Assembly: GCA_034437255.1 (NCBI GenBank)
Contig: DAOTUH010000126.1
Coordinates: forward strand, 19,198-83,197
Source of the DNA: Anaerolineae bacterium
GTDB taxonomy: Bacteria > Chloroflexota > Anaerolineae > B4-G1 > SLSP01
Direction of reading: 5' to 3'
Length of the DNA: 64,000 bases
Part shown: one piece after another, positions 1 to 64,000 of the stretch
Layout of the letters: each line of letters starts with the position of its first letter
Position numbering within the stretch: position 1 is the first letter of the stretch
Position numbers and translations under genes: made by a program
The notes under the pieces: model-generated
Database searches by the model: none
Told to the model about the DNA's origin: nothing
The model's input: only the letters and a program-made list of their open reading frames with translations

Positions 1-837
1 GATGACGAAAAAAAGTAAAATGATGTAGAGCGTCAGGCCCGTGCCGCCGGTGAAGCGGAAATAGAGCACAGAGAGGCCGATCAGGCCCAGGAAGAAGATA
101 AGCATACGGGCCGTAGGATTGTCCCGGAGCCACTTGGCGGTCAACTCGAAGATGCTCATCTGGATCACACGCTCCATCTCCCGTTTGGGGAAGGAGACAC
201 CGACGCGATTCGGACCGGTAGCGGAGCCGTTTTCCCATCGCCAATAGACGAGCGTGCGATCCCCATCGATAGCGACCTGGGTGAAAGGCTCATCCTGGTA
301 GCGAACCTCGTCGGGCTGCACGCCTTCGAGCATGGCGACGATAATCTGCACGTCCGTCGAGCCTATGACCAGGCTGGAGTCGAACCACGTCGGCGTAATC
401 TGGAGCGACGCGTACTGCCGGTCTGTCACGTCCTGATAGACGAGATCAGGCATGGTGAACTCGACGTGCAGCGTGCCGGTCTCGCCAGCAGGAATAGCAT
501 GCTCGTCTAGATGAATCTCCACGCCGGTGTCAATATACGTCGATGGGCGGATGTCCGTCAGCGGGTTGCCATCGACGTTCGCGGACATATTGCCAATGTC
601 GTAGTCATCGTGCGGCGTGCCGATATCGACGATGTCGATGGGACTGGCGTAGCCCGCGTTTTCAAAAGTGATGTCATACTCGATCCGCACCGAGGCGTCC
701 GGCTGCACCTCGACGAACATGCGCAGCTCCCGCACGGAGAAGGAATAGTTCTGCGCCGCTGCCGGTCGTCCCAAGGTGAGCAAAGCCAGACAGACGATGA
801 CCAACATGCCGATTCTGTATGTGCGGTGATTTCTCAT
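1..837 (-). CDS. Exported/membrane protein, DUF2207-like architecture (5' end in window, gene runs off the window edge)
   Basis: ATG at 837 sits 5 nt downstream of a GGGAGGTG Shine-Dalgarno. Signal peptide MRNHRTYRIGMLVIVCLALLTLGRPAAA. No in-register minus-strand stop down to position 1. Hydrophobic helices at the C-terminal end. Absent from the ORF track because no stop lies inside the window. The overlapping plus ORF 511..921 is judged spurious. Confidence 0.7.
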   Translation of the reverse strand, partial: MRNHRTYRIGMLVIVCLALLTLGRPAAAQNYSFSVRELRMFVEVQPDASVRIEYDITFENAGYASPIDIVDIGTPHDDYDIGNMSANVDGNPLTDIRPSTYIDTGVEIHLDEHAIPAGETGTLHVEFTMPDLVYQDVTDRQYASLQITPTWFDSSLVIGSTDVQIIVAMLEGVQPDEVRYQDEPFTQVAIDGDRTLVYWRWENGSATGPNRVGVSFPKREMERVIQMSIFELTAKWLRDNPTARMLIFFLGLIGLSVLYFRFTGGTGLTLYIILLFFVI

Positions 838-994
838 TCAGCACCTCCCATATCCTACACACTAAAGCATGGCTCTGCTAAAAATTGGATTTTTAGTATT
901 TCGGTCTGCGCTATTCGCTGACCTTTGATACGTAAACTCACAGACCCTAGAATCAAGTTTCCGAAAAATCCGATTTTTTTGTCTCGATAAGTAA

Positions 995-2350
995 TTAGCC
1001 AGGATTTACAGCCCAAGTTCGAGGATCGCTGGGACAGCCGGCCACGCAAATCAGCAGATCGGGACAGACGTCACAGCGGCTCGGCGCTTCGACCCGTTCC
1101 CGATAGACGCGGAAGGCCTCGTGCTGCCAGATGGTGTCCCAGTCGTCCTGCAGGAGATTACCCGCGCTGCGATAGCGTCCGCGCGGCGGCACCACGGTCC
1201 CGTCCGGCTCGATGCGCGCAGCCACGTCACCTGCACAGCGCGGCCCCAGGCGAACCTGCGCCTTGAGCGGGGTGTCGGGATCGCGCGCCACGGGCGGCGC
1301 CCAGATAAAACGTGCCTGCGCCCCGTGGGCCACCTCCTCGACGCGATTAGCGACCTGCGGCATAGCCTCAGCAACGAAAGCCTCGTCCTCGCTCAAAGCC
1401 GGGTCCGCCGTCGCGTAGGCGACGAAGATGATGTTGTCCGCACCTATCTCCAGGAGCGAGATCACCGTCGGCTCCAGAGCGTCCAGCGTCGGCTCGATCA
1501 GCGGTACCTCGGCCACGGCGCAGAGCCCGCTGGTCTCCAGCCAGGCGAAGAGTTCGGTGGCCGCCACATGGTCGCCCTCACCGAGCAGCGCATCGTGCAG
1601 CGCGCCGTCGGTCGCCGCGTAGGGCAGCGTGACGTGATCGACGCCCGCCATGGCGAGGTCCGGGACGAACTCGGTGATATCCATCGCGCGCCCGCGCACG
1701 CCCGCGATAAGGCCCAGATCCTCGGCCCGCTCCACGGCACGTACGAGGTGCGCGCCTTCCGGCGCGACGGGCGCCAGGAACGTGACGTGCGGAATCCCGA
1801 CCTCCCACAGCCGGTCGAGCAGCGGCACGAGGTGCTCGGGCGATGCCAGCGGCACGGCGGCCTCCAGCGGCGCGATCAACTCCGCCGCCTCCGCCGAGAA
1901 AGGCGCCGACTCCAGGTTGAAGACGGGATACGTGTCCCCCGGTTGTAGGATCTGTGCGATCAGTCCCTGGACGCGCTCAATGTCGGCGCGCATGGTGGCC
2001 TCTGTTGCCCCCTTGAAGTTCTGTTTCAGCCGCCGCAGGATGGTAGCCTCGTCGTCGCCGTCCAGAAGACCCTTGACGATGAGCGTGCCCGTCAGCGTGA
2101 GGCGGGCCGCGGCCGTCGCATTTGCGATGAGCATGCCGCTGCCGTCGCGCTCCACGCGCAGGTGAAAGCGCGTGATGGTGCCGTCGTCGCTCTCCTGCAT
2201 AACGTGGGTGAGTCCCGGCTCCAGGGGCGGGGACGGTTCGGGACGTTGGACGTCAAACAACCGTTTTAGCCAATTCGATGGTGACATCATCTCCTCCTCT
2301 GAGAACAAGTCAAAGGTGATTCTACTGAAAAAAGGTTGTGCCTCACGCAA
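995..2350 (-). CDS. Radical-SAM/SPASM-family paralog with N-terminal PqqD-like RRE domain; CxxxCxxC motif absent, predicted catalytically degenerate
   Basis: N-terminal ITRFHLRVERDGSGMLIANATAAARL resembles a PqqD-like RiPP recognition element. The C-terminal CDVCPDLLICVAGCP is SPASM-like. No CxxxCxxC is present anywhere. Overall co-linear with the 3375-4772 gene. Confidence 0.6.
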   Translation of the reverse strand: MREAQPFFSRITFDLFSEEEMMSPSNWLKRLFDVQRPEPSPPLEPGLTHVMQESDDGTITRFHLRVERDGSGMLIANATAAARLTLTGTLIVKGLLDGDDEATILRRLKQNFKGATEATMRADIERVQGLIAQILQPGDTYPVFNLESAPFSAEAAELIAPLEAAVPLASPEHLVPLLDRLWEVGIPHVTFLAPVAPEGAHLVRAVERAEDLGLIAGVRGRAMDITEFVPDLAMAGVDHVTLPYAATDGALHDALLGEGDHVAATELFAWLETSGLCAVAEVPLIEPTLDALEPTVISLLEIGADNIIFVAYATADPALSEDEAFVAEAMPQVANRVEEVAHGAQARFIWAPPVARDPDTPLKAQVRLGPRCAGDVAARIEPDGTVVPPRGRYRSAGNLLQDDWDTIWQHEAFRVYRERVEAPSRCDVCPDLLICVAGCPSDPRTWAVNPG

Positions 2351-2440
2351 AGACGCCGCCGACCAAAGGTCGGACAGTCGCCAAGATTTTAAATTTGTCC
2401 TTACTTTTCTGAATATTAAAGCCAGCCTAGATCAATAAAA

Positions 2441-2513
2441 TCTACCATCTTATGAATTTCCTTTGCGTTCTTGGCGCCTTTGCGTGAGGTTGATGGTTAT
2501 TTCAGTGAAGTCA
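2441..2513 (+). repeat. Conserved ~72-nt element R, copy 1, containing mini-ORF MNFLCVLGAFA (2452-2487)
   Basis: About 93% identical to 58141-58213. Outer inverted repeat ACCATC...GATGGT. Internal direct repeat CCTTTGCGT x2. Confidence 0.5.
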
Positions 2514-2556
2514 AAGGGCAAAGGTAAAAACCGGATTATTGAGAAGCCTATGAATC

Positions 2557-3351
2557 TCACGTGACGACGCGCAGCCAGCCGCCGTCGACGTAGTACGTCG
2601 AGCCGACGCAGTAACTGGCGCGCGGCGAGCAGAGAAAGACGAAGAAGTCGGCCAACTCCTCCGGCGTGGCGAAGCGCCCGATGGGTGTCTTTTCCTCGGC
2701 GATCTGCCGGAGGTACGTCTCCCAGCCCATCTCCCGACCGGCGGTCAGCGCTTTCGCCGTCTTGATCCAGTCGCCGGTCTGGATCAGGCCGGGGTTGATA
2801 CAGTTGACGCGGATGTTGTCGCCGATAAGCTCCTCGGCCAGGCACTTGGAGAACATGGCGAGTGCCGCTTTGGTGACGTTGTAGATGGGCTCGTAGCCCA
2901 GCGGCTGGCGGGCGCAGATGGAGGCGTTGTTCAGGATCACGCCGCCTCCGCGCGCTTGCATCAGGGGCGCCAGGCCCCGGGAGAGCCGCACCGCCGCCAT
3001 CACGTGCAGGTCCCAGTAATACTGCCACATCTCGTCCGGCGCCTCCAGGATCGTCTCGTTGCTGCCGGTCCCCGCGTTGTTGATGAGGATGTCGACGCCG
3101 CCAAAGGCGCGCTCGACCTCTTCGATCAACCGCTCGATGTCGCCGGCGACGGTCACGTCCGTGCGCACACCCAGCACCTCGACGTCGTGCGCGTCTCGAA
3201 TCTCCGCTGTTGCTTCGTTGAGCCGCGCAGCGTCCCGCGCGCAGAGCACCACGTGGACGCCTTCCGCCGCCAATCCCTTGGCAACCGCCAGTCCAATGCC
3301 CGCGCTCCCGCCCGTGATGACCGCGACGTTGCCTTCCAATCCAAGATCCAT
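2557..3351 (-). CDS. SDR family NAD(P)-dependent oxidoreductase
   Basis: TGGSAGIGLA Rossmann motif. YxxxK-type SDR core inferred from overall SDR-like sequence. Start moved from the track's 3429 to the ATG at 3351 (MDLGLEGNVAVITGG), which has a GAGG upstream and avoids overlap with the preceding gene. Confidence 0.85.
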   Translation of the reverse strand: MDLGLEGNVAVITGGSAGIGLAVAKGLAAEGVHVVLCARDAARLNEATAEIRDAHDVEVLGVRTDVTVAGDIERLIEEVERAFGGVDILINNAGTGSNETILEAPDEMWQYYWDLHVMAAVRLSRGLAPLMQARGGGVILNNASICARQPLGYEPIYNVTKAALAMFSKCLAEELIGDNIRVNCINPGLIQTGDWIKTAKALTAGREMGWETYLRQIAEEKTPIGRFATPEELADFFVFLCSPRASYCVGSTYYVDGGWLRVVT

Positions 3352-3374
3352 GTTTTCCTCTCTTTCTCTACCTT

Positions 3375-4772
3375 CTATCGACAGCCGTATGCGCGTGCCT
3401 CGCGCTCCAACCGGCAGCCGCCGCCGCACATCTCAAGATCAGGGCAATCCCAGCAGGTCTCCGGAAGCCCCGCCGCCTGCGGATTCTCCTCACGCTCCCG
3501 GAAACTACGGAAGAGATCGCTGTTCCAGATGGCGTCCCAGGGATCGCGCAGCAGGTTGCCCGCCGTCACGTAGTACGATTGGCAGGGCAACACGTCGCCA
3601 TTAGGCTCGACGCAGATGGAGTACTCAGCGGCGTTGCAGCGTTTGGGCGCCAGGCCCAGCGCCACCGGCGAGAGCTCGCAGTAGTCGGTCACGGTGTACC
3701 AGAGAAAGCGCATGCCCAGCTCGGCAGCGCGTTCCCGCACGGCCACCAGCACCGACGCCATCTCCTCCGCCGGGATCGCATCGGGCGTCGCCAGGCCGCG
3801 TCCCGCGTAGATTATGCCATTCATCGCGAAGGTCGTCAGGCCGAGGTTGTGCACGAAATCGACGGTCTCCAGAGCGTGATTGACGTTGCGGCGCGTCAGC
3901 GTGGTGTTGGTGATGGTGTGGAAATCGCACACCAGTGCGTTCTCAATGCCCCGCACGGTCTGCTTGAAAGCGTCAGCGTTGACCATAGCGTTGTGCACGT
4001 CGGCGCGGCAGGACTCCAGCGTGATCTGCACGTGGTTGAGGCCCGCGTCGCCCAGCGCGTCCACCAGCGGTCGATGGGAGAGCGCGCGCCCGTTGGTGTT
4101 CATCCCCACGATCTGGCCCAGGTCATCGGCGTGCCGGACGATGGCGGGTAGGTCTGGGTGCAGCGTCGGTTCGCCACCGGTGAGGATGATGTGCGGCACC
4201 CCCACGTCGGCCAGCGTCTCCAGCACGCGGAACCAGTCTTCGGTGGGCAGCGGGGGCATCTCACGTCGGCCCGGCTCGTTGTAGCAATGCGCGCAGGCGT
4301 TGTTGCACCGGTAGGTCAGCGCCAGGTCGGCTTTGAAGGGCGCGCTGACGGGCGTGCTAAAGAGCGGCGCGAATTCCACCAGCGACTGGACCGCGCAGGT
4401 CGGGCAGCCGGATTCGACGGTACGGAACCGGTCGATGAGTTCGTAGACCTGGGCCAGCGCCGCGTCGAGCGCCGCGCGCGCCACACCCCGGTACCGTTGT
4501 GCGAGCGCCGCGCGCGCCCGAGCCTGCGGCACGTCATCCAACGCCAGTTTCGCCATCTCCGTCGCCGTCGCGTTGAGATGCACGGCGTCGGTCACGTCGG
4601 CGAAGAGCACGCCCGATCCGTCCTCTGCAACGCGCAGATGCAAGCGCCGCTTGCCCTCCCTCACCGGCACCGGATACGTGTACAAGCCCGGTTCCGGCGG
4701 TGCAGGCGGCGCTAACAGCGTCCACGCTGCCTGAACCTCTTCTTGAACCTGCGCCCACCAGCTGCCCATCAA
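3375..4772 (-). CDS. Radical SAM/SPASM-domain enzyme (PqqE/MftC-like) with fused N-terminal PqqD-like RRE
   Basis: LTYRCNNACAHCYN carries the CxxxCxxC AdoMet-cluster motif. GGEPTLHPDL. C-terminal Cys-rich SPASM region CWDCPDLEMCGGGC. N-terminal LHLRVAEDGSGVLFADVTDAVHLNATATEMAKLAL resembles a PqqD/RRE fold. Confidence 0.85.
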   Translation of the reverse strand: MMGSWWAQVQEEVQAAWTLLAPPAPPEPGLYTYPVPVREGKRRLHLRVAEDGSGVLFADVTDAVHLNATATEMAKLALDDVPQARARAALAQRYRGVARAALDAALAQVYELIDRFRTVESGCPTCAVQSLVEFAPLFSTPVSAPFKADLALTYRCNNACAHCYNEPGRREMPPLPTEDWFRVLETLADVGVPHIILTGGEPTLHPDLPAIVRHADDLGQIVGMNTNGRALSHRPLVDALGDAGLNHVQITLESCRADVHNAMVNADAFKQTVRGIENALVCDFHTITNTTLTRRNVNHALETVDFVHNLGLTTFAMNGIIYAGRGLATPDAIPAEEMASVLVAVRERAAELGMRFLWYTVTDYCELSPVALGLAPKRCNAAEYSICVEPNGDVLPCQSYYVTAGNLLRDPWDAIWNSDLFRSFREREENPQAAGLPETCWDCPDLEMCGGGCRLEREARAYGCR

Positions 4773-4954
4773 TTACCTCTCATATCGGCCCGCGCGTAAC
4801 CCGCGCCGCGTCTACGAAGCAGGCACCTACACAACCAGACGCTCACCGGACGCGCCGCGCCACCGCTTCCAGCCGCGTTAGCGGCGTCGGGTTGATGCGC
4901 TGGTTAGGTGCCTCCGCTCTGCATACCAACCTCTTTACCCAAAAATCCTTGTTT

Positions 4955-6229
4955 TCAATCGGCTATTGCCATACCTCGTTCAACTACCTCAATCGCTTGT
5001 CCAACACCGTCTTCAGCACGGATCCGCTCACCCAATGCATCAGCATGTACCCGAATGTTTTTGTCTGTGACTGCCGTGGCAATCGCCGCTCCCAACTTCC
5101 TCACTGTCATTCTCTTGCGCGGTATTGCCTTCGGCCCAACACCAAGCCTCATTACCTGCCGCGCCCAGAATGGCTGATCACCAAAGTGGGGCACCAACAC
5201 CGAAGGCACACCTGCTCGCAACCCCGCAGCCGTCGTTCCCGCTCCACCATGATGCACCACCGCGGCTACGCGCGGGAATAGCCAATTGTGAGGCACCGAT
5301 TCAAGTTTGAACACACCATCCGGCAAATCAACACTCTTCAGCCCGCCCCAACCTGACGCAACCAGCCCTCGTTGCCCTGACCGCTTCAGCGCTTTCAGGA
5401 CGATCTCGGTCGTTGATTCTGGATCACGGCTTGACATACTTCCAAAGCCAACATATACCGGAGGTGGGCCAGCCTCAAGGAATCTCACTAAATCGGTGGG
5501 GGGGAGCCAATCTGACGAGTGGTCAAGGAACCAGTATCCTGTGACATGAATGTGCTCATCCCAATCCGGTGGCTTAGGGACGACAGATGGACTGTAGCTG
5601 TAAAGCATGGGTACCGGTCGTCCATCCAGCTGGCCATAGGGCCACTTGAAGAGCGAAATTGGCGGCAATCCCAACTGCTTTTGCCGCCAGTGGTTGATGA
5701 AGCGCCCCGTGAGCTGTTGTGCAAATTGCTCAACCATGATGTGTGTCGAGAGATTGTAACTGCCGCCTAAGGGGAGGAAAGGAAACGCCAGGTTCGGAAA
5801 GCTGCGGGTACGATTGAAGAAAGGAAACGGTAAGGCCCAAAAACAAGGCAATCTTTGCTTCTCAGCAATATGATAAGCTCCTATTCCAAGCGTTGAAAAG
5901 ATGATGGCTTCCGCCGTCTGAGAAGCCTGCCAGACTCTACCCGCGAGTTGCTCCAGCGTCGGCTGCATCATACGGATGATTTGCCACATTCCCTGAATGA
6001 CATTGCGGCCCGATTCTAGCACATCCCACGCAGCTTCTGTCCCCAACAACTCTCGTGCGTTCATGCCAAGAGAAAAGAAATCCAATCCTTGACTTCTGAC
6101 AAACCTCTCGAAATCATCAGTCGTGACAAAAGTCACTTCATATCGCCTGGTCTTCTGCAGCCCTACGCCCAGCGCCACGAGTGGTTGCACGTCACCACGC
6201 GAGCCAAGTGCCAAAATCATACTGCGCAT
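4955..6229 (-). CDS. GT1-family glycosyltransferase (MGT/UDP-glycosyltransferase-like)
   Basis: N-terminal ILALGSRGDVQP. C-terminal HHGGAGTTAAGLRAGVPSVLVPHFGDQPFWA is a UDP-sugar binding signature. AAGGAAA SD before the ATG at 6229. Confidence 0.85.
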   Translation of the reverse strand: MRSMILALGSRGDVQPLVALGVGLQKTRRYEVTFVTTDDFERFVRSQGLDFFSLGMNARELLGTEAAWDVLESGRNVIQGMWQIIRMMQPTLEQLAGRVWQASQTAEAIIFSTLGIGAYHIAEKQRLPCFWALPFPFFNRTRSFPNLAFPFLPLGGSYNLSTHIMVEQFAQQLTGRFINHWRQKQLGLPPISLFKWPYGQLDGRPVPMLYSYSPSVVPKPPDWDEHIHVTGYWFLDHSSDWLPPTDLVRFLEAGPPPVYVGFGSMSSRDPESTTEIVLKALKRSGQRGLVASGWGGLKSVDLPDGVFKLESVPHNWLFPRVAAVVHHGGAGTTAAGLRAGVPSVLVPHFGDQPFWARQVMRLGVGPKAIPRKRMTVRKLGAAIATAVTDKNIRVHADALGERIRAEDGVGQAIEVVERGMAIAD

Positions 6230-6299
6230 CGGCGTTTCCTTGGATATTCTACGTCAACCATTCATAGATTTAACAGCAAAGGGCACCTAACCAGCACGT

Positions 6300-6450
6300 G
6301 TGTGGCTCGGTGGGACACCGGCCACAGCGCATCGTGTCAGCATTCGCACTGTGTGGCTCGGTGGGACACCGGCCACAGCGTATCGTGTTAGCATTCGCAC
6401 TGTGTGGCTCGGTGGGACACCGGCCAAAGCGTATCGTGTCAACATCCAGT
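6300..6450. repeat. Tandem direct repeat, 3 x 51 bp
   Basis: GTGTGGCTCGGTGGGACACCGGCCACAGCG(C/T)ATCGTGT(C/T)AGCATTCGCACT repeated three times with 1-2 mismatches. Contains the hairpin core CGGTGGGACACCG. Confidence 0.9.
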
Positions 6451-6452
6451 AC

Positions 6453-6794
6453 CTACCACTTGGGCGCTTCTTCGATTTGATAGCTGGCGCCGCAGTAGGG
6501 GCACTCGACAAAAATCGCGCCGGCGCGCACCGAGAGATTATCTTTATCCAGAGTTCCGCCGCAGTTTCGGCACGTCATCTCTTCCAGCTTCACGTCGCCG
6601 CTAAGATCGATCTTCTGCACGATGGTCTTCTCCTCGTGCTTGGGCCGCACGCGGGTGAGATAAATCATCACGCCGGCCCCGGCCATCAGGATCACGCCGA
6701 CGATCACGCGGATAAACTGACCTTGCGCGCCGACGACGAACATCACGCCAAAGAACGCCAACACCGCTGCGATGATATAGGTCACAATCTCCAT
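6453..6794 (-). CDS. Small membrane protein with C-terminal zinc-ribbon
   Basis: TM helix IVTYIIAAVLAFFGVMFVVGA and a second hydrophobic segment. CRNCGG...CPYCG zinc ribbon. ACGGAGGTT SD before the ATG at 6794. The track's longer start at 6836 is judged less likely. Confidence 0.65.
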   Translation of the reverse strand: MEIVTYIIAAVLAFFGVMFVVGAQGQFIRVIVGVILMAGAGVMIYLTRVRPKHEEKTIVQKIDLSGDVKLEEMTCRNCGGTLDKDNLSVRAGAIFVECPYCGASYQIEEAPKW

Positions 6795-6910
6795 GGAACC
6801 TCCGTTGTGAATGGATGGTTTGCGCAATACTCTCATTATAGTCTGATTTGGACAGCAGCATAGCGGCGGGACATGAAAGGTCTTCTCAGGAAACGGTGAC
6901 GATCAAGTTG

Positions 6911-6919
6911 TGCTATACT
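6911..6919 (+). promoter_or_regulatory. Possible extended -10 promoter element (TGcTATACT) upstream of 6970 gene
   Basis: TGnTATACT lies 50 nt upstream of the GTG start. No convincing -35. Confidence 0.25.
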
Positions 6920-6969
6920 GGTAGAAACGATGAGCAGTCCATGTCCATCGACCTAAGGAGGCAACTTCT

Positions 6970-8169
6970 GTGAGACGCCCGATACGATTTCTATGGCTGT
7001 TTTTGATGTTCACGACGTTGGCTTGTGTCTTGCTTGCGACGGAGGAGCCCACGACCACACCGACCGAGGAGGAAGCCAACACGGCGGGAGCGCCTACGTC
7101 CACCGACACCTCCGATCCGGCAATGACACAAACGCCAACTGCAACGACTGAAGGCGACGAAACGAGGAACGGCGACACACCCACCTCAACACCGGCAGGC
7201 TGCACGTTAGGCGCGAGCTTCATCGAGGACGTGACCATTCCCGATGACACTGCGCTGGAACCCGGCGCGGACTTCCGCAAGACGTGGCGGCTGCGCAACT
7301 CCGGAAGTTGCAATTGGGAAGCGGGCACGCGGTTGGTTTTCGTGAGCGGGGAGACGCTGAACGGGCCAGACAGCGTGATCGTCCCGGCGGCTGCGGCCGG
7401 ATCGACGGCCGAGGTCAGCGTGGAGCTCACCGCGCCCACGACGCCGGGCACCTATCGCAGCGAGTGGCGGCTGCAAGCGCCGGACGGCACCCGGTTCGGC
7501 ACCACCATCTACGTGCAGATCATCGTGCCGGAGCCACCGACGGTCACGCCCACGCCGACCGATACGCCTGCCCCGATCACTGCAACGCCGACGCCCACGT
7601 CAACGCCAGACGAGACAGGCTGCACCACACCCTACGATCCCGCTTTCACCGCGACGATGGACTACGCCGCCGACCTGGGCTTTGACATTGGATGTGCCGA
7701 GAGCTTTGGATACGATATGTCCGGTGCTGTGCAGATTTTCTGGGCCAACGTCGACGAGCCTAATCCCCATTTGCACTACCGGACGCTGATGATCTGGAAC
7801 AAGCCCTACAAGCAGGGCGAGATTTACTACGTCACCGTCTCCGAGACAACACCCGTGCAGCCCTTCCACGCCAGCTACGACACCTGGGAAGAGGAAATGC
7901 CCGAAGTCCCGCCGGACTGCGCCGACATGCCGGTGCCCGACGGTTACCTCATCCCTATTCGAGGTTTCGGCAAGCTCTGGTGTGAGCAGGAGCTCTGGAC
8001 AACTATCGGCTGGCCCAGTGAGTCGGAGGTTGCCATCACGTTTCGCGTCCAGCAGACCGAACACGGCCGGTTGATGCGCTTTGGCGATCCGCTGATCAAC
8101 ACCTATGTTGTGGCGTGGGATTATGATACGAACGAGGCACTGGTGCACATGAATCCGATTGAGCCGTAG
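6970..8169 (+). CDS. Secreted Thr/Pro-rich protein with central Ig-like (NBR1/CARDB-like) domain
   Basis: AAGGAGG SD then a GTG start. Hydrophobic signal with LACVL lipobox-like motif. Long T/P/E-rich linkers. CNWEAG...TRLVFVSG motif. Confidence 0.7.
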   Translation: MRRPIRFLWLFLMFTTLACVLLATEEPTTTPTEEEANTAGAPTSTDTSDPAMTQTPTATTEGDETRNGDTPTSTPAGCTLGASFIEDVTIPDDTALEPGADFRKTWRLRNSGSCNWEAGTRLVFVSGETLNGPDSVIVPAAAAGSTAEVSVELTAPTTPGTYRSEWRLQAPDGTRFGTTIYVQIIVPEPPTVTPTPTDTPAPITATPTPTSTPDETGCTTPYDPAFTATMDYAADLGFDIGCAESFGYDMSGAVQIFWANVDEPNPHLHYRTLMIWNKPYKQGEIYYVTVSETTPVQPFHASYDTWEEEMPEVPPDCADMPVPDGYLIPIRGFGKLWCEQELWTTIGWPSESEVAITFRVQQTEHGRLMRFGDPLINTYVVAWDYDTNEALVHMNPIEP

Positions 8170-8261
8170 GCGAAAAACGTTAGAACGTTTGAACGTTCAA
8201 ACGCTCTAACGTCTCCGCTTGTGTTCTCGGGTTTCGTGTACCAGCTCGTTATCGTGCGCGG

Positions 8262-11156
8262 CTAGCGTGGTCGATGTCCCGTCAATCTCTCTCGCAGTTC
8301 GATAAACGCTTCGAGATCGCCTTCGGCGAGGAGGCGGGCCTGGTCGAGCCACGTGGACGTGTAACGGACGCGAATGCCGCTCTCGCGGAGTATAGCTTGA
8401 ATCTCCTCCGGCGTCAGGGCCGCCAGCTGCTCGAAGAGCGCGATGCCGGCCGCGTTGAGCAGCTTCTCGCTCTTTGGCCCCAGCCCCCAGATGCGCTGGA
8501 GGTCGTCGGGCTCCGTCAGCTTGCGCTCTTGCACCGGCTCCGGCTTGGCTGCCGGCACAGCAAAGGAGATCGCCGCGGTCGGCGGCGTGGGCATGCGCCA
8601 GCGGTAATCGTGCTGCATGGCCTGCTTGAAATCCTCCTGGATGCCGGACTTATCGTGGATCTTCCACTGATCGCCCGTCCAGCGGTAAAGCAGCAGCCCA
8701 CGGATCTGTTGTGCATACGGCCGCATGTTCCAACCATCGATCTCCTCGTAGATTTTGCGCACCCAGCCGATGTTAGCGTTGATCCACCCCTGCGACGCCG
8801 GATTGTCGCACGTGGGCGCGTTGTCCGGGCGACAGACGTGATTCGTCTCGGTGATGTAGACGGGCAGATCCTTCCACTTGTAGGGAATGCGCTCCATAAA
8901 CTGTCGATAGGTCTGGAAATCGAAGTAGTGATCGTTCAACAACGGATCGCCAAAGGTTTCCAGATGCGTGATGGCTTCCAGCGACGGTCCGTGCGTGTAG
9001 GCGTGCAGGATGAAACCATCCAGCGAATCGATGTTGTCCATCATCTTCTGGAAGTAATCTAAGGGCCGCCAGCGCACATTGCCCAGCAGGGGCATGGACG
9101 AAGAGTTGTAAGGGTCGACGGCGCCAGGACAGACCAAGGCGTTGGGCAGCACGTCCTTGATGGCAGCGTAGATCTTGTTGAAGGCCTCCGCGTAAAGCTC
9201 TGCCGTGATGTGTTGCTTAGGATGATGCAGCCCGCCCGGATGCTCGCTGGGATTGTTTTGCTCGTTGCCAATCTGGATCGTCCAGGTGTAGTCATCCGGC
9301 GAGAGATCGTCCCGCTTGAGGTAAATCTCAACCCAGCGCGCGCACGCCTGCGCGAACTCATCGTAGTGGCGGGATTCGGGCAGCGTGCCGCCGGGATGGT
9401 AGCCATGATTGAGACGTACGATGACACCGTAGTCCTTCTCCATCCAATCCTGGACGCGGTTGCGGATATCCTGATTCAGACCGACGTCCTGGGGACGCCG
9501 CCGTACTACCTCTGTGAAGAAGACCCAGCCCTTCTTCCCCCCGGCGTTGAAGAGATTGCGGATCGGGTCCCGCGTGTAGTGGTCGTCGCTAAGCTGGGCA
9601 GCATGCATGCCGAAGATGTGGGGCGAGAGCCCGCGATCTAGCCAGCCGTCGCGCGCCTGTACCCGCTGATCTTTCTGCTCGGGACGACGCACATACCAGG
9701 CCGCCACATGTCCCTCTCTCCGCGAGGGCGTCCGAACCTTGATCCATTTCTCTTGCTCGCCGATTTTGTTCCCCGTGACTGTAGGATCTTCCAGAGAGCG
9801 CAACACGGCACCATGCGGCACCCACCAGACCTGGACATGATCCGTTCCCGGCCCGCTGCGCACCCGCAGCCCGTACTCGGGGCTTTCCACGACAACGAAT
9901 CGAGCGGGCTCGCCGGACGGCGTCGGTTTTGGCTCAACCTCGGTCTCGAGCTTGAGATACCAGGCCGCCGTGTAGCCGCTCTCATCTTCCGCCGTCTGAA
10001 CGTGTAGCCACTCGTCGTGCTCGCCGATTTTGCGCCGCACCTGGTCGGCCGGTTCTAGCGCTTTAATGATCGCACCATCGGGCATCTGGGCGACGATGTC
10101 GTGCTCCGTGCCCGGCCCGCTGCGGAGCTTGAGCGGCATCTCTGGGCTTTCTACCACTAACAACAGCGTAGGCGTCGGCTTCTCCTTCTCCGGCAGCCGC
10201 AGATACCACGCCGCCGTGTAGCCTTGTTTCCCGTCCGGTGTCTTGACCTTGAGCCATTCCCCGTACTCGCCAATCTTACGGCGCACGTCGATGTCCGGCT
10301 CCAACGCCTTGAGCACCGTCCCGTCGGGCATCTCGGCGACAATCTCATGTTCCGTGTCCGGCCCGCTGCGCAACTTGAGGGGGGTCTCGGGGCTCTGGAC
10401 GACGACGGAGAGCGTCGGCTCCGGCTGTTCCTCCTCCGGCAGTTTCAGATACCAGGCAGCCACGTACCCGTTCTGACCGTTGTGCAGCCGCACCCACAGC
10501 CACTGACCGTGCTGCCCGACCTTCTTGAGCGTGACATCCACCTTTTCCAACGAACCCAGGACAGTCTCATGATCCACGCGCCCAACTTGCTCGCTGCCCA
10601 CGTAAGGCCTGGCCCGCACGTTCAGGAACCCAACCTCCGGGCTGTGCACTTGCACCTTCATGGTGGGCTTAGCGGGTGGTTCCGGCTCCACGCCACCCTC
10701 CGAAAACGGCAACAGATAGGGGCGAGGATTCACGATATCGTAGGGAAAATAGGTCTCGTTGCTTCCCGTCGCGCCATCTTTCTTAAGTGTCAGGTGAAGA
10801 TGCGCACCAAAGGAGTTCCCACTATTCCCGCCCAACCCGATCAGCTGCCCGGCCCGCACGGCCTGGCCTTCGATGACGACGACGGAGGAAAGATGCGCGT
10901 AGACGCTGGTGAAGCCATTGCCGTGCTGAACGCGAACCTGATTGCCGTAGGGTCTCTTGTTGGGATTGGAGTTACCATCAAGACTAACGCGACTCACGAA
11001 GCCATCGGCGACGGCATAGACCTCACTTCCTTCCGGCGCCTTGAAATCCAGCCCCTCGTGTCCAGGCAACCCAAACTTCTGGTAGAACTCCGGTCGGACA
11101 CCGAATTCCTGGGTGATCCTGTTAAACTCTGTCGGCCAACGCATACGAAAACTCAT
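8262..11156 (-). CDS. Multidomain cell-wall hydrolase: M23 peptidase + 4 SH3b-like repeats + clan GH-A glycoside hydrolase + C-terminal helix-hairpin-helix
   Basis: HEGLDF...HLHLT is an M23 signature. Four near-identical ~95-aa repeats end in AAWYLKLP. IGNEQN and YITETN resemble GH-A acid/base and nucleophile motifs. IWGLGPKSEKLLNAAGIALFEQLAALTPEEI is HhH-like. GGAGGG SD before the ATG at 11156. No signal peptide. Confidence 0.8.
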   Translation of the reverse strand: MSFRMRWPTEFNRITQEFGVRPEFYQKFGLPGHEGLDFKAPEGSEVYAVADGFVSRVSLDGNSNPNKRPYGNQVRVQHGNGFTSVYAHLSSVVVIEGQAVRAGQLIGLGGNSGNSFGAHLHLTLKKDGATGSNETYFPYDIVNPRPYLLPFSEGGVEPEPPAKPTMKVQVHSPEVGFLNVRARPYVGSEQVGRVDHETVLGSLEKVDVTLKKVGQHGQWLWVRLHNGQNGYVAAWYLKLPEEEQPEPTLSVVVQSPETPLKLRSGPDTEHEIVAEMPDGTVLKALEPDIDVRRKIGEYGEWLKVKTPDGKQGYTAAWYLRLPEKEKPTPTLLLVVESPEMPLKLRSGPGTEHDIVAQMPDGAIIKALEPADQVRRKIGEHDEWLHVQTAEDESGYTAAWYLKLETEVEPKPTPSGEPARFVVVESPEYGLRVRSGPGTDHVQVWWVPHGAVLRSLEDPTVTGNKIGEQEKWIKVRTPSRREGHVAAWYVRRPEQKDQRVQARDGWLDRGLSPHIFGMHAAQLSDDHYTRDPIRNLFNAGGKKGWVFFTEVVRRRPQDVGLNQDIRNRVQDWMEKDYGVIVRLNHGYHPGGTLPESRHYDEFAQACARWVEIYLKRDDLSPDDYTWTIQIGNEQNNPSEHPGGLHHPKQHITAELYAEAFNKIYAAIKDVLPNALVCPGAVDPYNSSSMPLLGNVRWRPLDYFQKMMDNIDSLDGFILHAYTHGPSLEAITHLETFGDPLLNDHYFDFQTYRQFMERIPYKWKDLPVYITETNHVCRPDNAPTCDNPASQGWINANIGWVRKIYEEIDGWNMRPYAQQIRGLLLYRWTGDQWKIHDKSGIQEDFKQAMQHDYRWRMPTPPTAAISFAVPAAKPEPVQERKLTEPDDLQRIWGLGPKSEKLLNAAGIALFEQLAALTPEEIQAILRESGIRVRYTSTWLDQARLLAEGDLEAFIELRERLTGHRPR

Positions 11157-11244
11157 AATGAAACCCTCCTTGCCTCGTGGATTTAACGTCCCTTTTGGCA
11201 TCTTCCGGGATACTTGGAGCATCCCGGAAGATCAGTGAAAACCC

Positions 11245-11631
11245 TTACTCCTGGGCCTGCTGCACAGCTTTGAGCGCCGCGGCTGCGGCATTCCCCACGG
11301 ATTCGATCATCTTGGCACGGTTGTCCATGGCCTGCTGGACGGTCTGGGTGTGGATGTCCCAGACGCCCCTATCCACCGTGCCGTCCTCGGCCTGGGGTAT
11401 GCAGATATCGATGTCGCCGTCCAGTCGGACCTGGGTGAAGGCGCGTAGCTCGATCTTGCCCTCGCCGGCGGCGCCCGCTACGTCCGGTCGCTCAGCGACG
11501 AAAATCTGCACTTGATCGTGGGGCGTGGTGTACGTTCGCACGTCCAGGACCGCCACGTCGCTGACGAAGGACTCCACCTTTTCCGCCAGGTCACTCGCGA
11601 ACTTCCGAACCGCTTCCTGTAAGTTAGCCAT
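11245..11631 (-). CDS. Hypothetical 128-aa protein, homologous to the C-terminal domain of the adjacent caspase-like peptidase
   Basis: Shared motifs are TYTT, DGDID and W.IH...V..A...RA with residues ~560-650 of the 12405-14375 product. Lies 12 nt downstream of the upstream gene in the same operon. Confidence 0.6.
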   Translation of the reverse strand: MANLQEAVRKFASDLAEKVESFVSDVAVLDVRTYTTPHDQVQIFVAERPDVAGAAGEGKIELRAFTQVRLDGDIDICIPQAEDGTVDRGVWDIHTQTVQQAMDNRAKMIESVGNAAAAALKAVQQAQE

Positions 11632-11643
11632 TGTCCTCTCCTT

Positions 11644-12408
11644 TTAGATTAGAGTTTCGATATCGGGCCACGAAGCCCGTAGTTCTTTCAATACGTCTCG
11701 CACAAACCGCCACGTGGCGGGTAGCAACAGGACCTGTCCTCCGGGAACCGAGGCTTTCACCGCCAACCCGGCGGCGCCCGTCGCCACCACAGAGACGAGA
11801 CGCGTCAGCGCGATGCGCGAGGCCAGCGCCAGATGCACTGCCTGCCGGTGTTCCGCTATCGAGGACGGCGTGAGCGCCGGCGCCCAGGTCGTGCCGAAGT
11901 CGCCCGTCCAGCCCACCTCGGTGCGACCGACGAACCGACCGCCCACGGTGGTCTCGATGCGGACGTAGTGCGAGACCATCTCGCGCACCCGCTCCACAAA
12001 GCTGTTCCATTGTTTGTAGGCGTCGCTGTCCATGACGCGCTCTGATTCACCCGGCCCAAACGCCACCGGCCGCTGCAGCGTGGTGACGCTTTGCCGCAGC
12101 GCTTGCCGAGGATCGGTCAGACGATCACCCGTGCCAAAGGCCACCGGCTCTGACGGGTCAAACCGTGCCAGTTCCCGCTCGGCGTGCGCCAGATCACGCT
12201 GGCTCAGTTCCAGCGCTTTCGCCCGCGCTGCCAACTCGGTCTGCGCCGCCTCTGGGTTTTCTGACAGGTCGACGCGCCAGGTCAGCACGTCGGGTGCTGC
12301 CTCGCCGGCGCCGAAGGAGACGGCCTCCGCTTCGACGGCCCAGATGCCCAGCGGATCTTCGGCCTCCGACCGCGAGACCCCGGTCAGCGTGAATCCGGCG
12401 CCGGTCAT
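11644..12408 (-). CDS. Hypothetical 254-aa protein, translationally coupled (ATGA overlap) to caspase-like gene
   Basis: ATG at 12408 overlaps the TGA of the upstream gene. Internal repeat PVAFGTGDRL / PVAFGPGESE. No recognised domain. Confidence 0.5.
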   Translation of the reverse strand: MTGAGFTLTGVSRSEAEDPLGIWAVEAEAVSFGAGEAAPDVLTWRVDLSENPEAAQTELAARAKALELSQRDLAHAERELARFDPSEPVAFGTGDRLTDPRQALRQSVTTLQRPVAFGPGESERVMDSDAYKQWNSFVERVREMVSHYVRIETTVGGRFVGRTEVGWTGDFGTTWAPALTPSSIAEHRQAVHLALASRIALTRLVSVVATGAAGLAVKASVPGGQVLLLPATWRFVRDVLKELRASWPDIETLI

Positions 12409-14375
12409 ACAGGCTTCAGGCTCTTGAGCAGATTCGTCGCCATCTCCGCCATGGCCTCCAGGAACTGCGCCCGGTTGATCTGGGCCTCCTTGACCATGTC
12501 GGCGTGAATCTTCCACAGCACCTCGTCGACACCGCCGTCCGCTTTCTCCGGCACATAGCTCTGGATGTCCCCGTCAAACTCGATACGCGTCAACGCACGC
12601 GGCGTCGCCGCAGCCTCTGCATCTTTGATGACAGCTGCGAGATCCTCAGTGGTGTAAGTTTCCACCTCCAGCGTGGGGATCTCCTCGGCGGCTTTGCCCA
12701 GCGCCTCCGCCAGTTGATCGGTGAAGGTGCGCAGCGAGTCGGTCAGCCCGGCGAACTGATCCCGCAGGCCGAAGGCGACGGCGTAGTCCTCGGCTCCTGA
12801 TGGCTCTGGTGCGAGCGCCGTGGTCGGTTCGCTTTCTTCCGAGGGTGCTGAGGCGGCTTCGCTCTCTGCTTCTGCCAGCTTCTCTTTTGTGCTCTCGCTG
12901 ATAGTGATGGTGGGACGCTCCGTCTGCGGGCTCTCTTCGTCCTCCGCCACCGAGAGGCGCACCGCCGGATCGCCGATGATGACGTAGCCGCGCGCGTCGT
13001 TGTTCGCCGTCCACATACCCGCTAGCTTCACGTCGTCGCGCCGCTTGTCGAACTCGTTGACCTCCTCGATCTCGCTGGCCAGCACCACGGAGAGCTCGGC
13101 GTGGCGCTCGTTGAACCACTCCAGAGCCGCGCCCACGGGATAACCGGCCATCAGCTGATCCAGCGTGTCTTGAAAGACCTGTAACTGGCGCCCTGCCCCG
13201 CTCCACAGGAAAGAGTATCCCCAGGCGCGCTCGACGTGGCCCACGACGGCCAACGCGCCGCCCTTGGGATGGCCCAGGAGCCGTTGCGGCAACCGCGCGA
13301 TAAAGGCGTGGGGCGCGATCTCGGCCGGCTCATCAAAGGCCCTGTGCGCAAACTGATCCAGCTTGGGCGTTCCCGCACCGTAGCAGGCGAAGAAGAAAGC
13401 CATGGTGCCGGCCAGCCGCGCGTTCGAGGCGACGTCATCGGCCGAGAAGTAGAACGCCTCAGGAATCGGATCGTGCCACTCACGGGGGCCAGGCCAATCC
13501 TCACAGAGCAGCGCGCCCTGGTGCTTGAGCTGGCGCGGGTCTCCTTTGGGAAAGCCCATCCCGTGACTGGCCGAGAAGAACAGTACCGGCGTCCCGTCGC
13601 CGCCCAACAGCGTTTCGAGACGCGCCTTGGTCGCCTGCCCGATGAACTGGCTATCCCACGACGGCTGTTTGTCCGACATGGCCTCGACCAGGGGACGCAC
13701 CAACTCCTTGGCACTCATCTCCGTCGCCCGGTCGTGCTGGTTCTTCACACCAAAGAATCGCGCGCGACGCGGCAGCCGTAAATCGCCGGTCTCCGCTGCC
13801 ACCACACTCTCCGCATACTGCGCGTACTCCTCGAGCGTGTCGAAGAAAATGCGCCCGACGGCATACTGCACGTCGAGCTGATACTGGAAGCGGTAGGGAA
13901 TCGTCTCTGGCCCGCCGACGATCAGCAGATAGTAGGGCACTTTGGCGGGATTGGCCGGCCCCGGCCCCATGTTGCGCGGATCGCGGCCCAAGAAATCCAA
14001 GTAGGAGTCGGCCGGCCGGTAGCCCGCCGCGCGCATGTACTCCTGATAGAATCGTTCGTCGTCCTGCGTGGCCTGCTCCTTGCGCAGATCCAACAGCGGC
14101 TTGAGGGCCTCACGGATCGCCGGGGCCCGTTCGTCCTTTGCTCCGAAAATTACGGCCCATCCCGTCTCCGCCAGGTTCGTCTGATCGGCATTGATGCCAA
14201 AATGTGGCTGCATGCTGTCATGGCGATTCTTCAACTCCCGGTAATACTCGTCATCTTTGCTCAAGGGCTCGCCCAGCGCGACCGACGCCACGTCCTCAGG
14301 CAGCATGGGCGGCGTCCAATACTTCCCGCTGGCACCATTGATACCATTGACGTAAAGCAGCTTCTCTTCATTCAT
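12405..14375 (-). CDS. Clan CD caspase/gingipain-like cysteine peptidase with extra C-terminal domain
   Basis: His motif LFFSASHGMGFP and Cys motif FFFACYGAGTP in the order and spacing typical of C14/C25 peptidases. ATG at 14375 overlaps the NTPase stop by 8 nt. Confidence 0.75.
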   Translation of the reverse strand: MNEEKLLYVNGINGASGKYWTPPMLPEDVASVALGEPLSKDDEYYRELKNRHDSMQPHFGINADQTNLAETGWAVIFGAKDERAPAIREALKPLLDLRKEQATQDDERFYQEYMRAAGYRPADSYLDFLGRDPRNMGPGPANPAKVPYYLLIVGGPETIPYRFQYQLDVQYAVGRIFFDTLEEYAQYAESVVAAETGDLRLPRRARFFGVKNQHDRATEMSAKELVRPLVEAMSDKQPSWDSQFIGQATKARLETLLGGDGTPVLFFSASHGMGFPKGDPRQLKHQGALLCEDWPGPREWHDPIPEAFYFSADDVASNARLAGTMAFFFACYGAGTPKLDQFAHRAFDEPAEIAPHAFIARLPQRLLGHPKGGALAVVGHVERAWGYSFLWSGAGRQLQVFQDTLDQLMAGYPVGAALEWFNERHAELSVVLASEIEEVNEFDKRRDDVKLAGMWTANNDARGYVIIGDPAVRLSVAEDEESPQTERPTITISESTKEKLAEAESEAASAPSEESEPTTALAPEPSGAEDYAVAFGLRDQFAGLTDSLRTFTDQLAEALGKAAEEIPTLEVETYTTEDLAAVIKDAEAAATPRALTRIEFDGDIQSYVPEKADGGVDEVLWKIHADMVKEAQINRAQFLEAMAEMATNLLKSLKPV

Positions 14376-17300
14376 AATTACTCTCCTCTGCGAATCCCTC
14401 CGCGTCCAAGTCCAACTCACTTTCCACGTACTGCCAGGATAAATCCAACACGTCCTCGAACCGTACCAGATACCGCCGTATGGTGCCATCCCTGGAACCG
14501 GAGGCCAGATAGTGGCCATCGGGGCTGAAGGCCAACGTGTACACGATGGGATCGGTATGCCCAGGAAGCACAGCCATCAACGTTGGCGCGCGGGCTGGGA
14601 ATCGATCCAACTTCCAGAGGCGCACGTGACTATCACGCGCCGCCGTCGCCAGGTACAGCCCGTCGGGTGAGAAAGCGACACCATAGACGAAGGCCGGATG
14701 CTTCAACGGCGCTACCACGGTCGTCATGGTCTGCATGCTCCAGAGGCGCGCCGTCTGGTCCCACGCGCCGGAGGCCAAATATTGGCCATCAGGGCTGAAG
14801 TCCAGGGCAGGCACGTAGTTGCTGTGCCCCGTCAGCGTGACCGCCATCGTGACGGAGAGGCCACGCTCGGTCTCTCGCACATCGAAGAGGTGGATGTTCC
14901 CACCCAGGTAGCCCAACGCCATCCGGTCCCCCTGAGGACTTAATGTCCCACCCCAGAGGCCGCCGCGCGGAATCGTCACGCGATGATCAAGCGTCCAATC
15001 CTCCGTCCGCCAGACAAAAGCCTGCCCGCCATTGGAGACAGTGAGGAGGAAGCGACCGTCCGGCGTGAAGAAGGCCCGCTCCACATCTGCACGGTGTCCT
15101 GTCAACGTGGCGATAAGCGCACCCGTGCCCGTGTCCCATACCCTCGCATTGTTATCCGTGGCGCAGGAGACCAGATATGCGCCGCTAGGACTATACACCA
15201 GGTCCCAGAGCTCACCGCCAAGATAGCCTTCGATCTCCCGGACCACGTTGCCGTGCACCTGGGACCAGATACGCACCTCTCCGCTCTTACTGGCCGAAGC
15301 GAGGAACGTGCCATCAGGGCTGTACGTCACCTTGCGCACCAAGTCGCTGTGTCCCGTGAGCGTCGAAAGACCGGCCTGCCGGGGGAAATCCCGGTCCCAG
15401 ATGCGCACCGTGTTGTCACCGGCGCCGGCAGCCACCCAGCGGTCATCCGGGCTGAAAGCAACGTCCAGCACTACGTTGCCCGGCCCCCTCAACACGCTGA
15501 TGGCGTGCTGGTTACGCGAGCCTACGTCCCATAGATGCACCGTCCGATCCCGCGAGCCGGAGAGCAGATAGCGCCCGTCGGCACTGAAGGCCAGGGTTCT
15601 CACCTCGGCGCTGTGCCCGACCAGTGTCAGAACGGCCTCACCTGTGTCGAGATCCCAGAGTCGAATCGTTTTATCGGCGGAGGCCGAGGCCAACAGCGGT
15701 TCCGTCGGGCTGAAAGCCACCGCTTCCACGGCTTCGGTATGGGCCGTCAGTTGGCGCGGCGGGCTGACCGACAGCAGGCTAGGACCTAGAGCCCGCAACT
15801 GCCAGAGCCAAACCGTCCCGTCGTAGCACGCCGCTGCCAGGGTGAATGGCTCTCCAGTAACCATGGCTTCGATAGGTGAAGCGGTGCCTGTGAACGCAAG
15901 ATCGGCCACGCGGCGCGGCAGCTCGTCCAGGGTGAGCAGCAGCTCCGGCACCAGCGTATCGCCCCGCCGGCCCAGGGACCAGATCCGTATCAGCCCCTCT
16001 TGATCAGGTGAGTAGACATCCCGCAGCGTTTCCCCATAATCCCCACCCGTGGCAAGATAGTAGCCCTGCGGGTCGAAGGCCACGGTGTAGATCTCATCGT
16101 ACATCCCATCCGGCGTTATGACGCGCAGGCTTTCTACCCACGTCTCGGCCTCTGTGTCCCAGATTTCCACGATGCCGCCGGTCTCTCCATCGTCGCCGCC
16201 GGTCGCCAGAAACCGTCCGTCGGGACTCAACGCAAGATCGTAAACGGCACCCCGCGTCGGGAGAGGGATTAGCGTTTTCACGTTCATGCGAGTGTCGATG
16301 CGTTGCACGCCGCCGGCGGGCAGTGCTGTATAGAGAAAGCGACCGGTCTCGTCATAGGCTACGCTATGCACTTGATCCATCAGGCCCCCATACACCGAGA
16401 CGGGATAATACTCCTGCACCGCCTGGCGCAGCATGATTTGGGCCTCGTAGGTATTGATCTCGCCCATCAGCGTCTGGCTGCTCTCCTGCCACCAGCCGCG
16501 CAGACTGGGCTGAGTCCCGGCGCGGGCCAACCGGATGCTCTGCTCCCGGTCGGTCTCCAACACCGAGCGTGCCTTGGCGGCCAACTCGCGGGAATAGGCC
16601 TGCAGGCCGTTACGCATGGCTATCCACGCCAGCAGGCTGACCACAACCAGCACCATCCCGGCGAAGACGGCGCCCACGAGACGCAAACGGCGTGCGCGGC
16701 GCTGCGCTTGATCGGCCCGGCGGCTGGCTTCCAAGAACTCCTCTTCGAAGGGCTCCAGCTGGTCGGGATGGACCTCGGCCCAGGCGAGCGCCTCCTCCAG
16801 CGTCGCGTCGAGGTACAGGAGCGCCGCGTCGTCGGTCTCCTTCCACCGCTTAGCCGTGGTGCGCAGCGGCGTCTGCCGCGCCGCCTCCCACGTGCGGTTC
16901 GACTGCCGGATGGGATCGATAAGCCGGTCGTGGACCAGCTCATACCAGCGGGCACCGGCGCGCAGGTCCGAGCGGATGAGGTGCCGGGCATCCAGCACAT
17001 CGACGGCGGTGTTGGGCAGACCGGCGGTCTCCTCCGGCCCGCGCATAGCCAGGCCGCGCGTTCCCACCGACGTGATAAGATGCTCGGCGGTCCAGCGACG
17101 CACCTGCCGTTCGGGCACCTCGGTCTCGGCGATGACGTGGGCGATGGCGCTCTCGTAGAAATCGACCAGGGCACGGTCAATATCGCCGTATTGCTGAACC
17201 TCGTTCCACTGGATCAGGTTGTCTTCCTGAGCCGGCAGGTTCGCCCACAGCCGCTGACAGACCACCTGCAGCTGCACCGGCTCGACGAAGCGCCCCAGCA

Positions 17301-18048
17301 CCTCAACCTCGTCGTCGCGCCCATACCGCTGCACCTTGCTGCGTCGCAGGTCGTCGACCAGGCGCTCGGCCACGCCCTCGTCGAAGGGAACGCCGGTCTG
17401 GGCCGCCGGCTTGCGGACGGCTTGGATGGCGCCCTCGACGCCCAGCCGCTCCATACGGAAGCGAGCGCGGAGCCGGCGGGGCAGCAGCGGCGCGTAGGGC
17501 TCGACTTCGGCAACGTAATCCTCCCGCATGGCAAAGACCACGCCCAACGTGGGCAGCGCGTCCAACGCCCCCTCAACCTGGACGAAGAAACTCTCGGCGT
17601 CCTGCCAGCGGTGGCGGTGCGCCGTAAAGAGCTCCTCGAACTGATCGACGATGAGCAGCGGCGGGCGGTCGTCATCGGGCAGATACGTCTGCAAGAAATC
17701 GAGCAGGGACTGTTCGCCCAGTGGCGCCGGCGGCTCGTCCTCGCCGACCAGCGAGAGCAGCACACTGAAGACGAAGACGTTGTCCACGTCCGCGTCGGTC
17801 AGGCCGGGCGGCAGATCGTTGGCGACGCGCACCACGGGCAGCACGTTGAAAAGCTCCTCCTCCAGCGCGAGGATGACCTCGGCGTTGAGCAATGACGTCT
17901 TGCCGGCGCCAGAGGGCGCGTAGAAGAGCACCACGCGCTCGGCCAGGATCAGGGAGAGCAAGTCGCGTGCCTCGCGGTTGCGCCCGAAGAAATTCTTGCG
18001 GTCGGCGCGCTCGTAGGGGCGGGGACCGACGTAGGGATTTCCTTTCAT
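14368..18048 (-). CDS. STAND-like (nSTAND1-like N-terminus) P-loop NTPase - single TM helix - WD40 beta-propeller
   Basis: The N-terminus NPYVGPRPYERADRKNFFGRNREARDLLSLI...LFYAPSGAGKTSLLNA shows an nSTAND-like signature. Hydrophobic helix LVGAVFAGMVLVVVSLLAWIAM near residue 480. At least 10 WD40 repeats (GHSAEVRTLAFSADGRYLLSGSRDRTVHLWD and others). Start ATG 18048 overlaps the upstream stop as ATGA. Confidence 0.85.
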   Translation of the reverse strand: MKGNPYVGPRPYERADRKNFFGRNREARDLLSLILAERVVLFYAPSGAGKTSLLNAEVILALEEELFNVLPVVRVANDLPPGLTDADVDNVFVFSVLLSLVGEDEPPAPLGEQSLLDFLQTYLPDDDRPPLLIVDQFEELFTAHRHRWQDAESFFVQVEGALDALPTLGVVFAMREDYVAEVEPYAPLLPRRLRARFRMERLGVEGAIQAVRKPAAQTGVPFDEGVAERLVDDLRRSKVQRYGRDDEVEVLGRFVEPVQLQVVCQRLWANLPAQEDNLIQWNEVQQYGDIDRALVDFYESAIAHVIAETEVPERQVRRWTAEHLITSVGTRGLAMRGPEETAGLPNTAVDVLDARHLIRSDLRAGARWYELVHDRLIDPIRQSNRTWEAARQTPLRTTAKRWKETDDAALLYLDATLEEALAWAEVHPDQLEPFEEEFLEASRRADQAQRRARRLRLVGAVFAGMVLVVVSLLAWIAMRNGLQAYSRELAAKARSVLETDREQSIRLARAGTQPSLRGWWQESSQTLMGEINTYEAQIMLRQAVQEYYPVSVYGGLMDQVHSVAYDETGRFLYTALPAGGVQRIDTRMNVKTLIPLPTRGAVYDLALSPDGRFLATGGDDGETGGIVEIWDTEAETWVESLRVITPDGMYDEIYTVAFDPQGYYLATGGDYGETLRDVYSPDQEGLIRIWSLGRRGDTLVPELLLTLDELPRRVADLAFTGTASPIEAMVTGEPFTLAAACYDGTVWLWQLRALGPSLLSVSPPRQLTAHTEAVEAVAFSPTEPLLASASADKTIRLWDLDTGEAVLTLVGHSAEVRTLAFSADGRYLLSGSRDRTVHLWDVGSRNQHAISVLRGPGNVVLDVAFSPDDRWVAAGAGDNTVRIWDRDFPRQAGLSTLTGHSDLVRKVTYSPDGTFLASASKSGEVRIWSQVHGNVVREIEGYLGGELWDLVYSPSGAYLVSCATDNNARVWDTGTGALIATLTGHRADVERAFFTPDGRFLLTVSNGGQAFVWRTEDWTLDHRVTIPRGGLWGGTLSPQGDRMALGYLGGNIHLFDVRETERGLSVTMAVTLTGHSNYVPALDFSPDGQYLASGAWDQTARLWSMQTMTTVVAPLKHPAFVYGVAFSPDGLYLATAARDSHVRLWKLDRFPARAPTLMAVLPGHTDPIVYTLAFSPDGHYLASGSRDGTIRRYLVRFEDVLDLSWQYVESELDLDAEGFAEESNYE

Positions 18049-20090
18049 CGTTGCGTCGCCTCCCACCGCTCGCGCAGCTCGGCCGTGAATTGATGTGTGC
18101 TACCCCAGAAGACGTTGATCTCAGCATCCTGGAAATACTGGCGCAGGAAGTGCTGCACGGCGCCTACGTCCTCCACCTTCCCACTGGCGCTGTCCAGTTG
18201 TACCGTGACGTGCTTGAAACGGTGTCGCTGATTGAGCGTGGTCACCAAGCCCCGCAGGATCACGCGAAACTCCCAATCGTAGAGGCTGTACCCGATGAAG
18301 AGCAGCGTGCTGTTAGCCAGCGCGCCCCGGATGTACGTGGGGATGCGCTCCATCTCCGCCGAGACCTTGACGAGGAAGTCGAGGTAGTGATCGGAGGTGA
18401 GCACCAGGGATTCCGGCACCTCGTCGTGACCGAAGAGATGGTAGACCAGCGGCGTGTCCGGCGTCGGCACGTAGTTGGGATCATCGGCAAAGCGGCTGGA
18501 GAGCCAATCCAGGTCGCGGTGCCAGGGGCAGATCTCGCGTTCAGCGTCTCGACCGCGCGCGGCTAGGGCCGCCGTCATGAAGTTATCGAGGTTGGTGGTG
18601 ACGTAGAGCGGCAAATTTAGATCTGCCAGCACCTCGTGCGGATCGTTAGGATCGTCACCGGCGATGCGCTGCCATTCCACTGCATCCACCAGATCCGACA
18701 CGCTCTCCGGCGGTTGGGATGGTTGCAATTCCTCCGGCAATCGCTCGTAGAAATGGTTCACCATGGTACTCAGCAGTTCGTAGCGGGGGAAATCCTCGCC
18801 CTGGCTGCTGGCGAGATACTGCGCCACCCACGGCAAGACGATGCGGTCGGCGAAGGGATAGGCGTGAAGTCGCGTCCACCCACCGGCGATTTCTCGGGGC
18901 AGGGGCAACCAGCGCCCATGCACTCTTGGCCCGATCACGGGGATGCACTTGCCGCGCTGGATCATACGCAGGAGTCCGGTCCAGAAGATCCGGGGATTCT
19001 GCCCACCCAGCACCGCGCCGCGCGCGTCGGCTTCGGCGCTCCACAGTTGGGCTGACTTGAGCCGCATAAAGAGCACGGGCACGGCAGCATCGGGGCGACC
19101 GGCGGAAAGCAACGTGCTCCGCGCCACGTTGAGCGCCACGTCCACCTGCCCGTCTTCAAGGAGTCGACAGTAGAACGTCGCGCTGAGCTTGCGGGCCGTC
19201 TCCACCGCCACAAAATCCTGCATGGCAACGACGGCGGGCACGCCGACGGCGACCAGCTTCGGCGCCAGTCCCCGGAAGGCGTCGCCGGTAGCCCGCTGCG
19301 CGCTCTGGCAGGCATTCAGAAAGATCAGGCGGGGTCGCACGTCCTGGCGCGCCAGCGTATGCACCAGCGCCTCGTCGGTAACGAGCTCCGTGGCGCCGTC
19401 CTCGTTCTGGAGAAAGAGCACGGCCCGCTCGCGCCGCCGGCTGTAGGCGCCGTGCCCCACGTAGTGCAGGATGTGATACCCTTCGCGCAACGCTGCTTCA
19501 AGCCGTTCCAGCGTGACGGGCGGCTCCAGAAAATCGAGGGCGATCTCGTCCTCGCTCATCTCTTCAAAAGCCGCCGTGAGCAGCGCGCGCTCGGTCTCCG
19601 TCTCCACCGGCGTCAGCTCGTAGGCCGATGCCAGATCACTGGGATTGGAGATGACCGCCAGCACACGAATGGGGCGTTCTTCGACGGCGCCGCCCCAAGG
19701 TAGCGAGACGGGCAGATAGCGCGAGAAGGGTGTCTTCGCCGTCGCCGAGAGCAGCGTCGTCCCGGTGTGGAGCAGTTCCCAGGGCAGCACGTGGAGCTCC
19801 GCCGCCTGCGCGTCGATGCGCAGCCTGATCCGGCGGCGTTCCGCTTGCCCGCGCACCTCGCTCCAGGCCTGGCGCAGCGCGTCGTCTTCTAGAAGCAAAT
19901 CGAGGAGCTGCTGCCCATCGGCTACGGGATCGCCGCTAGAGGTCCAGTTGGCCGCCTCCGCCGCCAGATAACCCCGGGGGAACTCCTGCTCTCCCTCAAG
20001 CGTGATCTCGACGGGATACCCTTGCTCTCGTCGGGGAAAGATGCGGACTTCCAAATCCGCGAATCCGTTCTTGGTGCCGGTTTCACGCAT
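18045..20090 (-). CDS. CHAT-domain protease fused to SIR2-like (SIR2_2-type) domain
   Basis: CHAT His/Cys dyad HYVGHG...LIFLNACQSA. C-terminal PLYVTTNLDNF...LLFIGYSLYDWEFRVIL matches SIR2_2-like motifs. ATG at 20090 with AAGGA SD preferred over the TTG at 20186. Confidence 0.8.
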   Translation of the reverse strand: MRETGTKNGFADLEVRIFPRREQGYPVEITLEGEQEFPRGYLAAEAANWTSSGDPVADGQQLLDLLLEDDALRQAWSEVRGQAERRRIRLRIDAQAAELHVLPWELLHTGTTLLSATAKTPFSRYLPVSLPWGGAVEERPIRVLAVISNPSDLASAYELTPVETETERALLTAAFEEMSEDEIALDFLEPPVTLERLEAALREGYHILHYVGHGAYSRRRERAVLFLQNEDGATELVTDEALVHTLARQDVRPRLIFLNACQSAQRATGDAFRGLAPKLVAVGVPAVVAMQDFVAVETARKLSATFYCRLLEDGQVDVALNVARSTLLSAGRPDAAVPVLFMRLKSAQLWSAEADARGAVLGGQNPRIFWTGLLRMIQRGKCIPVIGPRVHGRWLPLPREIAGGWTRLHAYPFADRIVLPWVAQYLASSQGEDFPRYELLSTMVNHFYERLPEELQPSQPPESVSDLVDAVEWQRIAGDDPNDPHEVLADLNLPLYVTTNLDNFMTAALAARGRDAEREICPWHRDLDWLSSRFADDPNYVPTPDTPLVYHLFGHDEVPESLVLTSDHYLDFLVKVSAEMERIPTYIRGALANSTLLFIGYSLYDWEFRVILRGLVTTLNQRHRFKHVTVQLDSASGKVEDVGAVQHFLRQYFQDAEINVFWGSTHQFTAELRERWEATQR

Positions 20091-20206
20091 GATCGTATCC
20101 TTGGCTATGGAAAATGCGCCACTTGAAGTGTGTCGGCCCAGATTCACCGAAGGTTCAAAAATAGTATAGCATAGATTTGAGGGCAAAACAATAGAGGTGT
20201 GGGAAG

Positions 20207-20262
20207 TGTTGCGTGTTGCGTATTGCGTGTTGCGTGTTGCGTGTTGCGTGTTGCGTGTTGCG
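20207..20262. repeat. Heptanucleotide microsatellite (TGTTGCG)x8, one unit TATTGCG
   Basis: Directly visible. Lies in the divergent intergenic region between the CHAT-SIR2 operon start and degV. Confidence 0.95.
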
Positions 20263-20386
20263 TGATGGTCTCTGTCGGGGTTTGACTTTGTAGGCGTACG
20301 ATGAGAGGATGCCGGGGCGGATGGGTGTCTTGAGTCTGGTGTGGAGTATAATAAGAATCGACAATAAGAGATCCAGGAAGGAGATT

Positions 20387-21250
20387 ATGAGCAGTTCAAA
20401 GGTAGCACTGGTCACCGATAGCACCTGCGATATTCCCGTCGAGATGGTAGAGCGGTACGAGATTGTCGTCATTCCGGCGTACGTCATCTGGGGTGAGGAG
20501 CAATTCAAGGACCGTGTGGATCTGCATGCCAGGGAGTTCTATCAACGTTTGCAGAGCGATTCGGTCTATCCGTCGTCGTCTCATCCTACGCCCGGCGATT
20601 TCTTCAAGCTTTACCAGCGCCTGATTGACGAGGGCGCCGAGGAGATCGTGGTCGTCACTGTGAGTAGTGCCATGAGCGGCACGTACAACGCCGCCAAACA
20701 GGCCGGCGGGATGGTTGAGTCTCCCGTCCACGTGGTGGATTCGAAGGGACCGTCTATGTCTCTGGGCTGGCAGGTGCTGGCGGCGGCCCGGGCGCGCGAG
20801 GCCGGCGGCGGGGCGGAGGCCATGGTCGCCGCGGCCGAGGACGCGCGCTCGCGCATGGCCCAGCTGGTCTACATGGAGTCCATCGAGTATCTCCACAAGG
20901 GCGGGCGCATCGGCAACGCGGTGAATCTACTGGGGACGCTGCTCAAAATCAAGCCCGTGGTGTACATCGATCACGAGACCGGCATGGTGAACGTGGAGAC
21001 CGCCGCGCGCACGCGCAAGCGCGGCATCAACACGCTCTACAAGGGCTTCTTCAAGCGGCTGGACACGACGAAGCCGCTCCACGTCGCCGTGCTCCATGGC
21101 GACGTGCCGGAGGACGCGCAGGCGCTGGCGGCGCGCATCCGCGAGGAACTCAACCCTAAGGAACTGGTCATCAACATCACCGGGCCCGTGCTGGGAATCA
21201 ACACCGGCCCGGAGGCGCTGGCGCTGGCGGGATATACGGAAGCGACATAG
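20387..21250 (+). CDS. DegV family fatty-acid-binding protein
   Basis: KVALVTDSTCDIP N-terminus and overall DegV/EDD fold signature. GGAAGGAG SD before the ATG at 20387. Confidence 0.85.
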   Translation: MSSSKVALVTDSTCDIPVEMVERYEIVVIPAYVIWGEEQFKDRVDLHAREFYQRLQSDSVYPSSSHPTPGDFFKLYQRLIDEGAEEIVVVTVSSAMSGTYNAAKQAGGMVESPVHVVDSKGPSMSLGWQVLAAARAREAGGGAEAMVAAAEDARSRMAQLVYMESIEYLHKGGRIGNAVNLLGTLLKIKPVVYIDHETGMVNVETAARTRKRGINTLYKGFFKRLDTTKPLHVAVLHGDVPEDAQALAARIREELNPKELVINITGPVLGINTGPEALALAGYTEAT

Positions 21251-21346
21251 GCTCGTAGTCAGCGACAAAGCGTGAGCGGAGTCGCGTCTTGAGACGGCGC
21301 TCCGGCTGCGCCTGCGTGCCTGACTACAAACTTACGGGAGGTTTCT

Positions 21347-21700
21347 ATGACGACCAAAGTCATCGTACACGTCGATCTGGATGACGTCACGCGCGTGAAA
21401 AGCGCGTTAGCCAACATCGAGAATCTGCTGGCTGCCGTAAATCCACGTGAGGCCGACGTGGTACTGTTAGCCAACGGGCAAGCGGTGAAGTTTCTGCAGA
21501 CTGAGACCAGCGTAGGCTACGCGGATCGGCTCCAGCGGCTGACGCGGTTGGGCGTGCGCGTCCTCGTCTGCCGGAACTCGCTGGAGCATCTGGAGATCGC
21601 GCCGGAACGCCTGCTTGACGTCTGCCAGATCGTGCCCGCCGGCATTGTGACGCTGGCCCGTCTGCAGAACGAGGAAGAATTCGGTTACGTCAAGCCATGA
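21347..21700 (+). CDS. DsrE/DsrF-like (YchN-like) family protein
   Basis: 117 aa, MTTKVIVHVDLDD...VLLANGQAV, typical size and pattern. GGGAGG SD. Confidence 0.55.
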   Translation: MTTKVIVHVDLDDVTRVKSALANIENLLAAVNPREADVVLLANGQAVKFLQTETSVGYADRLQRLTRLGVRVLVCRNSLEHLEIAPERLLDVCQIVPAGIVTLARLQNEEEFGYVKP

Positions 21701-21822
21701 GGTGATTGAGGTCGAGTTGTGCAAGATAGGTTCGTATTAGCGACGAAGTCCTTGGACACTTGGCCTGGGGCCAATGCCCAAGGGTTGCCCGTGGGGCAGG
21801 CATCAGCGGAGTCGCGTTTCTC

Positions 21823-22125
21823 TTAGAACCTAACGGAGAAAGGAGGATAAGGATCATTACGAACTTGCTCTTCGTACTCTGAGCGTCCTTTATGACAAGC
21901 GAAAATCGACATCAATAAGGATTTGCGAATTCGAAGCTGCTTTGCGATCAGGCTTTCTAATTTACGAGAAAGCTCTTTTTGTCCATGGGACACCTTAGTT
22001 GCGATAGTCGGTAGACCAGGAAGAGAAAGCTCATACCAAACATGATCAGCACTACGATGCTTCGCCTCAGTGAACCCTAATTTGCGCGTAAGAGCCTTTT
22101 CCAATTTATGGACTTTGATCGGCAT
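21823..22125 (-). CDS. HicA-like toxin (YcfA family) candidate
   Basis: KLEKALTRKLGFTEAKHRSADHVWYEL and VSHGQKELSRKLESLIAKQL match the HicA consensus pattern. AT-rich context. Confidence 0.5.
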   Translation of the reverse strand: MPIKVHKLEKALTRKLGFTEAKHRSADHVWYELSLPGLPTIATKVSHGQKELSRKLESLIAKQLRIRKSLLMSIFACHKGRSEYEEQVRNDPYPPFSVRF

Positions 22126-22131
22126 TTGTTT

Positions 22132-22389
22132 CTAAGCAGGAATAGGGCGAAGATATGATTTCAGATGACGGAACAAAGATCGAGTTGGCCCATCTGTTTT
22201 GTCAACAAGAATATCATAGTACTCCAGCAAAGACTGTATATAATCCGCACGAGCGGCTTCTAGCGAATCCCCATATCCATAAACGAGAAAAATGTCATTG
22301 CTAATGATAAAAAAGCCCTCGTCTCGTTCGATGTCTAGAGCGATAGGTTTTACGATCTTCCAACCGGGAGCAATTTTGCCGGTCAGCAC
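22132..22389 (-). CDS. HicB-like antitoxin (UPF0150-like) candidate
   Basis: 85 aa. IERDEGFFIISNDIFLVYGYGDSLEAARADYIQSL resembles HicB N-domain. Lies 7 nt upstream of the HicA-like gene. Confidence 0.45.
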   Translation of the reverse strand: MLTGKIAPGWKIVKPIALDIERDEGFFIISNDIFLVYGYGDSLEAARADYIQSLLEYYDILVDKTDGPTRSLFRHLKSYLRPIPA

Positions 22390-22695
22390 AACACGGAGGT
22401 CGGGCTCTTAGCAGGTTCAGTACGAGACGCCAAGCCGACGCGAGTGAAAGTATCACTAGCATGAGTGTGCCAGTCTCCTGACGAAACATGGTACCGTTTG
22501 ACCAAGACAGTCATCTATTTTACTCCTCTTCTGTTTCCTCGGGAGTCTCTACATCAGTAAAAACTGATTCCTCGTCTTCTTCGGTACTATCCCATTCCTC
22601 GCGAAGTAAACATCCTATCGCCAACCAACGGGCAAGCAGTAAAATTCCTGAAGTCCAAGACCAACGCAGCGTACGTGCGTCACCTCTAGTATGAG

Positions 22696-24522
22696 TCAAA
22701 CCATGAGTTGGTCGAGATTAAGTTGCTTCAAAGTTAGTCCGGTGGGCGCGCCCGTCTCCAGATCCCAGCCGTATTCGGCGTAGGCGCCCGCGAGCAGCGC
22801 GTCCAGGTCGGGGACGTGGCCCTCGGTGCCACCCTCCAGGGATTTGCGCAGCAGCTTCGGCAGGCGCTCGTCGGCGCGCGTGAGGCCCCGTTGCAGGTTG
22901 AGCAACCGCTTGAGCGTGACCATGCGCTTGCCCAACGTGAGCAGATCCTCGGTCGCCAGGTCCCAACCCGTGACGGCGTTCATGGCGCGCAGCACCCGCT
23001 CGACGCCGGGATTCTGGAACTGGCAGAGGATCATGGCGTTGTAGAGCGAGCGCCACGCCTGATGCCGCGCTGCCATTTGCCCCTTGGCCTCGGAGTCATC
23101 GAAGCGGTCGCCGGGCGTCACGCCCAGCTCGAAGGGCGGCCCCTGGCCCGTATCGACGCCGTACATGTCGCCCTGCATGTGGCAGGCGCCGCGCGGGGAG
23201 AGCGCGTAGGTCGCGGCCATGGCGCCAAAGGCGCGGGGATCGTGCATAGGCACCTCGAGCTGGTTTACGGTGACGGCCAGCTCGGGCGCGCCGACGTGGG
23301 CCGCCAGCGCAGCGCTGCCGTCGGCCAGCAGCGCGCCGATGCCCTCCCGGTGCGCCATCAATTCGATAAGGCGATGCGCGGTCTCGACGTCGCCGTAGCG
23401 GATCTCCAGGCCGCCGGTCTCCTCGGGCGTGAGCATGCCTCGCTCGAAGAGCTCGCAGGTCAGCGCGAGGGTGCTGCCGGTGCTGATGGTGTCGAGGCCA
23501 TAGCGGTTGCAGAGGTGCCCCGCCTTGATCACCGCCTGCAGGTCATCGATCATCATCAGCGAACCGAAGGCGATGATGGTCTCGTACTCCGGCCCGTCGA
23601 CGCGGTCCAGGCCGTAGCGAGGCGCGCGGGTCTCGCGCCCACAGACGATGGGACAGCGATAGCAAGCGCGGTTGCGGTTCTGGTATTGCTCGGCCATGAG
23701 CACGCCGGAGAGGTTGCTGGCTTCGGGCCAGCGCCCCTGCTGGAAATAGCGGATGGGCACGTCGCCGTACATCAGCCCCATATCGACGTAGCCGGCGGTG
23801 CCCGCCATGCGCAGCGACATCGCCGCCACGTCCTCGTCGAGGTCGGCCAGGATCTCCTTGACCACGGCTTTGAACGCGGCCTCGTCGGCCAGCGGGACGG
23901 ACGCCGTGCCCCGCACGCCGATGGCCTTGAGCCCCTTGGCGCCCATGACGGCGCCCATGCCGGTGCGCCCGGCAGCGCGCCCGTGGTCGTTCATCACGGC
24001 GGCCATAAGCGCGCGGTGCTCCCCCGCCGGGCCGATGCAGGCGACGCGGGCCTTGGGCTCGTCCAGCCGCTCGCGGACGCGATCCTGGGTCTCGTAGCTA
24101 TCGAGGCCCCAGAGCGCCGTTGCGTCGTGCAGCGCGGCGTCGCCCTCCACGATGGAGAGCCAGACCGGCTGCTCGGCCTGCCCGGTGATGACGACGCCGT
24201 CGTAGCCGGCGAAGCGCAGTTCCGGCCCGAAGAAGCCGCCCGCGTTGGCCTCGCCCCAGATGCCGGTGGCGGGCGAGAGCGCGCAGACGCTGTACCGTCC
24301 CGCCGAGGGCATGGTGGTGCCCACCAACGGGCCGGTCATGAAGATCAGGGGGTTCTCCGGGCCGAGGGGATCGGTAGTCGCGTCCACCAGGTCGTAGGCG
24401 TAGCGCGCCGCCAGCCCGCTCCCGCCGACGAAGCGGCGAGCATAGGTCGCGTCGACAGCCTCGTCACGCAGTTGGCCGGTCGTGAGATCGACGTATAGAG
24501 TTTTGCCTGTATAGCCGTACAT
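22696..24522 (-). CDS. aor: Aldehyde ferredoxin oxidoreductase (tungsten AOR family)
   Basis: 608 aa. N-terminal MYGYTGKTLYVDLTTG and full-length AOR-like sequence. Confidence 0.9.
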   Translation of the reverse strand: MYGYTGKTLYVDLTTGQLRDEAVDATYARRFVGGSGLAARYAYDLVDATTDPLGPENPLIFMTGPLVGTTMPSAGRYSVCALSPATGIWGEANAGGFFGPELRFAGYDGVVITGQAEQPVWLSIVEGDAALHDATALWGLDSYETQDRVRERLDEPKARVACIGPAGEHRALMAAVMNDHGRAAGRTGMGAVMGAKGLKAIGVRGTASVPLADEAAFKAVVKEILADLDEDVAAMSLRMAGTAGYVDMGLMYGDVPIRYFQQGRWPEASNLSGVLMAEQYQNRNRACYRCPIVCGRETRAPRYGLDRVDGPEYETIIAFGSLMMIDDLQAVIKAGHLCNRYGLDTISTGSTLALTCELFERGMLTPEETGGLEIRYGDVETAHRLIELMAHREGIGALLADGSAALAAHVGAPELAVTVNQLEVPMHDPRAFGAMAATYALSPRGACHMQGDMYGVDTGQGPPFELGVTPGDRFDDSEAKGQMAARHQAWRSLYNAMILCQFQNPGVERVLRAMNAVTGWDLATEDLLTLGKRMVTLKRLLNLQRGLTRADERLPKLLRKSLEGGTEGHVPDLDALLAGAYAEYGWDLETGAPTGLTLKQLNLDQLMV

Positions 24523-24614
24523 AATGATCTCCCTGGATAGTCAGATAGTCGTTAGTCGGGTAGTCGCTTAGTCATCTGGTCATTTTCAGGCGATAGAACG
24601 GACATAAGAAAGTC

Positions 24615-24759
24615 GTATCCGTTTAGTATTTTGGAGGTGCGACGCACTTAGGGATGCACATGCTACTGAATCTTCATGAACGACGCAAGAAGCCTCTGGT
24701 ATCATAGACTTGGGTTCGAAAGTGCGTTGCACCTGTCGTTTGCTCACAAAACTAAACGA
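24615..24759 (+). repeat. Conserved structured element E, divergent copy D
   Basis: Shares CCGTTTAG...GAGGTGCGACGCACT...AGTGCGTTGCACCTG...CTAAACG framework with copies at 30184, 42973 and 47229. Interior differs. Confidence 0.45.
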
Positions 24760-24850
24760 TTACAGAAAGTCAACGGATGCAAAAGGATGCAACGGATGGA
24801 ACGGATTAAAGATCAGAAATCCGTTCCATCCGCTAAATCCGTCGATCTGA

Positions 24851-26017
24851 TCAGAAGTCGATGGACTCGCCCTCATAGGCATATTCAAAGAAGCGCCGCA
24901 GTTCGTCCACGTTGGGTGTGCGGGCGGAGGCCACCAGGGAGCCGTCGGTGAAGGCTTTCTCCACCAGGGCCTCGACGTTGGCCTCGAACTCCGCGCGGCT
25001 GACGCCTATCTCCGCGATGCTGACCGGGCTATCGAGGTCGCGGAGGAGTGTGCGGACGCATAGCGCCAGCGCGCGAGCCGCCGCCACGTCGTCATGCTCC
25101 TCGGCACAGCCAACGACCTCGGCCAGCTCTGCGAAGCGCGCCGGCGCTTCCCGGGCGATGAACTCAACGGTATACGGGAGCAGCAGGCCGACGGCGCGAC
25201 CGTGGGGGACGTGGAAGACGGCGCCAAGCGCGTGTCCCGTCGCGTGGGCCATGGACGCCAGGGCGTTGCCGAAGCCCAATCCGGCCAGCGTCGCCGCGTT
25301 GTGCATCTTGGTGCGCGCCTCGCGGTCAGCGCCGTCGGCGTAGGCGCGCGGCAGATAGGTCATAATCTTGCGGATAGCGTCCAGGCAGAGGCCATCGGTC
25401 ATGTCGGTGTGCCAGGTGCAGGTGTAGCCTTCGAAGGCGTGGGCCAGCGCGTCGAGGCCGGTGTCGGCGGTGAGCTGGGGCGGCATCTCCATCACCATGT
25501 CGGGATCGACGATGGCGAGGTCGGCAACGTTCTCGCGGTTGCCCAGGCTCAGCTTACGCTGCGCGCCGGTGTCGGTGAGGATGATGGGCCAGGTGACCTC
25601 GGCGCCGGTGCCGCTGGTGGTGGGCACGGTGATGAGCCGCGCTTTTTCCCGCAGCCCCAGGTCGATAAAGGGCAGGATCTCGTCGGGCGCCAGGTCGGGG
25701 CACTCGTAGAGAATCCAGATGGCCTTGGCGGCGTCCATGGCGGAGCCGCCGCCCACGCCAACAATCCAATCCGGTGCGAAGGCCTGCGCCGTCACCGCGC
25801 CCTCTCGTGCCGTTTGCAGGCTGGGTTCGGGTTCGACGGCGTCGAAGATCTCGCTGGCGAGGCCGGCCTTGGTCAGATGGCGTGTGACGGTATCGACCAG
25901 GCCCAACTCGACCAATGTTTTGTCGGTGACGACCAGCGCGCGTTCACCCTGGATATCGTCCAGCGCGTCCAGCGCATCGTCACCAAAGATGATCTGCGGA
26001 GCGGTGAAGTACCACAT
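24851..26017 (-). CDS. Iron-containing alcohol dehydrogenase
   Basis: 388 aa. GGGSAMDAAK and HAxxHxxG metal-binding motifs. Confidence 0.9.
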   Translation of the reverse strand: MWYFTAPQIIFGDDALDALDDIQGERALVVTDKTLVELGLVDTVTRHLTKAGLASEIFDAVEPEPSLQTAREGAVTAQAFAPDWIVGVGGGSAMDAAKAIWILYECPDLAPDEILPFIDLGLREKARLITVPTTSGTGAEVTWPIILTDTGAQRKLSLGNRENVADLAIVDPDMVMEMPPQLTADTGLDALAHAFEGYTCTWHTDMTDGLCLDAIRKIMTYLPRAYADGADREARTKMHNAATLAGLGFGNALASMAHATGHALGAVFHVPHGRAVGLLLPYTVEFIAREAPARFAELAEVVGCAEEHDDVAAARALALCVRTLLRDLDSPVSIAEIGVSRAEFEANVEALVEKAFTDGSLVASARTPNVDELRRFFEYAYEGESIDF

Positions 26018-26427
26018 TATTCACCAAACTCCGTGGGAATCTGGCTTGTGCAAGCCATGATCTCCTTGGCGGCCTGGGGATAGCGCATGATCTTCATCAT
26101 GTTGCCCGCAAGCTTAAGCTGACGGGTCATCAGTCCCTGGATGGGATCAATCTTGCCCTCGATGACTTTGCGCCACGTGTTGAAAGGAGCCTTGATAACG
26201 AACTCCGCCGGCTCCTCGACGAGGCTCTCCAGTTCCTTGGCGCCGGTGCTCTCGCCGTGATAGAGTCCCAGAAAGAGGTAGCGAGTCTCAGGACAGGCAT
26301 CGTCGCTCTCAACGACGAAGGTGAAGTCGCCCTCCCAGTCCTTGGCAGATTCGGCGTAGGAGTCGCTGGTGTTCAGCAACCCGCTGAGTTCTTTGATCCA
26401 TGCATCTGAGGGGAATGTCAGTGCCAT
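26017..26427 (-). CDS. SCP2 sterol-binding domain protein
   Basis: 136 aa. C-terminal KLAGNMMKIMRYPQAAKEI is an SCP2-type motif. Confidence 0.7.
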   Translation of the reverse strand: MALTFPSDAWIKELSGLLNTSDSYAESAKDWEGDFTFVVESDDACPETRYLFLGLYHGESTGAKELESLVEEPAEFVIKAPFNTWRKVIEGKIDPIQGLMTRQLKLAGNMMKIMRYPQAAKEIMACTSQIPTEFGE

Positions 26428-26582
26428 GCTTATCTCCTTGTGATAAAGTTTAGAATCTGTTATGCGTTAGTGGATATAGGCTGCGTGATACGCAAAACGT
26501 GAAACGTGAGGATATCTGTAGAAGTCACGCTTCACGTCTTACCGTCCGTCAAAAGAGGCATGATGGTAAAAGTGACACCTTG

Positions 26583-26680
26583 ATCTCGTCTGAGCCGCCC
26601 CCGGGAGCGCGGAGCCTGCCTGGAGAGGCCCGGGGCCGGGAGCATCATTGCGCGGCTTTTACCCCAATGCCAAAAGAGGC
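26583..26680 (+). repeat. GC-rich ~95-nt element F, copy 1
   Basis: About 85% identical to 31796-31895. Inverted repeat CCCCGGG...CCCGGGG. Ends in CTTTTACCCCAATG. Confidence 0.5.
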
Positions 26681-26687
26681 GTCATGA

Positions 26688-27374
26688 TTACTCGGTAGCG
26701 TAGGTCTCCTCGAAGGGCTGTAGAACCACCCAGCCGTCGCCGTCGAACTTGAGCTGGATCGATTCGCCGCTGCCCTTGCCGATAAAAGTCTTGAAGGAGA
26801 TGTCGGTCACGATCTCCGGCGATAGGGAGCCCGACCAGGCCACGGTGGCGTTGGGATCGGTGAAGATGGGCTGTCCGGCGCCGACGCGCAGCGTGAGCGG
26901 ATCGTAGTGTGTGGTAAGGGCAACGAGGCCCCGGCCCGAGAGCTCGACGTTGAAGAGCCCGCCGGCGAGCATGCTGGACGCGCGCCGCATCATCTTGATG
27001 TCCCACGTGATGCCTTCTTCGAAAGCCAGCAGATCGTTGCCGTTGACGAAGATGGTATCGTCTTCGAGCCGCAAAATCTGCACCTTCTTGCCCTCGTCGG
27101 CCAAGTAGACGCGACCCTGCCCCTCCATCCGCATGAGCCGCGCGCCTTCGCCGGAAACCATCTTTTTCAAGAGCTTCTTCATCCCCTGTTTCATGACGCT
27201 CTCGCGCGTGAACTTGACGCTGCCGACGTAGGCGATCATGGTGCCGATCTTGGCCCACGCGCGATCCTTCAGGTTGACCTCCAGCAGATAGGGATTCTCA
27301 AGTTCGAAGAAACTATTGGCCGCACTATCTTGCGCACTGGACTTCACGAATTCCTCAACCGAATACTTGGACAT
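26688..27374 (-). CDS. AIM24 family protein (DUF124)
   Basis: 228 aa beta-rich protein with the AIM24 pattern (GxxxxxxLxGxGxxxxQ). Confidence 0.75.
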   Translation of the reverse strand: MSKYSVEEFVKSSAQDSAANSFFELENPYLLEVNLKDRAWAKIGTMIAYVGSVKFTRESVMKQGMKKLLKKMVSGEGARLMRMEGQGRVYLADEGKKVQILRLEDDTIFVNGNDLLAFEEGITWDIKMMRRASSMLAGGLFNVELSGRGLVALTTHYDPLTLRVGAGQPIFTDPNATVAWSGSLSPEIVTDISFKTFIGKGSGESIQLKFDGDGWVVLQPFEETYATE

Positions 27375-27488
27375 CTCTGCCTCCTCGTTTAGGATTTGGG
27401 AGTTGATTTGTCTATAACGCCTCTATATCTATGCAGGGACATCTACGACACCTTCAACTATAGCACAAACCTGACAGTTTGTTGAATA

Positions 27489-28763
27489 CTATCCCTGCCC
27501 CAGAGACAGCGTCGGTTCATCGGAGCGAAGTTGCGGTTCCATGACCCGGCCCCGTCGCACAAACCACCGGTAGACCAAGTAGACGGAGAGTCCGTAAGAG
27601 ACGATGGTGGTGATGAAGACCGGGTTGAAGCCGTAGGCCTCCTGGACCGGCCCGCTGATGGAGGGCGTGACGGCGCGGCCAAAGTTCCAGATCATGCTGT
27701 AGAGGCTGGCGGTCATATTGCGCGAGGCCTCGTCGCTCTCCTCCATGACCATGGTCTGGTAGACCGGGCCGGAGAGGTTCATCAGCGCCATCCGCATGAA
27801 GAACGAGATCACGGCCAAGGCGAGGCTAGGCACAAAACCCAGCGCGATCAAGAAGGGGATGGAAAGCCCTTGGGTGATGACCACCGTCTTGGCTTTACCC
27901 CACTTCTCCGCCAACACCGGCGCAATGAGCAGCGCCACGCCCATGCCCAGCGAGCCGAAGCCGAAGAGCGAGCCGATGACGTCGTCGGGCAGAGCATAGC
28001 GATAGCGGAAGAAGATGTTCAGGAAGGGGATGAGCATCCCAGCACCTAGCGAAATGATGAGCGAGGGAAGCAGCAGGCGTGTCATGGGGCGTCGATGGCG
28101 CCACAGCGCCCGGAACGGAGCCACCGGATCCTCGGCGTGGACGGCCTGGCCGACGGGCAGACGGCTGATGGGAACCAGCGCGATGAGATTCAAGAAGGTG
28201 GTCATTCCCAGGGCGCCCGCGTAAGCCGGGCTGGCGGTTGGTGTGGTACCGATCCATCCTGCGATCAGCGCCGGCAGCGAGCCGCCGAAGAACCTCCCGA
28301 CGAAAGACGACATGGTCATCACGCCGGAGTTGAAACTGAAGAGATGGGTGCGCTCGGTCTCGCTGCTGTGTTCCATAAGAAAGGGCGCCGAGGTGACGCT
28401 GAAGAGGCTCATCCCCACGCCACGCAACGCCCCGGTGCCGATAAGCATCCAGCGGGTGGGAACGAGGAGCATCAACGCCTGAGCCAGCACAGTCAGCCCG
28501 CTGCCCAGCACCATGGTGCGCTTGTATCCCACGCGATCGCTGACGTAGCCGGCGAACAGTGCGACGATGAGCGCCGTCAGTGGCGGGATGCTAATCAGCA
28601 TGCCTAAAAAGTCCCGCCGGTATCCCAGGCTGAGGACGTAGAAGTTGAAGAAGAGCTGGTAGATGCCCCATCCGGTGCCCTGCAGCGCCGTGATCAACAG
28701 ATAGAGGCGCGCCTCGGGCGAGAACCTCCGCAGGTTATTCAGATAAGATCGTACGGTTTCCAT
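27489..28763 (-). CDS. MFS transporter
   Basis: 424 aa with 12 predicted TM segments. D-R-x-G-R-K-like motif DRVGYKRTM. Confidence 0.85.
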   Translation of the reverse strand: METVRSYLNNLRRFSPEARLYLLITALQGTGWGIYQLFFNFYVLSLGYRRDFLGMLISIPPLTALIVALFAGYVSDRVGYKRTMVLGSGLTVLAQALMLLVPTRWMLIGTGALRGVGMSLFSVTSAPFLMEHSSETERTHLFSFNSGVMTMSSFVGRFFGGSLPALIAGWIGTTPTASPAYAGALGMTTFLNLIALVPISRLPVGQAVHAEDPVAPFRALWRHRRPMTRLLLPSLIISLGAGMLIPFLNIFFRYRYALPDDVIGSLFGFGSLGMGVALLIAPVLAEKWGKAKTVVITQGLSIPFLIALGFVPSLALAVISFFMRMALMNLSGPVYQTMVMEESDEASRNMTASLYSMIWNFGRAVTPSISGPVQEAYGFNPVFITTIVSYGLSVYLVYRWFVRRGRVMEPQLRSDEPTLSLGQG

Positions 28764-28818
28764 GCATCATTTCTCCAAATAATGGTTTGCCATGCTAAGG
28801 ATAATGGAGGGTTAGTAT

Positions 28819-28846
28819 TTGTCAACCCTCACCCTAAGAGTATAAT
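28819..28846 (+). promoter_or_regulatory. Sigma70-like promoter TTGTCA-16-TATAAT upstream of rnz
   Basis: Read directly. About 90 nt upstream of the RNase Z start. Overlaps a 7-bp inverted repeat GGAGGGTT/AACCCTC. Confidence 0.5.
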
Positions 28847-28938
28847 GGCGCCATGTACATTTGGTGGTGGGACGCAGGTCTGCATTGCTTGCGCACGACG
28901 GGCGTTCTCTGCCACACAACATCTTTGCACACCGGAGA

Positions 28939-29940
28939 TATACCATGATTGAAGCCGTTCTGCTCGGCACCGCCGCCTCGGCCCCCACCATTCAGCGCGG
29001 CCTGCCCGCCCAAATTGTCATTCACCAGGATGAGCGGTTCCTCATCGACTGCGGCGAGGGCACCCAGCGGCAGATCCTGCGCAGTGGCCTCGGTTTCCGC
29101 CGTTTGGAGCGGGTTCTGATCACCCACGGGCACCTGGATCACATACTAGGTCTGGGCGGCCTGGTCTCCACCTTCGCCCGTTGGGAAGCGGTGGATCAGC
29201 TGAATATCTACGGCGGGCGCTGGGCCTTGGATCGGATCGAAGATTTGCTCTTCCGCGTGGTACTGCGCGGCGCGCGTCCGCCGGTGCCGGTTGAACTTAA
29301 CGATATTCAACCGGGTCTGTTGTTTGAAAGCGAGACACTCAACGTTTCAGCCTTTGCCGTCGAGCACCGGGGCCCTGGCTGTCACGGCTATCTTTTTCAG
29401 GAGAAGGCGCGCCGGCCCTTCCTGGTAGAAAAAGCCGAGGCGCTGGGCGTGCCCGCCGGCCCCGAGCGCCGCGAGCTGGTCAACGGACAGTCTGTCACAC
29501 TGGAAGATGGGCGCGTTATTGAGCCGGACGACGTGCTGGGGCCAGATCGACCCGGTGTCTCCGTGGCGATTACGGGCGACGTCGCCAGCATTGCCGAGCT
29601 GGTCGTGTCGCTTCAAGGTGTCGATCTGCTGGTCTGTGAGGCGACCTATCTTGAGGAAGATGCCGAGATGGCCAAGCAGTTCGGTCACCTGACGGCAGCG
29701 CAGGCTGCAACGTTGGCGCGCGAGGCCGGCATGCGGAGCCTGGTGCTCAATCACCTCTCGCAGCGCTATCGCGTGCGCGATATGCTGACGGAAGCGCGGG
29801 CCATCTTCCCCAACACCATCGTCGCCCGCGATTTTGACCGGTTCCGCGTCACCCGAGATCGCATCGATCTGGTGAACGAGGAGCTCCACAATGATGAGAC
29901 GTTCTTCAAGACGTTAGTCGACGAGAGCGCAGACAGATAA
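28939..29940 (+). CDS. rnz: Ribonuclease Z (metallo-beta-lactamase tRNA 3'-processing endonuclease)
   Basis: ITHGHLDHILGL is the HxHxDH motif. Overall RNase Z/ElaC pattern. Start at MIEAVLLGTAAS (28939) preferred over the track's 28861. Confidence 0.85.
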   Translation, partial: YTMIEAVLLGTAASAPTIQRGLPAQIVIHQDERFLIDCGEGTQRQILRSGLGFRRLERVLITHGHLDHILGLGGLVSTFARWEAVDQLNIYGGRWALDRIEDLLFRVVLRGARPPVPVELNDIQPGLLFESETLNVSAFAVEHRGPGCHGYLFQEKARRPFLVEKAEALGVPAGPERRELVNGQSVTLEDGRVIEPDDVLGPDRPGVSVAITGDVASIAELVVSLQGVDLLVCEATYLEEDAEMAKQFGHLTAAQAATLAREAGMRSLVLNHLSQRYRVRDMLTEARAIFPNTIVARDFDRFRVTRDRIDLVNEELHNDETFFKTLVDESADR

Positions 29941-29972
29941 TCCCCCACTTGAGCCAACAAGCAAAGTCTGAT

Positions 29973-30002
29973 TTGACAACACCGCCTTTTCCTCTGTATA
30001 AT
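29973..30002 (+). promoter_or_regulatory. Consensus promoter TTGACA-18-TATAAT
   Basis: Perfect -35 and -10 hexamers. About 370 nt upstream of the BMP gene start, implying a long leader that contains element E copy A. Confidence 0.6.
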
Positions 30003-30183
30003 GGCAGATGTCAGACAAATACATCCCCATTCGGATGCCCTTTATTAAGATGTTTCTTGTTCTGACACGTTTTCCCGGTAAAATCAGTCAAAGTGAAGTG
30101 TAACTATCGAATCCACCCTTGATCAGTGACGTGAAGGAGGTGAGAACTCGGCACCACTCGAATCAAGATAATGATCAAGTTTT

Positions 30184-30332
30184 GTATCTGTTTAGTCTTC
30201 TGGGGTACGACGCACTTTCGCTGACGTTCACGAACCTGGGATTCCTAAACTATGCTCGTAAAATATTGTAGCCCGGTTTGTTTCGGTTCGTAAGTGCGTT
30301 GCACCTGGACGCTCACAAACCTAGACGGTTAC
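30184..30332 (+). repeat. Conserved structured element E, copy A (5' leader of BMP gene)
   Basis: Nested potential helices CTGTTTAG/CTAGACGG and GGTACGACGCAC/GTGCGTTGCACC. Ends 40 nt before the GTG start at 30374. Confidence 0.55.
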
Positions 30333-30373
30333 CAAGTTTTTAGCAACATATCCTAAAGAGGAAGAAAAACACT

Positions 30374-31471
30374 GTGAAACGCAACCTATGGAAAGTTCTC
30401 TCTGTGGCAATGGGTTTGATTATCGTCCTCACGGGATGTGGCCTGGGTGCCCCGCCCGAACCTGAAGAGGCCTTCAAGGTAGCCTTCGTCTACATCGGCC
30501 CTCCCGGCGACCCGGGCTGGACGTACGAGCACGACCGCGGACGCAAGATGCTGGAGGAGGAGTACGGCGACGCGGTCGAGACGACGTATATCGAAAACGT
30601 GCCCGAAGGCCCCGACGCCGCCCATGTGATCCGCAACTACGTGCAGCAGGGCTACGACATGATCTTCACCACGTCTTCTGGATACATGGATCCCACGCTC
30701 GAAGTGGCCCAGGAGTTCCCCAACGTCCTCTTCGAACACTGCTCCGGCTACGAGACCGCCGATAACATGTCCACGTACTTCGGACGCATGTACCAGCCGC
30801 GCTATCTTTCCGGCATCGTCGCCGGCGAGATGACGGAAGCCAACCAGATCGGCTACGTCGCGGCCTTCCCCATCCCCGAGGTGATTCGCGGCATCAACGC
30901 CTTCACCCGTGGCGTGCGCTCCGTTAACCCGGAGGCCGTGGTCAGCGTGGTGTGGACCAACACCTGGTACGATCCCGTCAAGGAGCGTGAGGCGGCTGTC
31001 GCGTTGTTAGACGAGGGCGTCGACCTCGTCACCCAGCACCAGGACACGACCGAACCCCAGAAGGCCGCGCAGGAACGCGGCGCGCTGAGCGTCGGCTACG
31101 ACTCCGACATGCGGTCCTTCGTCGGCGACACGGTGCTGACCAGCCCGGTTTGGAACTGGGGCACCTACTACGTCGATACCGTCGGCGCGGCCATGAACGG
31201 CGAGTGGGAAACCCACCAGTTCTGGGGCGGCATGGAAACCGGCGTCGTGGAGCTGGCTGACTACAGCCCCAAGGTATCCGAGGACGTTCGGAACACGGTG
31301 GCCTCGGAACGCGAGCGGATCGTTGATACCGACTGGGATATCTTCTGCGGCCCGGTCAAGGACCAGGACGGCAACGTCGTGGTCGCCGAGGGCGAATGCA
31401 TGAGCGACGAAGATATGCTCAACATGAACTTCTTCGTCGAGGGCGTCTCCGGCACCATCCCGGAAGGGTAA
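30374..31471 (+). CDS. BMP-family ABC transporter substrate-binding lipoprotein (nucleoside-type)
   Basis: Lipobox LTGCG. KVAFVYIGPPGDPGWTYEHDRG and overall PnrA/Med/TmpC family similarity. Confidence 0.9.
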   Translation: MKRNLWKVLSVAMGLIIVLTGCGLGAPPEPEEAFKVAFVYIGPPGDPGWTYEHDRGRKMLEEEYGDAVETTYIENVPEGPDAAHVIRNYVQQGYDMIFTTSSGYMDPTLEVAQEFPNVLFEHCSGYETADNMSTYFGRMYQPRYLSGIVAGEMTEANQIGYVAAFPIPEVIRGINAFTRGVRSVNPEAVVSVVWTNTWYDPVKEREAAVALLDEGVDLVTQHQDTTEPQKAAQERGALSVGYDSDMRSFVGDTVLTSPVWNWGTYYVDTVGAAMNGEWETHQFWGGMETGVVELADYSPKVSEDVRNTVASERERIVDTDWDIFCGPVKDQDGNVVVAEGECMSDEDMLNMNFFVEGVSGTIPEG

Positions 31472-31795
31472 TCACTGGGGTGTGTTTCGTTTGAGTCGCG
31501 TGCGTATTGCGTGTTGCGTATTCTACGCGAGAAGCTATCTTAGCGATGCCCGGCTCATTCAGAATACACGTAGTTCGTTCGGGTGGAGGGGGGGGACGCA
31601 CGTCTGCTCCCTCCGCCCCTCCAGCCTAGGACAGAAAACGTGAGGGGCAATGCCGGCTCACCAGGGAAGAGTAAAAATCGGACACGGACGAACACAGAAA
31701 AACACGGCAAAAACAAAAAACGAAGCGAAGCCGTAGCGAAGCCGTGGCGAAGCCGTGATCGCAGTCCGTGTTCTGCCGTGTCCTAAAATGGCATG

Positions 31796-31895
31796 ACGGT
31801 AGAGTACGCTTGAGGCGCCCCCAGGAGCGCGGAGCCTGCCTGGAGAGGCACGGGGGCTGGGAGCATCATTGTGCGTCTTTTACCCAAATGTCTAA
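31796..31895 (+). repeat. GC-rich ~95-nt element F, copy 2
   Basis: Matches 26583-26680. Located inside the 505-nt spacer between the SBP and ATPase genes. Confidence 0.5.
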
Positions 31896-31976
31896 AATAG
31901 AACCCTCGTTGTAGTAGTGTTAGCTGCTGCCAGACATTGCCGTTGACGTTTTAGGTTCTATGAAGAGGAGAAATTT

Positions 31977-33506
31977 ATGACCGAAGAACACGCCCCGGTC
32001 CTTGAGATGCACAATGTCACCAAGCGATTTCCCGGGGTTCTCGCCAACGACCACGTCGATTTAGAGCTCTATCCTGGCGAAGTGCTGGCCCTGCTGGGCG
32101 AAAATGGCGCCGGAAAAAGCACCTTGATGAACGTCCTGGTGGGGCTCTACCGCCAAGACGAGGGTGAGGTCTACGTGCGCGGCGAGCGGGTGGAGATCCA
32201 TTCGCCCCGCGACGCCGACGCGCTGGGTATCGGCATGGTCCACCAGAACTTCAAGCTGGTGGAGACAATGACTGTCGCCGAAAACATCGTCCTGGGCATG
32301 CGCGACCTGGCCTTCACGCCAGACATGAACCAAGTTGCAGCGCGTATTAACGAGATCTCCGAACGCTACAATCTCAAAGTCGATCCTAAAGCCAACATCT
32401 GGCAGTTGAGCGTCGGCGAGCAACAGCGCGTGGAGATACTCAAGCTGATCTATCGCGGCGCCAACATCCTGATCCTGGATGAGCCCACGGCTGTGCTCAC
32501 CCCGCAGGAGTCCGAGGAACTGGCGCGCGTGCTCAACGTGATGACCGGTGAGGGAAAGTCCGCCGTTTTTATCACCCACAAGCTGGACGAGGTCATCGCC
32601 TTCTCTGACCGGGTGCAGGTGCTGCAGCAAGGAAAGAGCGTGGCGGTCAAGAAGACATCCGAGACAACGCGGCAAGAGCTGGCGCGCCTGATGGTCGGGC
32701 GCGAGGTGCTCTTCCGGCTGGAGAAGGAGCCGTGCGAGCCAGGTGGCGTGGTGCTAGAACTAGAAAACGTGCACGCCCTCGACGATAAAGGACTTCCGGC
32801 CTTGCGTGGCGTGTCCCTGGAGGTCCGATCGGGCGAAATCCTGGGCATCGCCGGGGTGGCTGGCAACGGACAGCGCCAGCTCTCCGAGGTGATCACGGGG
32901 TTACGCCAGGTGATGAAGGGAACGATTCAGATCAACAGCACACCCATGACGAACACATCGCCCTTGCGCGTGATTAAGGCGGGTGTCAGCCACATCCCCG
33001 CCGACCGCATTGGCATGGGCGCCGTCAGCGACATGGCTGTCTCCGACAACCTGGCGATGAAAGGCTACCGCTCACCGCCGCTGGCCGAGAGCGGCATCCT
33101 GCGTCCCAAGCGGATCCTGGAATTCGCCAGACACCTGATCACCACGTTCAATATCAAGACGCCTACCCCGCACACCCACATCAAGTTCCTCTCTGGCGGT
33201 AACATTCAAAAAGCGATCCTGGCCCGCGAGATCGAGGCGTGCAGCGGGCTTCTGATCGCCGTCTATCCATCGCGGGGTCTGGACGTGGGCGCCACGGAGT
33301 CGGTGCGCAAGTTGTTACTTGAAGAGCGGGACGAGGGCAACGCGGTTCTGCTCATCTCCGAAGACCTTCAGGAGCTGATGACCATCGCCGACCGCATCGC
33401 CGTCCTCTTTGAGGGCCGTATCATGGGTGTGGTGCCGGCTTCGGAGGCCGATATCGAACAGCTGGGCATGATGATGGCCGGTGAGGAAAAAGTGCCCGCC
33501 GGGTAG
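31977..33506 (+). CDS. ABC transporter ATP-binding protein with duplicated ATPase domains
   Basis: Two Walker A motifs (GENGAGKST, GVAGNGQ-type), LSGGxQQ signatures and a duplicated arrangement typical of nucleoside/sugar CUT2 ATPases. Confidence 0.9.
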   Translation: MTEEHAPVLEMHNVTKRFPGVLANDHVDLELYPGEVLALLGENGAGKSTLMNVLVGLYRQDEGEVYVRGERVEIHSPRDADALGIGMVHQNFKLVETMTVAENIVLGMRDLAFTPDMNQVAARINEISERYNLKVDPKANIWQLSVGEQQRVEILKLIYRGANILILDEPTAVLTPQESEELARVLNVMTGEGKSAVFITHKLDEVIAFSDRVQVLQQGKSVAVKKTSETTRQELARLMVGREVLFRLEKEPCEPGGVVLELENVHALDDKGLPALRGVSLEVRSGEILGIAGVAGNGQRQLSEVITGLRQVMKGTIQINSTPMTNTSPLRVIKAGVSHIPADRIGMGAVSDMAVSDNLAMKGYRSPPLAESGILRPKRILEFARHLITTFNIKTPTPHTHIKFLSGGNIQKAILAREIEACSGLLIAVYPSRGLDVGATESVRKLLLEERDEGNAVLLISEDLQELMTIADRIAVLFEGRIMGVVPASEADIEQLGMMMAGEEKVPAG

Positions 33507-33598
33507 CCAGCAATCTCACATCGGGTAGCGGATAGGATCAACAAACCCTCCTATTGTGAGTTCCGACCACCGCTGCCAGATCACGTAAGGAGTCATAG

Positions 33599-34711
33599 AT
33601 GCAAATTGTCTTTGAAAAACGAGGATCCGTTTCACGTCGCGCCATTGTCCTGGTTCCCATAATCTCATTCTTAGTCTCGCTCTTGCTGGGCGCGATCCTG
33701 CTCATCGCCTCCGGCGTCAATCCGCTGATCACCTACGCGGCCATGACCCGAGGCGCTTTCGGCTCGTGGCGCAGCATCTCCGAGATGCTGGTGAAAGCCA
33801 TTCCGCTGATGCTGACCGGTTTGGGCGTCTCCATCGCCTTCCAGATGCGATTCTGGAACATCGGAGCCGAGGGACAGTTGGCCCTGGGCGGCGTTGCAGC
33901 CGCCTGGGTGGCGCTCTTTCTCGCCGATTTCATCCCCAATCCCCTGTTGCTCCCGACGGTACTGCTCTTCGGCGTACTGGCCGGCGCGCTGTGGGCCGGC
34001 ATCCCCGCGACACTGAAGGCAACGCTGGGCGTGGACGAGACGCTGACCACGCTGATGCTCAACTACGTCGCCATTCTGTTCTCTGAGCATCTCTACTACG
34101 GCCCCTGGCGCGATCCCGGCGGCTACGGATTCCCGGGGACGGCGCCCTTCCCCGAAGCCGCGTGGCTCCCGCGTTTGGGCAACACCCGCGCGCACCTGGG
34201 ACTGATCTTCGCCCTTATCGCGGCGGCGGCGCTCTGGTTCATCTTCAGACGCACCCGCTGGGGATTCGAGCTGCGCATCATCGGCGAAAATCAACGCGCG
34301 GCCCGCTACCTGGGCATTAACATCGGGCGGAACATCGTGCTGGCCCTTCTCATCTCTGGCGCGCTGAGCGGCCTGGCCGGCGCCTGCGAGGTAACCGGCA
34401 TCTCGCGCCGTTTGCAGCAGGGGCTCTCTTTGGGCTACGGTTACACGGCCATCATTGTGGCCTGGATGGCACACCTCAATCCCATCGGCGTCATTTTCGT
34501 CGCCCTTCTGATGGGGGCGCTGCTGGTCGGCGGCGATCAGGTGCAGATGATGATGCGATTGCCGGCTGCCGTGGGCGTCGTGCTTCAGGGCATGATCCTC
34601 TTCCCCATGTTAGCAGGGAGCCTGTTCACCGAATTCAAGCTGCGTATCATCCGTCCTGCGCAAGACAAAACGAGCATCCCGACAACCACAACCACGGAGG
34701 TACCATCGTGA
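33599..34711 (+). CDS. ABC transporter permease
   Basis: 370 aa polytopic membrane protein. BPD/branched-chain-type permease pattern. Confidence 0.9.
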   Translation: MQIVFEKRGSVSRRAIVLVPIISFLVSLLLGAILLIASGVNPLITYAAMTRGAFGSWRSISEMLVKAIPLMLTGLGVSIAFQMRFWNIGAEGQLALGGVAAAWVALFLADFIPNPLLLPTVLLFGVLAGALWAGIPATLKATLGVDETLTTLMLNYVAILFSEHLYYGPWRDPGGYGFPGTAPFPEAAWLPRLGNTRAHLGLIFALIAAAALWFIFRRTRWGFELRIIGENQRAARYLGINIGRNIVLALLISGALSGLAGACEVTGISRRLQQGLSLGYGYTAIIVAWMAHLNPIGVIFVALLMGALLVGGDQVQMMMRLPAAVGVVLQGMILFPMLAGSLFTEFKLRIIRPAQDKTSIPTTTTTEVPS

Positions 34712-35667
34712 GCGCTATGCCACTGTTGACTTCGATCTTGGCCATCACGCTACGCGCCGGCGCGTCGCTCATCTACGCGACGGTCGGCGAGATCTACACC
34801 GAACGCTCCGGCATCCTCAACCTGGGACTTGAGGGCATCATGCTCATGGGCGCGGTGACCGCTTTTGCCACCGCTTATTACACGAAAAGCACCTGGGCAG
34901 GCATCGCCGTCGCGATGCTGGTGGGCGCTGCATTAGCTGCCGTTCACGCATTTCTATCCGTCACCATGCGCGCTAACCAGGTGGTGAGTGGCCTGAGCAT
35001 CACGCTCTTTGGACGTGGCATGGCCAGCTTCCTGGGACAGCGTCTGGGACCGGCAAGTAACGGTTACTATCTCGTCGGTCTGGTAGGCCCCCGCTTCACC
35101 GCCAAGGCCATCCCGTTCTTGAGCGACGTTCCCATCCTGGGCGCAGCCTTCAAACAAGACGTTCTCACCTATCTACTCTACGTTCTGGTGCCGGTGGCGT
35201 GGTACTACCTCTACAAGACCCGCAACGGTCTGAACCTGCGCGCCGTGGGCGAGAATCCGCAGACGGCCGACGCCATGGGCATCAACGTGATCCGGGTACG
35301 CTATATCTACACCATCCTCGGCGGCATGCTGGTAGGCCTGGGCGGCGCCCATCTTTCTCTGGCCTACACGCCGGGCTGGGCGGAGAATATCACCGGCGGG
35401 CGCGGCTGGATTGTCATCGCGCTGGTCATCTTCGCCATGTGGAATCCGGGACGCGCGGCGCTGGGCGCCATCCTCTTCGGCGGCATCAATGCCGTGCAGT
35501 TCCGCCTGCAAGCAGCGGGCACGACGATTCCCTCGGCCTTTCTGAACATGATGCCCTATTTCGCCACCATCCTGGTGCTCATCGCCATGACGTGGTGGGA
35601 AAACCTGAGTAAGCGGATCGGGGCGCCAGCAGCGCTGGGTGAATCCTATATGCGCGAGGAGAAGTAA
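34708..35667 (+). CDS. ABC transporter permease
   Basis: 319 aa polytopic. Overlaps the upstream permease by 4 nt. Confidence 0.9.
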   Translation: MSAMPLLTSILAITLRAGASLIYATVGEIYTERSGILNLGLEGIMLMGAVTAFATAYYTKSTWAGIAVAMLVGAALAAVHAFLSVTMRANQVVSGLSITLFGRGMASFLGQRLGPASNGYYLVGLVGPRFTAKAIPFLSDVPILGAAFKQDVLTYLLYVLVPVAWYYLYKTRNGLNLRAVGENPQTADAMGINVIRVRYIYTILGGMLVGLGGAHLSLAYTPGWAENITGGRGWIVIALVIFAMWNPGRAALGAILFGGINAVQFRLQAAGTTIPSAFLNMMPYFATILVLIAMTWWENLSKRIGAPAALGESYMREEK

Positions 35668-35669
35668 GT

Positions 35670-36086
35670 ATGACAGATGACTATCGAGCTGCTTTTTACC
35701 GACATTGGGATAGCTCTGCCTTATTAGCACAAGAAGCCCAGGGAGAGTCCGGTTCTACCGCCCTACGATACTGGCAGGAAGCCGCTTACTTGGCAGGGTA
35801 TATCGTTGAATGTGGCACGAAGATGATGATAGAGGAAGCTGATGGCAATCCTTGGGGACACGATCTCGGAGAGCTAAAAAACCAGGCTCTGGCGGTCGCC
35901 AGCACCTTGCGTTTACCCGCCCAACTTTCCAGTCTGTTGAGCAGAATAGACACAGGAGATCTCCAAAATTGGCACCCGAGCCTGCGTTATGCTGCAGAGG
36001 AGCCAGGGGAACTTGGCTCTTATCAAGGTATCGTGAGTGAATCTCATGACCTTGCAAATGAGTTGTATGTCTGGATAACAAGGTAA
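35670..36086 (+). CDS. HEPN-like small protein (candidate)
   Basis: 138 aa. ALRYWQEAAYLAGYIVECGTKMMI resembles the HEPN helix pattern. Lower-GC DNA. Start is 3 nt after the permease stop. Confidence 0.4.
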   Translation: MTDDYRAAFYRHWDSSALLAQEAQGESGSTALRYWQEAAYLAGYIVECGTKMMIEEADGNPWGHDLGELKNQALAVASTLRLPAQLSSLLSRIDTGDLQNWHPSLRYAAEEPGELGSYQGIVSESHDLANELYVWITR

Positions 36087-36101
36087 GAGGATAGGGGGAA
36101 C

Positions 36102-37472
36102 ATGATGCAGAGCATCAGGTTCGATGATGTGTTAGCAAAGATAGTTGACATTATTTGCAATTTTCAGCATGCCAACCTCTTGCAGAGCGTCACGCTTATC
36201 CGCGATCCTTTGGGACGGGTTCAATTGGCCTTGGCGTGGAAAGCCGAAGGGGAAGGCCGTCAAAGGATACCAGAGTGGGTTGCAGAATTGGAACACAAGT
36301 GTCGAGAGGGCCTGGGTATCTATTGGCGATCCGTCATCTGGACGTTGACGGGGATGGAAGAACAGCTGTCAGAGCCAGGTGCCCAACAACTCATGCGTCA
36401 GGCCCGCGGCGATTCGGGACAACAGGCTTGGTCGGCGTTGTGGGAGGAGATATGTGCGCAACGGGTGCCTTGGTCCCACCCCCTCACCAAAACGTCGGCG
36501 TTTGCCTGGTACAAGATCGAGAAGGTTTTTTCCAATGCCAGTTGGTTGACTCCCCCGGCTAAACCGCTGTGGCCTTTAGACGCCCAAAATCCGGCCGTGG
36601 TGGCATTTCATTCTTTTAAAGGCGGTGTTGGTCGGACATTGTCCGTCGCCGCCGTAGCCCTTATCTTGGCACAGAACGGGCAAAACGTTGCTATACTCGA
36701 TCTGGATCTGGAAGCACCAGGGTTGGGAGAACTGTTCTTTGATGTAGAAAATTTTGACTTGGGCGTGGTGGATTATTTGCTGGCGTATCAACTCACAGGG
36801 CAACGGCCCAGCACACTCAGCCGGCACGTTGCCAACATCACAGATTCCACGTTAATTGGAGATATATACCAACAACCCATTCGGCTTTTGCCAGCTGGCC
36901 CCATTGATACGAATTTCCCGGAGAAGATAAGTCGCCTGGATTGGGGTGCGAGCATGCGGACGCAAATCTCTGGAGACGCGCTGAAAGCATTGCTCCGACA
37001 TGTACGCGATCAATATAGCCCGGATTTTGTCCTCCTTGATTCTCGCTCCGGTTTGCACGATCTTGGGGGTCTGTCTCTGCTGCACCTCAGTCACCTGGCG
37101 ATTTTGTTGGGGCGTGATACGTCCGCAAGCTGGCATGGATTACAGGTCATCCTAGAACTCTTCCGAGATGCCCCGCACGCGCCCCTATTTTTCCTAGTTG
37201 AGGCATTGGTCAGGCCGGAAGAGCTGAACGGCGAGCTTTGGGATCTAGACTATCAAAGCCGCGCTCAGCAGATCATGATGGAGATCAGTTACCCTAAAGA
37301 TCTACCCGATCTGGGTTTCTCTCTTTATGGCGTACCGATTGTGTACGATAAGACGCTCCACGCGGTGACGCGGATCAACGAATCTGTGGCAGAGCGCCTA
37401 ACTGGGGCAGAAAGCGACTATGTTCGTCTGACACAGGAGATCTGTTTGCAGGTGGAACGAACGTGTTTCTAG
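36102..37472 (+). CDS. ParA/MinD-family deviant Walker A (KGGVGRT) ATPase with ~200-aa N-terminal domain of unknown function
   Basis: VVAFHSFKGGVGRTLSVAAVALILAQNGQNVAILDLDLEAPGL. Walker B-like FVLLDSRSG. Lower-GC DNA. Confidence 0.7.
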   Translation: MMQSIRFDDVLAKIVDIICNFQHANLLQSVTLIRDPLGRVQLALAWKAEGEGRQRIPEWVAELEHKCREGLGIYWRSVIWTLTGMEEQLSEPGAQQLMRQARGDSGQQAWSALWEEICAQRVPWSHPLTKTSAFAWYKIEKVFSNASWLTPPAKPLWPLDAQNPAVVAFHSFKGGVGRTLSVAAVALILAQNGQNVAILDLDLEAPGLGELFFDVENFDLGVVDYLLAYQLTGQRPSTLSRHVANITDSTLIGDIYQQPIRLLPAGPIDTNFPEKISRLDWGASMRTQISGDALKALLRHVRDQYSPDFVLLDSRSGLHDLGGLSLLHLSHLAILLGRDTSASWHGLQVILELFRDAPHAPLFFLVEALVRPEELNGELWDLDYQSRAQQIMMEISYPKDLPDLGFSLYGVPIVYDKTLHAVTRINESVAERLTGAESDYVRLTQEICLQVERTCF

Positions 37473-37497
37473 TCGATCACGTTGAGGGCAGGAAAAC

Positions 37498-39042
37498 ATG
37501 AAACATAGGGATGAGTTGTTACACGCTCTGGAAAAAATCGGTCAATGGGGAGCCAAGGCCGAGACACTGGATCAAGAAACTTTACTCCATGCCACCCTCC
37601 CTACCCAGGCATTGAAACTCATTCATGATCCCGAGATTCTGCTCATTGTGGGAGGACGTGGGGCCGGGAAAACCCATCTTTTCCGTCTACTGAACATCTT
37701 GGAAGCGCGCGAGATTCATCTGGAGGAGATGATACTCCGACAACGCGAGCAGGATCGTTGGCTTACCGGTTTCAGCACGTTGACCGATGCCGGGCAGCGA
37801 TTCCCAACGTCCTCTACCCTCCATGCGCTGGCCAAAGACCGGACTCGCGCAGAGCTGGTTTATTTCTGGCGAGGCTTGTTGGCCCACGTCTTGCTGCGCA
37901 AGCGTGACGAGGCCTTTCTTGCGCCTTTCCACGCGACCCTGCAAGATGCCCTTTCAGCTCAAGCGTTCAAGACGTTAAGCCAGGATGTTTTCAAAATCAA
38001 CCATATATGGGACCTCACGCAATCTTCCAACGTCTCTGCGGCTATGGATCAAGCCTTCTACAAGCTAGACGCGAGCTTGAAGTCGTCGGGTCAAGAGCAG
38101 TATCTGTTCATCACCTATGATGACCTAGATCATCTGGCTCTAGATTGGGAACAGGGCCGTAAATTGATCCAATCCCTGTTTCAGTTCTGGATGGAACAAT
38201 GGCGAATTCTGCATTACATACGCCCCAAGATTTTTATCCGTCAGGATTTGTGGGCACCGGAGTTCTTGGATTTCCCCGATGCCAGTAAATTCAACGCACA
38301 CCGGATAGTGTTGACGTGGACGCCGCGCCTGCTATACCAGCTGGTGTTCAAGGCCTGGGCCAACGTGCCGGAGCCACTCGGTAAGGCGGTGCGCGATTTT
38401 TTAGATCATCATCTTCAAATCCGATTTAGCCAAGGCGCATTGGGTTGGATGTACGAAGATTACCCCCGCCATCCCAACGAAGGCGAACTCCAAGCGGTGA
38501 TGCACGCCCTCGTCGGACCATATATGGGCAGCGGCCCGACCAAAGGCCGCTCTTACAATTGGCCCCCCAATCACCTGCAGGATGCGAAAGGCGACCTTTA
38601 CCCCCGTTCTATGCTGCTACTTTTCTCCAAAGCGGCGAGTGATGAGCTCAGCTATGGACGTGGGCGCGAAGATCCGGCATATCTACTGACGCCGACTTCA
38701 TTCCGACAAGCGATGACGGAAGTCTCCAAGCAGCGGCTTCTAGAACTGGAAGAGGAATATCCTTGGATTAAACGGCTTAAGCCTCATTTGCAAGATAAGT
38801 TGGTTCCCATGCCGCAGAGTGAAATGGAGGAACTACTAAAGGAGATTTCATGGGAGGAAGCGTCGTCCCGCGAGACCCCGCCACATACCGCTCCGCGCCA
38901 GTTGATAGCGTACATGCTTTCCATTGGCGTCCTCCGCCGGACCAATGACGGGCGACTACATGTGCCCGATATCTATCTTTATGGCTTTGAGCTTAAGCGC
39001 AAAGGCGGTATTCGTAAGCCAAGAGAGGAACTCCAATTTTGA
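37498..39042 (+). CDS. P-loop NTPase (AAA/STAND-like) of unknown family
   Basis: Walker A LIVGGRGAGKTHLF. Walker B YLFITYDDLDHL. 514 aa. Lower-GC DNA. Confidence 0.7.
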   Translation: MKHRDELLHALEKIGQWGAKAETLDQETLLHATLPTQALKLIHDPEILLIVGGRGAGKTHLFRLLNILEAREIHLEEMILRQREQDRWLTGFSTLTDAGQRFPTSSTLHALAKDRTRAELVYFWRGLLAHVLLRKRDEAFLAPFHATLQDALSAQAFKTLSQDVFKINHIWDLTQSSNVSAAMDQAFYKLDASLKSSGQEQYLFITYDDLDHLALDWEQGRKLIQSLFQFWMEQWRILHYIRPKIFIRQDLWAPEFLDFPDASKFNAHRIVLTWTPRLLYQLVFKAWANVPEPLGKAVRDFLDHHLQIRFSQGALGWMYEDYPRHPNEGELQAVMHALVGPYMGSGPTKGRSYNWPPNHLQDAKGDLYPRSMLLLFSKAASDELSYGRGREDPAYLLTPTSFRQAMTEVSKQRLLELEEEYPWIKRLKPHLQDKLVPMPQSEMEELLKEISWEEASSRETPPHTAPRQLIAYMLSIGVLRRTNDGRLHVPDIYLYGFELKRKGGIRKPREELQF

Positions 39043-39530
39043 AAGAAACAGAACCTGCTTTCAGATCCATGCAGCCCACTTCGCGCATGTGTTTCGTATG
39101 TGGACGAGAAAATCCGACCGGTTTGCATATCCAGTTCTACGAAAACCGTGCCGAAGAGCAGGTCGTCGCGCACGTCGAAATCCCCGATTCGTATCAGGGC
39201 TATCCCGGCATCGCCCACGGCGGGATTGTCGCCGCGATTCTGGACGAGGTCTCCGGTCGCGCCGTCATGATGGACGCGGACGAGACGCCCTTCTGGGTCA
39301 CGGCGAAACTCGAGATCCGTTACCGCGAGCCGACGCCCACCGAAACGCCGCTGGAAGCGGTCGGCTGGGTAGAGGAGCGCCACCGACGTTCGGCCCGGGT
39401 CGCCGGGGAGCTCCGGCGTGAAGATGGCACCGTCACCGCCGAGGTCACGTCCGTCGTCGTCTGCCCCAGGGAGGAGACGCTGCGCGAGTGGCAACAGGAG
39501 CGCGAGTTCTGGCGAGTGACGGACACCTGA
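39039..39530 (+). CDS. PaaI/hotdog-fold thioesterase
   Basis: GIAHGGIVAAILDEVSGRAV hotdog motif. 163 aa. Confidence 0.75.
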   Translation: MKETEPAFRSMQPTSRMCFVCGRENPTGLHIQFYENRAEEQVVAHVEIPDSYQGYPGIAHGGIVAAILDEVSGRAVMMDADETPFWVTAKLEIRYREPTPTETPLEAVGWVEERHRRSARVAGELRREDGTVTAEVTSVVVCPREETLREWQQEREFWRVTDT

Positions 39531-39585
39531 GTCTTGTAACGGGGTAAGAGTTGCCAATAGCTGGAGGCTAGAGAGGGAATAACTT

Positions 39586-40719
39586 ATGAGAGAACGACGA
39601 CGAGGACTCCTGAAACCAGAACTGCTGGATGCGGCGCTGCCGCTGCTGGCGACACTGGCGGCGCTGATCATCGGCGCGGTGTTGCTGCTCTTTCTGGGCG
39701 CGAATCCCATTTCTGCCTACGGCGCGCTGTTTGAGGGCGCTTTTGGCAGCGCCAACTCGATAGCCGAGACCCTGGTGAAGGCGACGCCCCTGCTGCTGGT
39801 CGGCGTGGGCATCTGCATCGCGGCGCGCGGCGGCGTCAACAACATCGGCGGTGAAGGACAGCTGGTGGTCGGCGCGCTGAGCGCGACCATCATCGGACTG
39901 GCACTACCAGGAGTCAGCGGCTGGCTTATCATCCCGCTGGCGATGCTCGCAGGATTTGTCGGCGGCGCGATCTGGGGCGGCATTCCCGGCTATCTCAAGG
40001 CGCGCTTCAACGTCAACGAGATCCTGAGCACCATCATGATGAACCAGATCGCCGTCCACGGGATGAACTTCTTGCTCAACGGCCCGCTCATCGATCCGGT
40101 GCAGCTGCAACGCGCCTCGCGTATCCCCCAGACGGCGCGCCTCGCGCGCGGGTTTGATCTGCCACGCCTGGTGCCCACCCGCCTGCACCTTGGGGCCGCC
40201 TTCGCCGTGTTGGCGGCCATCGTCGTCTATATCTTGCTCTGGCGCACCACGCTGGGCTATCGCATCCGCGCCGTGGGACTGAATCCAGAGGCGTCACGGT
40301 ACGCCGGCATCAACGTGCCCCAGCACATCGTCCTCTCGCTCCTGTTAAGCGGCGCCCTGGCCGGGCTGGCCGGCGCCGTGCAGGTCTACGGTCTGCATCA
40401 CCGGATGTTCACCGATGGCTCCACCACCGGCTTCACCGGCAACGCCGGCTTCAACGGCATCGTCACGGCGCTCTTTGGACAGCTGCACCCGTTAGGGACG
40501 ATTCCGGCCTCTTTTCTCTTCGGCGGATTGCTCGTTGGTGCGAATAAGTTACAGCGGACTGCACAGGTGCCCGGCGCCCTGATCACCACGCTGAACGGCC
40601 TGGTCGTGATCTTCGTCGTCAGCAGCGAGATCTGGCAGCGGCGGCGCGCGAAGCGACGGTTGACTGCCGAGGAGACGCCCGGCACTGACGACGAAATATC
40701 TGAGGAGGTGGAGGCATGA
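39586..40719 (+). CDS. ABC transporter permease (second BMP-type system)
   Basis: Paralogous to 33599-34711 (PLITYAAM / PISAYGAL pattern). Confidence 0.9.
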   Translation: MRERRRGLLKPELLDAALPLLATLAALIIGAVLLLFLGANPISAYGALFEGAFGSANSIAETLVKATPLLLVGVGICIAARGGVNNIGGEGQLVVGALSATIIGLALPGVSGWLIIPLAMLAGFVGGAIWGGIPGYLKARFNVNEILSTIMMNQIAVHGMNFLLNGPLIDPVQLQRASRIPQTARLARGFDLPRLVPTRLHLGAAFAVLAAIVVYILLWRTTLGYRIRAVGLNPEASRYAGINVPQHIVLSLLLSGALAGLAGAVQVYGLHHRMFTDGSTTGFTGNAGFNGIVTALFGQLHPLGTIPASFLFGGLLVGANKLQRTAQVPGALITTLNGLVVIFVVSSEIWQRRRAKRRLTAEETPGTDDEISEEVEA

Positions 40720-41651
40720 TCGCTGATCTCTTTTCCGCGCAGGTCTTGATCGGCATACTGGCGTCGGCTATCCGGCTGGCGACGCCCTATCTCTACGCCG
40801 GGATCGGCGAGACCATCGCTCAGCGCAGCGGCGTGCTCAATCTGGGCGTCGAAGGTCAGATGCTGTTGGGGGCCTTCGCCGCATTCTACACCGTCTATCT
40901 GACCGGCAATCTCTGGCTGGGCATCGGCGTTGCGCTCATCGTTGGGATTGTCATGGGGTTGATCATGGCCCTTGTCAGCGTCACGCTCCAGGCGCAGCAG
41001 GGCATCAGCGGCATCGGCGTCTTCCTCTTTGGGCTGGGGCTGAGCGATCTGCTCTTCCAGAAGCTGATCGGCACGGTGGAGACGGTCAGCGGTTTTCCGC
41101 CTCTGCACTTGCCCATCCTCAGTGATCTACCGGTGCTGGGAAAGATTTTCTTCCAGCACAACATCCTGGTCTACATCGCCTTCGCCTTGGTTCCCGTGGC
41201 CGGATTTCTGCTCAACAAGACGACGCTGGGGCTGAAGATCCGCTCCATCGGCGAGAATCCGAAGGCTGCTGATTCGCTCGGCGTCAACGTCAACAGGATT
41301 CGCTATCTGACCGTCACGGTGGGAAGTATGTTGGCAAGTCTGGCGGGCGCGTCGCTGTCCATCGCCCTGCTCAACGTCTTCCAGCAGAATCTCACCAGCG
41401 GCCTGGGGTTCATTGCCGTGTCGCTCGTCTACTTCGGCGGCTGGCGACCGGTCGGCGTGCTGGGTGGCGCGCTGCTCTTCAGCGCTGTCAACGCCTTGCA
41501 GCTCTGGGTGCAGGTGTTGGGCATTCCGATCCCGTCGGAATTCGCCGTGATGATGCCCTATCTGCTGACCATCGTTGCGCTTATCGCCGCCGGGCGGCGG
41601 GCGCAGGCGCCCAGCGCGTTGACCAAACCCTTCGTCCGAGGCGGTGAATAG
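40716..41651 (+). CDS. ABC transporter permease
   Basis: Paralogous to 34708-35667. 4-nt overlap with the upstream gene. Confidence 0.9.
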   Translation: MIADLFSAQVLIGILASAIRLATPYLYAGIGETIAQRSGVLNLGVEGQMLLGAFAAFYTVYLTGNLWLGIGVALIVGIVMGLIMALVSVTLQAQQGISGIGVFLFGLGLSDLLFQKLIGTVETVSGFPPLHLPILSDLPVLGKIFFQHNILVYIAFALVPVAGFLLNKTTLGLKIRSIGENPKAADSLGVNVNRIRYLTVTVGSMLASLAGASLSIALLNVFQQNLTSGLGFIAVSLVYFGGWRPVGVLGGALLFSAVNALQLWVQVLGIPIPSEFAVMMPYLLTIVALIAAGRRAQAPSALTKPFVRGGE

Positions 41652-41857
41652 TCGATGTTGAGCTCTGTCCGAGACAAAAACCAACCAACGGATTGAACGG
41701 ATGAAACGGATTCTTACTTGATCTGTTGCATCCAAGGATGACCTTTGACCTTTGGCATTCGACATTTGACATAGACTCCTTTTCAAGGAGGTGCGATGGA
41801 CCCAATCTGGCATTTAGCTTAACGATTCTTTCAGCCCTTACCAAGAGGAGATAAACA

Positions 41858-42859
41858 ATGCGTAAACTATACAGCACCATGATCGGCTTAGTTCTGTTGA
41901 GTTTGTTGCTTGTCGGCTGTGGTGGCGCGGCGGAGGATGACGGCGTCTTCCGCGTGGCGGTGGTCATGCCCAGTGCGATCAATGACCTCGCTTTCAGCCA
42001 GAGCATGTACGATGCGTTGATAACGCTTCAGGAAGAGCGCGGCGGTGAAGAGAATTTCGAGATTGCCTACTCCGACGGGACCTTTGTCGTCGACGAGGCT
42101 GCGGCCGCCATCCGCGACTACGCCGCCGAGGGCTATGACCTGGTCATCGCTCACGGCTCGCAGTATGGCAGTTCGTTGCAGGAAATCGCGCCCGACTTCC
42201 CCGACACCAGCTTCGCCTGGGGCACCACGGTGGACACCTTCGTCGATCAGGGCATAGACAACGTCTTCGCCTACGAGGCGCGGGCGGAAGAGGGCGGCTA
42301 CGTCAACGGCGTCATGGCTGGCACGCTGACGGAAAGCGGCGTCATCGGCGTGGTGGGACCCATTGAGACTGGCGATGCCAAGCTCTACGTGGACGGCTTC
42401 GTCGCGGGCATTAACGCCGCCAATCCAGACGCGCAGGTTAACGTCAACTGGATCGGCTCTTTCAGCGACGTGGCCCTGGCCTCTGAGGCCGCGCAGACCC
42501 ACGTCAACGCCGGTGCGGACCAGCTTAGCGGCACCGCCCAGATGGTCGTAGGCGCCATTGGCGTGGCCGAGGAGAACGACGTCGCCTGGTACGGGACCCA
42601 GTCCAGCCAGACGTCGCTGGCGCCCAGCGTTGTTGTCGCCAACCAGATCTACGATTGGACAGGCATCTTGAATGAGATACTGACCCTGATCGAGGAAGGA
42701 ACCTTGGGTGGCAAAGCCTTTGCCCTGACGCTGGAAAACGGCGGCCTGGTCATCGAATACAACCCGGATTATCCACTGCCTGATGACGTAAAGACGCTGG
42801 CCGAGGATACCATCCAGGGCATCATCGACGGCTCCATCACCGTGGACGTGGCCGAGTAG
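41858..42859 (+). CDS. BMP-family ABC transporter substrate-binding lipoprotein
   Basis: Lipobox LVGCGG. RVAVVMPSAINDLAFSQ. BMP family. Confidence 0.9.
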   Translation: MRKLYSTMIGLVLLSLLLVGCGGAAEDDGVFRVAVVMPSAINDLAFSQSMYDALITLQEERGGEENFEIAYSDGTFVVDEAAAAIRDYAAEGYDLVIAHGSQYGSSLQEIAPDFPDTSFAWGTTVDTFVDQGIDNVFAYEARAEEGGYVNGVMAGTLTESGVIGVVGPIETGDAKLYVDGFVAGINAANPDAQVNVNWIGSFSDVALASEAAQTHVNAGADQLSGTAQMVVGAIGVAEENDVAWYGTQSSQTSLAPSVVVANQIYDWTGILNEILTLIEEGTLGGKAFALTLENGGLVIEYNPDYPLPDDVKTLAEDTIQGIIDGSITVDVAE

Positions 42860-42972
42860 TTGTAGGATAGGACGACGAGCACGAGGAGACATCCGATTTC
42901 GCGTGAAGTTCACGTTGAGAAATCGGATGTCTTTTCCCAACCACAGGCATTTGAGCTGTGGCTTTAGCAGAA

Positions 42973-43121
42973 GTATCTGTTTAGTCTTCTGAGGTGCGAC
43001 GCACTTTCGCCGAAGTTCACGAGCCGAGGACTCCTAAACCATGCTCGGAGAACTTTGTAGCGCGGTTTATTTCGATCCGTAAGTGCGTTGCACCTGGACG
43101 CTCATAAACCTAAACGGTTGC
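42973..43121 (+). repeat. Conserved structured element E, copy B (5' leader of ABC ATPase gene)
   Basis: About 95% identical to copy C and about 85% to copy A. Ends 20 nt before the ATG at 43142. Confidence 0.55.
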
Positions 43122-43141
43122 TAGCAAAAAAGGATAAGCGC

Positions 43142-44707
43142 ATGACATACGAGGATCGATTACCTTCGAGCGACCAGCGAATTGAGCGGCTGGAGATGTG
43201 CGACATCACCAAGCGCTTTCCCGGCGTGCTTGCCAATAGCTGCGTCCGCTTCGACGTGCATGCCGGTGAGGTTCACGCGCTGCTCGGTGAAAACGGCGCC
43301 GGCAAGAGCACGCTGATGAACGTCCTCTACGGGCTCTACCAGCAGGATGAGGGCGAGATCAGGATTAATGGCGAACCGGTGACCATCGAATCGCCCGTCG
43401 ACGCCATCAAGTTGGGCATTGGCATGATCCATCAGCACTTCATGCTGGTCCCCACGCTGACGGTGGCCGAAAACGTCGCGCTGGGGCTGCCCTCGTCGCG
43501 GGGATTCCTGACCGATCTTGACCGGGTCGCCGAGCGCATCATCGAGCTGGGGGAGACCTACGGCCTCGTCGTCGATCCCGAGGCTTACGTCTGGCAGCTC
43601 TCCGTCGGCCAGCAGCAGCGCGTGGAGATCATCAAGGCGCTCTATCGAGGTGCCCAGCTGCTTATCCTGGATGAGCCTACGGCGGTGCTGACGCCTCAGG
43701 AGGTCGATGACTTCTTCGCCATTCTCCGTCAGATGGTGGCGGAGGGCCATGCAGTGATCTTTATCTCCCATAAGCTCCACGAGGTCCTGGCCATCAGCGA
43801 CCGAGTGACCGTGCTGCGCGATGGCGTCGTGACCGGCAGCCGTCCGCTGGGCGAAGCCACCAAAGAGGATCTGGCGCGCATGATGGTGGGACGCGAGGTG
43901 GATTGGCAGCCGGAGCGTCCGCCGGTGGAACGCGGCGACGTGCGGCTCTCGCTTCGGAACCTTCAGGCCTTCAACGACCGGGAACAGCTGGCGCTGAAGG
44001 GCGTCGACCTCGACGTGCACGCGGGGGAGATCCTGGGGCTGGCGGGCGTCTCCGGCAACGGTCAGCGGGAACTGGCGCAGGTCGTCACCGGGCTACGGGA
44101 GGCCACGCAGGGCGCGGTGTTGATGGACGGTCAGGAAGTGACCGAGGCCTCGGCCAAGGCTCGTATTGAGCGCGGGATCTCCTACATCCCCGAAGAGCGG
44201 ATGCGCGACGGGATGATCAAGGAGTTCAGCGTGGCGGAAAACCTGATCCTGCGCGAGCATCACCAGACGCCCTATTCGGAGCGTGGCTTTCTCAGATTTT
44301 CGGCCATAGCAGAGCGCTCCAAATCGCTGATCCAGCGGTTCAATGTGAAAACGCCTTCCCAGGAGACCCCGGCGCAGAACCTCTCCGGCGGCAATATTCA
44401 GAAACTTATCCTCGCCCGGGAGATATCGCGTCATCCCAAAATCATCGTCGCTGCCCAGCCGACGCGCGGTCTGGACATCGGCGCGACCGAGTACGTGCGC
44501 AATCAGCTGCTGAAACAGCGCTCTGACGGCGTCGCCATCCTGCTGATCTCCGAGGACCTGGACGAGATCCTCGCCCTCTCGGATCGCATCGCCGTCATCT
44601 ACGAAGGGCAGATCATGGACGTGCTGCCGGCTGATGAGGCGACGGCGGAGCAGCTGGGCTTGCTGATGGCTGGCGTGAAGTCTGAGAGGACAAGAGAGGT
44701 TACTTGA
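43142..44707 (+). CDS. ABC transporter ATP-binding protein with duplicated ATPase domains
   Basis: Paralogous to 31977-33506. Start at MTYEDRL with AAGGA SD preferred over the track's 43088. Confidence 0.9.
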   Translation: MTYEDRLPSSDQRIERLEMCDITKRFPGVLANSCVRFDVHAGEVHALLGENGAGKSTLMNVLYGLYQQDEGEIRINGEPVTIESPVDAIKLGIGMIHQHFMLVPTLTVAENVALGLPSSRGFLTDLDRVAERIIELGETYGLVVDPEAYVWQLSVGQQQRVEIIKALYRGAQLLILDEPTAVLTPQEVDDFFAILRQMVAEGHAVIFISHKLHEVLAISDRVTVLRDGVVTGSRPLGEATKEDLARMMVGREVDWQPERPPVERGDVRLSLRNLQAFNDREQLALKGVDLDVHAGEILGLAGVSGNGQRELAQVVTGLREATQGAVLMDGQEVTEASAKARIERGISYIPEERMRDGMIKEFSVAENLILREHHQTPYSERGFLRFSAIAERSKSLIQRFNVKTPSQETPAQNLSGGNIQKLILAREISRHPKIIVAAQPTRGLDIGATEYVRNQLLKQRSDGVAILLISEDLDEILALSDRIAVIYEGQIMDVLPADEATAEQLGLLMAGVKSERTREVT

Positions 44708-44830
44708 CCCTAGGGCGGTCGTCGCTGGCGACAGACTTGCTCTTTCTTTCACATCTGGCTACAATGGGCGTGCATGACTTGGCTAACCACCCGGCCCTGT
44801 TAGGGGCCGTTTTAGTTGAGGAGGTTCTTG

Positions 44831-45682
44831 ATGCTACGTAACGTGAAAACCTATCACAGACCGGCTACCGTTGAGGACGCCGTATCGTTGGTGCAGACCA
44901 GCGCCCACGCGGCTTATCTCGGCGGCGGCGCATGGCTCATGGCGCAGGGCGACACCCAGCTCGAGGTCGCTGTGGATTTACAGGATATCGGTCTCGATGT
45001 GCTAAAGGGCGATATTGACGCGGTGCGCATCGGCGCGATGGTCACACTCCAGGAGATCATCGATCACAGCGACGCGGGTAAGCTGGCCAACGGCGGGCTG
45101 GCGAAAGCCGCCGGGCTGACCCAATCCCGCAATCTGCGTGAGCAGGGCACGCTGGGCGGCACGCTGATCACCGCCGGGCCCGCCGACCCCCTGACCACAG
45201 TGCTACTGGTGCTCGATAGCGAGATCTTCTACGCCGATTCCACGGGCCACTCCGCGCCCTTCGCGAGTTTTGTCGCGTACCGGGACCGGCTGATTAAGGC
45301 CCGCGCGCTTCTCACCGAGGTGCGCGTCACGCGCCCGCCCACGCGCAGTGCAGCCGCCTACGAGGTCGTCGGACGCTCGCCCAAGGACAAGCCCATCGTC
45401 GGCGCGGCGGCCTACATTGAGATTGAAGAGGGGCTGGCCGCCACGGTGCGCCTGGCCGTCGGCGGCGCTGACGCCAAGCCCGTGCGCCTGCTCAAAGCGG
45501 AGCATCTGCTGAAAGATACCTTACTCAGTCAGACCAATATTGATGCTGCCTTGCGTCCGGCGCTGGCGCAACTCAAGCCTGTTGGCGATTTTCGTGGCAG
45601 CGCAGAGTACCGCCTAGAAATGGCGAAGGTGCTCTCTCGCCGCGCGCTCACGGCGGCGTGGAAAAAGGCGCGACGCGGGTGA
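44831..45682 (+). CDS. FAD-binding subunit of molybdopterin-dependent dehydrogenase (CoxM/XdhB-like)
   Basis: YHRPATVEDAVSLV...AYLGGGAWLM is an FAD_binding_5 pattern. GAGGAGG SD before the ATG at 44831. Confidence 0.8.
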   Translation: MLRNVKTYHRPATVEDAVSLVQTSAHAAYLGGGAWLMAQGDTQLEVAVDLQDIGLDVLKGDIDAVRIGAMVTLQEIIDHSDAGKLANGGLAKAAGLTQSRNLREQGTLGGTLITAGPADPLTTVLLVLDSEIFYADSTGHSAPFASFVAYRDRLIKARALLTEVRVTRPPTRSAAAYEVVGRSPKDKPIVGAAAYIEIEEGLAATVRLAVGGADAKPVRLLKAEHLLKDTLLSQTNIDAALRPALAQLKPVGDFRGSAEYRLEMAKVLSRRALTAAWKKARRG

Positions 45683-46617
45683 ACAACGCCAAAGAATCGA
45701 GACTGCCCCACAGCGAGAAGGACGAATCACGCGAATCGTTGGGCTGGAATTACGGCGGTCAGGCCGTCATTGAGGGCGTCTTGATGCGCGGCGCGCACCA
45801 GGCAGCCATCGCCGTGCGCCGGCCCGACAACGGGGAGATCGTCGTCAAGACAGAGCCGGTCAGCGCGCTCTATCGCGGCCCCATCAGCAAGATCCCCTTT
45901 CTGCGCGGCATCCCCATGCTCTGGGACGCGCTGGGGCTGGGGATGCGGGCGCTCTTTTACTCCGCCGAGGTGGTGGGACAGGCTGAAGATCCTGAGTTCA
46001 CTATGGAAGGCGGCGCCGGCATCGCCACAGGCGCGTTCTCGCTGCTCGTTGGCGTGTCGCTCTTCATGCTCTTTCCTTCTTGGCTGGCGGGGCTGCTGGT
46101 CCCAGAGAACGAGCTCCTCTTCAACTTCGTGGAGGGCGGCATTCGCCTGCTGATGCTGGTGGCGTATATGGTGCTCGTCGCGCAGATGGAGGAGATCCGC
46201 CGGGTCTTCGCCTATCACGGTGCCGAACACGCGACCATCAACGCCTACGAAGACGGCGCGCCGCTCACCGTCGAAGATGTGCGTCCCTACTCCACGGCTC
46301 ACGCGCGCTGCGGGACGGCCTTTCTGCTCCTGGTGGTGCTGATCTCCATCCTGGTCTTCCTACCCTTCGGCAAGCCACCGCTGCTGATCCGCCTGGCGTC
46401 GCGCCTGGTGATGGTCCCGGTCATCTCCGGCATCGCCTACGAGGTGCTGCGCTTTACCGGCAAGCACGCCGATAATCCGCTGATCCAGTGGCTCATCAAG
46501 CCCAACCTGGCGCTCCAGCGGCTCACCACGCGGAAGCCGGACGACGAGATGCTGGAAGTCGCCATCATGGCGTTGAAGGCGGTGCTGGAGAAGGAGAAGG
46601 CGCCAACCGCTCCGTAG
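45658..46617 (+). CDS. DUF1385 family membrane protein (YqhQ-like)
   Basis: YHGAEHATINAYE motif and TM segments. Start uncertain because it overlaps the upstream gene by 25 nt. Confidence 0.7.
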   Translation: MEKGATRVNNAKESRLPHSEKDESRESLGWNYGGQAVIEGVLMRGAHQAAIAVRRPDNGEIVVKTEPVSALYRGPISKIPFLRGIPMLWDALGLGMRALFYSAEVVGQAEDPEFTMEGGAGIATGAFSLLVGVSLFMLFPSWLAGLLVPENELLFNFVEGGIRLLMLVAYMVLVAQMEEIRRVFAYHGAEHATINAYEDGAPLTVEDVRPYSTAHARCGTAFLLLVVLISILVFLPFGKPPLLIRLASRLVMVPVISGIAYEVLRFTGKHADNPLIQWLIKPNLALQRLTTRKPDDEMLEVAIMALKAVLEKEKAPTAP

Positions 46618-46671
46618 GGCTGACGCAAGCTTTCTTAATGCTCCCCGCTCTCGTCAACCGCGTAGCCTAGT

Positions 46672-46900
46672 GGAGGCCGGGGGCGGGCACGGTGGGGACA
46701 CCGGCCCGAACGAGAAGGTAGGCGTGATGGGGAGGCCGGGAACGGGCACGGTGAGGACACCGGTCCGAACTAGAGAAGAGCGGGCGCGGTGGGGAGACTG
46801 GGGGCGGGCACGGTAGGGACACCGGCCCGAGCGAGAGAAGGGCGGGCGCGGTGGGGAGATCGGCCCGAACTTTAGGGACACCGGCTCGAGATACCCGTGG
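46672..46900. repeat. Tandem direct repeat, ~60 bp x 3.5
   Basis: Units GGAGGCCGGGGGCGGGCACGGTGGGGACACCGGCCCGAACGAGAAG.... Shares the core CGGTGGGGACACCGGCC with the 6300-6450 array. Confidence 0.9.
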
Positions 46901-47033
46901 GGACGACGCGATTGGGCTCCAGGAAGAGCGAGATATTGGCGGCGATGATCAGCGCACCGAGGGTGATCAACAGATAGTCCCAGAGATGACGGAGCGCACG
47001 CCGCCAGCGCGATGATAGACGGGGTCGTTTCAC
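46872..47033 (-). pseudogene. Truncated remnant (53 codons) of a YitT-like membrane protein gene, ending in the tandem array
   Basis: Strong GAGGAGG SD then a GTG at 47033. LITLGALIIAANISLFLEPNRVVPTGISS resembles the YitT/DUF161 N-terminus. The frame terminates inside repeat unit 4. Confidence 0.35.
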
Positions 47034-47228
47034 GTAGTTTCCTCCTCGTCGTACAAAATCATCAACGGATTTAGCGGGTTAAATACGAGTACGGACTTAC
47101 CAGCATGATCGTGGACTGCTTTGTGACTTTGGAAGGACATGCTCACAGGAGCGAGTCGCCCTTTGAATCTGTTGGGAAAGCTCGCACGTGTACTGAAGAA
47201 GACATTCGCGTCTGGGAAAACGGAGGGT

Positions 47229-47377
47229 GTATCTGTTTAGTCTTCTAAGGTGCGTCGCACTTTCGCCGACGTTCACGAGCCGGGGACTCCTAAACCATGC
47301 TCGGAGAACTTTGTAGCGCGGTTTGTTTCGATCCGTAAGTGCGTTGCACCTGGACGCTCACAAACCTAAACGGTTGC
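47229..47377 (+). repeat. Conserved structured element E, copy C
   Basis: Nearly identical to copy B. Lies 3' of the convergent CAP-domain gene and is not in a leader. Confidence 0.55.
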
Positions 47378-47384
47378 CGGAGGG

Positions 47385-48512
47385 TTAGCGGCGGCGCAGA
47401 AAGAGTGCGATGCCCAGAAGCCAGGCGATGCCCTGCAGGAGGAAGATGATCAGCACCGGCCAATCGGTGCCACCGTTGGATTCGACCCACGTTTCGGTGG
47501 GAAGCGGCGTCCACGTCGGTAGAGGCGTGATCTCGGCGCTCTCGGTTGTATCGAGCGGCGTCTGCGTCGGGAGCGGCGTGCTCTCCTCGACGGAGGGGAC
47601 GGGCCTTGTCGGGAGCGGCGTCGGCGCGGTCTCACCACCGGCGCCCTCGGGCGTGGATGTGGGCAACGGCGTGACTTCGGGCACCGCCGTCGTCTCGGGC
47701 AGCGGCGATTCTGTCGGCGCATCACCGGGAGACACCAGCCGAATCGTGTCCTCGCTGATCGTGGTTCGCCCTGCGCCATCCCGGAACTGTACGTAGACCG
47801 CGTAGCTCCCCGGTTCCGTGCCCTCCAACGTCCAGGGCACGAGTTCCTCCCAGGGCTGCCACGGTTCGCCGTCAAAATCGGGGCTGTTGCTGATGCGGAT
47901 CTCAATGGCCTCGCCGATCCGCGCGCCCTCGCCGAGCGGCTCGGCCTGCTCGTTGGTAAGGCGCAGCGCAACTTGTGGGGACTCCGTCACCTTGGCTCCA
48001 TCGTTGATGAAAATGGGGAGTACGCCAGGACGCGAGCCGAAGTCGACGACAAAGTAATTGACGCCCTGGGGATCGCTGGCGTAGCCCACGCCGACCTCGC
48101 GATAGCGCGGATCAACGAAGAACTTCCAGCGGTCCGGCTCCTCACGGAACCAGTTGAGGGCATTCTCCGCCGTTCCCAACCCGGCCCAGATGGTCTCATT
48201 GACCAACAAGCCGTTGTCCCAGGCCTGATAGCCCGCTTCCCGGATGCGCTGCTGGTACGTGGACCCGTCCGACCCCACCTGATCGATGCGGGCATTCTCG
48301 GCCATGTCGGTGGCGTGACGCTGGGCCGCGTTGGTCAAGAGCGTGGAGGAGGCCAGCGGCGGCAGGCCCTGATCCAGTCGCGCCTGGTTGATCAGGCGAA
48401 GAAAGAGCCGCGCCGGATCGTCCTGCGTCCGCGCGATGGGCCGACCTGCGTGCAGCCAGAGCAGACTGCCAAATAGAATGCTCGCCAAGATGATGCGCAG
48501 GGTCCGCCTCAT
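47385..48512 (-). CDS. CAP (SCP/PR1-like) domain protein with Pro/Thr-rich linker and C-terminal TM anchor
   Basis: CAP motifs HATDM...ENI..G...A...W..E and VGVGY...YFVVDFG. Signal peptide at M54. ATG 48512 overlaps the upstream stop (ATGA). Confidence 0.8.
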   Translation of the reverse strand: MRRTLRIILASILFGSLLWLHAGRPIARTQDDPARLFLRLINQARLDQGLPPLASSTLLTNAAQRHATDMAENARIDQVGSDGSTYQQRIREAGYQAWDNGLLVNETIWAGLGTAENALNWFREEPDRWKFFVDPRYREVGVGYASDPQGVNYFVVDFGSRPGVLPIFINDGAKVTESPQVALRLTNEQAEPLGEGARIGEAIEIRISNSPDFDGEPWQPWEELVPWTLEGTEPGSYAVYVQFRDGAGRTTISEDTIRLVSPGDAPTESPLPETTAVPEVTPLPTSTPEGAGGETAPTPLPTRPVPSVEESTPLPTQTPLDTTESAEITPLPTWTPLPTETWVESNGGTDWPVLIIFLLQGIAWLLGIALFLRRR

Positions 48513-49297
48513 ACGTGCTCCTCGGTCAAGACGGCTCTGAACTCGGTAATCAGCGCAGACGTGGCACCGATCAATGGATCGGACACCGCGTCCGTCCATG
48601 GGCCGCCAGACAGCCGCTCTACAGCGCCGCCCGCCTCTTCCACGAGGAGCACGGCCGCCGCCTGATCCCACGTCCCCAGATGTTGAGCCACGAAGAGATC
48701 AAGCCAGCCGGCAGCGACGTAAGCCATATTGAGCGCCGCCGAGCCCAGGCAACGCAGCGTGCGCGCCTCGACCAGCATCCGGCTGACCAGAGCGGCGTGC
48801 TGCTTGCGAAGATCATAGTCGCGCGGCCAATCCGTGGCAAAGACCATCTCCTCGACGCGGGTCCGGCCCGACGTGCGGAGCGATGCGCCGTTGAGCGTAG
48901 CCCCGCCGTTGCGGTAAGCCGCAAAACAATGATCGCGCAAGGGATCGTAAATCACGCCCACTGAGGGCTGCCCCGCGTCCAGCGCGGCGATGGAGACACA
49001 GAAATTCGGGTTGTTCCGCGAGAAGTTTGTAGTGCCGTCCAACGGATCCACGAACCAGCGCACCCGGCCCTCATGCGCGTCGGGGCCTGCCTCCTCCGAG
49101 GTGATGGCGTGGTCAGGAAAAGCCTCGTGCAGCCCCTGGATAATGATCGCTTCTGCCGCCAGGTCGGCCTCGGTGACGATGTCGCGGAAGCCCTTGGACG
49201 TGACCGCGTGCGCCGTCGCCCAACGCTCACCCAACTCGGCGCCCGCCTCCCGGGCAAGCCGCACCGCGACGGACATCCACTGTTCGTATTCGCTCAT
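48509..49297 (-). CDS. Inositol monophosphatase family protein
   Basis: WFVDPLDGTTNF and other IMPase motifs. Confidence 0.85.
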   Translation of the reverse strand: MSEYEQWMSVAVRLAREAGAELGERWATAHAVTSKGFRDIVTEADLAAEAIIIQGLHEAFPDHAITSEEAGPDAHEGRVRWFVDPLDGTTNFSRNNPNFCVSIAALDAGQPSVGVIYDPLRDHCFAAYRNGGATLNGASLRTSGRTRVEEMVFATDWPRDYDLRKQHAALVSRMLVEARTLRCLGSAALNMAYVAAGWLDLFVAQHLGTWDQAAAVLLVEEAGGAVERLSGGPWTDAVSDPLIGATSALITEFRAVLTEEHV

Positions 49298-50550
49298 GGC
49301 AGCTCCTCAGCCGCTCGCGCGCACGCTTCCTGGGCGGTGGTCAACACGTCGAGCACACTTTGGTCGGTGTTCAGATTGAAGAGGCTCCGCACCAGCGCAG
49401 CGCGGCACTCCGGCTGACCGGTGACCGGCCTCCACGTTGACCAGCCATTCTGCTCGGCTGCAGTCAGCGTCATGGCAAGCAGTTGTCGTTTTGATGCACG
49501 CAGCGTTTCGTCAGCCTGCCAGGACTCCGCCAGCGAACGCCGGACCGGCAGGTAATTCGTCTGTTCAAACCAGATGGCCTGCGCTTCAGGGGAGAGCATC
49601 CAAATGGCGACCTCCAGGGCAGCATCGTGCTGTGAGCCATCGGAGGACAGAGGCAACACGGCCGGCCCGCGCCAGAGCGAGCCGCCTGTGTCGGAGACCG
49701 GGGGCAATGTCATCACCCCCAGAGGAAAATTCCACCCGCTTAACACACGGTTGACCACCTCAGGCTCCTGTAGACTAGAAGCGATAAGCAATGCAAGGGT
49801 GCTGTCTCCAAACTGGTCGATCCCGGCATCCAGAAATTCGTAAACCCGCCCACATCCCCGGCTGAGCACGTCATGCCCAACGCTGGCTGCGGCGACCGCA
49901 CCGGAACTCTCGAAGTTATAGTGCCCATGGGCGTCAACGATGGATTCGCCGCCTGTGGTCAGCAAGCTCAACAGGACATCGGCCTGCGCCGGGATACCCA
50001 GACCTATCTGTCCGTTTCCCATGTCCGTGGCAGCACAGGCCGTGTCGAGCAGATCCGACGCCGTCGCGGTCTCCGCCTCGTAGCCCAGATCTCGCACCCA
50101 GGCCTGATTGTAATAAAGCACGCTGGTCGCCAGCCCCAGCGGGAAGGCGACCAACGTTCCATCATCTTCGTACAGAGCCTCCGCCATCGGCAGTAGATCA
50201 CGCCGTATGGAAGAAGGCAGCGCCAAGGAGACCATCCTATCATGAAACTGGGGGACCGTATCGGCTCCGGTCACGACGAGATCGGGTTGCTGTGCCGCCG
50301 GCAACGTGTTCAGCTTCTCTAGAATCTCTTCCTGGTATTCTACAATCAACGTTGGCCCGTCGGGATGCCCAGCGTCGAACCGGTCTCCCAATGCCTCAAG
50401 CGCCGCCCGTTCTGCCCCGGCGAAGGTGTGCCAGAGCACAACGATATCCGGCCCCGGGCCCAAAGCCGATATGGTGTTATTACAGCCTGCCATGAGAAGA
50501 AGCACCATGGCGCCGATGATCAAACGGTATACCTTACAGATATGTCTCAT
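49294..50550 (-). CDS. ABC transporter substrate-binding lipoprotein (solute-binding family 1)
   Basis: Lipobox LLMAGCNN. 418 aa periplasmic binding protein pattern. Confidence 0.8.
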   Translation of the reverse strand: MRHICKVYRLIIGAMVLLLMAGCNNTISALGPGPDIVVLWHTFAGAERAALEALGDRFDAGHPDGPTLIVEYQEEILEKLNTLPAAQQPDLVVTGADTVPQFHDRMVSLALPSSIRRDLLPMAEALYEDDGTLVAFPLGLATSVLYYNQAWVRDLGYEAETATASDLLDTACAATDMGNGQIGLGIPAQADVLLSLLTTGGESIVDAHGHYNFESSGAVAAASVGHDVLSRGCGRVYEFLDAGIDQFGDSTLALLIASSLQEPEVVNRVLSGWNFPLGVMTLPPVSDTGGSLWRGPAVLPLSSDGSQHDAALEVAIWMLSPEAQAIWFEQTNYLPVRRSLAESWQADETLRASKRQLLAMTLTAAEQNGWSTWRPVTGQPECRAALVRSLFNLNTDQSVLDVLTTAQEACARAAEELP

Positions 50551-50608
50551 GTCTTAAACTCACTGTTCTTTTGTCTCGACAGATGACGTGCTTCGACGGC
50601 CCATCATA

Positions 50609-52213
50609 TCACAGATCGGTGCGATGGTTTATCCGCTTTAGGCGCCGCATGACCACGTCACGCAGCAACGTCAATTCCTCAAGGCCCATGTAACGCATTA
50701 ACATGATGTAGATTAGCATGCCCAGGCCGCTCGCCAATCCCACCTGCATCAGTACGCCCTCGAAGCCGGTCTGACCGAGGCGCTTGACGGCCCAGTTCCC
50801 GGCGAAGACAAAGGGCGCCATTACGACCGAAGCGCCCAGCGAAAGGCGCACCGTGTGTCCCAGGCCGTAGTCACTCAAATTCCCCACTTCGCGAATAAAA
50901 AGCGCCAACATCAACAACGCATGGAGGGTCAATTTGATAGAATTGGCCAGGATCAGCAGGGGGAGCGTCAGCTGGCCCGCGACCGTGGGCAAAAAAGCCA
51001 ACAGAGAGTAGATGGCCGTGGTCACCACCCCAACGAGCGCCGGCGTCCAGGTGTTCTTGCGGGCGTAGAAAGCAAAGATCAACGGCTGATCAAGTGCGGC
51101 AAAGATCAGCCCCAATAGATTGAATCGTAGTGCGACGGCGACGGCTTGCGTATCCGCCACCATAAAGTTTCCCCGTTGGAAGAGCAGCGCCACCAGAGGC
51201 TCAGCGAGGACGAGCATCAGTGAGGCAGCCGGCAAGACCAGGATGAGCACCAACCGCAGGCCCTGGGCCAGGGTCGCCCGGAACTGGGTCTCCTCCTCAT
51301 CGGTGGCGTAGCGGGAGAGCGTGGGCAGGATGGCGATGGAAATGGCGGTCACCACCATGCCCAGCGGAAACTGGATGATAGTGGCCGCGTACTTCATCCA
51401 CGCGATGCCGCTGGGTCCGGTCCGAGAGGCCAGGTTGAAGCTGAGCGCCACGGCCACTTGATCGACGATCAAGCCCAGGCCGATGGGCAGGTACAACGCG
51501 GCGATGGTGCGTAGGGCTGGGTGCCCCACAAAGGGGAAGATAAAACGCAGATGTGCGTCCCGGAGATCACCGAGCTGGAAGAGCACCTGCATCAGACTGC
51601 CCGCCAGGAGGCCCACGGCCAGGCTGAGCGCGCCTAGACGGCTCCGCCCCAGCAGAACCACGACGATGACCAACGTCGCGTTGGAAACCGCGCCCAGAAA
51701 CGCCGGACGTTTGAAGCGTTGAAGGGCATAAAGCACGCCGGAGAGCAAACCGGCGGTGTTTAGGAAGAGAATGGCAGGTGTGGTGATGCGGATCATCTGC
51801 GCCGCCAGCGTCAGGTACTCAGTCGTCAGCCCGGCGCCCAGGATTCGCGCCACGGCGGGCGCAGTCACCTCGATGATCAGGATGAAGGCGCCCAGAAAGA
51901 TCGCCAAGAGGGAGATCAGCAGGCTGATCAACCGCCAGAGCTCTGAACGGCGCTCTTCGGGCGTATAATCAGAGAAAACCGGCACCAGGGCCGAGCTCAA
52001 CATGCCCCCAACCAGCAGATCGTAGAGCATGATCGGCACTTGCGCCGCCACGTCGAAGGCGCTGACCGCGCCGCCGGCGCCGAAGAAGTACGACTTGGCC
52101 ATCTCGCGCACCAGGCCCAGCACCCGGCTGCTCACATTGCCGATGGAAATCAGCGCAGCGGCGCGGGTGACCTGCCGTGTTTCACTTGAGATGATCGTCG
52201 TTTCTTGACCCAT
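50609..52213 (-). CDS. murJ: Lipid II flippase MurJ (MviN)
   Basis: 534 aa, 14 TM segments. N-terminal RAAALISIGNVSSRVLGLVRE is MurJ-typical. Confidence 0.9.
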   Translation of the reverse strand: MGQETTIISSETRQVTRAAALISIGNVSSRVLGLVREMAKSYFFGAGGAVSAFDVAAQVPIMLYDLLVGGMLSSALVPVFSDYTPEERRSELWRLISLLISLLAIFLGAFILIIEVTAPAVARILGAGLTTEYLTLAAQMIRITTPAILFLNTAGLLSGVLYALQRFKRPAFLGAVSNATLVIVVVLLGRSRLGALSLAVGLLAGSLMQVLFQLGDLRDAHLRFIFPFVGHPALRTIAALYLPIGLGLIVDQVAVALSFNLASRTGPSGIAWMKYAATIIQFPLGMVVTAISIAILPTLSRYATDEEETQFRATLAQGLRLVLILVLPAASLMLVLAEPLVALLFQRGNFMVADTQAVAVALRFNLLGLIFAALDQPLIFAFYARKNTWTPALVGVVTTAIYSLLAFLPTVAGQLTLPLLILANSIKLTLHALLMLALFIREVGNLSDYGLGHTVRLSLGASVVMAPFVFAGNWAVKRLGQTGFEGVLMQVGLASGLGMLIYIMLMRYMGLEELTLLRDVVMRRLKRINHRTDL

Positions 52214-52368
52214 GACAAGAAGACATTCTACCGGCTTTCAGACGATTGGCAAGAGATCAACGACGCCACAGATCCACGTCTTATGAAAAAGCCCCCGGAA
52301 GCGTGTGTCAAAGGGCAAAGACCTCAACGTGATCGAGGGTCTTTTCCAAAGCACCGTCCGCGTTCGAG

Positions 52369-53676
52369 TCAGGCGAGGACGCCGGCTGCCTCGGCGCGAG
52401 CGTTCTCCTCGCGCGCGATGCGACGCCCCTCGTCCTCGTCCACGCGGGTCAGCAGGAAGATGCCCCCCAGGAAGAAAATGATGAGTGAGACGATGCTCAG
52501 CCGGCTCTCGCCGGCCAACTGCGAGACGATGCCGAAGAGTAACGGTCCCACGATGCCCGCGAACTTGCTGGAGATGTCGTAGAAGCCGAAGAACTCCGCG
52601 CTGCGAGCCTTGGGCGCCATCTGGCTGTAAAGACTACGGCTGAGGCCCTGCGTCCCGCCCTGGACCATGCCGACGGCGAAGGCCAGTGCCCAGAAATGCC
52701 ACGCGGTGCTCATAAAGTAGCCACCCACGGTGATGAGCGCGTACCAGCCCAGCCCCAGGATAATGGCGCGTTTGGTGCCGAGCCACTTGCTGATCTTTCC
52801 AAAGAGCAGGGCGAACGGAATCCCCACGAATTGGGTCAAGAGCAACGCGCCGACGAGATCCAGCGTGCCGATACCGATTTCCTGGCCGTAGATGGTGGCC
52901 ATCTTGATGATGGTGCCGATGCCATCGTTGTAGAGCCAGAACGCGATAAGGAACTTGAGGAGCTCTTGATACTTGCGGATATCCTGGAAGGTATGGCCCA
53001 GGCGCCGGAAGCCTGCGATCCACGGCGTGACGCCCTCGCCAATGCCGGTCTTGTTAGCCGGCGGTTCGGGGACGCGCCGCAGCAAGGGCACGGTGAAGAT
53101 CGCCCACCAGATGGCCACGGTGAGGAAAGAGAGCCGCGTGCCCCAGTTGTTGCCGGTGATGAACCAGATCATGGCGATGTTGACAGCCAGCAGCAACCCA
53201 CCGCCAACGTATCCCAGCGCGTAGCCTTTAGTCGAGACGTAGTCTCGTTCGTCCTCGTCCGTGATGTGGGAGAGCAGAGCATCGTAGAAGATGTACGAGC
53301 CGCCGAACCCGACGGAGCCGAAGAAAAACAGGGCCATGGCCAGCATCCAGTCGCCCGTGTTGATGAATACCATGAGCGTGGTCGCCACAATGCCTATCGC
53401 AGCAAAGAGTGACAGAAGCCGCTTCTTCCCGCCGGTATAGTCGGCGATGCTGCCCAAGATGGGTGCCAGTAGCGCGACGACGAGCAGGGAGAGCGAGTTG
53501 ACATAGCCCCAATACGCCGTCGCCACGTTGCCCGCGAAGACACCCTGCGCGATCTGACCGAAATAGGTGGGCAGCACTGCCGCTTCGACCGTCGTCGAAA
53601 AGGCCGAACTGCCCCAATCGTAGAGACACCAAGCGTTCGTGATTTGTTTGTGGTTGTACTGCTGCTCTTTGTTCAT
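52369..53676 (-). CDS. MFS transporter (UMF1-like)
   Basis: About 435 aa polytopic. AAGGAAG SD before the ATG at 53676 (MNKEQQ...), preferred over the track's 53766. Confidence 0.85.
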   Translation of the reverse strand: MNKEQQYNHKQITNAWCLYDWGSSAFSTTVEAAVLPTYFGQIAQGVFAGNVATAYWGYVNSLSLLVVALLAPILGSIADYTGGKKRLLSLFAAIGIVATTLMVFINTGDWMLAMALFFFGSVGFGGSYIFYDALLSHITDEDERDYVSTKGYALGYVGGGLLLAVNIAMIWFITGNNWGTRLSFLTVAIWWAIFTVPLLRRVPEPPANKTGIGEGVTPWIAGFRRLGHTFQDIRKYQELLKFLIAFWLYNDGIGTIIKMATIYGQEIGIGTLDLVGALLLTQFVGIPFALLFGKISKWLGTKRAIILGLGWYALITVGGYFMSTAWHFWALAFAVGMVQGGTQGLSRSLYSQMAPKARSAEFFGFYDISSKFAGIVGPLLFGIVSQLAGESRLSIVSLIIFFLGGIFLLTRVDEDEGRRIAREENARAEAAGVLA

Positions 53677-53879
53677 GTGTCTTCCTTGTGGAGTATGAAA
53701 ATAACAACGAAAGCATTGTACTGTAGGGGAGTATAGACGCAAGTGAAATCTGGATACTGATAGCACTCAAGCATCCACTAGAATTATGGACAAATCCGCC
53801 GTTCCAGCTATAATAACACTCCGATGAAATGATGAAATAAGGTATGCCCGTCTCCCACACCGATCAAAGGAGATCACAC

Positions 53880-54215
53880 ATGAAATTGACCACAGAGAAG
53901 TTCAAGAACGCTACGCTGATCCGCATTGAAGGTCGTATTGACAGCCAGACCGCGCCGGAACTGGAAACCGCCCTGACAGACATCATGGACGACGGACGCT
54001 ACAAAATTGTGCTGGACATGAATGAGGTGGAGTTCACCTCGAGCGCCGGATTGCGCGTGCTGATCAGTGCGCAGAAGAAATGCAAGCACCTGAATCGAGG
54101 TGAGATCGTGCTGGCCGACGTCCCGGAACGCATCGAGAAGGCCCTCGATCTGGCGGGCTTGCTGCCCATCTTCCGCATTACTGATGACGTATTGCACGCC
54201 GTAGGCAACATCTGA
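53880..54215 (+). CDS. STAS-domain anti-sigma-factor antagonist (RsbV/SpoIIAA-like)
   Basis: FTSSAGLRVLIS phospho-Ser region. AAAGGAG SD before the ATG at 53880. Confidence 0.85.
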   Translation: MKLTTEKFKNATLIRIEGRIDSQTAPELETALTDIMDDGRYKIVLDMNEVEFTSSAGLRVLISAQKKCKHLNRGEIVLADVPERIEKALDLAGLLPIFRITDDVLHAVGNI

Positions 54216-54293
54216 GATCGTTTTTTTCCGTCTTAGCGAGGGACCGCCCATTTGTCTTACAAGCAGCCCCCCACGACCTGTTGATCAAGCCTC

Positions 54294-54737
54294 ATGACTA
54301 AGAAGAGAGCAACCTTCACCGCTCGCTTTGAGAACCTCGCGCTGATTGACGCGCTGGCTGCCGAAGCCGCGGCCGCGGCCGGATTGGACGTACAAGCCAC
54401 TTATGGCGTCGAGATGGCCGTCGATGAAGCATGTTCCAATATCATCGAACACGCCTATGGCGGCGAATCCGACGAAGTTATCGAATATACGCATGAGATC
54501 AAAAAAGACCGTCTGATCATTACATTGCGCGATTACGGCGAGCCGTTCGATCCTAGCTGCGTCGCCGAACCGGATCTGTACTCAGATGTCGAAGAGCGGA
54601 ATGTGGGCGGCCTGGGATTTTTCTTTATATGTCAACTGATGGATGAAGTGGACTTTGAATTCTCCCCGGACCAAGGCAACCTATTGACGATGGTGAAGCA
54701 CAGGCCTGCCGCCGGAAACCGTGAGCGCGTAGCATGA
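54294..54737 (+). CDS. Anti-sigma regulatory factor Ser/Thr kinase (RsbW/SpoIIAB-like, HATPase_c)
   Basis: EACSNIIEHAY N-box. GGLGFFFICQLMDEV G-box. Confidence 0.8.
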   Translation: MTKKRATFTARFENLALIDALAAEAAAAAGLDVQATYGVEMAVDEACSNIIEHAYGGESDEVIEYTHEIKKDRLIITLRDYGEPFDPSCVAEPDLYSDVEERNVGGLGFFFICQLMDEVDFEFSPDQGNLLTMVKHRPAAGNRERVA

Positions 54738-56776
54738 GAACGTGGCTGCGCACCCTCGCCCGGCGACTGTTCCCCGAGATTGAATCCTTGGGACCGCGCG
54801 AGCGCACCTACAGCCTTGCGGACATCACCGGGGTGCTTTATGCGTCACCGTTAGCCGTGGTAGGCCTGATCTGGCTGATCACCGTCACCGATCTTACCCT
54901 ATTCCTCGAGGCGTGGTCTCTCCTGCTCCTGCTGCTGGGGTTGCTCTTTATCTTCGAGTGGCTCGATTTCTTCGTCTTCGTCGAGGTCACGCCGGGTATT
55001 TACGCGGATTGGCGCTGGTCCCTCTGGAGCGTTATCACGTGGTCGGCCGTACTGATCCTCGGTCCTATGACGCTCTGGCTGACAACGCTCTGGCGAACCA
55101 TCGCGTTCATCCGAAAATGGCAACGAGCCAAGGTCAAGGATTGGCGGTGGAATATCTCCCGGAACTTCGCCATCGACATCGCCTCGGTGACTTTTAACGG
55201 ACTCGTTGCACTCTATCTTTATCAGAGGTGGGGTGGGCAAATCCCTCTGCCTGGTCTGAGCCTGCTGGACTTACTGCCGGCGCTTTACGCGATGCTGGTT
55301 TGGCTCTTACTCTCCGTCCTTCTCTGGACGCCACTTCTGGCGCTCTTCAGCACCTCCAAGGAGTTCGCCTGGGCCCAAAATCCCTGGGTTACCTTCATCC
55401 GCTACATGGGGCTGACCGTGGGCTGGCACCTGTTGATGGATCCCTTCGCTATTCTCGCGGCCGGTCTGTACGCCGAGTACGACATAGGCGGCTACTCGCT
55501 CTTCATCCTGATCCTGCTAATGGCCGGATTACTGGCGCACCAGCTGAGCCAGGCCGTCGAACGGAGCCAGCTCCGTTCCCGTGAGCTGGAAAAACTGGAA
55601 CGCCTGGGGCGCGCCCTTATCAACATGCCGCCGGATGCCTCCCGGCTCTCCGAGATTCTGGCAGAACATCTCTGCAACATGTTTCCCTATGGCCAGATCG
55701 AGATCCGGTGTTTTCCCGATACCACGCTGTTGCACACGCCCGACGATTGGTCCCCCGTACCCGAAGGCGCGTGGTCATGGTTGCAGACGACCTGCGAAGC
55801 CCAAGTCTTCCAACCCGAAACGACGACGCCCTGGGCCGAGACGCTTGAACACAAAGCCGTGATCCTGGCGCCCATCGTGACGCAAGATAGCCGCGTTCCG
55901 CTGGGCGGTATCTATCTCGCCCGCTACCGCGACACCGACAGCATCGCCAATTTGCTGCCGGCCGTCCAGACGTTGACGGCTCAGATTGCATCGGCCCAGC
56001 AACAGGCCCAGGCCTACCGGCGGACGTTGGCCTTGCAACAAGCCGAGCAAGAGTTGCGCGTTGCGGGGCAGATCCAGGCCAGTTTTTTGCCGCGCGAGTT
56101 ACCACATATCCCAGGCTGGGAAATCACGGCGAGCCTGCGTCCGGCGCGCGAGACCTCTGGCGACTTTTACGACGTGATCCCGCTTCCCAACGGACGCTTC
56201 GGCATCCTCATCGCCGACGTGGCCGGGAAGGGCACCGGCGCCGCGCTCTACATGGCCCTCAGCCGCACGCTGCTACGCACCTACGCGCTCCAGTATCACA
56301 CGCGCGCTGACTACGTTCTACGCGTGGCGAACCGCCGCATCTTGATGGACACCGACACCGATCTCTTCGTCACCGTCTTCTACGGGGTACTTGATCCCAT
56401 GACGGGTACACTGCGCTACGGTAACGCCGGTCATATCCCACCCTACGTGCTGCGTGCCGGGGTGAACGCCGCGTCCCAGGGGTTGATCCGCACCGGAATG
56501 CCCTTGGGCCTCTACGAAGGCGAGAACTGGCGCGAGGAAGAGACGACGCTTGACGCGGGAGACACGCTGATTCTTTACACGGATGGCGTCACCGACGCAG
56601 AGAATGCAGAAGGAACTTTCTTCGGACACGAGCGTCTGCTCGACAGGGCCCAGGCTCATGCCGGATCTCCCGCGTCCGCACTCCAAGACGCCCTTCTCTC
56701 CGAGGTATACGGATTTGTCGGTGAAGGCATGCAATCCGACGACGTTACACTGATGGTTCTGTCAAGGCAAAAATGA
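54734..56776 (+). CDS. Membrane-integral PP2C (SpoIIE/RsbU-type) Ser/Thr phosphatase
   Basis: About 8 N-terminal TM helices. C-terminal GDFYDV...ADVAGKG...LYTDGVTDA PP2C motifs. Confidence 0.85.
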   Translation: MRTWLRTLARRLFPEIESLGPRERTYSLADITGVLYASPLAVVGLIWLITVTDLTLFLEAWSLLLLLLGLLFIFEWLDFFVFVEVTPGIYADWRWSLWSVITWSAVLILGPMTLWLTTLWRTIAFIRKWQRAKVKDWRWNISRNFAIDIASVTFNGLVALYLYQRWGGQIPLPGLSLLDLLPALYAMLVWLLLSVLLWTPLLALFSTSKEFAWAQNPWVTFIRYMGLTVGWHLLMDPFAILAAGLYAEYDIGGYSLFILILLMAGLLAHQLSQAVERSQLRSRELEKLERLGRALINMPPDASRLSEILAEHLCNMFPYGQIEIRCFPDTTLLHTPDDWSPVPEGAWSWLQTTCEAQVFQPETTTPWAETLEHKAVILAPIVTQDSRVPLGGIYLARYRDTDSIANLLPAVQTLTAQIASAQQQAQAYRRTLALQQAEQELRVAGQIQASFLPRELPHIPGWEITASLRPARETSGDFYDVIPLPNGRFGILIADVAGKGTGAALYMALSRTLLRTYALQYHTRADYVLRVANRRILMDTDTDLFVTVFYGVLDPMTGTLRYGNAGHIPPYVLRAGVNAASQGLIRTGMPLGLYEGENWREEETTLDAGDTLILYTDGVTDAENAEGTFFGHERLLDRAQAHAGSPASALQDALLSEVYGFVGEGMQSDDVTLMVLSRQK

Positions 56777-56862
56777 GCCTCGTGCGTCGCTGTAATGTAA
56801 TGAGGCGCGGACATGATCCAGCGTGCTTCGCAACAAACTCATATCGAAAGGATGGTTGATCC

Positions 56863-57879
56863 ATGAACATCTTAGTCACCGGTGGGGCCGGCTACATCGG
56901 CAGTCACACCTGCGTCGAGCTGTTGAACGCCGGGCATGACGTCGTGGTCGTCGATAACCTCGCCAACAGCAAGCGGGAATCTCTGCGGCGAGTGCAGGAG
57001 CTGACCGGGAGGCCGCTCACGTTCCACAAAGCCGATCTTCGGGATCGTGCGGCGCTAGACGCGGTCTTCGCGGCGACCCCCATCGACGCGGTGATTCACT
57101 TCGCCGGGCTCAAAGCCGTGGGCGAGTCCGTGGAAAAGCCGCTGACTTACTATCACAACAACGTCACGGGCACACTGGTGCTCTGCGACGTGATGCGAAC
57201 GCACGACGTGGACGACATTGTCTTCAGCTCGTCGGCCACGGTCTACGGCGATCCTGAGGAGGTGCCCATCCCGGAGACTGCGCCGCTGGGGCCGACTAAT
57301 CCCTACGGGCGCACCAAGTGGATGATCGAGGAGATTCTGCGCGACTTGCACGGCGCCGATCCGGCCTGGAACATCGCCTTGCTACGCTACTTCAATCCGG
57401 TCGGGGCGCATCCCAGTGGGCGCATCGGCGAGGATCCCAGCGGCATCCCCAACAACTTGCTCCCATACATCGCGCAGGTCGCCGTGGGCAAGCTCGACGA
57501 GCTGCGCGTCTTCGGCGCCGATTATCCCACCCACGATGGGACCGGCGTCCGCGATTACATCCATGTGGTGGATCTGGCCGTGGGCCATCTCCGCGCGCTG
57601 GACAAGCTGACCACCGATCCCGGCGTCGTGACCTACAATCTGGGCACCGGTCAGGGCTACAGCGTGCTTGACGTCGTCCAGGCCTTCGAGCGCGCATCGG
57701 GACAGGAGATCCCCTACCGGATCACGGGCCGGCGTCCCGGCGACGTGGCGACCAGCTACGCGGACCCCAGCAAGGCCGGAGAAGAGCTGGGCTGGGAAGC
57801 GGAGCGCGGTATCGAGGAGATGTGTGCCGACGTCTGGCGCTGGCAGTCCAACAATCCGAACGGGTACGAGGAAACCTGA
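56863..57879 (+). CDS. galE: UDP-glucose 4-epimerase
   Basis: [19 protein letters not shown]...YGRTK catalytic YxxxK. Confidence 0.9.
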
Positions 57880-58016
57880 ACAAGGCGCCGTCTGCCGGAT
57901 GGACTTGCAGTTTCAGATCAGCACATCACTTAAAAAGCACCGATACTGACGCGCGCCATCTGATACGAGAACAAAATAACGGTCAACTCGCAACCTTGGC
58001 TGCCATGAAAAAAGGT

Positions 58017-58116
58017 CCAAAACTCGGAGTTTTAGTGGTTTACCCCCTACATCTAGTGATTTTGGTTACGAAAAATCTACATGTAGTGTCAAGTTCCGGA
58101 AAACTCCGAGTTTTCC
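58017..58116. repeat. Inverted pair of 15-bp near-palindromes AAAACTCSGAGTTTT separated by ~60 bp
   Basis: 58017-58035 and 58097-58116 are reverse complements. Between them lies a CTACATCTAGTG / CTACATGTAGTG repeat. Confidence 0.7.
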
Positions 58117-58133
58117 CAGTTATTTCAGTGCAG

Positions 58134-58215
58134 TCAAAATTTACCATCTTATGAATTTCCTTTACGTTCTTGGCGGCTATGCATGAGGTTGATGGTTATT
58201 TCAGTGCAGTCAACA
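58134..58215 (+). repeat. Conserved ~72-nt element R, copy 2, with mini-ORF MNFLYVLGGYA (58151-58186) and 19-bp flanking direct repeat
   Basis: Matches 2441-2513. GTTATTTCAGTGCAGTCAA occurs at 58119-58137 and 58195-58213. Confidence 0.5.
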
Positions 58216-58250
58216 GTAGGCCAGGAAAAGTATATTAACAAATGCTCGGA

Positions 58251-58320
58251 GCCCCCGTCTCGGGGGCGGTCTCCCTAAAACCGAGAGGTTCGCGATTAGC
58301 CGTCCCCGAGACGGGGACGG
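58251..58320 (+). other. Two GC hairpins that are also mutually complementary (CCCCCGTCTCGGGGG ... CCCCGAGACGGGG)
   Basis: Read directly. In the 630-nt AT-rich spacer upstream of the cyclase gene. Confidence 0.4.
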
Positions 58321-58509
58321 GAAGCGGAGGGTGTATAAGGCTAACGTAAAGAAACTTTTACGGACGTACTTAGTAATTCAGTTCTCCCAGGAGAGCCAAA
58401 GATTAGGCTCAATCAGGCTGGTAAGTAACTTATCCCAACCCTCCGGCTCATCGTCTTACTTGTCACCAGTATCCCAAAGTCACGATCACAAAGCTGAAAC
58501 GAGGCACCG

Positions 58510-61500
58510 ATGAAGCAAAGGGACCCTGTCCCCGATAATCGAGAGCTGCTGACGGCCTTACGCAACTATTTACCCCCGTCACTCGCACAGTGCAAACTCC
58601 AGGCCGGCGCGCAGGACCTACCCCTCGCTTGCGTGCAGCACCTGGATGCGCTGCTGCGCACCATCGCCACGTACCTGCCCCGCCAGGTGGTCGAGCCGCT
58701 GCTGATTGATCCGCGGCTGGGCCGCGCCGAGGGCGGCTTTGTCCACGGCACGGTGATGTTCGCCGATATCTCCGGCTTCACGCCGCTCTCCGAGACGCTG
58801 TCGAAGTTGGGCAAGGCCGGCGCCGAGGAGATCACGAACATCGTCAACCATTTCTTCACCGAGCTCATCGCCGTCGCCGAGCAGTACGGCGGCGATCTAT
58901 TTAAGTTCGGCGGGGACGCACTGTTGCTCTTCTTCGGCGGCGAAGCCCACGAGTTGCGCGCCTGCTGGGCCGCGCTGCACATGCAGGAGACCATGGCGCA
59001 ATTCCGGGAGACGGTCACCTCGCAGGGTGTCTTCAAGCTGCAAATGAGCGTGGGCATCGGCACCGGCCCGCTGTTTATGGCCAACCTCGGCTCGGACGAA
59101 GGCATGGAGTTCGCCGTCATGGGCCAGACGATGACGCAGATGGCCCAGGCGGAGCACTACGCTTCGGCCGGCGAGATCTTCGTTGATACAGAGACGTATC
59201 ACGCCCTCGCCGGTCAGGCTAACGTTCAAACGCCGGGACCCCGAAAGGGCGAAATGCCAGAAGGCTTCTACCAGCTGCTGGGATTCAAGAAAGGACGGCC
59301 CGATCCGACAGGCATGGTGGCCGTGACGCTGCCGTTTCCCGCGTTACCTCAAGACAACACGCTGGCATGGGCCAGAGAAGCGGTGCGGCGCATTCAGGCC
59401 CTGGCGCTTTTTCTGCCGCCCGGCCTGCTGGATCGCATCAAGCTGGAGCCGGAGCGCGTCGTCATTGGCGGCGAGTATCGCCCGGTGACGATCTTCTTCG
59501 CCAATTTCTACGGCATCAACGAGATCATCGCGCGGCTGGGGCCGGAGCGCAGCGCCGAGATCACGGCGATTCTCAACACGCACTTCACCAAGATGCGCCG
59601 GATCATCGACAAGTACGGGGGCGTGGTCAACAAGGTCAACACCTACGTCGTGGGGCACAGCATTATGGCGCTCTTTGGTGCGCCCCGCGCCCACATCGAC
59701 GATCCGGAGCGGGCCGTGCGCGCCGCACTGGAGATGCAGGCGGCCATGGCGGCCTTCACGAACCTGGAGACCTCGGAGGGCACCTTCTCGCTTAAGCAGC
59801 GCATCGGCGTGAACACCGGCCTCGTCTTCGCCGGAAACGTCGGCTCGCCCACGCGCCAGGAGTATTCCGTGATGGGCGACGAAGTCAACCTTTCTTGCCG
59901 CCTGATGGGCGTCTCCGAGGAAGGACAGGTGCTCATCAGCCTGCATACCGCACGCCAGACGGGCAGCACCCTGCTCTTACAGTCGCAGCCTCCGGTCAAG
60001 GTCAAGGGGAAGTCGCAGTTCATCTCTGTTTACGAAGCGGAGGGGGTGCGAGAGCAGCGCGCCCACGAGCGGCGTCCCTTGGTCGGGCGGGAGATGACGT
60101 GGGCTACGATTCATGACTTGAGCGAGCAGGCGCTGGCCGGGGAGACACGGATCTTGACCCTGGTGGGCAACGTCGGCCTGGGCAAGTCGCGGCTTCTGGC
60201 GGAGCTGGCAGTCCACTGGCTGGAGGAGCATGGCGCATTGAGCGTCGAGACCGCCTGCCCGTCCTTTGGTCGCCACACGCCCTACCTACCCTGGCGTAAT
60301 TTACTTCGCCCCCTCTTCGGCCTGGAGGCTAACGACACCCCAGCAGAGAAGCTGGAAAAAATCGATGCGTGCCTCACGGACATCGATCCGACGTGGAGCG
60401 ATTGGACCGTGTTGATGGCACGACTGCTGGGCATGGAGATCAAGGAGACGGACCTGGTGCGGGCCCTCGACGCGCAGACCCGGCAACGGTTGATCTTCCG
60501 CGTGGTAGCCGGGCTGGTGGATCACGTCGCTGCCCGGCAGCCGCTGCTGCTGATCATCGACGACCTCCAGTGGGCCGACGATACCTCGGTGGCTCTGGTC
60601 AATCACGTGGCACACGAGGTGACGGGACGCCCGCTGCTGCTGGCGCTGGCGTATCGCCCCGATGACAGTCTGGCCCTGGAGGTCGCGGATCTGCCGCATC
60701 AGGCCCACGTCCAGCTGGATGGGCTCTCGGAGGACGCGGCGCTGCAGCTGCTGGACACCCTGCTCCCCACGACGCCGCAGATGCCGACCCGGCTCAAATC
60801 CCTGATCCTGCGCAACGCCCAGGGCAATCCGCTCTTTATCGAGAAGATGGCCCACACCCTTATCGAGAGCTACCTGACGCTCGATGAGGAGAGCGGCACC
60901 TATCGCGCCCGGGAGGACCTGGAGCAGATCGAAGTCCCAGAGACGATCAACCGTGTGATCATGAGCCGCATGGATCGCCTGGACGAGAGCAGCCGCAACG
61001 TGTTGAAAGTGGCCTCTGTCATCGGCAAGGAGTTCAAGCACTGGCTGTTGAACGAAATCTACCCCTATCGGCACGCCGAAGGAGAACTCCAAGAGCGGCT
61101 AGATCGGCTCTCAGAGCGCGACATCCTGGAGGGGCCCCACTCTGAACTGCTTTATTTATTCCGCCACATCCTGACCCGCGAAGTTGCCTACGAAAGCCTG
61201 CTCTACGCCGACCGGCGCCAGCTGCATCGCAACATCGGCACGTCCATCGAGCGGCAGCGTGCCGGTCGGTTAGCAGAGTACTGGGAGGTGCTGGCCTATC
61301 ACTTCGGCCTGGCTGAAGAATGGAGCAAAACCCTGGACTATCGTCTCAAAGCCGCGCACAAGGCCCAGGAGATCTACGCCAACGAGGACGCCCTGCACCA
61401 CTATCGCGCCGCGTTGAAGGCAGCGGACAAGGTGACGGAGAGTGCTGCCTCCCGGCTGGAGGCCCACGAAGGCCTGGGCGAGGTGCTGGATACGCTGGGC

Positions 61501-62757
61501 GAGTACGATGAAGCGTTGGCGCACCTTGAACAGGCGCGGGCGCTGGTGGGCGAGGCTGGATTTGAGGAAGAAACGGCAGCACGTCGGCTGGCGGATCTGT
61601 GTCGGAAGACGGCGGCGGTTTATGAGAAGCAAAGCAAGTACGATACGGCATTTGAGTGGTTACAACAGGGACTTGCTCAATTAGACAGATTAGAAACAAT
61701 TGAAACAGCACGTATCTGTTTATTGGGAGCAGGAGTCTACAGAAGACAAGGAAATAACGACAAAGCGATTACCTGGTGTCAAAAAAGCCAACATGTGGCT
61801 TCTCAGATTCATACTCGAGAGAGTCAGCAAGTTATAGCACATGCCTACTATAACCTTGGTGGGATTTATACACGGCTAGGCGACTTGACTCGTGCAGAGT
61901 GGTTCTGCAAAGAAAGCATAAAAGTTTATCGAGGGATTGAGGGCCTCGTTGGATTATCACAAGCATATCTTAATCTAGCCAACGTGTATTTGGATAGAGC
62001 AGACGAAGGAGATTGGGTAAGAGGTACAGAATACTACCTACAAGCTTTGGAGATCAAGCGCAAAATCGGCGATGTTTATGGTCAAGCCATGATCACACTT
62101 AACCTAGGACAAGCTTACTTAGAACAAGGTTCTCTTGAACAAGCCTCTAGCTACAACGAACAAAGCCTGGAAGTGTGGCAAGATCTGGGGTCACCTTACA
62201 TGATTGCTGTGCTCAACAACAATATGGCAGCTGTAAATCTACGTCGCGGCTATCCTGAAAGAGCACTGAGACTTCTCCAAAAGAGCCTGGAAACCTTCAA
62301 ACAAATAGAGTCTTTTGACATTCTCCCCGAAATATACCGGCACCAAGCCATAGCTTATCTACTACAAAACAGATTCGATAAAGCGTTGAGATCTTGCCAA
62401 TCTTCTCTCAGGCTAGCTCAAGATCAAGAAATGCAACTGGAAGAAGGTGCCACTCGCCGGGTATTGGGACAAATCTATCTGGCCCAGGGCGAGCTCGCTA
62501 AAGCAAAACGAGAGCTCCAACAAAGCCTACACATTTTAGAGGAACTCAACAGTCGTTACGAAATCGGCAAGACGCACTTCCAGCTGGCACGATTGTACCA
62601 GGCGTTGGGGGAACAGGATTTTCTGGAGGTGTACGTGGATAAGGCCCAGACGATTTTCGAGGACCTGGGCGCGCGCCTGGATCTTGAAGAGGCCCGCACG
62701 CTGCGTGAAGAGATGGCCCAATCATCAGTGGATAAAGAAACAGAGGAAAAGGAGTGA
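58510..62757 (+). CDS. Adenylate/guanylate cyclase (two class III cyclase domains) - AAA/STAND ATPase - TPR repeats
   Basis: FADISGFTPLSE and FANFYGINEI cyclase motifs. LTLVGNVGLGKSRL Walker A. LLIIDDLQWAD Walker B. Multiple C-terminal TPR-like repeats. Confidence 0.9.
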   Translation: MKQRDPVPDNRELLTALRNYLPPSLAQCKLQAGAQDLPLACVQHLDALLRTIATYLPRQVVEPLLIDPRLGRAEGGFVHGTVMFADISGFTPLSETLSKLGKAGAEEITNIVNHFFTELIAVAEQYGGDLFKFGGDALLLFFGGEAHELRACWAALHMQETMAQFRETVTSQGVFKLQMSVGIGTGPLFMANLGSDEGMEFAVMGQTMTQMAQAEHYASAGEIFVDTETYHALAGQANVQTPGPRKGEMPEGFYQLLGFKKGRPDPTGMVAVTLPFPALPQDNTLAWAREAVRRIQALALFLPPGLLDRIKLEPERVVIGGEYRPVTIFFANFYGINEIIARLGPERSAEITAILNTHFTKMRRIIDKYGGVVNKVNTYVVGHSIMALFGAPRAHIDDPERAVRAALEMQAAMAAFTNLETSEGTFSLKQRIGVNTGLVFAGNVGSPTRQEYSVMGDEVNLSCRLMGVSEEGQVLISLHTARQTGSTLLLQSQPPVKVKGKSQFISVYEAEGVREQRAHERRPLVGREMTWATIHDLSEQALAGETRILTLVGNVGLGKSRLLAELAVHWLEEHGALSVETACPSFGRHTPYLPWRNLLRPLFGLEANDTPAEKLEKIDACLTDIDPTWSDWTVLMARLLGMEIKETDLVRALDAQTRQRLIFRVVAGLVDHVAARQPLLLIIDDLQWADDTSVALVNHVAHEVTGRPLLLALAYRPDDSLALEVADLPHQAHVQLDGLSEDAALQLLDTLLPTTPQMPTRLKSLILRNAQGNPLFIEKMAHTLIESYLTLDEESGTYRAREDLEQIEVPETINRVIMSRMDRLDESSRNVLKVASVIGKEFKHWLLNEIYPYRHAEGELQERLDRLSERDILEGPHSELLYLFRHILTREVAYESLLYADRRQLHRNIGTSIERQRAGRLAEYWEVLAYHFGLAEEWSKTLDYRLKAAHKAQEIYANEDALHHYRAALKAADKVTESAASRLEAHEGLGEVLDTLGEYDEALAHLEQARALVGEAGFEEETAARRLADLCRKTAAVYEKQSKYDTAFEWLQQGLAQLDRLETIETARICLLGAGVYRRQGNNDKAITWCQKSQHVASQIHTRESQQVIAHAYYNLGGIYTRLGDLTRAEWFCKESIKVYRGIEGLVGLSQAYLNLANVYLDRADEGDWVRGTEYYLQALEIKRKIGDVYGQAMITLNLGQAYLEQGSLEQASSYNEQSLEVWQDLGSPYMIAVLNNNMAAVNLRRGYPERALRLLQKSLETFKQIESFDILPEIYRHQAIAYLLQNRFDKALRSCQSSLRLAQDQEMQLEEGATRRVLGQIYLAQGELAKAKRELQQSLHILEELNSRYEIGKTHFQLARLYQALGEQDFLEVYVDKAQTIFEDLGARLDLEEARTLREEMAQSSVDKETEEKE

Positions 62758-62762
62758 GGGAG

Positions 62763-64000
62763 ATGAAAAAGAGATGGATTTGGTTCAGCTTCGCACTGTT
62801 AACGGGTATGATTCTGTTACTGCCCTGGATATTTGGAGAGAGTCAATCGTCTGTTTCGGCGGCGCCCATTGAGCCCATGACGGGGGGTGAGGAGGCGCCG
62901 GATACAACGGTCTCGTCCACGTCGCATCCACAATCCACCGAGCGGCAGGTCTGCCCCAGCGGCTGCGCGTACGACTCTATTCAAGGCGCCGTCGACGCGG
63001 CCAATGATGGCGACATTATCAAAGTTGCCGAGGGTGTATATACGCACGCCCATCAAACCAAAGGCCTTACGCAGATCGTGTATCTCACCAAAAGTGTGAC
63101 TATCCGGGGCGGATATGATACAAGTTTCACCGAACCCCCTGACCCCTGGGCGCACCCCACAACGCTCGACGCGCATGGCTTAGGGCGCGTGCTCTACATA
63201 ATGGGTGACATCAGCACGACTATCGAAGGTCTGGAGATAACAGGCGGTGACGCCACTGGATTGGGAGGAGCAGAATATGATGCCGGTGGCGGTGTGTATG
63301 TCCTCAGCGCCACGGTCACGTTGAATCACAACAGCATCTACAGTAACACGGTAACCAGCCTTTCTGCCAAAGGGGGCGGGGTATATCTTCGCGCTGCCAC
63401 CAACGCGATATTGGAGAGCAACTCAGTTTATATGAACGTGATGACGAATACGGGGAGCAATGGCGGCGGTATAGCTATCCAAGATTGTCCAGGCATCTCG
63501 TTGAGTTGGAATAACGTCGAGGGAAATGTAGCGACTGAGTTTGGAGGTGGTGTCACGGTTGTAGGCGGATCAGGGACAACGTTGAACGATAACTTCGTTT
63601 ACAACAACATGGCTGCCTATGGGGGCGGCATCAACGTCGGTGCCCCGGACACTGTGCTCAGTCGAAACGACGTGCAACATAACCATGCAAGCGCCGATGG
63701 TGGAGGCATTTCATTGAGCGAGGGGAGCGACGGTGCCAAGGTCACCGGCAATCTGGTACATCACAACCACGCGAATCAACTGGGCGGCGGCCTCAAACTC
63801 CACGCGATTCAAGGGGTCACATTGGACAATAACGTTATTGTGGATAATACCTCCCTCGCTGATGGCAGTGGCCTCCATATTGGGGGAAGCGTTGTCGAAC
63901 TTTACCACAATACCCTCGCCCACAACGAAGGTTCCGGTGATGGAATTAATATCGTGCAGATCGGAATCGTAACACCCACGTATAGCCGCGTCGCATTGAC
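62763..64000 (+). CDS. Secreted right-handed parallel beta-helix repeat protein (3' partial, runs off window)
   Basis: GGAGTGAGGGAG SD then an ATG. Signal peptide MKKRWIWFSFALLTGMILLLPW. Repeated GGG(V/I)...N..(Y/V).N beta-helix turns. Open frame to the window end. Absent from the track because there is no stop in the window. Confidence 0.75.
   Translation, partial: MKKRWIWFSFALLTGMILLLPWIFGESQSSVSAAPIEPMTGGEEAPDTTVSSTSHPQSTERQVCPSGCAYDSIQGAVDAANDGDIIKVAEGVYTHAHQTKGLTQIVYLTKSVTIRGGYDTSFTEPPDPWAHPTTLDAHGLGRVLYIMGDISTTIEGLEITGGDATGLGGAEYDAGGGVYVLSATVTLNHNSIYSNTVTSLSAKGGGVYLRAATNAILESNSVYMNVMTNTGSNGGGIAIQDCPGISLSWNNVEGNVATEFGGGVTVVGGSGTTLNDNFVYNNMAAYGGGINVGAPDTVLSRNDVQHNHASADGGGISLSEGSDGAKVTGNLVHHNHANQLGGGLKLHAIQGVTLDNNVIVDNTSLADGSGLHIGGSVVELYHNTLAHNEGSGDGINIVQIGIVTPTYSRVAL

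Follow-up and report, generated by a model that had tools for sequence, protein, structure and literature searches.

A length-variable TRTTGCG heptamer tract upstream of a CHAT-SIR2 operon in Anaerolineae is probably a slippage-prone member of a dispersed repeat family

Short tandem repeats located near promoters have been examined in several bacterial systems that are relevant to the locus described herein. The STRR sequences constitute a dispersed heptamer family of heterocystous cyanobacteria. Repeats positioned upstream of a -35 element are able to modulate promoters in other bacteria, and the (TAAA)n repeat of nadA in Neisseria meningitidis lies upstream of the -35 element of that gene, where the spacing of regulator sites (NadR, IHF) matters.

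Heptanucleotide repeats form the most abundant class of long SSRs in many bacteria, and polymerase slippage, explained by the footprint of the polymerase, has been proposed as their cause, according to what PMC4679880 and PMC4692102 relate of Mrazek et al. 2007. The GGGAATC heptamers of Xanthomonas vary in length between close relatives and include some inverted pairs, and GGGAATC/GGGGAYT units are found in Xanthomonas and Nostoc (PMC4692102). TAACTGA heptamers occur in Beggiatoaceae, Cyanobacteria, and Bacteroidetes (PMC4679880). A heptamer with a demonstrated relation to gene expression is the (ATCTTTC)n repeat of hmw1A and hmw2A in Haemophilus influenzae, whose length is inversely related to expression; these repeats reach 9-28 copies and belong to the transcribed 5' UTR, where they fold with a G-rich arm into a long hairpin cleaved by RNase III (PMC2424069, PMC12721329).

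Here we analyse a heptamer tract located between a putative defence operon and the divergent degV gene in a 64-kb stretch of DNA from an Anaerolineae bacterium, which homologues assign to an uncultured lineage of this class in the phylum Chloroflexota. We refer to this whole stretch as the window, and positions are counted from its first letter. The repeats and genes of principal interest are the following.

20207-20262, plus strand: heptanucleotide tandem array (TGTTGCG)x8, third unit TATTGCG (direct reading, TRF, shuffles)
31502-31523, plus strand: second tract, three units GCGTATT, GCGTGTT, GCGTATT and then C, which together read GCGTATTGCGTGTTGCGTATTC (TRF, dimer pattern)
26484-26509, plus strand: imperfect heptamer array CGTGAAA x3.7 (TRF), with no length change relative to assembly L139
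18045-20090, minus strand: CHAT-SIR2 gene, 681 aa from ATG 20090, first in the minus-strand operon (Pfam CHAT 8.8e-30, SIR2_2 1.2e-20)
14368-18066, minus strand: nSTAND1-WD40 gene, next in the operon
20387-21250, plus strand: degV, 287 aa, the divergent neighbour (Pfam DegV 3.9e-78; 100%-identity cluster P0001, from which the DegV of the window differs by G36D)

The tract at 20207-20262 comprises two TGTTGCG units, one TATTGCG unit that carries a G>A change, and five more TGTTGCG units, and on the strand of the CHAT-SIR2 operon it reads (CGCAACA)n. Its longest perfect run amounts to 6.0 copies (20223-20264). TRF reports 20206-20264 with period 7, 8.4 copies, 96% matches, and a score of 111, which is the top score among short-period arrays in the window, and the tract is also the sole perfect tandem repeat there with a period of 4-15 and at least 3 copies. 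The dimer pattern TRTTGCGTRTTGCG, with R allowed at position 2, has 8 matches in the window, whereas 0.06 are expected from 100 dinucleotide shuffles of the same DNA, none of which reached 8. The eighth of these matches is the second tract, which is situated 30 nt past a Bmp/PnrA-like gene and 455 nt ahead of an ABC ATPase gene, and arrays of the TRTTGCG type are thus present at two loci in the window. An earlier note on this DNA had described eight tandem heptamers in the region shared by CHAT-SIR2 and degV and a shorter related tract near 31495-31525. The count is correct, with TATTGCG as the one deviating unit, the Pfam-annotated open reading frames place the tract in the divergent intergenic region as claimed, and the shorter tract is real.

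Two start codons had been put forward for the CHAT-SIR2 gene, and the tract indeed begins 20 nt from the first (TTG 20186) and 116 nt from the second (ATG 20090). The ATG has an RBS (AAGGA) 7 nt upstream and is the start called in four assemblies. We rejected the TTG, which falls inside a promoter box, is passed over by gene callers in favour of ATG 20090, and would add a 32-codon extension that is broken in the sister species by a 38-nt indel, which is not a multiple of 3. A short ORF that runs through the tract on the minus strand (20155-20508) was also dismissed, as it overlaps the start and promoter of degV and is not conserved.

The nSTAND1-WD40 gene is followed in the operon by a gene for a C25-like protein. 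In a related species whose DegV is 84% identical (L006, 3344-4000), the minus-strand promoter box and the C25-like gene are kept without CHAT-SIR2 and nSTAND1-WD40, and therefore the module formed by these two genes (window 14368-20090) was gained or lost between the promoter and the C25-like gene. On the other side of degV, the interval from the DsrE gene to an aldehyde ferredoxin oxidoreductase gene contains about 1 kb of AT-rich DNA (21750-22690; 40-48% GC vs 60% overall) without a long ORF. The L137 assembly calls two small genes (100 and 85 aa) in the matching stretch, and neither has a Pfam hit.

To compare strains, the same locus was obtained from independent assemblies by exact-protein look-ups with members of the DegV cluster and with DsrE, and the sequences recovered are 99.2-99.9% identical to the window. 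Exact look-ups with the window's own DegV and CHAT-SIR2 proteins, and likewise with P0125, returned no match. A metagenome scan with a 23-mer from the left flank also gave no match, and a DegV-based metagenome scan returned distant paralogues only, so that neither scan added alleles. Among the same-species assemblies there are at least four alleles, of which the complete ones have 5 or 8 units.

Two TGTTGCG, TATTGCG, five TGTTGCG: 8 units; window and L152
Two TGTTGCG, TATTGCG, two TGTTGCG: 5 units; L010/L133/L139 and L132
Five TGTTGCG, perfect: 5 units; L137
Two TGTTGCG, TGATGCG, TATTGCG, one TGTTGCG: 5 units; L001/L002
Contig truncated, visible end TATTGCG and one TGTTGCG: at least 4 units; L012

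The visible part of the L012 allele differs from both the 8-unit allele and the [2, TATTGCG, 2] allele. Length differences are confined to the tract. Over 19.5 kb, the window and L139 are separated by 69 mismatches (SNPs) and a single gap of 21 bp, or three units, that lies inside the tract, and over 8.9 kb the comparison with L001 yields 49 mismatches and again one gap of 21 bp inside the tract. The imperfect arrays at 24536, 24772, and 26484 are unchanged in length in the 19.5-kb comparison. Copy number, which the earlier note had proposed to compare across strains, therefore does vary, and it accounts for the only indel in that interval. In the sister species, which is 81-86% identical and has the same gene order, only TGTTGCG TGGTGCG is present at the position of the tract, and a third species has neither the CHAT-SIR2/STAND genes nor the tract. 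Judged from the strain alleles, from the restriction of gaps to the tract, and from the two-unit site in the sister species, the tract is a genuine microsatellite and a local hotspot for indels, presumably expanded from a seed of two units. The tract is also a useful strain marker.

Repeats are generally unreliable in short-read assemblies, and several contigs break at this one, which raises the question of whether the array reflects chance similarity or an artefact of assembly. We consider this explanation almost certainly wrong. The contig names are in the MEGAHIT style and imply assembly k-mers (k127) that exceed the 56 bp of the tract, and the 0.06 matches expected from shuffles stand against the 8 observed. 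Furthermore, two independent assemblies carry the 8-unit allele, and each of two independent samples yielded the [2, TATTGCG, 2] allele. Because the tract is found in several independent assemblies, it is not an assembly artefact. The seven contigs that end inside the tract, namely six short-k Logan contigs (L012, L134-136, L138, L151) and the NCBI MAG contig L150, are suggestive in another way, as such ends are expected when alleles coexist in one sample.

The speed at which the tract changes is a separate matter. Strains that have diverged by 0.1-0.4% have the 8-unit allele in common, and the same holds for the [2, TATTGCG, 2] allele; therefore the turnover is not obviously as fast as that of classical contingency loci. 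The complete alleles of 5 and 8 units differ by 21 bp, which corresponds to two helical turns. The restriction to these two lengths among a few alleles could be due to chance, or it could be a hint of a phasing constraint.

Whether changes of this sort could affect transcription depends on where the promoters are located. A scan of 19900-20500 with the sigma-70 consensus gave no match. Promoters were then predicted from conservation, using relaxed criteria and a three-species alignment of the intergenic region (A1). This alignment has two conserved islands amid divergent intergenic sequence, and the tract lies in the unconserved middle. The conserved boxes are as follows.

20186-20191, minus strand: -35-like hexamer TTGTTT of the predicted CHAT-SIR2 operon promoter, kept in three species
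20163-20171, minus strand: extended -10 TGcTATACT of the same predicted promoter, with a 17-nt spacer, an invariant block in A1
20345-20352, plus strand: degV -10 box (AG)TATAAT, with TATAAT at 20347-20352, kept in 3/3 species

The arrangement TTGTTT-17-TGcTATACT probably represents a promoter of the sigma-70 type with an extended -10 element. Its predicted transcription start is near 20156, about 65 nt ahead of ATG 20090. The TATAAT of degV is located 35 nt ahead of the degV start. One end of the tract is 15 bp upstream of the operon -35 element and the other is 85 bp from the degV -10 box. The claim that the tract alters promoter spacing consequently does not hold, as the operon -35 and -10 elements (20191-20163) separate the tract from the CHAT-SIR2 gene, and the degV -10 box is 85 bp away from the opposite end of the tract. 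The tract is in no ORF and in no -35/-10 spacer; it is intergenic and upstream of a conserved -35 element. Because it falls outside both conserved core promoters, copy number changes only the distance between them, which measures 179 bp between the -10 boxes with 8 units and 158 bp with 5 units, and therefore any effect would act at a distance. Moreover, because the array is repetitive, the promoter-proximal sequence is the same in the two length classes, and 5- and 8-unit alleles do not differ between the operon promoter and about -86.

These findings bear directly on the suggestion that slippage turns the costly CHAT-SIR2/STAND operon on and off or adjusts the level of its transcription, through phase variation or 'volume control'. 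Such an effect might arise if a regulator site or the degV promoter were moved relative to the operon promoter, as with nadA, or if the repeat were included in a long 5' UTR, as it is in hmw. There is a real length polymorphism that is confined to the tract, the tract occupies the promoter region of a putative defence operon, and the contigs that end inside it look as they should if alleles coexist in one sample. The hmw system also provides the precedent of a heptamer tract in which greater length goes with lower expression (PMC2424069, PMC12721329). In addition, the degV -10 box AGTATAAT is nearly symmetric and reads TATACT/TATTAT on the minus strand, and it could in principle drive a minus-strand transcript that runs through the tract.

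However, the position of the tract outside any ORF or -35/-10 spacer and the identity of the alleles out to about -86 both argue against a switch. In the sister species, the stretch that separates the tract from the degV promoter lacks conservation, and for this reason we see no sign of a fixed operator. Nor is there a hairpin like that of hmw. Neither of the two strands of the tract gives a better fold than shuffled sequences do, and the same is true of a hypothetical minus-strand leader of 256 nt (z +1.4, +0.4, and +1.65). With Rfam there was no hit in 19950-20450 at E values up to 1, and none at gathering score in the whole window, and we accordingly rejected a structured RNA or riboswitch as a candidate in this intergenic region. 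The persistence of the same alleles in strains 0.1-0.4% diverged, and the fact that the repeat family adjoins housekeeping genes too, weigh in the same direction. Overall, slippage as a regulator of this operon strikes us as quite improbable. A binary ON/OFF switch for defence genes is unlikely, whereas a modulatory effect of the tract on expression is possible.

Several other repeats occur in the window. The genes beside its other heptamer tracts are Bmp/PnrA-like and ABC-transporter genes rather than defence genes, and the CGTGAAA unit of the imperfect array adjoins TRTTGCG arrays in other Chloroflexota genomes. Nonamer arrays of the type AACGGATKN are present in two unrelated intergenic regions (24772-24845 and 41687-41712), the first of which is followed by inverted copies (ATCCGTT...) to give an array and an inverted array with period 9. 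At 8175-8212, convergent genes are separated by an octamer array based on the palindrome AACGTT (AACGTTNN x4-5), and the sister species carries a similar array immediately ahead of degV (L003, ~3930-3975). Longer tandem repeats of 51 bp (x3, 6294-6445) and 62 bp (x3.2, 46672-46863) have the common core GGTGGG(G)ACACCGGCC.

Dispersed repeats are present as well. A non-coding element of about 150 nt occurs in three direct copies that are 87-96% identical (30183-30330, 42973-43121, and 47229-47377), two of which adjoin Bmp/PnrA-like ABC-transporter genes. It matches no Rfam family at gathering score and is a candidate leader or regulatory RNA, or perhaps a small mobile element. There are also two GC-rich non-coding repeat pairs, one at 26591-26675 and 31811-31897 (88% identical), located 100-300 nt from heptamer arrays, and the other at 2437-2514 and 58136-58213 (92% identical).

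The heptamer unit itself is far from restricted to this locus. A scan for (TRTTGCG)x3, with one genome per GTDB species, found arrays of at least three units in at least 119 genome stretches, where about 2 would be expected by chance according to our own arithmetic. Among the matches listed (at least 119), 67 stretches are from Chloroflexota by record title, including Anaerolineae, Thermoflexales, Caldilineaceae, Ardenticatenia, Chloroflexia, Sphaerobacter, and Limnocylindria. The other phyla among the matches listed are mainly Bacteroidota/Rhodothermales, Verrucomicrobiota, Planctomycetota, and Gemmatimonadota, with a few Proteobacteria. There are several loci per genome, and at least 10 stretches are located on one 11.3-Mb Chloroflexia chromosome. 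The repeat is thus not special to a defence operon, since the same unit is present at these many places and its relatives in the window flank ABC-transporter genes. Literature searches with motif strings and for heptanucleotide repeats in Chloroflexi returned nothing relevant on the TRTTGCG/CGCAAYA unit or its host range.

The periodicity of these genomes was assessed in 822 kb sampled from the matches listed, with block-wise dinucleotide shuffles as the control. There are 310 period-7 arrays vs 27 in shuffled sequence, although about 127 of the 310 are present by selection for one heptamer. Period-14 arrays are also in excess (60 vs 6), whereas counts for periods 10 and 11 are at expectation in the same sample (44 vs 45 for period 10). 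The window alone has 6 period-7 arrays vs 1.0 shuffled. A total of 117 different heptamer units, CGTGAAA among them, was recorded among the matches listed. By crude ORF calls, about 115 of the 127 TRTTGCG arrays (~90%) among the matches listed lie outside long ORFs, usually near the end of a gene. As a separate observation, an Acidimicrobiia MAG (L109, ~4089-6823) has heptamer arrays of the TATTGCG, CGTTTTC, and ACGGATT types between consecutive putative membrane-protein genes in an apparent operon; from their sequence, these genes may be nuoH/I/J/K-like.

The arrays are often paired. Among the matches listed, 57 of 127 (45%) are accompanied within 150 nt by a (CGCAAYA)n array in inverted orientation, and the order of the arms is almost always TRTTGCG, a gap of 6-56 nt, and then CGCAAYA, with the partner downstream in 51 cases vs upstream in 5. 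Such inverted pairs could form long hairpins. Examples include L017, L018, L043, L119, L104, L042, and L068 on chromosome OY969916.1, as well as L014, L021, L023, L062, L065, and others. Copies within the same genome sometimes have shared flanks (...gatattgcc... / ...gacaaatgcc...) and are dispersed in the manner of REPINs or MITEs. In some cases, (CGTGAAA)n is followed at once by (TGTTGCG)n, as in L060 and L066 from the same Chloroflexia chromosome and in L065, at different loci and in different genomes. Composite (CGTGAAA)n(TGTTGCG)n arrays, and also shared flanks, occur at separate loci of the 11.3-Mb Chloroflexia chromosome and in a Caldilinea MAG. The recurrence of these composites suggests that arrays are sometimes copied as blocks, and the fact that some copies in one genome have flanks or composite arrays in common hints that copying may operate besides slippage in place.

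Given these features, it is reasonable to ask whether the arrays are recognised by a conserved factor of Chloroflexota that binds DNA or RNA, or else are mobile hairpins resembling REPINs. The tract in the window would then be a solo array that reads (CGCAACA)8 on the CHAT-SIR2 sense strand, and its copy number would set the binding valency. The unit recurs across many genomes and at numerous loci within them, which is consistent with this proposal, as are the fixed order of the paired arms, the composite arrays, and the shared flanks at separate loci. In addition, among the matches listed, solo arrays located within 150 nt of a gene start are antisense to TRTTGCG in 35 cases vs 10 (p=2.5e-4) by crude, start-dependent gene calls. 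This strand bias, by which the sense strand of the downstream gene reads CGCAAYA, is suggestive. However, it falls to 12 vs 7 among the matches listed when start-independent gene calls are used, and because it is weak under such calls we hold it to be unproven. Moreover, the 117 heptamer units recorded in the same genomes among the matches listed fit a general mutational bias with period 7 better than a single, specific binding protein. The tract in the window has no inverted partner array nearby and lies upstream of the predicted promoter, and our analysis gave no candidate binding protein. We therefore view recognition sites or mobile hairpins as a rather unlikely account of the arrays. In its strongest form, the proposal would make the family an undescribed cis-element system centred on Chloroflexota, in which solo arrays or inverted arrays of fixed order form heptamer-periodic hairpins beside genes, they are read by a dedicated nucleic-acid-binding factor or dispersed in a REPIN-like manner, and strain-level differences in copy number tune their neighbours, including the CHAT-SIR2/STAND operon. 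That larger possibility is a long shot at present.

The explanation we favour, with a probability of roughly 0.6, is that the tract belongs to a dispersed TRTTGCG/CGCAAYA family, is prone to slippage, serves as a variable spacer between divergent promoters, and influences expression in a graded manner at most. Its seed, two units long (TGTTGCG TGGTGCG), would have been present already at this position, as it is in the sister species, and would have expanded to 4-8 units in the species of the window, with units gained and lost by strand slippage during replication. The array would thereby have become a spacer of variable length between two back-to-back promoters, upstream of both -35 elements. 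Changes in its length would leave both core promoters intact, and the units proximal to the operon promoter would remain constant whatever the copy number. A graded effect, if there is any, might arise from the distance between the promoters or from supercoiling that couples them. Slippage is the probable mechanism, the boxes probably are promoters, and the effect on expression is probably small or absent. Neutral slippage alone does not predict the order of the arms (51 vs 5 among the matches listed) or a possible bias relative to downstream genes.

It follows from this preferred account that the repeat should not be read as evidence of a phase-variable CHAT-SIR2/STAND operon. The locus itself is fairly ordinary, and it is the focus on Chloroflexota and the inverted arrays of fixed order that make the family the more notable part. 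A second large and phylogenetically independent heptamer family with an asymmetric order of arms also constitutes a data set on which mutational and functional explanations can be compared.

Comparison with the systems introduced above places the tract among them. With hmw, it has in common a heptamer tandem repeat that precedes a gene for which variable expression could bring an advantage and a copy number that differs between isolates. Unlike hmw, the tract has only 4-8 copies, a predicted promoter that is downstream of the repeat, and no hairpin partner, and because the tract and leader fold no better than shuffles, the hmw mechanism has no counterpart here. The resemblance to nadA lies in a repeat upstream of the core promoter, where the gain or loss of units shifts the DNA further upstream in distance or phase and leaves the -35/-10 spacing unchanged, whereas at the tract no conserved operator is seen in the three-species alignment A1. 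The inverted array pairs in other genomes resemble REP/REPIN sequences and MITE-like palindromes in that long hairpins are possible and flanks are sometimes shared, but their arms are tandem heptamers of variable number, and the window tract is a solo direct array.

The closest likeness is to the dispersed heptamer families. These also consist of 7-nt units repeated in tandem from a few up to tens of times; a given unit recurs between genes at many unconnected places, and one genome harbours several such unit families. Their length and sequence vary among close relatives, and some of the arrays form inverted pairs. The differences concern the TRTTGCG/CGCAAYA unit, which is not G-rich and therefore has no quadruplex potential, the host range centred on Chloroflexota, and the inverted partner in fixed order that accompanies nearly half of the TRTTGCG arrays among the matches listed. 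Thus, the tract appears to fit a known kind of repeat, and what appears to be new is its unit and a host range that is centred on Chloroflexota.

Follow-up and report, generated by a model that had tools for sequence, protein, structure and literature searches.

[quoted passage not shown] Insertion sequences of the IS66 family are recognised by terminal repeats starting with GTAAGCG and by 8-bp direct repeats (PMC11946415), and REP sequences by a GTAG or CGTC tag at the base of the stem (PMC3733652). Here we analysed a window of 64 kb (the whole stretch of Anaerolineae DNA under study) that holds four copies of a repeated element. This element resembles the MITEs named above in being non-coding and within the range of 70-300 bp, in having terminal inverted repeats and target-site duplications, in occurring as many dispersed and mostly intergenic copies that are often co-transcribed as a long hairpin RNA, and in showing insertion polymorphism between relatives. 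To our knowledge MITEs are little documented in Chloroflexota, and the family to which these copies belong is a previously undescribed MITE family with IS66-like ends.

The element, its copies and its ends

All four copies lie on the plus strand of the window, and each one is exactly 149 bp long and aligns with the others over its full length (Table 1). The first-pass annotation had reported a repeat of about 150 nt occurring four times on the plus strand, which is what we find, the copies aligning end to end; the end that it had given for copy D, 24759, has been corrected to 24763 because the boundary analysis gives exactly 149 bp for every copy. Pairwise identities over the 149 nt are 96% for B and C, 88% for A and C and 87% for A and B, and copy D, at about 66% identity overall, has mainly its ends in common with copies A-C. 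The invariant 16-mer AAGTGCGTTGCACCTG occurs six times in the window when both strands are counted (0.05 occurrences expected), and this recurrence is not the product of chance.

Each end of the element is a composite inverted repeat. The outermost 12 nt form a tip (GTATCYGTTTAG on the left, CTAAACGGTTAC on the right), and inward of it, beyond a non-homologous spacer of 7-13 nt, lies a sub-terminal module of 15 nt, AGGTGCRACGCACTT. The terminal inverted repeats are imperfect, GTATCTGTTTAG pairing with CTAAACGGTTAC and AGGTGCGACGCACTT with AAGTGCGTTGCACCT, and 91.9% of the inverted-repeat cells are paired in the 10 family members aligned (see below). An 8-bp direct repeat abuts both edges of each copy exactly, and the octamer differs from copy to copy; it is perfect in three of the four copies (A, C and D) and has one mismatch in copy B. 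Because these duplications sit exactly at the edges of the copies, the outer helix of the repeat corresponds to the terminal inverted repeats. These flanking duplications had been missed in the first-pass annotation.

Table 1. Coordinates of the element copies in the window, with their ends and flanking duplications, and loci and families that contain the sub-terminal module
Feature	Location	Strand	Description
Copy A	30184-30332	+	149 bp; most diverged of the A-C subfamily; 5' leader of the BMP1 (PnrA-like) gene
Copy A, left target-site duplication	30176-30183		CAAGTTTT
Copy A, left terminal tip	30184-30195	+	GTATCTGTTTAG; IS66-like GTATC start
Copy A, left sub-terminal module	30203-30217	+	GGGTACGACGCACTT; degenerate form of AGGTGCRACGCACTT
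Copy A, right sub-terminal module	30292-30306	+	AAGTGCGTTGCACCT
Copy A, right terminal tip	30321-30332	+	CTAGACGGTTAC; reverse complement GTAACCGTCTAG
Copy A, right target-site duplication	30333-30340		CAAGTTTT; perfect
Copy B	42973-43121	+	149 bp; between the BMP2 gene and its ABC ATPase gene
Copy B, left target-site duplication	42965-42972		TAGCAGAA; single in the empty site of L123
Copy B, sub-terminal modules	42992-43006 and 43081-43095		
Copy B, right target-site duplication	43122-43129		TAGCAAAA; 1 mismatch
Copy C	47229-47377	+	149 bp; between convergent DUF1385 and CAP-domain genes; abuts the CAP stop codon
Copy C, left target-site duplication	47221-47228		CGGAGGGT
Copy C, right target-site duplication	47378-47385		CGGAGGGT; perfect
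Copy D	24615-24763	+	149 bp; distinct subfamily with the same ends and unrelated interior; between minus-strand Fe-ADH and aldehyde:ferredoxin oxidoreductase genes, antisense to both
Copy D, left target-site duplication	24607-24614		AGAAAGTC
Copy D, right target-site duplication	24764-24771		AGAAAGTC; perfect
Module, example loci	L004:4330-4361; L075:1705-1738; L033:1489-1579; L070:4486-4619; L072:912-993		
Module family i	window, L021, L043		tips GTATCYGTTTAG; 8 bp duplication
Module family ii	L008, L072, L091		tips GTWWCTRCTCAG, directly abutting the module; 8 bp duplication
Module family iii	L070, L078, L080		tips TAGGGCAATCGCA...; 9-11 bp duplication
Module family iv	L033, L074, L035, L052		tips GGGTGYGTTTCA; 9 bp duplication; tight hairpin at centre

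A scan of the genome collection with the 16-mer returned at least 110 loci. The full 149-bp element is present at four loci of the metagenome-assembled genome (MAG) Anaerolineae bacterium E05-010 bin29, with flanks unrelated to the window, making eight full-length copies over two genomes at unrelated loci, and both intact bin29 copies are bordered by perfect 8-bp duplications (CCTCTTTC at L021 and GAACTACC at L043). Sister elements of 145 bp (L122), 130 bp (L100) and 122 bp (L095), to which copy D of the window can be added, have about 40 nt in common at each end and unrelated interiors, and related families in other MAGs are likewise flanked by duplications (CCCTCGTT at L072, CGCGCTTC at L008, GTGAGTTA/GTGAATTA at L091). 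The composite-end pattern gave a single match in the metagenome scan, the sister family of L122, and none in viral contigs. Perfect flanking 8-mers occur in 10 of 46 split-arm elements and in 1 of 42 in the displaced control.

Terminal inverted repeats combined with a duplication of fixed length and variable sequence are the signature of transposition. Stop codons interrupt all six frames of the 149-bp element, the longest open stretch being 48 aa, and Pfam scans of 30 proteins of the window, which covered nearly all the gene-like open reading frames of at least 200 aa, gave no transposase; we accordingly class the element as non-autonomous. Several short-read contigs break off within copies, as is expected of a dispersed repeat. 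We conclude that the 149-bp element is almost certainly a non-autonomous MITE. The first-pass annotation had kept a repetitive extragenic element as its alternative, and this alternative was the right one; its sharper form is a MITE, bounded by terminal inverted repeats and flanked by 8-bp duplications.

Gene context, empty sites and the regulatory-RNA reading

The reading preferred in the first-pass annotation was that of a cis-regulatory RNA, or of paired operators, for the BMP genes. In its most specific version, the leaders of the BMP nucleoside-transporter genes would contain a riboswitch or attenuator whose sensing of a purine or nucleoside depends on GTTTAG pairing alternatively with an internal CCTAAAC. 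The gene context on which this reading was built is real. A perfect TTGACA-18-TATAAT promoter lies upstream of copy A (29973-30002), the leader is about 365 nt long, and copy A ends 41 nt (not 40, as first counted) before the GTG start of the Bmp/PnrA-like BMP1 gene; for copy B the distance to the ATG of the second transporter's ABC ATPase gene is, as had been noted, 20 nt. Both copies are thus in sense orientation just 5' of transporter genes, those downstream encoding Bmp/PnrA-like binding proteins and ABC ATPases, and copy A follows a promoter, all of which favours the riboswitch. Against it, copies C and D lie outside leaders, as the first-pass annotation itself had recognised, C between convergent genes and D antisense, so that orientation with respect to transcription is inconsistent. 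The placement of all copies on the plus strand was dismissed as a signal, because it has a probability of 1/8 by chance and the orientation to flanking genes is inconsistent. No promoter-like or terminator-like signals were found in or beside the copies.

The leader of BMP1 also contains a box, GAAGGAGGTGAGA, at 30133-30145 of the window, which is near-perfect as a Shine-Dalgarno-like sequence and has no obvious start codon following it. It is kept in the BMP1 leader of a relative of about 80% identity (L123:~87-99), and it may be a genuine leader signal of the BMP1 operon.

In the second genome the copies show no link with BMP or purine genes. The bin29 copies adjoin genes for an MBL hydrolase and an AlaX-like protein, for a xylose-isomerase-like TIM-barrel protein (AP_endonuc_2) and GH31, for DUF3592 and TetR, and for PadR and an iron-type binding protein, and no BMP or purine gene stands beside any of the four.

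Comparison with relatives of the window was more direct. Contigs of the source population, from the microbial-mat metagenomes PRJEB25599 and JGI 3300012002 and 3300012009 and the MAG GCA_964457985.1, are 98.9-99.8% identical to the window and all carry all four copies. No empty site was found among these near-identical strains, and there is consequently no evidence of current activity, a point that counts against the MITE. The relatives L123 (BMP2 94% identical in amino acids, about 80% in nucleotides) and L127 (80% in amino acids) show full synteny over both BMP operons, and in these syntenic regions neither of them has a copy of the element or the motif. The spacer between BMP2 and ATPase2 measures 282 nt in the window as opposed to 110 nt in L123 and 102 nt in L127. 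At site B the sequence of L123 reads ...CTTAGCAGAA|AGAGGATAAGCGCATG and that of the window ...TTTAGCAGAA[149 bp]TAGCAAAAAAGGATAAGCGCATG, L123 being a precise empty site where the octamer TAGCAGAA stands once and the element is missing. At site A, removal of 157 nt (the element and one duplication) restores collinearity with L123, the distance from the GAAGGAGGTGAGA box to the start codon then being 71 nt in the window and 67 nt in L123, although this comparison is noisier than that at site B because the leader has diverged. The element has inserted with duplication of an 8-bp target, has conserved ends and a variable interior, is non-coding and is absent from relatives. Orthologous operons that do without it, and target-site duplications that show its arrival by insertion, both speak against a riboswitch, and we infer that its adjacency to the BMP transporter genes is incidental.

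The structure of the element gave no better support to a regulatory RNA. The two nested complementary segments described in the first-pass annotation are both present and form the minimum-free-energy fold. The second internal CCTAAAC that was to act as the switch exists in copies A-C; it is absent from copy D and from the related families, and is thus not conserved. Rfam 15 had no match over the whole window, either at gathering thresholds or at E<=1. We aligned 10 family members (the four copies of the window, the four of bin29, L122 and L100), in which RNAalifold retains only the two inverted-repeat helices and no conserved interior structure, the interior, with its CCTAAAC, being unconserved in copy D, L122 and L100. 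The covariation score of the helices was 0.103 compared with a mean of 0.106 after shuffling, 302 of 500 shuffles scoring as high. In the inner helix 10 of 15 pairs are invariant and no pair has changed on both sides, the invariance of the 3' arm being partly due to its use as the search key; the sole pair scored as changed on both sides is due to L099 and L046, whose tips are damaged. Folding of the plus strand (z-scores from -2.0 to -3.7, another point in favour of the riboswitch) is somewhat better than that of the minus strand (from -1.3 to -2.7), which sits less easily with a MITE. The difference is due to a few G-U pairs, and both strands fold as a long hairpin because any inverted-repeat element must do so. 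The changes in copy A weaken both helices, as would be expected of a copy that decays neutrally and less so of one whose structure is maintained.

From the Rfam null, the lack of covariation, the unconserved interior and the inconsistent orientation we therefore reject the regulatory-RNA reading, and consider a nucleoside-sensing riboswitch or attenuator extremely improbable. The first-pass annotation was right in its observation, a real repeat correctly described, and its preferred interpretation is the part that has to be given up. For the MITE that we favour instead, co-transcription of copies A and B would allow the inverted repeats to fold into a long RNA hairpin (predicted at about -44 to -55 kcal/mol), and such a hairpin in the leader (A) or just 5' of the ribosome-binding site of the ATPase gene (B) could alter the stability or processing of the mRNA as a side effect. 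We infer that it is not a ligand-responsive switch.

Other repeats and insertions are found in the same DNA. An 86-nt repeat that forms a GC-rich hairpin occurs at 26591-26675 and 31811-31896 (88% identical), its second copy lying inside the BMP1-ATPase1 spacer. This spacer measures 505 nt in the window and 135 nt in L123, at least two blocks having enlarged it by insertion. One block, at the start of this spacer (31478-31560, GGGTGTGTTTCG...), which L123 does not have, resembles the tip GGGTGYGTTTCA of module family iv and could be a degraded member of that family. Another small repeat family, 92% identical, is found at 2437-2514 and 58136-58213 with an inverted partner at 2317-2357; the repeat at 58119-58213 is flanked by a 19-20-nt direct repeat, and the BMP1-ATPase1 spacer of L127 (L127:1169-1300) has a 79% match to window positions 58007-58137, mostly just upstream of it. 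From such related repeats in the window and in this spacer of L127, BMP-ATPase spacers seem to have been repeatedly colonised by different small repeats.

Tandem repeats include three units of about 61 nt (46662-46844), whose number varies among near-identical strains (higher in L111, lower by one in L112 and L113) and which occupy a spacer where L123 and L127 have a YitT-family gene that is missing from the window, and three 51-nt units (6299-6451, 84-96% identical) between glycosyltransferase and Ig-like-domain genes. Direct repeats with a period of 246-264 nt inside an M23 peptidase gene (9729-10421) correspond to tandem SH3_3 domains and are thus coding repeats, not mobile DNA. An insertion of about 3.4 kb and lower G+C content (0.53) between the two transporter clusters (35670-39070), absent from L123 and L127, encodes a 138-aa protein, a ParA/AAA_31-like protein of 456 aa and a 514-aa protein with no Pfam match. 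On the minus strand, at 14368-20186, adjacent genes encode an nSTAND1 NTPase-WD40 protein (1232 aa) and a CHAT-SIR2_2 protein (713 aa), a combination reminiscent of conflict or defence systems.

Transposase family and the sub-terminal module

The mechanism that we envisage for the MITE involves a DDE transposase, encoded elsewhere, that would bind the composite ends, using the tip for cleavage and the sub-terminal module for binding, and would cut intergenic DNA with an 8-bp stagger and insert the element there. This enzyme is probably of the IS66 type, because a genuine IS66 element has matching tips, GTATCY on the left and GTAAsC on the right, and a duplication of 8 bp as well. The element used for comparison (L128) is annotated and carries tnpA, tnpB and tnpC; its left end reads GTATCC, its right end GTAAGC, and the 8-bp sequence duplicated at its boundaries is GGCGCGCC. 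In our family the left ends are GTATCY and the right ends GTAACCG (copy A), GTAATCG (copy D) and GTAAGCG (L122), a likeness that covers just 6-7 nt. Since no autonomous partner was found, the assignment is drawn from this tip similarity and from the length of the duplication, and on these sequence features we lean towards an IS66-type MITE moved in trans.

An autonomous partner with these ends was sought in the window and in about 941 kb of Anaerolineae DNA from the loci, where none appeared, and facing tips 60-4000 bp apart with duplications were not found either. Searches of the same 941 kb by tblastn with IS66 TnpA, TnpB and TnpC, a probe validated at 84% identity to annotated genes, returned nothing significant. 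Two candidates were discarded: a weak tblastn match in L075 falls inside a NifS-like gene, and the sole long arm pair, of 2.8 kb in L005, encloses a formate-tetrahydrofolate ligase gene and not a transposase.

The inner module, AGGTGCAACGCACTT, is, as an inverted pair, far more widespread than the 149-bp element. Among the matches listed, 98 of 110 loci belong to Chloroflexota, in at least about 55 species-level MAGs with the labels Anaerolineae, Anaerolineales, Caldilineaceae, Ardenticatenaceae, Promineifilum and Thermoflexales, and, of the 12 loci in other phyla, 10 have an unpaired, chance-like match; in viral contigs, which serve as the chance control, the 15-mer had 24 matches, 23 of them unpaired. 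The spacing of the arms among the Chloroflexota matches listed is bimodal, with 59 pairs separated by loops of 0-9 nt and 35 pairs by 50-79 nt. In the tight form a 16-bp stem closes a loop of 3-4 nt, the flanks are not conserved and there is no duplication, as in the example of L075, which lies where 38 nt separate a nifS-like from an iscU-like gene; such solitary module hairpins are 34-36 nt long. The module also lies inside at least four MITE-like families that differ in their tips and in the length of their duplications (Table 1). Rare variants alter both arms jointly (CAG/CTG in L061, CAC/GTG in L090). No gene family travels with the motif among the matches listed (110 loci), only housekeeping superfamilies recurring there, and a literature search on the motif string and on REPs in Anaerolineae found nothing relevant.

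This distribution weighs against a plain MITE interpretation in two ways, the conserved part being the sub-terminal module more than the tip, and the same module recurring in families with unrelated tips and in solitary hairpins that have no duplications. Its wide spread is therefore not explained by a simple transposase-binding site of one IS family. Conservation of the module under differing tips leaves as candidates a host-factor site, a sub-terminal transposase site common to these families, or a selected hairpin. Tentatively, the module could be a class-wide element maintained by the Anaerolineae host, either a REP-like hairpin or the site of a putative DNA- or RNA-binding factor, that at least four MITE families independently incorporated or were built around; this is possible, and we would not put it higher than that. 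If true, the element of the window would report on an undescribed repeat or host-factor system in Chloroflexota, for which the IHF sites common to IS ends, BIMEs and Correia elements offer a possible analogy.

Should the GTGC-N3-GCAC dyads of the module be sites of a putative host protein, such as a transcription factor or nucleoid protein, the element would spread pairs of operators and rewire nearby operons. In agreement with this, the module is exact in at least about 55 Chloroflexota species with variable surroundings, the central triplet of the half-site is its most variable part, as in the spacer of a dyad, and MITE families with different tips have it in common. Yet no regulator or other gene family accompanies the motif, the neighbouring genes are functionally unrelated, and the two arms vary together (in the L061 and L090 variants), which favours a constraint on a hairpin or on paired ends over two independent half-sites, and we consider a dispersed operator of this kind unlikely. 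The solitary 34-36-nt palindromes with 3-4-nt loops in short intergenic spacers (L075), the clustered arrays at L031, L088 and L097 and the two classes of arm spacing (0-9 and 50-79 nt) recall elements of the REP/REPIN type, which depend for their movement on a RAYT (HUH tyrosine transposase); the two inverted modules would then be REP singlets that together make up a REPIN. Nevertheless, a 149-bp element with terminal inverted repeats outside the modules and 8-bp duplications is not made by HUH/IS200-type transposition, the base of the stem is flanked by CA...TG and bears no GTAG or CGTC tag, and a recurrent transposase-like gene near the motif was not found among the matches listed, all of which makes this origin very unlikely. 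The MITE thus remains our reading of the 149-bp element.

Significance and comparison with known systems

Recognition of these copies as a MITE removes a false riboswitch lead from the window, the link with nucleoside transporters being an accident of where a small transposon landed. Such a family disrupts short-read assemblies, enlarges intergenic spacers within operons and can mimic structured RNAs in motif screens, and masking of such elements matters for the discovery of non-coding RNAs in metagenome-assembled genomes. The insertions 20 nt before the start of the ATPase gene and in the 5' leader are natural test cases of the effects of long hairpins on operon expression. The class-wide inner module is the only part that could lead to something new, perhaps to a conserved host factor or to a mobilisation signal common to unrelated MITE families.

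In comparison with the MITEs known from other bacteria, the Anaerolineae element is a different sequence family from an uncultured lineage. Its inverted repeat is composite (12-nt tip, 7-13-nt spacer, 15-nt module), its module recurs in other MITE families and in solitary hairpins, and it differs from them also in the lack of detected promoter-like or terminator-like signals. With the IS66 family it has in common the 8-bp duplication and the asymmetric GTATC/GTAAsC ends, which fit the GTAAGCG consensus (PMC11946415), but it has no tnpA, tnpB or tnpC, and the similarity of the ends stops after 6-7 nt. Like the REP and BIME sequences of proteobacteria, the solitary module is an extragenic palindrome of about 35 nt, sometimes clustered and often placed within operons, for example in the gap between a binding-protein gene and the gene downstream. 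This placement after a binding-protein gene recalls the REPs between malE and malF in E. coli. REPs, however, lack the tips and duplications of the 149-bp element, neither this element nor the module carries the GTAG or CGTC tag, and no RAYT gene was found; and whereas REPs are species-specific, the module is conserved over a whole class.

Follow-up and report, generated by a model that had tools for sequence, protein, structure and literature searches.

What function is carried by three tightly packed genes that interrupt an otherwise ordinary transporter locus of an Anaerolineae bacterium? In the 64,000-nucleotide stretch of DNA analysed here (the window), the list of open reading frames places genes A (35,670–36,086, 138 aa), B (36,102–37,472, 456 aa), and C (37,498–39,042, 514 aa) co-directionally on the + strand, with gaps of 15 nt between A and B and 25 nt between B and C. 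The cassette lies as a precise insertion, with the final permease gene of a Bmp-type ABC transporter operon upstream of it and the gene for a 4HBT thioesterase downstream. At the upstream junction (35,656–35,669, + strand), the last permease codons, GAGGAG AAG TAA, are followed by only 2 nt that separate the stop codon (TAA, 35,665–35,667) from the ATG of A at 35,670, and the GAGGAG of the final permease codons (35,656–35,661) can, by its sequence, act as the Shine-Dalgarno sequence of A. Because this junction leaves no room for a promoter, the cassette is probably transcribed by read-through from the ABC-transporter operon; a promoter and terminator scan of the locus yielded nothing above shuffled expectation and no promoter-like or convincing terminator-like site. 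The downstream junction (39,040–39,068, + strand) extends from the stop codon of C to the thioesterase ATG at 39,069, the start used in public gene calls, which lies 26 nt past the C stop. The overlap of C with the thioesterase gene described in the original prediction holds only if translation begins at an alternative TTG at 39,039.

The cassette also differs in composition from its surroundings, with a GC content of 0.527 versus 0.609 in the remainder of the window. None of the 1,078 other 3,373-nt windows is as GC-poor (minimum 0.542), and the GC drop across the three genes is confirmed as the lowest of its size, at 61% to 53% rather than the 65% to 50% first reported. Third-position GC is 0.47, 0.58, and 0.59 in A, B, and C, respectively, versus 0.78–0.83 in seven flanking genes. 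The proposal of horizontal acquisition is supported by this break and, more decisively, by empty sites: 80 related metagenome loci share the same transporter/thioesterase synteny and have no triad. In the closest of these relatives, the permease and thioesterase genes are spaced by 27–130 nt, the conserved thioesterase N-terminus, QPTSRMCFVCGREN, following the permease at that distance, and the 3.4-kb segment is therefore a real insertion. At one locus (L099), the permease-thioesterase gap spans ~800 nt and holds no convincing open reading frame. All 10 contigs with an identical permease carry the triad, empty sites occurring only in more distant relatives, and identical copies of the triad are present in no fewer than 10 contigs, which come from several samples. 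No integrase or transposase was found in the 64-kb window, no tRNA was found at the cassette as an integration hallmark, and no direct or inverted repeats beyond chance flank it.

Searches with the PADLOC models connect all three proteins to a single system, PDC-M28. Gene C matches PDC-M28C at 3.7e-78 and gene B matches PDC-M28B at 2.7e-44; the match of A to PDC-M28A is weak (9.4e-6, 24 bits). The A>>B>>C adjacency, co-direction, and order of PDC-M28 are all found in the window. This system is a 'phage defence candidate' of PADLOC-DB v2 (cassette CAS_00115, source order FAM_01482>>FAM_02546>>FAM_01036), nominated because it occurs inside BREX, DISARM, or type I RM systems, and is one of 145 such PDCs, all presented as candidates ahead of any test (Payne et al., bioRxiv 10.1101/2024.01.29.577857). 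On these profile matches, the window triad is a divergent member of an already catalogued candidate and no novelty to the databases; the original prediction of an uncharacterised defence module is thus borne out in kind by the PDC-M28A/B/C matches, the module having been catalogued since PADLOC-DB v2. Bit scores on the A, B, and C models are 24, 150, and 262 for the window versus 415, 448, and 576 for a triad on an Enterobacter bugandensis plasmid, pSurvcare220 (6e-126, 8e-135, and 1e-173), and the plasmid scores tie the window to the family underlying the models. The window copy contains the same three families in the same order (HEPN-like A, KGGVGR ATPase B, Sll1717-type ATPase C), but it is distant from the best-scoring proteobacterial sequences and is embedded in no defence system. 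Literature searches with 'PDC-M28', 'KGGVGR', and 'Sll1717' returned no relevant paper, and no phage-protection test of PDC-M28 was found in the literature, including DefensePredictor, which explicitly counts PDC systems as unvalidated, and other screens.

The triad behaves as a unit across a wide range of hosts. It is encoded by at least 225 GTDB species, and its carriers include bloom-forming cyanobacteria, Alicyclobacillus, gut Lachnospiraceae, and Enterobacter and Burkholderia plasmids. Conservation of synteny is evident in the full A-B-C order of 69 of 80 GTDB loci, which span at least six phyla (Cyanobacteria, Chloroflexota, Verrucomicrobiota, Planctomycetota, Bacillota, and Acidobacteriota), seven of the 11 exceptions being cut by contig ends, and the genes are typically separated by −4 to +25 nt. 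The three proteins co-evolve as an obligate unit, their pairwise identities correlating with r = 0.97–0.98, values inflated by shared phylogeny. On a Nostoc plasmid, B and C are fused into a single 890-aa protein, with a HEPN gene upstream of the fusion, and we propose, with this natural fusion as support, that B and C may interact physically.

The suggested check for homologous triads in defence islands elsewhere shows that their neighbours often include Hma, BREX, DISARM, RM, and Septu genes. A neighbour screen, semi-quantitative in that enrichment is counted per family and not per protein, recovers, among the nearest genes, PglW (E = 0), HmaA (E = 0), DrmMI (4e-237), PtuA (7e-193), a CBASS-type effector (7e-172), a type I REase (5e-171), and SAVED (2e-165), as well as AbiEi and AbiLi. 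A Calothrix plasmid triad abuts HmaA/HmaC, and the Nostoc B-C fusion abuts hsdR. In most triad loci, the four nearest genes give no strong match to BREX, Hma, or RM. The window cassette lies outside any defence island, with transporters as neighbours; in a baseline PADLOC scan, the 46 other window proteins gave generic matches alone, none better than 1.7e-36, and hits to mad3, mad8, TPR, and PycC in ordinary genes were discounted as such.

Assignment of gene A is transitive. The protein has no direct match in Pfam or NCBIfam, and a PDB profile search returned weak matches alone (1wol, E 0.26, and designed helical repeats). A family HMM built from triad loci with the window protein left out recognizes it at 3.1e-24; 49 of 60 family members match Pfam HEPN PF05168 (best 1.9e-9), and 12 of 60 weakly match HEPN_AbiV (best 0.0065), a model that the window protein itself does not match. 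The Calothrix orthologue is annotated as a 'HEPN domain protein'. Through these family matches A can be placed in the HEPN superfamily (HEPN-T, PF05168), in keeping with its first description as HEPN-like. The family alignment shows conservation of R11-H12, E47-C48..K51, H64, and R106-Y107. The canonical Rx4-6H catalytic motif is absent from the family, with no conserved His or Asp 4–6 residues after R106-Y107, and RNase activity of A is accordingly uncertain. The same absence, with another His conserved in its stead, is seen in HEPN-T and in AbiV, the lactococcal abortive-infection HEPN protein (PMC3710099); AbiV acts as a single protein, whereas A belongs to a triad. A type VII toxin-antitoxin system of the HEPN-MNT (HepT/MntA) kind was rejected as an identity for the locus, since no MNT domain was found in A, B, or C and A adjoins a ParA-fold ATPase instead.

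Gene B encodes two domains: an N-terminal α/β domain (aa 1–160, 36,102–36,581, + strand) and a KGGVGR-variant SIMIBI ATPase domain of MinD/ParA fold (36,582–37,472, + strand), which begins at approximately residue 165. The deviant Walker A motif expected of a ParA/MinD-type ATPase is present as KGGVGRT at residues 173–179 (nt 36,618–36,638) and is accompanied by DLDLEAPG and D313-x-R-x-G-x-H-D motifs. The signature Lys used for cross-dimer contact (K173) is retained, and the P-loop Lys is replaced by Arg (R178) in 43 of 43 aligned family sequences (KGGVGR[TS]), so that KGGxxGK[ST], with both lysines, does not describe B. NCBIfam NF047398 (KGGVGR-motif variant AAA ATPase) is matched at residues 164–352 with 158.7 bits versus a cutoff of 90, and scores on partition and MinD equivalog models are far under cutoff; a PDB sequence-profile search matched the P-loop segment alone. 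The triad is adjoined by no ParB/centromere, MinE, or cargo-adaptor gene, its neighbours varying between loci. B differs from ParA, MinD, FleN, and McdA in its invariant Arg in place of the GK[ST] Lys, in the replacement of the Walker B-region Pro (DxRxG), in its extra N-terminal domain, in the absence of ParB, MinE, or cargo partners, and in having its own NCBIfam family.

The N-terminal domain of B measures ~160 aa, shorter than the ~200 aa first estimated. It has no Pfam match, and a search of 1.84 billion representatives retrieved six proteins (five of 429–456 aa and one 87-aa fragment), with the domain occurring solely in B-family proteins and in no other architecture. An AF2 model of B has a mean pLDDT of 83.2, the N-terminal domain being of mixed confidence (10-residue means of 54–95). 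Mean pairwise identity is 0.44 for this domain versus 0.58 for the ATPase core, indicating that it is fast-evolving, and the domain is a candidate sensor or partner-binding module.

Gene C, initially described as a P-loop NTPase with no obvious effector domain, proves to be an ORC/Cdc6/BrxC-like AAA+ ATPase. Its Walker A motif, GGRGAGKT, occupies residues 52–59 (G52–T59, nt 37,651–37,674), and its Walker B motif, YDDLD, residues 207–211 (nt 38,116–38,130). Helical domains lie beyond the ATPase module, together with a winged helix towards the C-terminus and a conserved, disordered basic tail carrying LKRKGG (aa 466–514, nt 38,893–39,039). Structure prediction covered B and C, and the best structural matches of C are to Cdc6/ORC and to the N-terminal ATPase of BrxC, the closest solved fold. 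The match to NCBIfam NF047389 (P-loop ATPase, Sll1717 family) is borderline at 75.0 bits versus a cutoff of 75 (residues 19–484 of 514), and several homologues carry that family name in UniRef and NCBI. No PADLOC BrxC or HmaC match was obtained for C, and no homologue was found in phage genomes. The finding that would have overturned the initial view is contradicted: neither B nor C falls into a housekeeping partition or replication family, and the genomic context of the triad is not conserved.

The components of the triad recall several described systems. The BrxC/DUF499 (HmaC) proteins of BREX and Hma are ORC-Cdc6-type AAA+ ATPases, many with N-terminal HEPN fusions, and fusions of HEPN to BrxC-like DUF499 ATPases are described from 1370 taxa (PMC12839542), making the pairing of HEPN with an ORC/Cdc6-like ATPase a recurrent theme common to the triad and BREX-related systems. 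Like BrxC, C has an ORC/Cdc6-type AAA+ N-terminal module, after which come a helical bundle and then a winged helix. BrxC is much larger (~1200 aa, with wHTH, alpha+beta, wHTH, and coiled-coil regions and linkage to PglZ/PglX) than the 514-aa C, however, and C is not partnered by PglZ, PglX, a methylase, or a helicase; neither PglZ nor PglX is encoded in the window. In the triad, moreover, the HEPN protein has a gene of its own, and the gene for a ParA-like ATPase lies between it and C. The dyads of MAE_18760-family HEPN and ParA/Soj-like proteins resemble the window in combining a small HEPN gene and a SIMIBI ATPase in one operon, with a predicted logic in which the ATPase regulates the HEPN toxin (PMC3710099). 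They consist of two genes, in contrast to the triad with its obligate third AAA+ gene, and the MAE_18760 family keeps Rx4-6H (PMC3710099), whereas the A family lacks that motif and matches HEPN-T PF05168 and AbiV.

Taken with modest confidence, the reading that we favour is that the cassette is a horizontally acquired, divergent PDC-M28 member that works as an NTP-gated module of the abortive-infection type, with the HEPN protein as effector. The analysis establishes the insertion, the family memberships, the folds, the conserved gene order, the co-evolution, and the B-C fusion; we infer the defence role, the order of events, and any HEPN RNase activity as follows. C would serve as the sensor or switch: it would bind either nucleic acid or a cue from the invader, and its oligomeric state would change with ATP. 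Retention of the signature Lys together with the invariant Arg in the P-loop predicts that B is an ATP-dependent dimer with slow or altered hydrolysis, which would act in physical association with C, as adaptor or timer, and would restrain or release A. The effector would then probably act on RNA or translation, arresting the infected cell. There is precedent for 'inactive' MinD/ParA domains as modules of conflict systems (PMC7159879). A more specific version of this scheme is offered tentatively, as possible but doubtful: B, as an ATP-locked dimer with an Arg P-loop in a ParA/MinD fold, may have moved from cargo positioning to immune signalling, where it would link the ORC/BrxC-like sensor to an Rx4-6H-less HEPN, with the basic tail of C acting on B as the tails of ParB, ParG, and MinE act on ParA and MinD.

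The cassette might instead be a selfish toxin-antitoxin or addiction unit, in which the HEPN toxin is neutralised by the ParA-like ATPase under regulation by C and the unit persists through post-segregational killing or by stabilising the genome, having no dedicated role against phages. Anantharaman et al. 2013 (PMC3710099) proposed exactly this for the HEPN-ParA/Soj dyads, which they predicted to be toxin-antitoxin modules, and it would suit a compact insertion unit without mobility genes of its own, patchily distributed in a manner that points to horizontal transfer and found on conjugative and other plasmids beside toxin-antitoxin pairs and recombinases. Three obligatorily linked genes, one of them a 514-aa sensor-like AAA+ ATPase, exceed the needs of a toxin-antitoxin pair, however, and the recurrent proximity to Hma, BREX, DISARM, RM, and Septu genes also counts against this reading, which we regard as unlikely in its pure form; toxin-antitoxin and abortive-infection roles are compatible, and the two explanations overlap. 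Less probable still is an accessory or back-up role to a BREX, Hma, or RM-type system, with C as a BrxC-like scaffold and the window copy an orphan, possibly inert. The BrxC-like fold of C, the embedding of PDC-M28 in BREX, DISARM, or RM-I systems, the Calothrix triad beside HmaA/HmaC, and the back-up effector role described for HEPN in systems related to BREX (PMC12839542) all fit such a role, but most triad loci have no strong match to such a system among their four nearest genes, and the window triad, though alone, has intact reading frames with all conserved motifs and is retained in identical copies across contigs and samples.

Two further readings, as a maintenance remnant and as a housekeeping accessory, are rejected on the evidence of empty sites, neighbours, motifs, and family assignments. 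That the genes are a plasmid or ICE maintenance remnant, pairing a ParA-type partition ATPase with an Orc1/Cdc6-like replication initiator, is suggested by the two folds, by the IMG label of B ('MinD-like ATPase involved in chromosome partitioning'), and by plasmid-borne relatives. It is very improbable given that the triad here is accompanied by neither ParB nor centromere repeats, nor by a rep gene, an integrase, or any other gene of such an element, that B has Arg for the P-loop Lys in every family member, that B and C belong to families of their own (NF047398 and NF047389) and fall far below the partition and initiator equivalog cutoffs, that a HEPN gene is the obligate partner, and that on plasmids the triad is located away from both repA and the genuine partition genes. 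A housekeeping role, accessory to the neighbouring ABC transporter or to the thioesterase pathway, could explain the co-directional, tight packing inside a transporter cluster and the IMG name of C ('EcfA2'). It is effectively refuted by the empty sites, in which that synteny persists without the triad; triads elsewhere have unrelated neighbours, and C resembles ABC ATPases at the P-loop alone, the only segment at which ABC-F proteins were matched in the PDB profile search.

The window offers a natural insertion that is unusually clean and has empty sites to match, and its divergent Chloroflexi-like sequence helps to define the truly invariant residues of the family. It also flags two annotation traps, in the naming of C as 'EcfA2' and of B as a 'MinD-like partition ATPase'. 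Together, the natural B-C fusion and the Enterobacter plasmid copy bring the proposed abortive-infection module within direct reach of tests in E. coli. Should the triad function in defence, it would extend the repertoire of prokaryotic immunity by a widespread module, with a positioning-type ATPase as the switch at its centre, an arrangement known from no validated system; and if the Arg-P-loop reading of B is correct, it would represent a mechanistic class of abortive infection undescribed for any such system.

The three genes between a permease gene and a thioesterase gene (35670-39042, all on the + strand) encode A, a HEPN-family protein (35670-36086, 138 aa), B, a KGGVGR ATPase of the ParA/MinD fold (36102-37472, 456 aa), and C, an AAA+ ATPase resembling ORC, Cdc6 and BrxC (37498-39042, 514 aa), with intergenic gaps of 15 nt (A-B) and 25 nt (B-C). 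These co-directional ORFs lie where the original prediction had placed them, and its interpretation of the cassette as a candidate defence module is supported by PADLOC, in which all three proteins match the models of the phage defence candidate PDC-M28 (PDC-M28A, 9.4e-6 for A; PDC-M28B, 2.7e-44 for B; PDC-M28C, 3.7e-78 for C). PDC-M28, listed as cassette CAS_00115 with its three families arranged A>>B>>C, belongs to a set of 145 untested "phage defence candidates" drawn by Payne et al. from genes lying within BREX, DISARM and type I RM systems. Profile matches combined with gene order, which are the sole definition on offer, assign the cassette to PDC-M28; the module is thus already catalogued and cannot be called uncharacterised in the sense of being absent from databases. 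A literature search returned no report of PDC-M28 having been tested experimentally, and in DefensePredictor the PDCs are expressly left out as unvalidated. Because the family is catalogued and no test of it has been reported, the cassette is a new, divergent member of a known but experimentally untested candidate family.

The cassette is packed closely against its neighbors. The permease stop codon (TAA, 35665-35667) is separated by 2 nt from the ATG of A, and the last permease codons contain GAGGAG (35656-35661), a good Shine-Dalgarno sequence for A. Since the upstream junction leaves the cassette no room for its own promoter, transcription probably continues into it from the transporter operon. 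The proposed overlap of its downstream end with the thioesterase start exists if TTG 39039 is the start codon, but not in public gene calls, which use ATG 39069. The reported drop in GC content is real and exceptional (0.527 in the island vs 0.609 in the remaining window, with none of 1078 other same-length windows as low and a minimum among them of 0.542), although its size, from 61% to 53%, falls short of the claimed 65% to 50%. GC3 is likewise 0.47, 0.58 and 0.59 in A, B and C vs 0.78-0.83 in seven flanking genes. The A-B spacer (36087-36101) measures ~15, 18 or 26 nt among strain contigs of the same mat samples that are almost identical elsewhere (L004, L085-L091), and their gene calls give B a length of 455 or 456 aa; indel-prone sequence near the B ribosome-binding site (AGGGGGA) may lie behind the variable spacer. 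Public annotation of the island is misleading: C is entered in IMG as [quoted passage not shown] and B as "MinD-like ATPase involved in chromosome partitioning," and ENA gene calls on two contigs miss A entirely.

Comparison with related loci identifies the island as an acquisition. The window sequence matches a microbial-mat metagenome contig (ENA ERZ1757541 contig_8537) and the MAG GCA_964457985.1, and the triad is present in 10 of 10 contigs encoding the identical permease. A metagenome scan for close permease relatives yielded 80 loci at 49-83% permease identity, none of which encodes A, B or C. In the nearest empty loci (L092, L095, L107, L111, L093, L113 and others, at 75-83% permease identity), genes are ordered ABC-ATPase, permease, permease, thioesterase, permease, permease, Bmp, and the permease stop (…YMREEK*) lies only 27-130 nt ahead of the conserved N-terminus of the thioesterase (…QPTSRMCFVCGREN). 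This triad-free synteny in relatives establishes the triad as a 3.4-kb insertion in place of a short hypervariable spacer. A search of the window for integration hallmarks found no tRNA, flanking repeat or recombinase. In island-free relatives, the spacer (~6415-6485 in L093, ~6943-7010 in L111, 6940-7704 in L099, 6949-7069 in L112) varies greatly and in several cases contains tandem repeats of a short unit, which is GAGTAAA-like in L093 and GGAGTGGG-like in L111; the L099 spacer of about 800 nt contains no convincing ORF. This may be a recombination-prone site. Around the thioesterase, two paralogous ABC transporter sets of the Bmp/PnrA type (30374-35667 and 39586-44707), each consisting of a binding protein, a double ATPase and two permeases, are disposed mirror-like, an arrangement kept whole in the island-free relatives.

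The triad behaves as a unit well beyond this locus. With each GTDB species represented by a single genome, a pattern scan detected a C relative in 225 species, and the best 80 loci were retained. Cyanobacteria form the majority of these, with the others including Anaerolineae, Chloroflexia, Verrucomicrobiota, Phycisphaerales, Acidobacteriota, Alicyclobacillus, Tumebacillus, Heliophilum, Lachnospiraceae and Oscillospiraceae. After profile iteration, the A-B-C order is found in 69 of the 80, with gaps between the genes mostly of -4 to +25 nt; seven of the 11 exceptions are cut by a contig end and four look degraded. Among the latter, A directly adjoins C without B (L006, 2515-4320), B is N-terminally shortened with A missing (L041 and L067), and L037 is also incomplete; decay of the copies or frameshifts from sequencing may explain them. 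Across 53 triads, the pairwise identities of the three proteins correlate at r = 0.97-0.98, a value inflated by phylogeny yet compatible with the genes being inherited as a block. Triads at a greater distance occur on plasmids, including a Burkholderia glumae conjugative plasmid and the Enterobacter bugandensis IncF plasmid pSurvcare220, whose triad occupies 137389-140719 of NZ_CP039454.1, scores 6e-126, 8e-135 and 1e-173 on the PDC-M28 models and adjoins a tyrosine recombinase and GNAT/DUF1778 TA pairs. The strongest evidence for joint action of B and C is a Rosetta-stone fusion on a Nostoc plasmid, a single 890-aa protein that aligns with B over residues 123-313 (34% identity, 2e-26) and with C along its full length over residues 461-888 (3e-24); a HEPN gene (PF05168, 1.8e-4) precedes the fusion, and hsdR adjoins it.

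Protein A has no direct Pfam match, but an HMM made from the A proteins of other triads, with the window copy left out, matches it at 3.1e-24, and 49 of 60 A-family proteins match Pfam HEPN PF05168 (best 1.9e-9), with 12 of 60 matching HEPN_AbiV. Conserved residues comprise R11-H12, E47-C48..K51, H64 and R106-Y107; no His lies 4-6 residues past the Arg, and the canonical Rx4-6H motif is therefore absent from the family. This absence is the main internal argument against A as a simple RNase effector. HEPN-T and AbiV likewise lack Rx4-6H and use an alternative conserved His (Anantharaman et al., PMC3710099). Protein B matches NCBIfam NF047398, "KGGVGR-motif variant AAA ATPase," at 158.7 bits against a cutoff of 90. 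The motifs quoted originally are all found (KGGVGRT at B 173-179, GGRGAGKT at C 52-59 and YDDLD at C 207-211), and K173, G174, G175, G177 and R178 are invariant in 43 B homologues, as are DLDLEAPG and D313-x-R-x-G-x-H-D. B thus retains the cross-dimer "signature" lysine, with the P-loop lysine always replaced by arginine. Its N-terminal alpha/beta domain indeed lacks a Pfam match but spans residues 1 to ~160 rather than the ~200 first suggested; a search of 1.84 billion representatives places it only within B-family proteins, where it evolves faster than the ATPase core (mean pairwise identity 0.44 vs 0.58). Protein C falls exactly at the cutoff of NCBIfam NF047389, "P-loop ATPase, Sll1717 family" (75.0 bits), and its predicted structure (pLDDT 88.6, pTM 0.88) shows an AAA+ module, then helical domains, then a C-terminal winged helix. 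This winged helix and the basic tail (…PDIYLYGF.LKRKGG…), disordered in the model, are the best-conserved part of C (identity 0.645). No homologue of C was found in 50,697 phage records.

Homologous triads do occur near defence genes elsewhere, as had been suggested for checking. Among the 247 proteins encoded by the two closest ORFs to either side of 65 triads, a PADLOC screen gave near-full-length matches to PglW and HmaA (both E = 0), DrmMI (4e-237), PtuA (7e-193), a CBASS-type endonuclease effector (7e-172), a type I REase (5e-171), SAVED (2e-165) and HmaC (5.5e-118), as well as PDC-S01, AbiEi, AbiLi, AriA, Csx1 and type II/IIG RM enzymes; the screen also picked up TnpB-like and TnsC proteins. 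A Calothrix plasmid triad directly adjoins HmaA (1435 bits) and HmaC. As a baseline, the 46 other window proteins gave only generic domain matches (mad3, PycC-like cyclase, radical SAM, TPR; best 1.7e-36), and neighbor matches to mad3, mad8 and TPR were therefore discounted. Specific defence genes make up roughly 7-8% of immediate neighbors, a rough, semi-quantitative estimate based on per-family counts. Judged by the window genes, the cassette itself lies outside any defence island.

Some 15-21 kb upstream of the island, a pair of genes on the - strand (14368-20186) looks like a two-gene conflict-type module. The first (18045-20186) encodes a 713-aa CHAT protease and SIR2-like protein, and the second (14368-18066), which follows directly with slight overlap, encodes a 1232-aa nSTAND1 NTPase bearing several WD40 propellers. 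In makeup the pair is similar to an immunity or programmed-cell-death system that joins a STAND sensor to a CHAT-SIR2 effector. The generic PycC and TPR matches are explained by a 1415-aa protein (58510-62757, + strand) that combines long TPR arrays with an AAA_16 (STAND-type) ATPase and two adenylate/guanylate cyclase domains. A metallo-beta-lactamase-fold protein (28861-29940, + strand) carries precomputed PF23023 Anti-Pycsar_Apyc1 and Lactamase_B annotations, the former probably a generic MBL match. A second low-GC patch (4955-6863, GC about 0.545), encoding a GT28/UDPGT-type glycosyltransferase (GC3 0.55) and a 187-aa ORF without Pfam match (GC3 0.56), may be another acquired segment.

Known systems built from similar parts do not account for the triad. 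A ParA/MinD partition system is ruled out by the missing P-loop Lys and the lack of a partner protein and of conserved context. C is ORC/BrxC-like but of the wrong size for BrxC, and PglZ and PglX are absent, ruling out BREX; a HEPN-MNT TA pair is excluded by the lack of an MNT. The parts list, an AAA+ ATPase with a winged helix, a ParA-fold dimeriser with an Arg P-loop and a small HEPN protein, fits an NTP-gated sensor/adaptor/effector module. In the order of events proposed here, C would sense an invader cue, B together with C would set a threshold through nucleotide-dependent dimerisation, and A would carry out growth arrest, probably by acting on RNA or translation; defence activity itself and catalysis by the HEPN protein are part of this proposal, whereas the analysis demonstrates the family memberships, the folds, the gene linkage, the fusion, the co-evolution and the insertion. 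Support for the sensor/adaptor/effector reading comes from HEPN fusions to BrxC-like DUF499 ATPases, which occur in 1370 taxa and have been called a back-up effector (PMC12839542), from HEPN and ParA/Soj dyads, predicted to be toxin-antitoxin pairs with the HEPN protein under the control of the ATPase (PMC3710099), and from NTP-dependent conflict systems that include "inactive" MinD/ParA domains among their modules (PMC7159879). One further candidate defence cassette is not in itself surprising; the existence of the Enterobacter plasmid copy and of a natural B-C fusion makes the biology of PDC-M28 directly testable.
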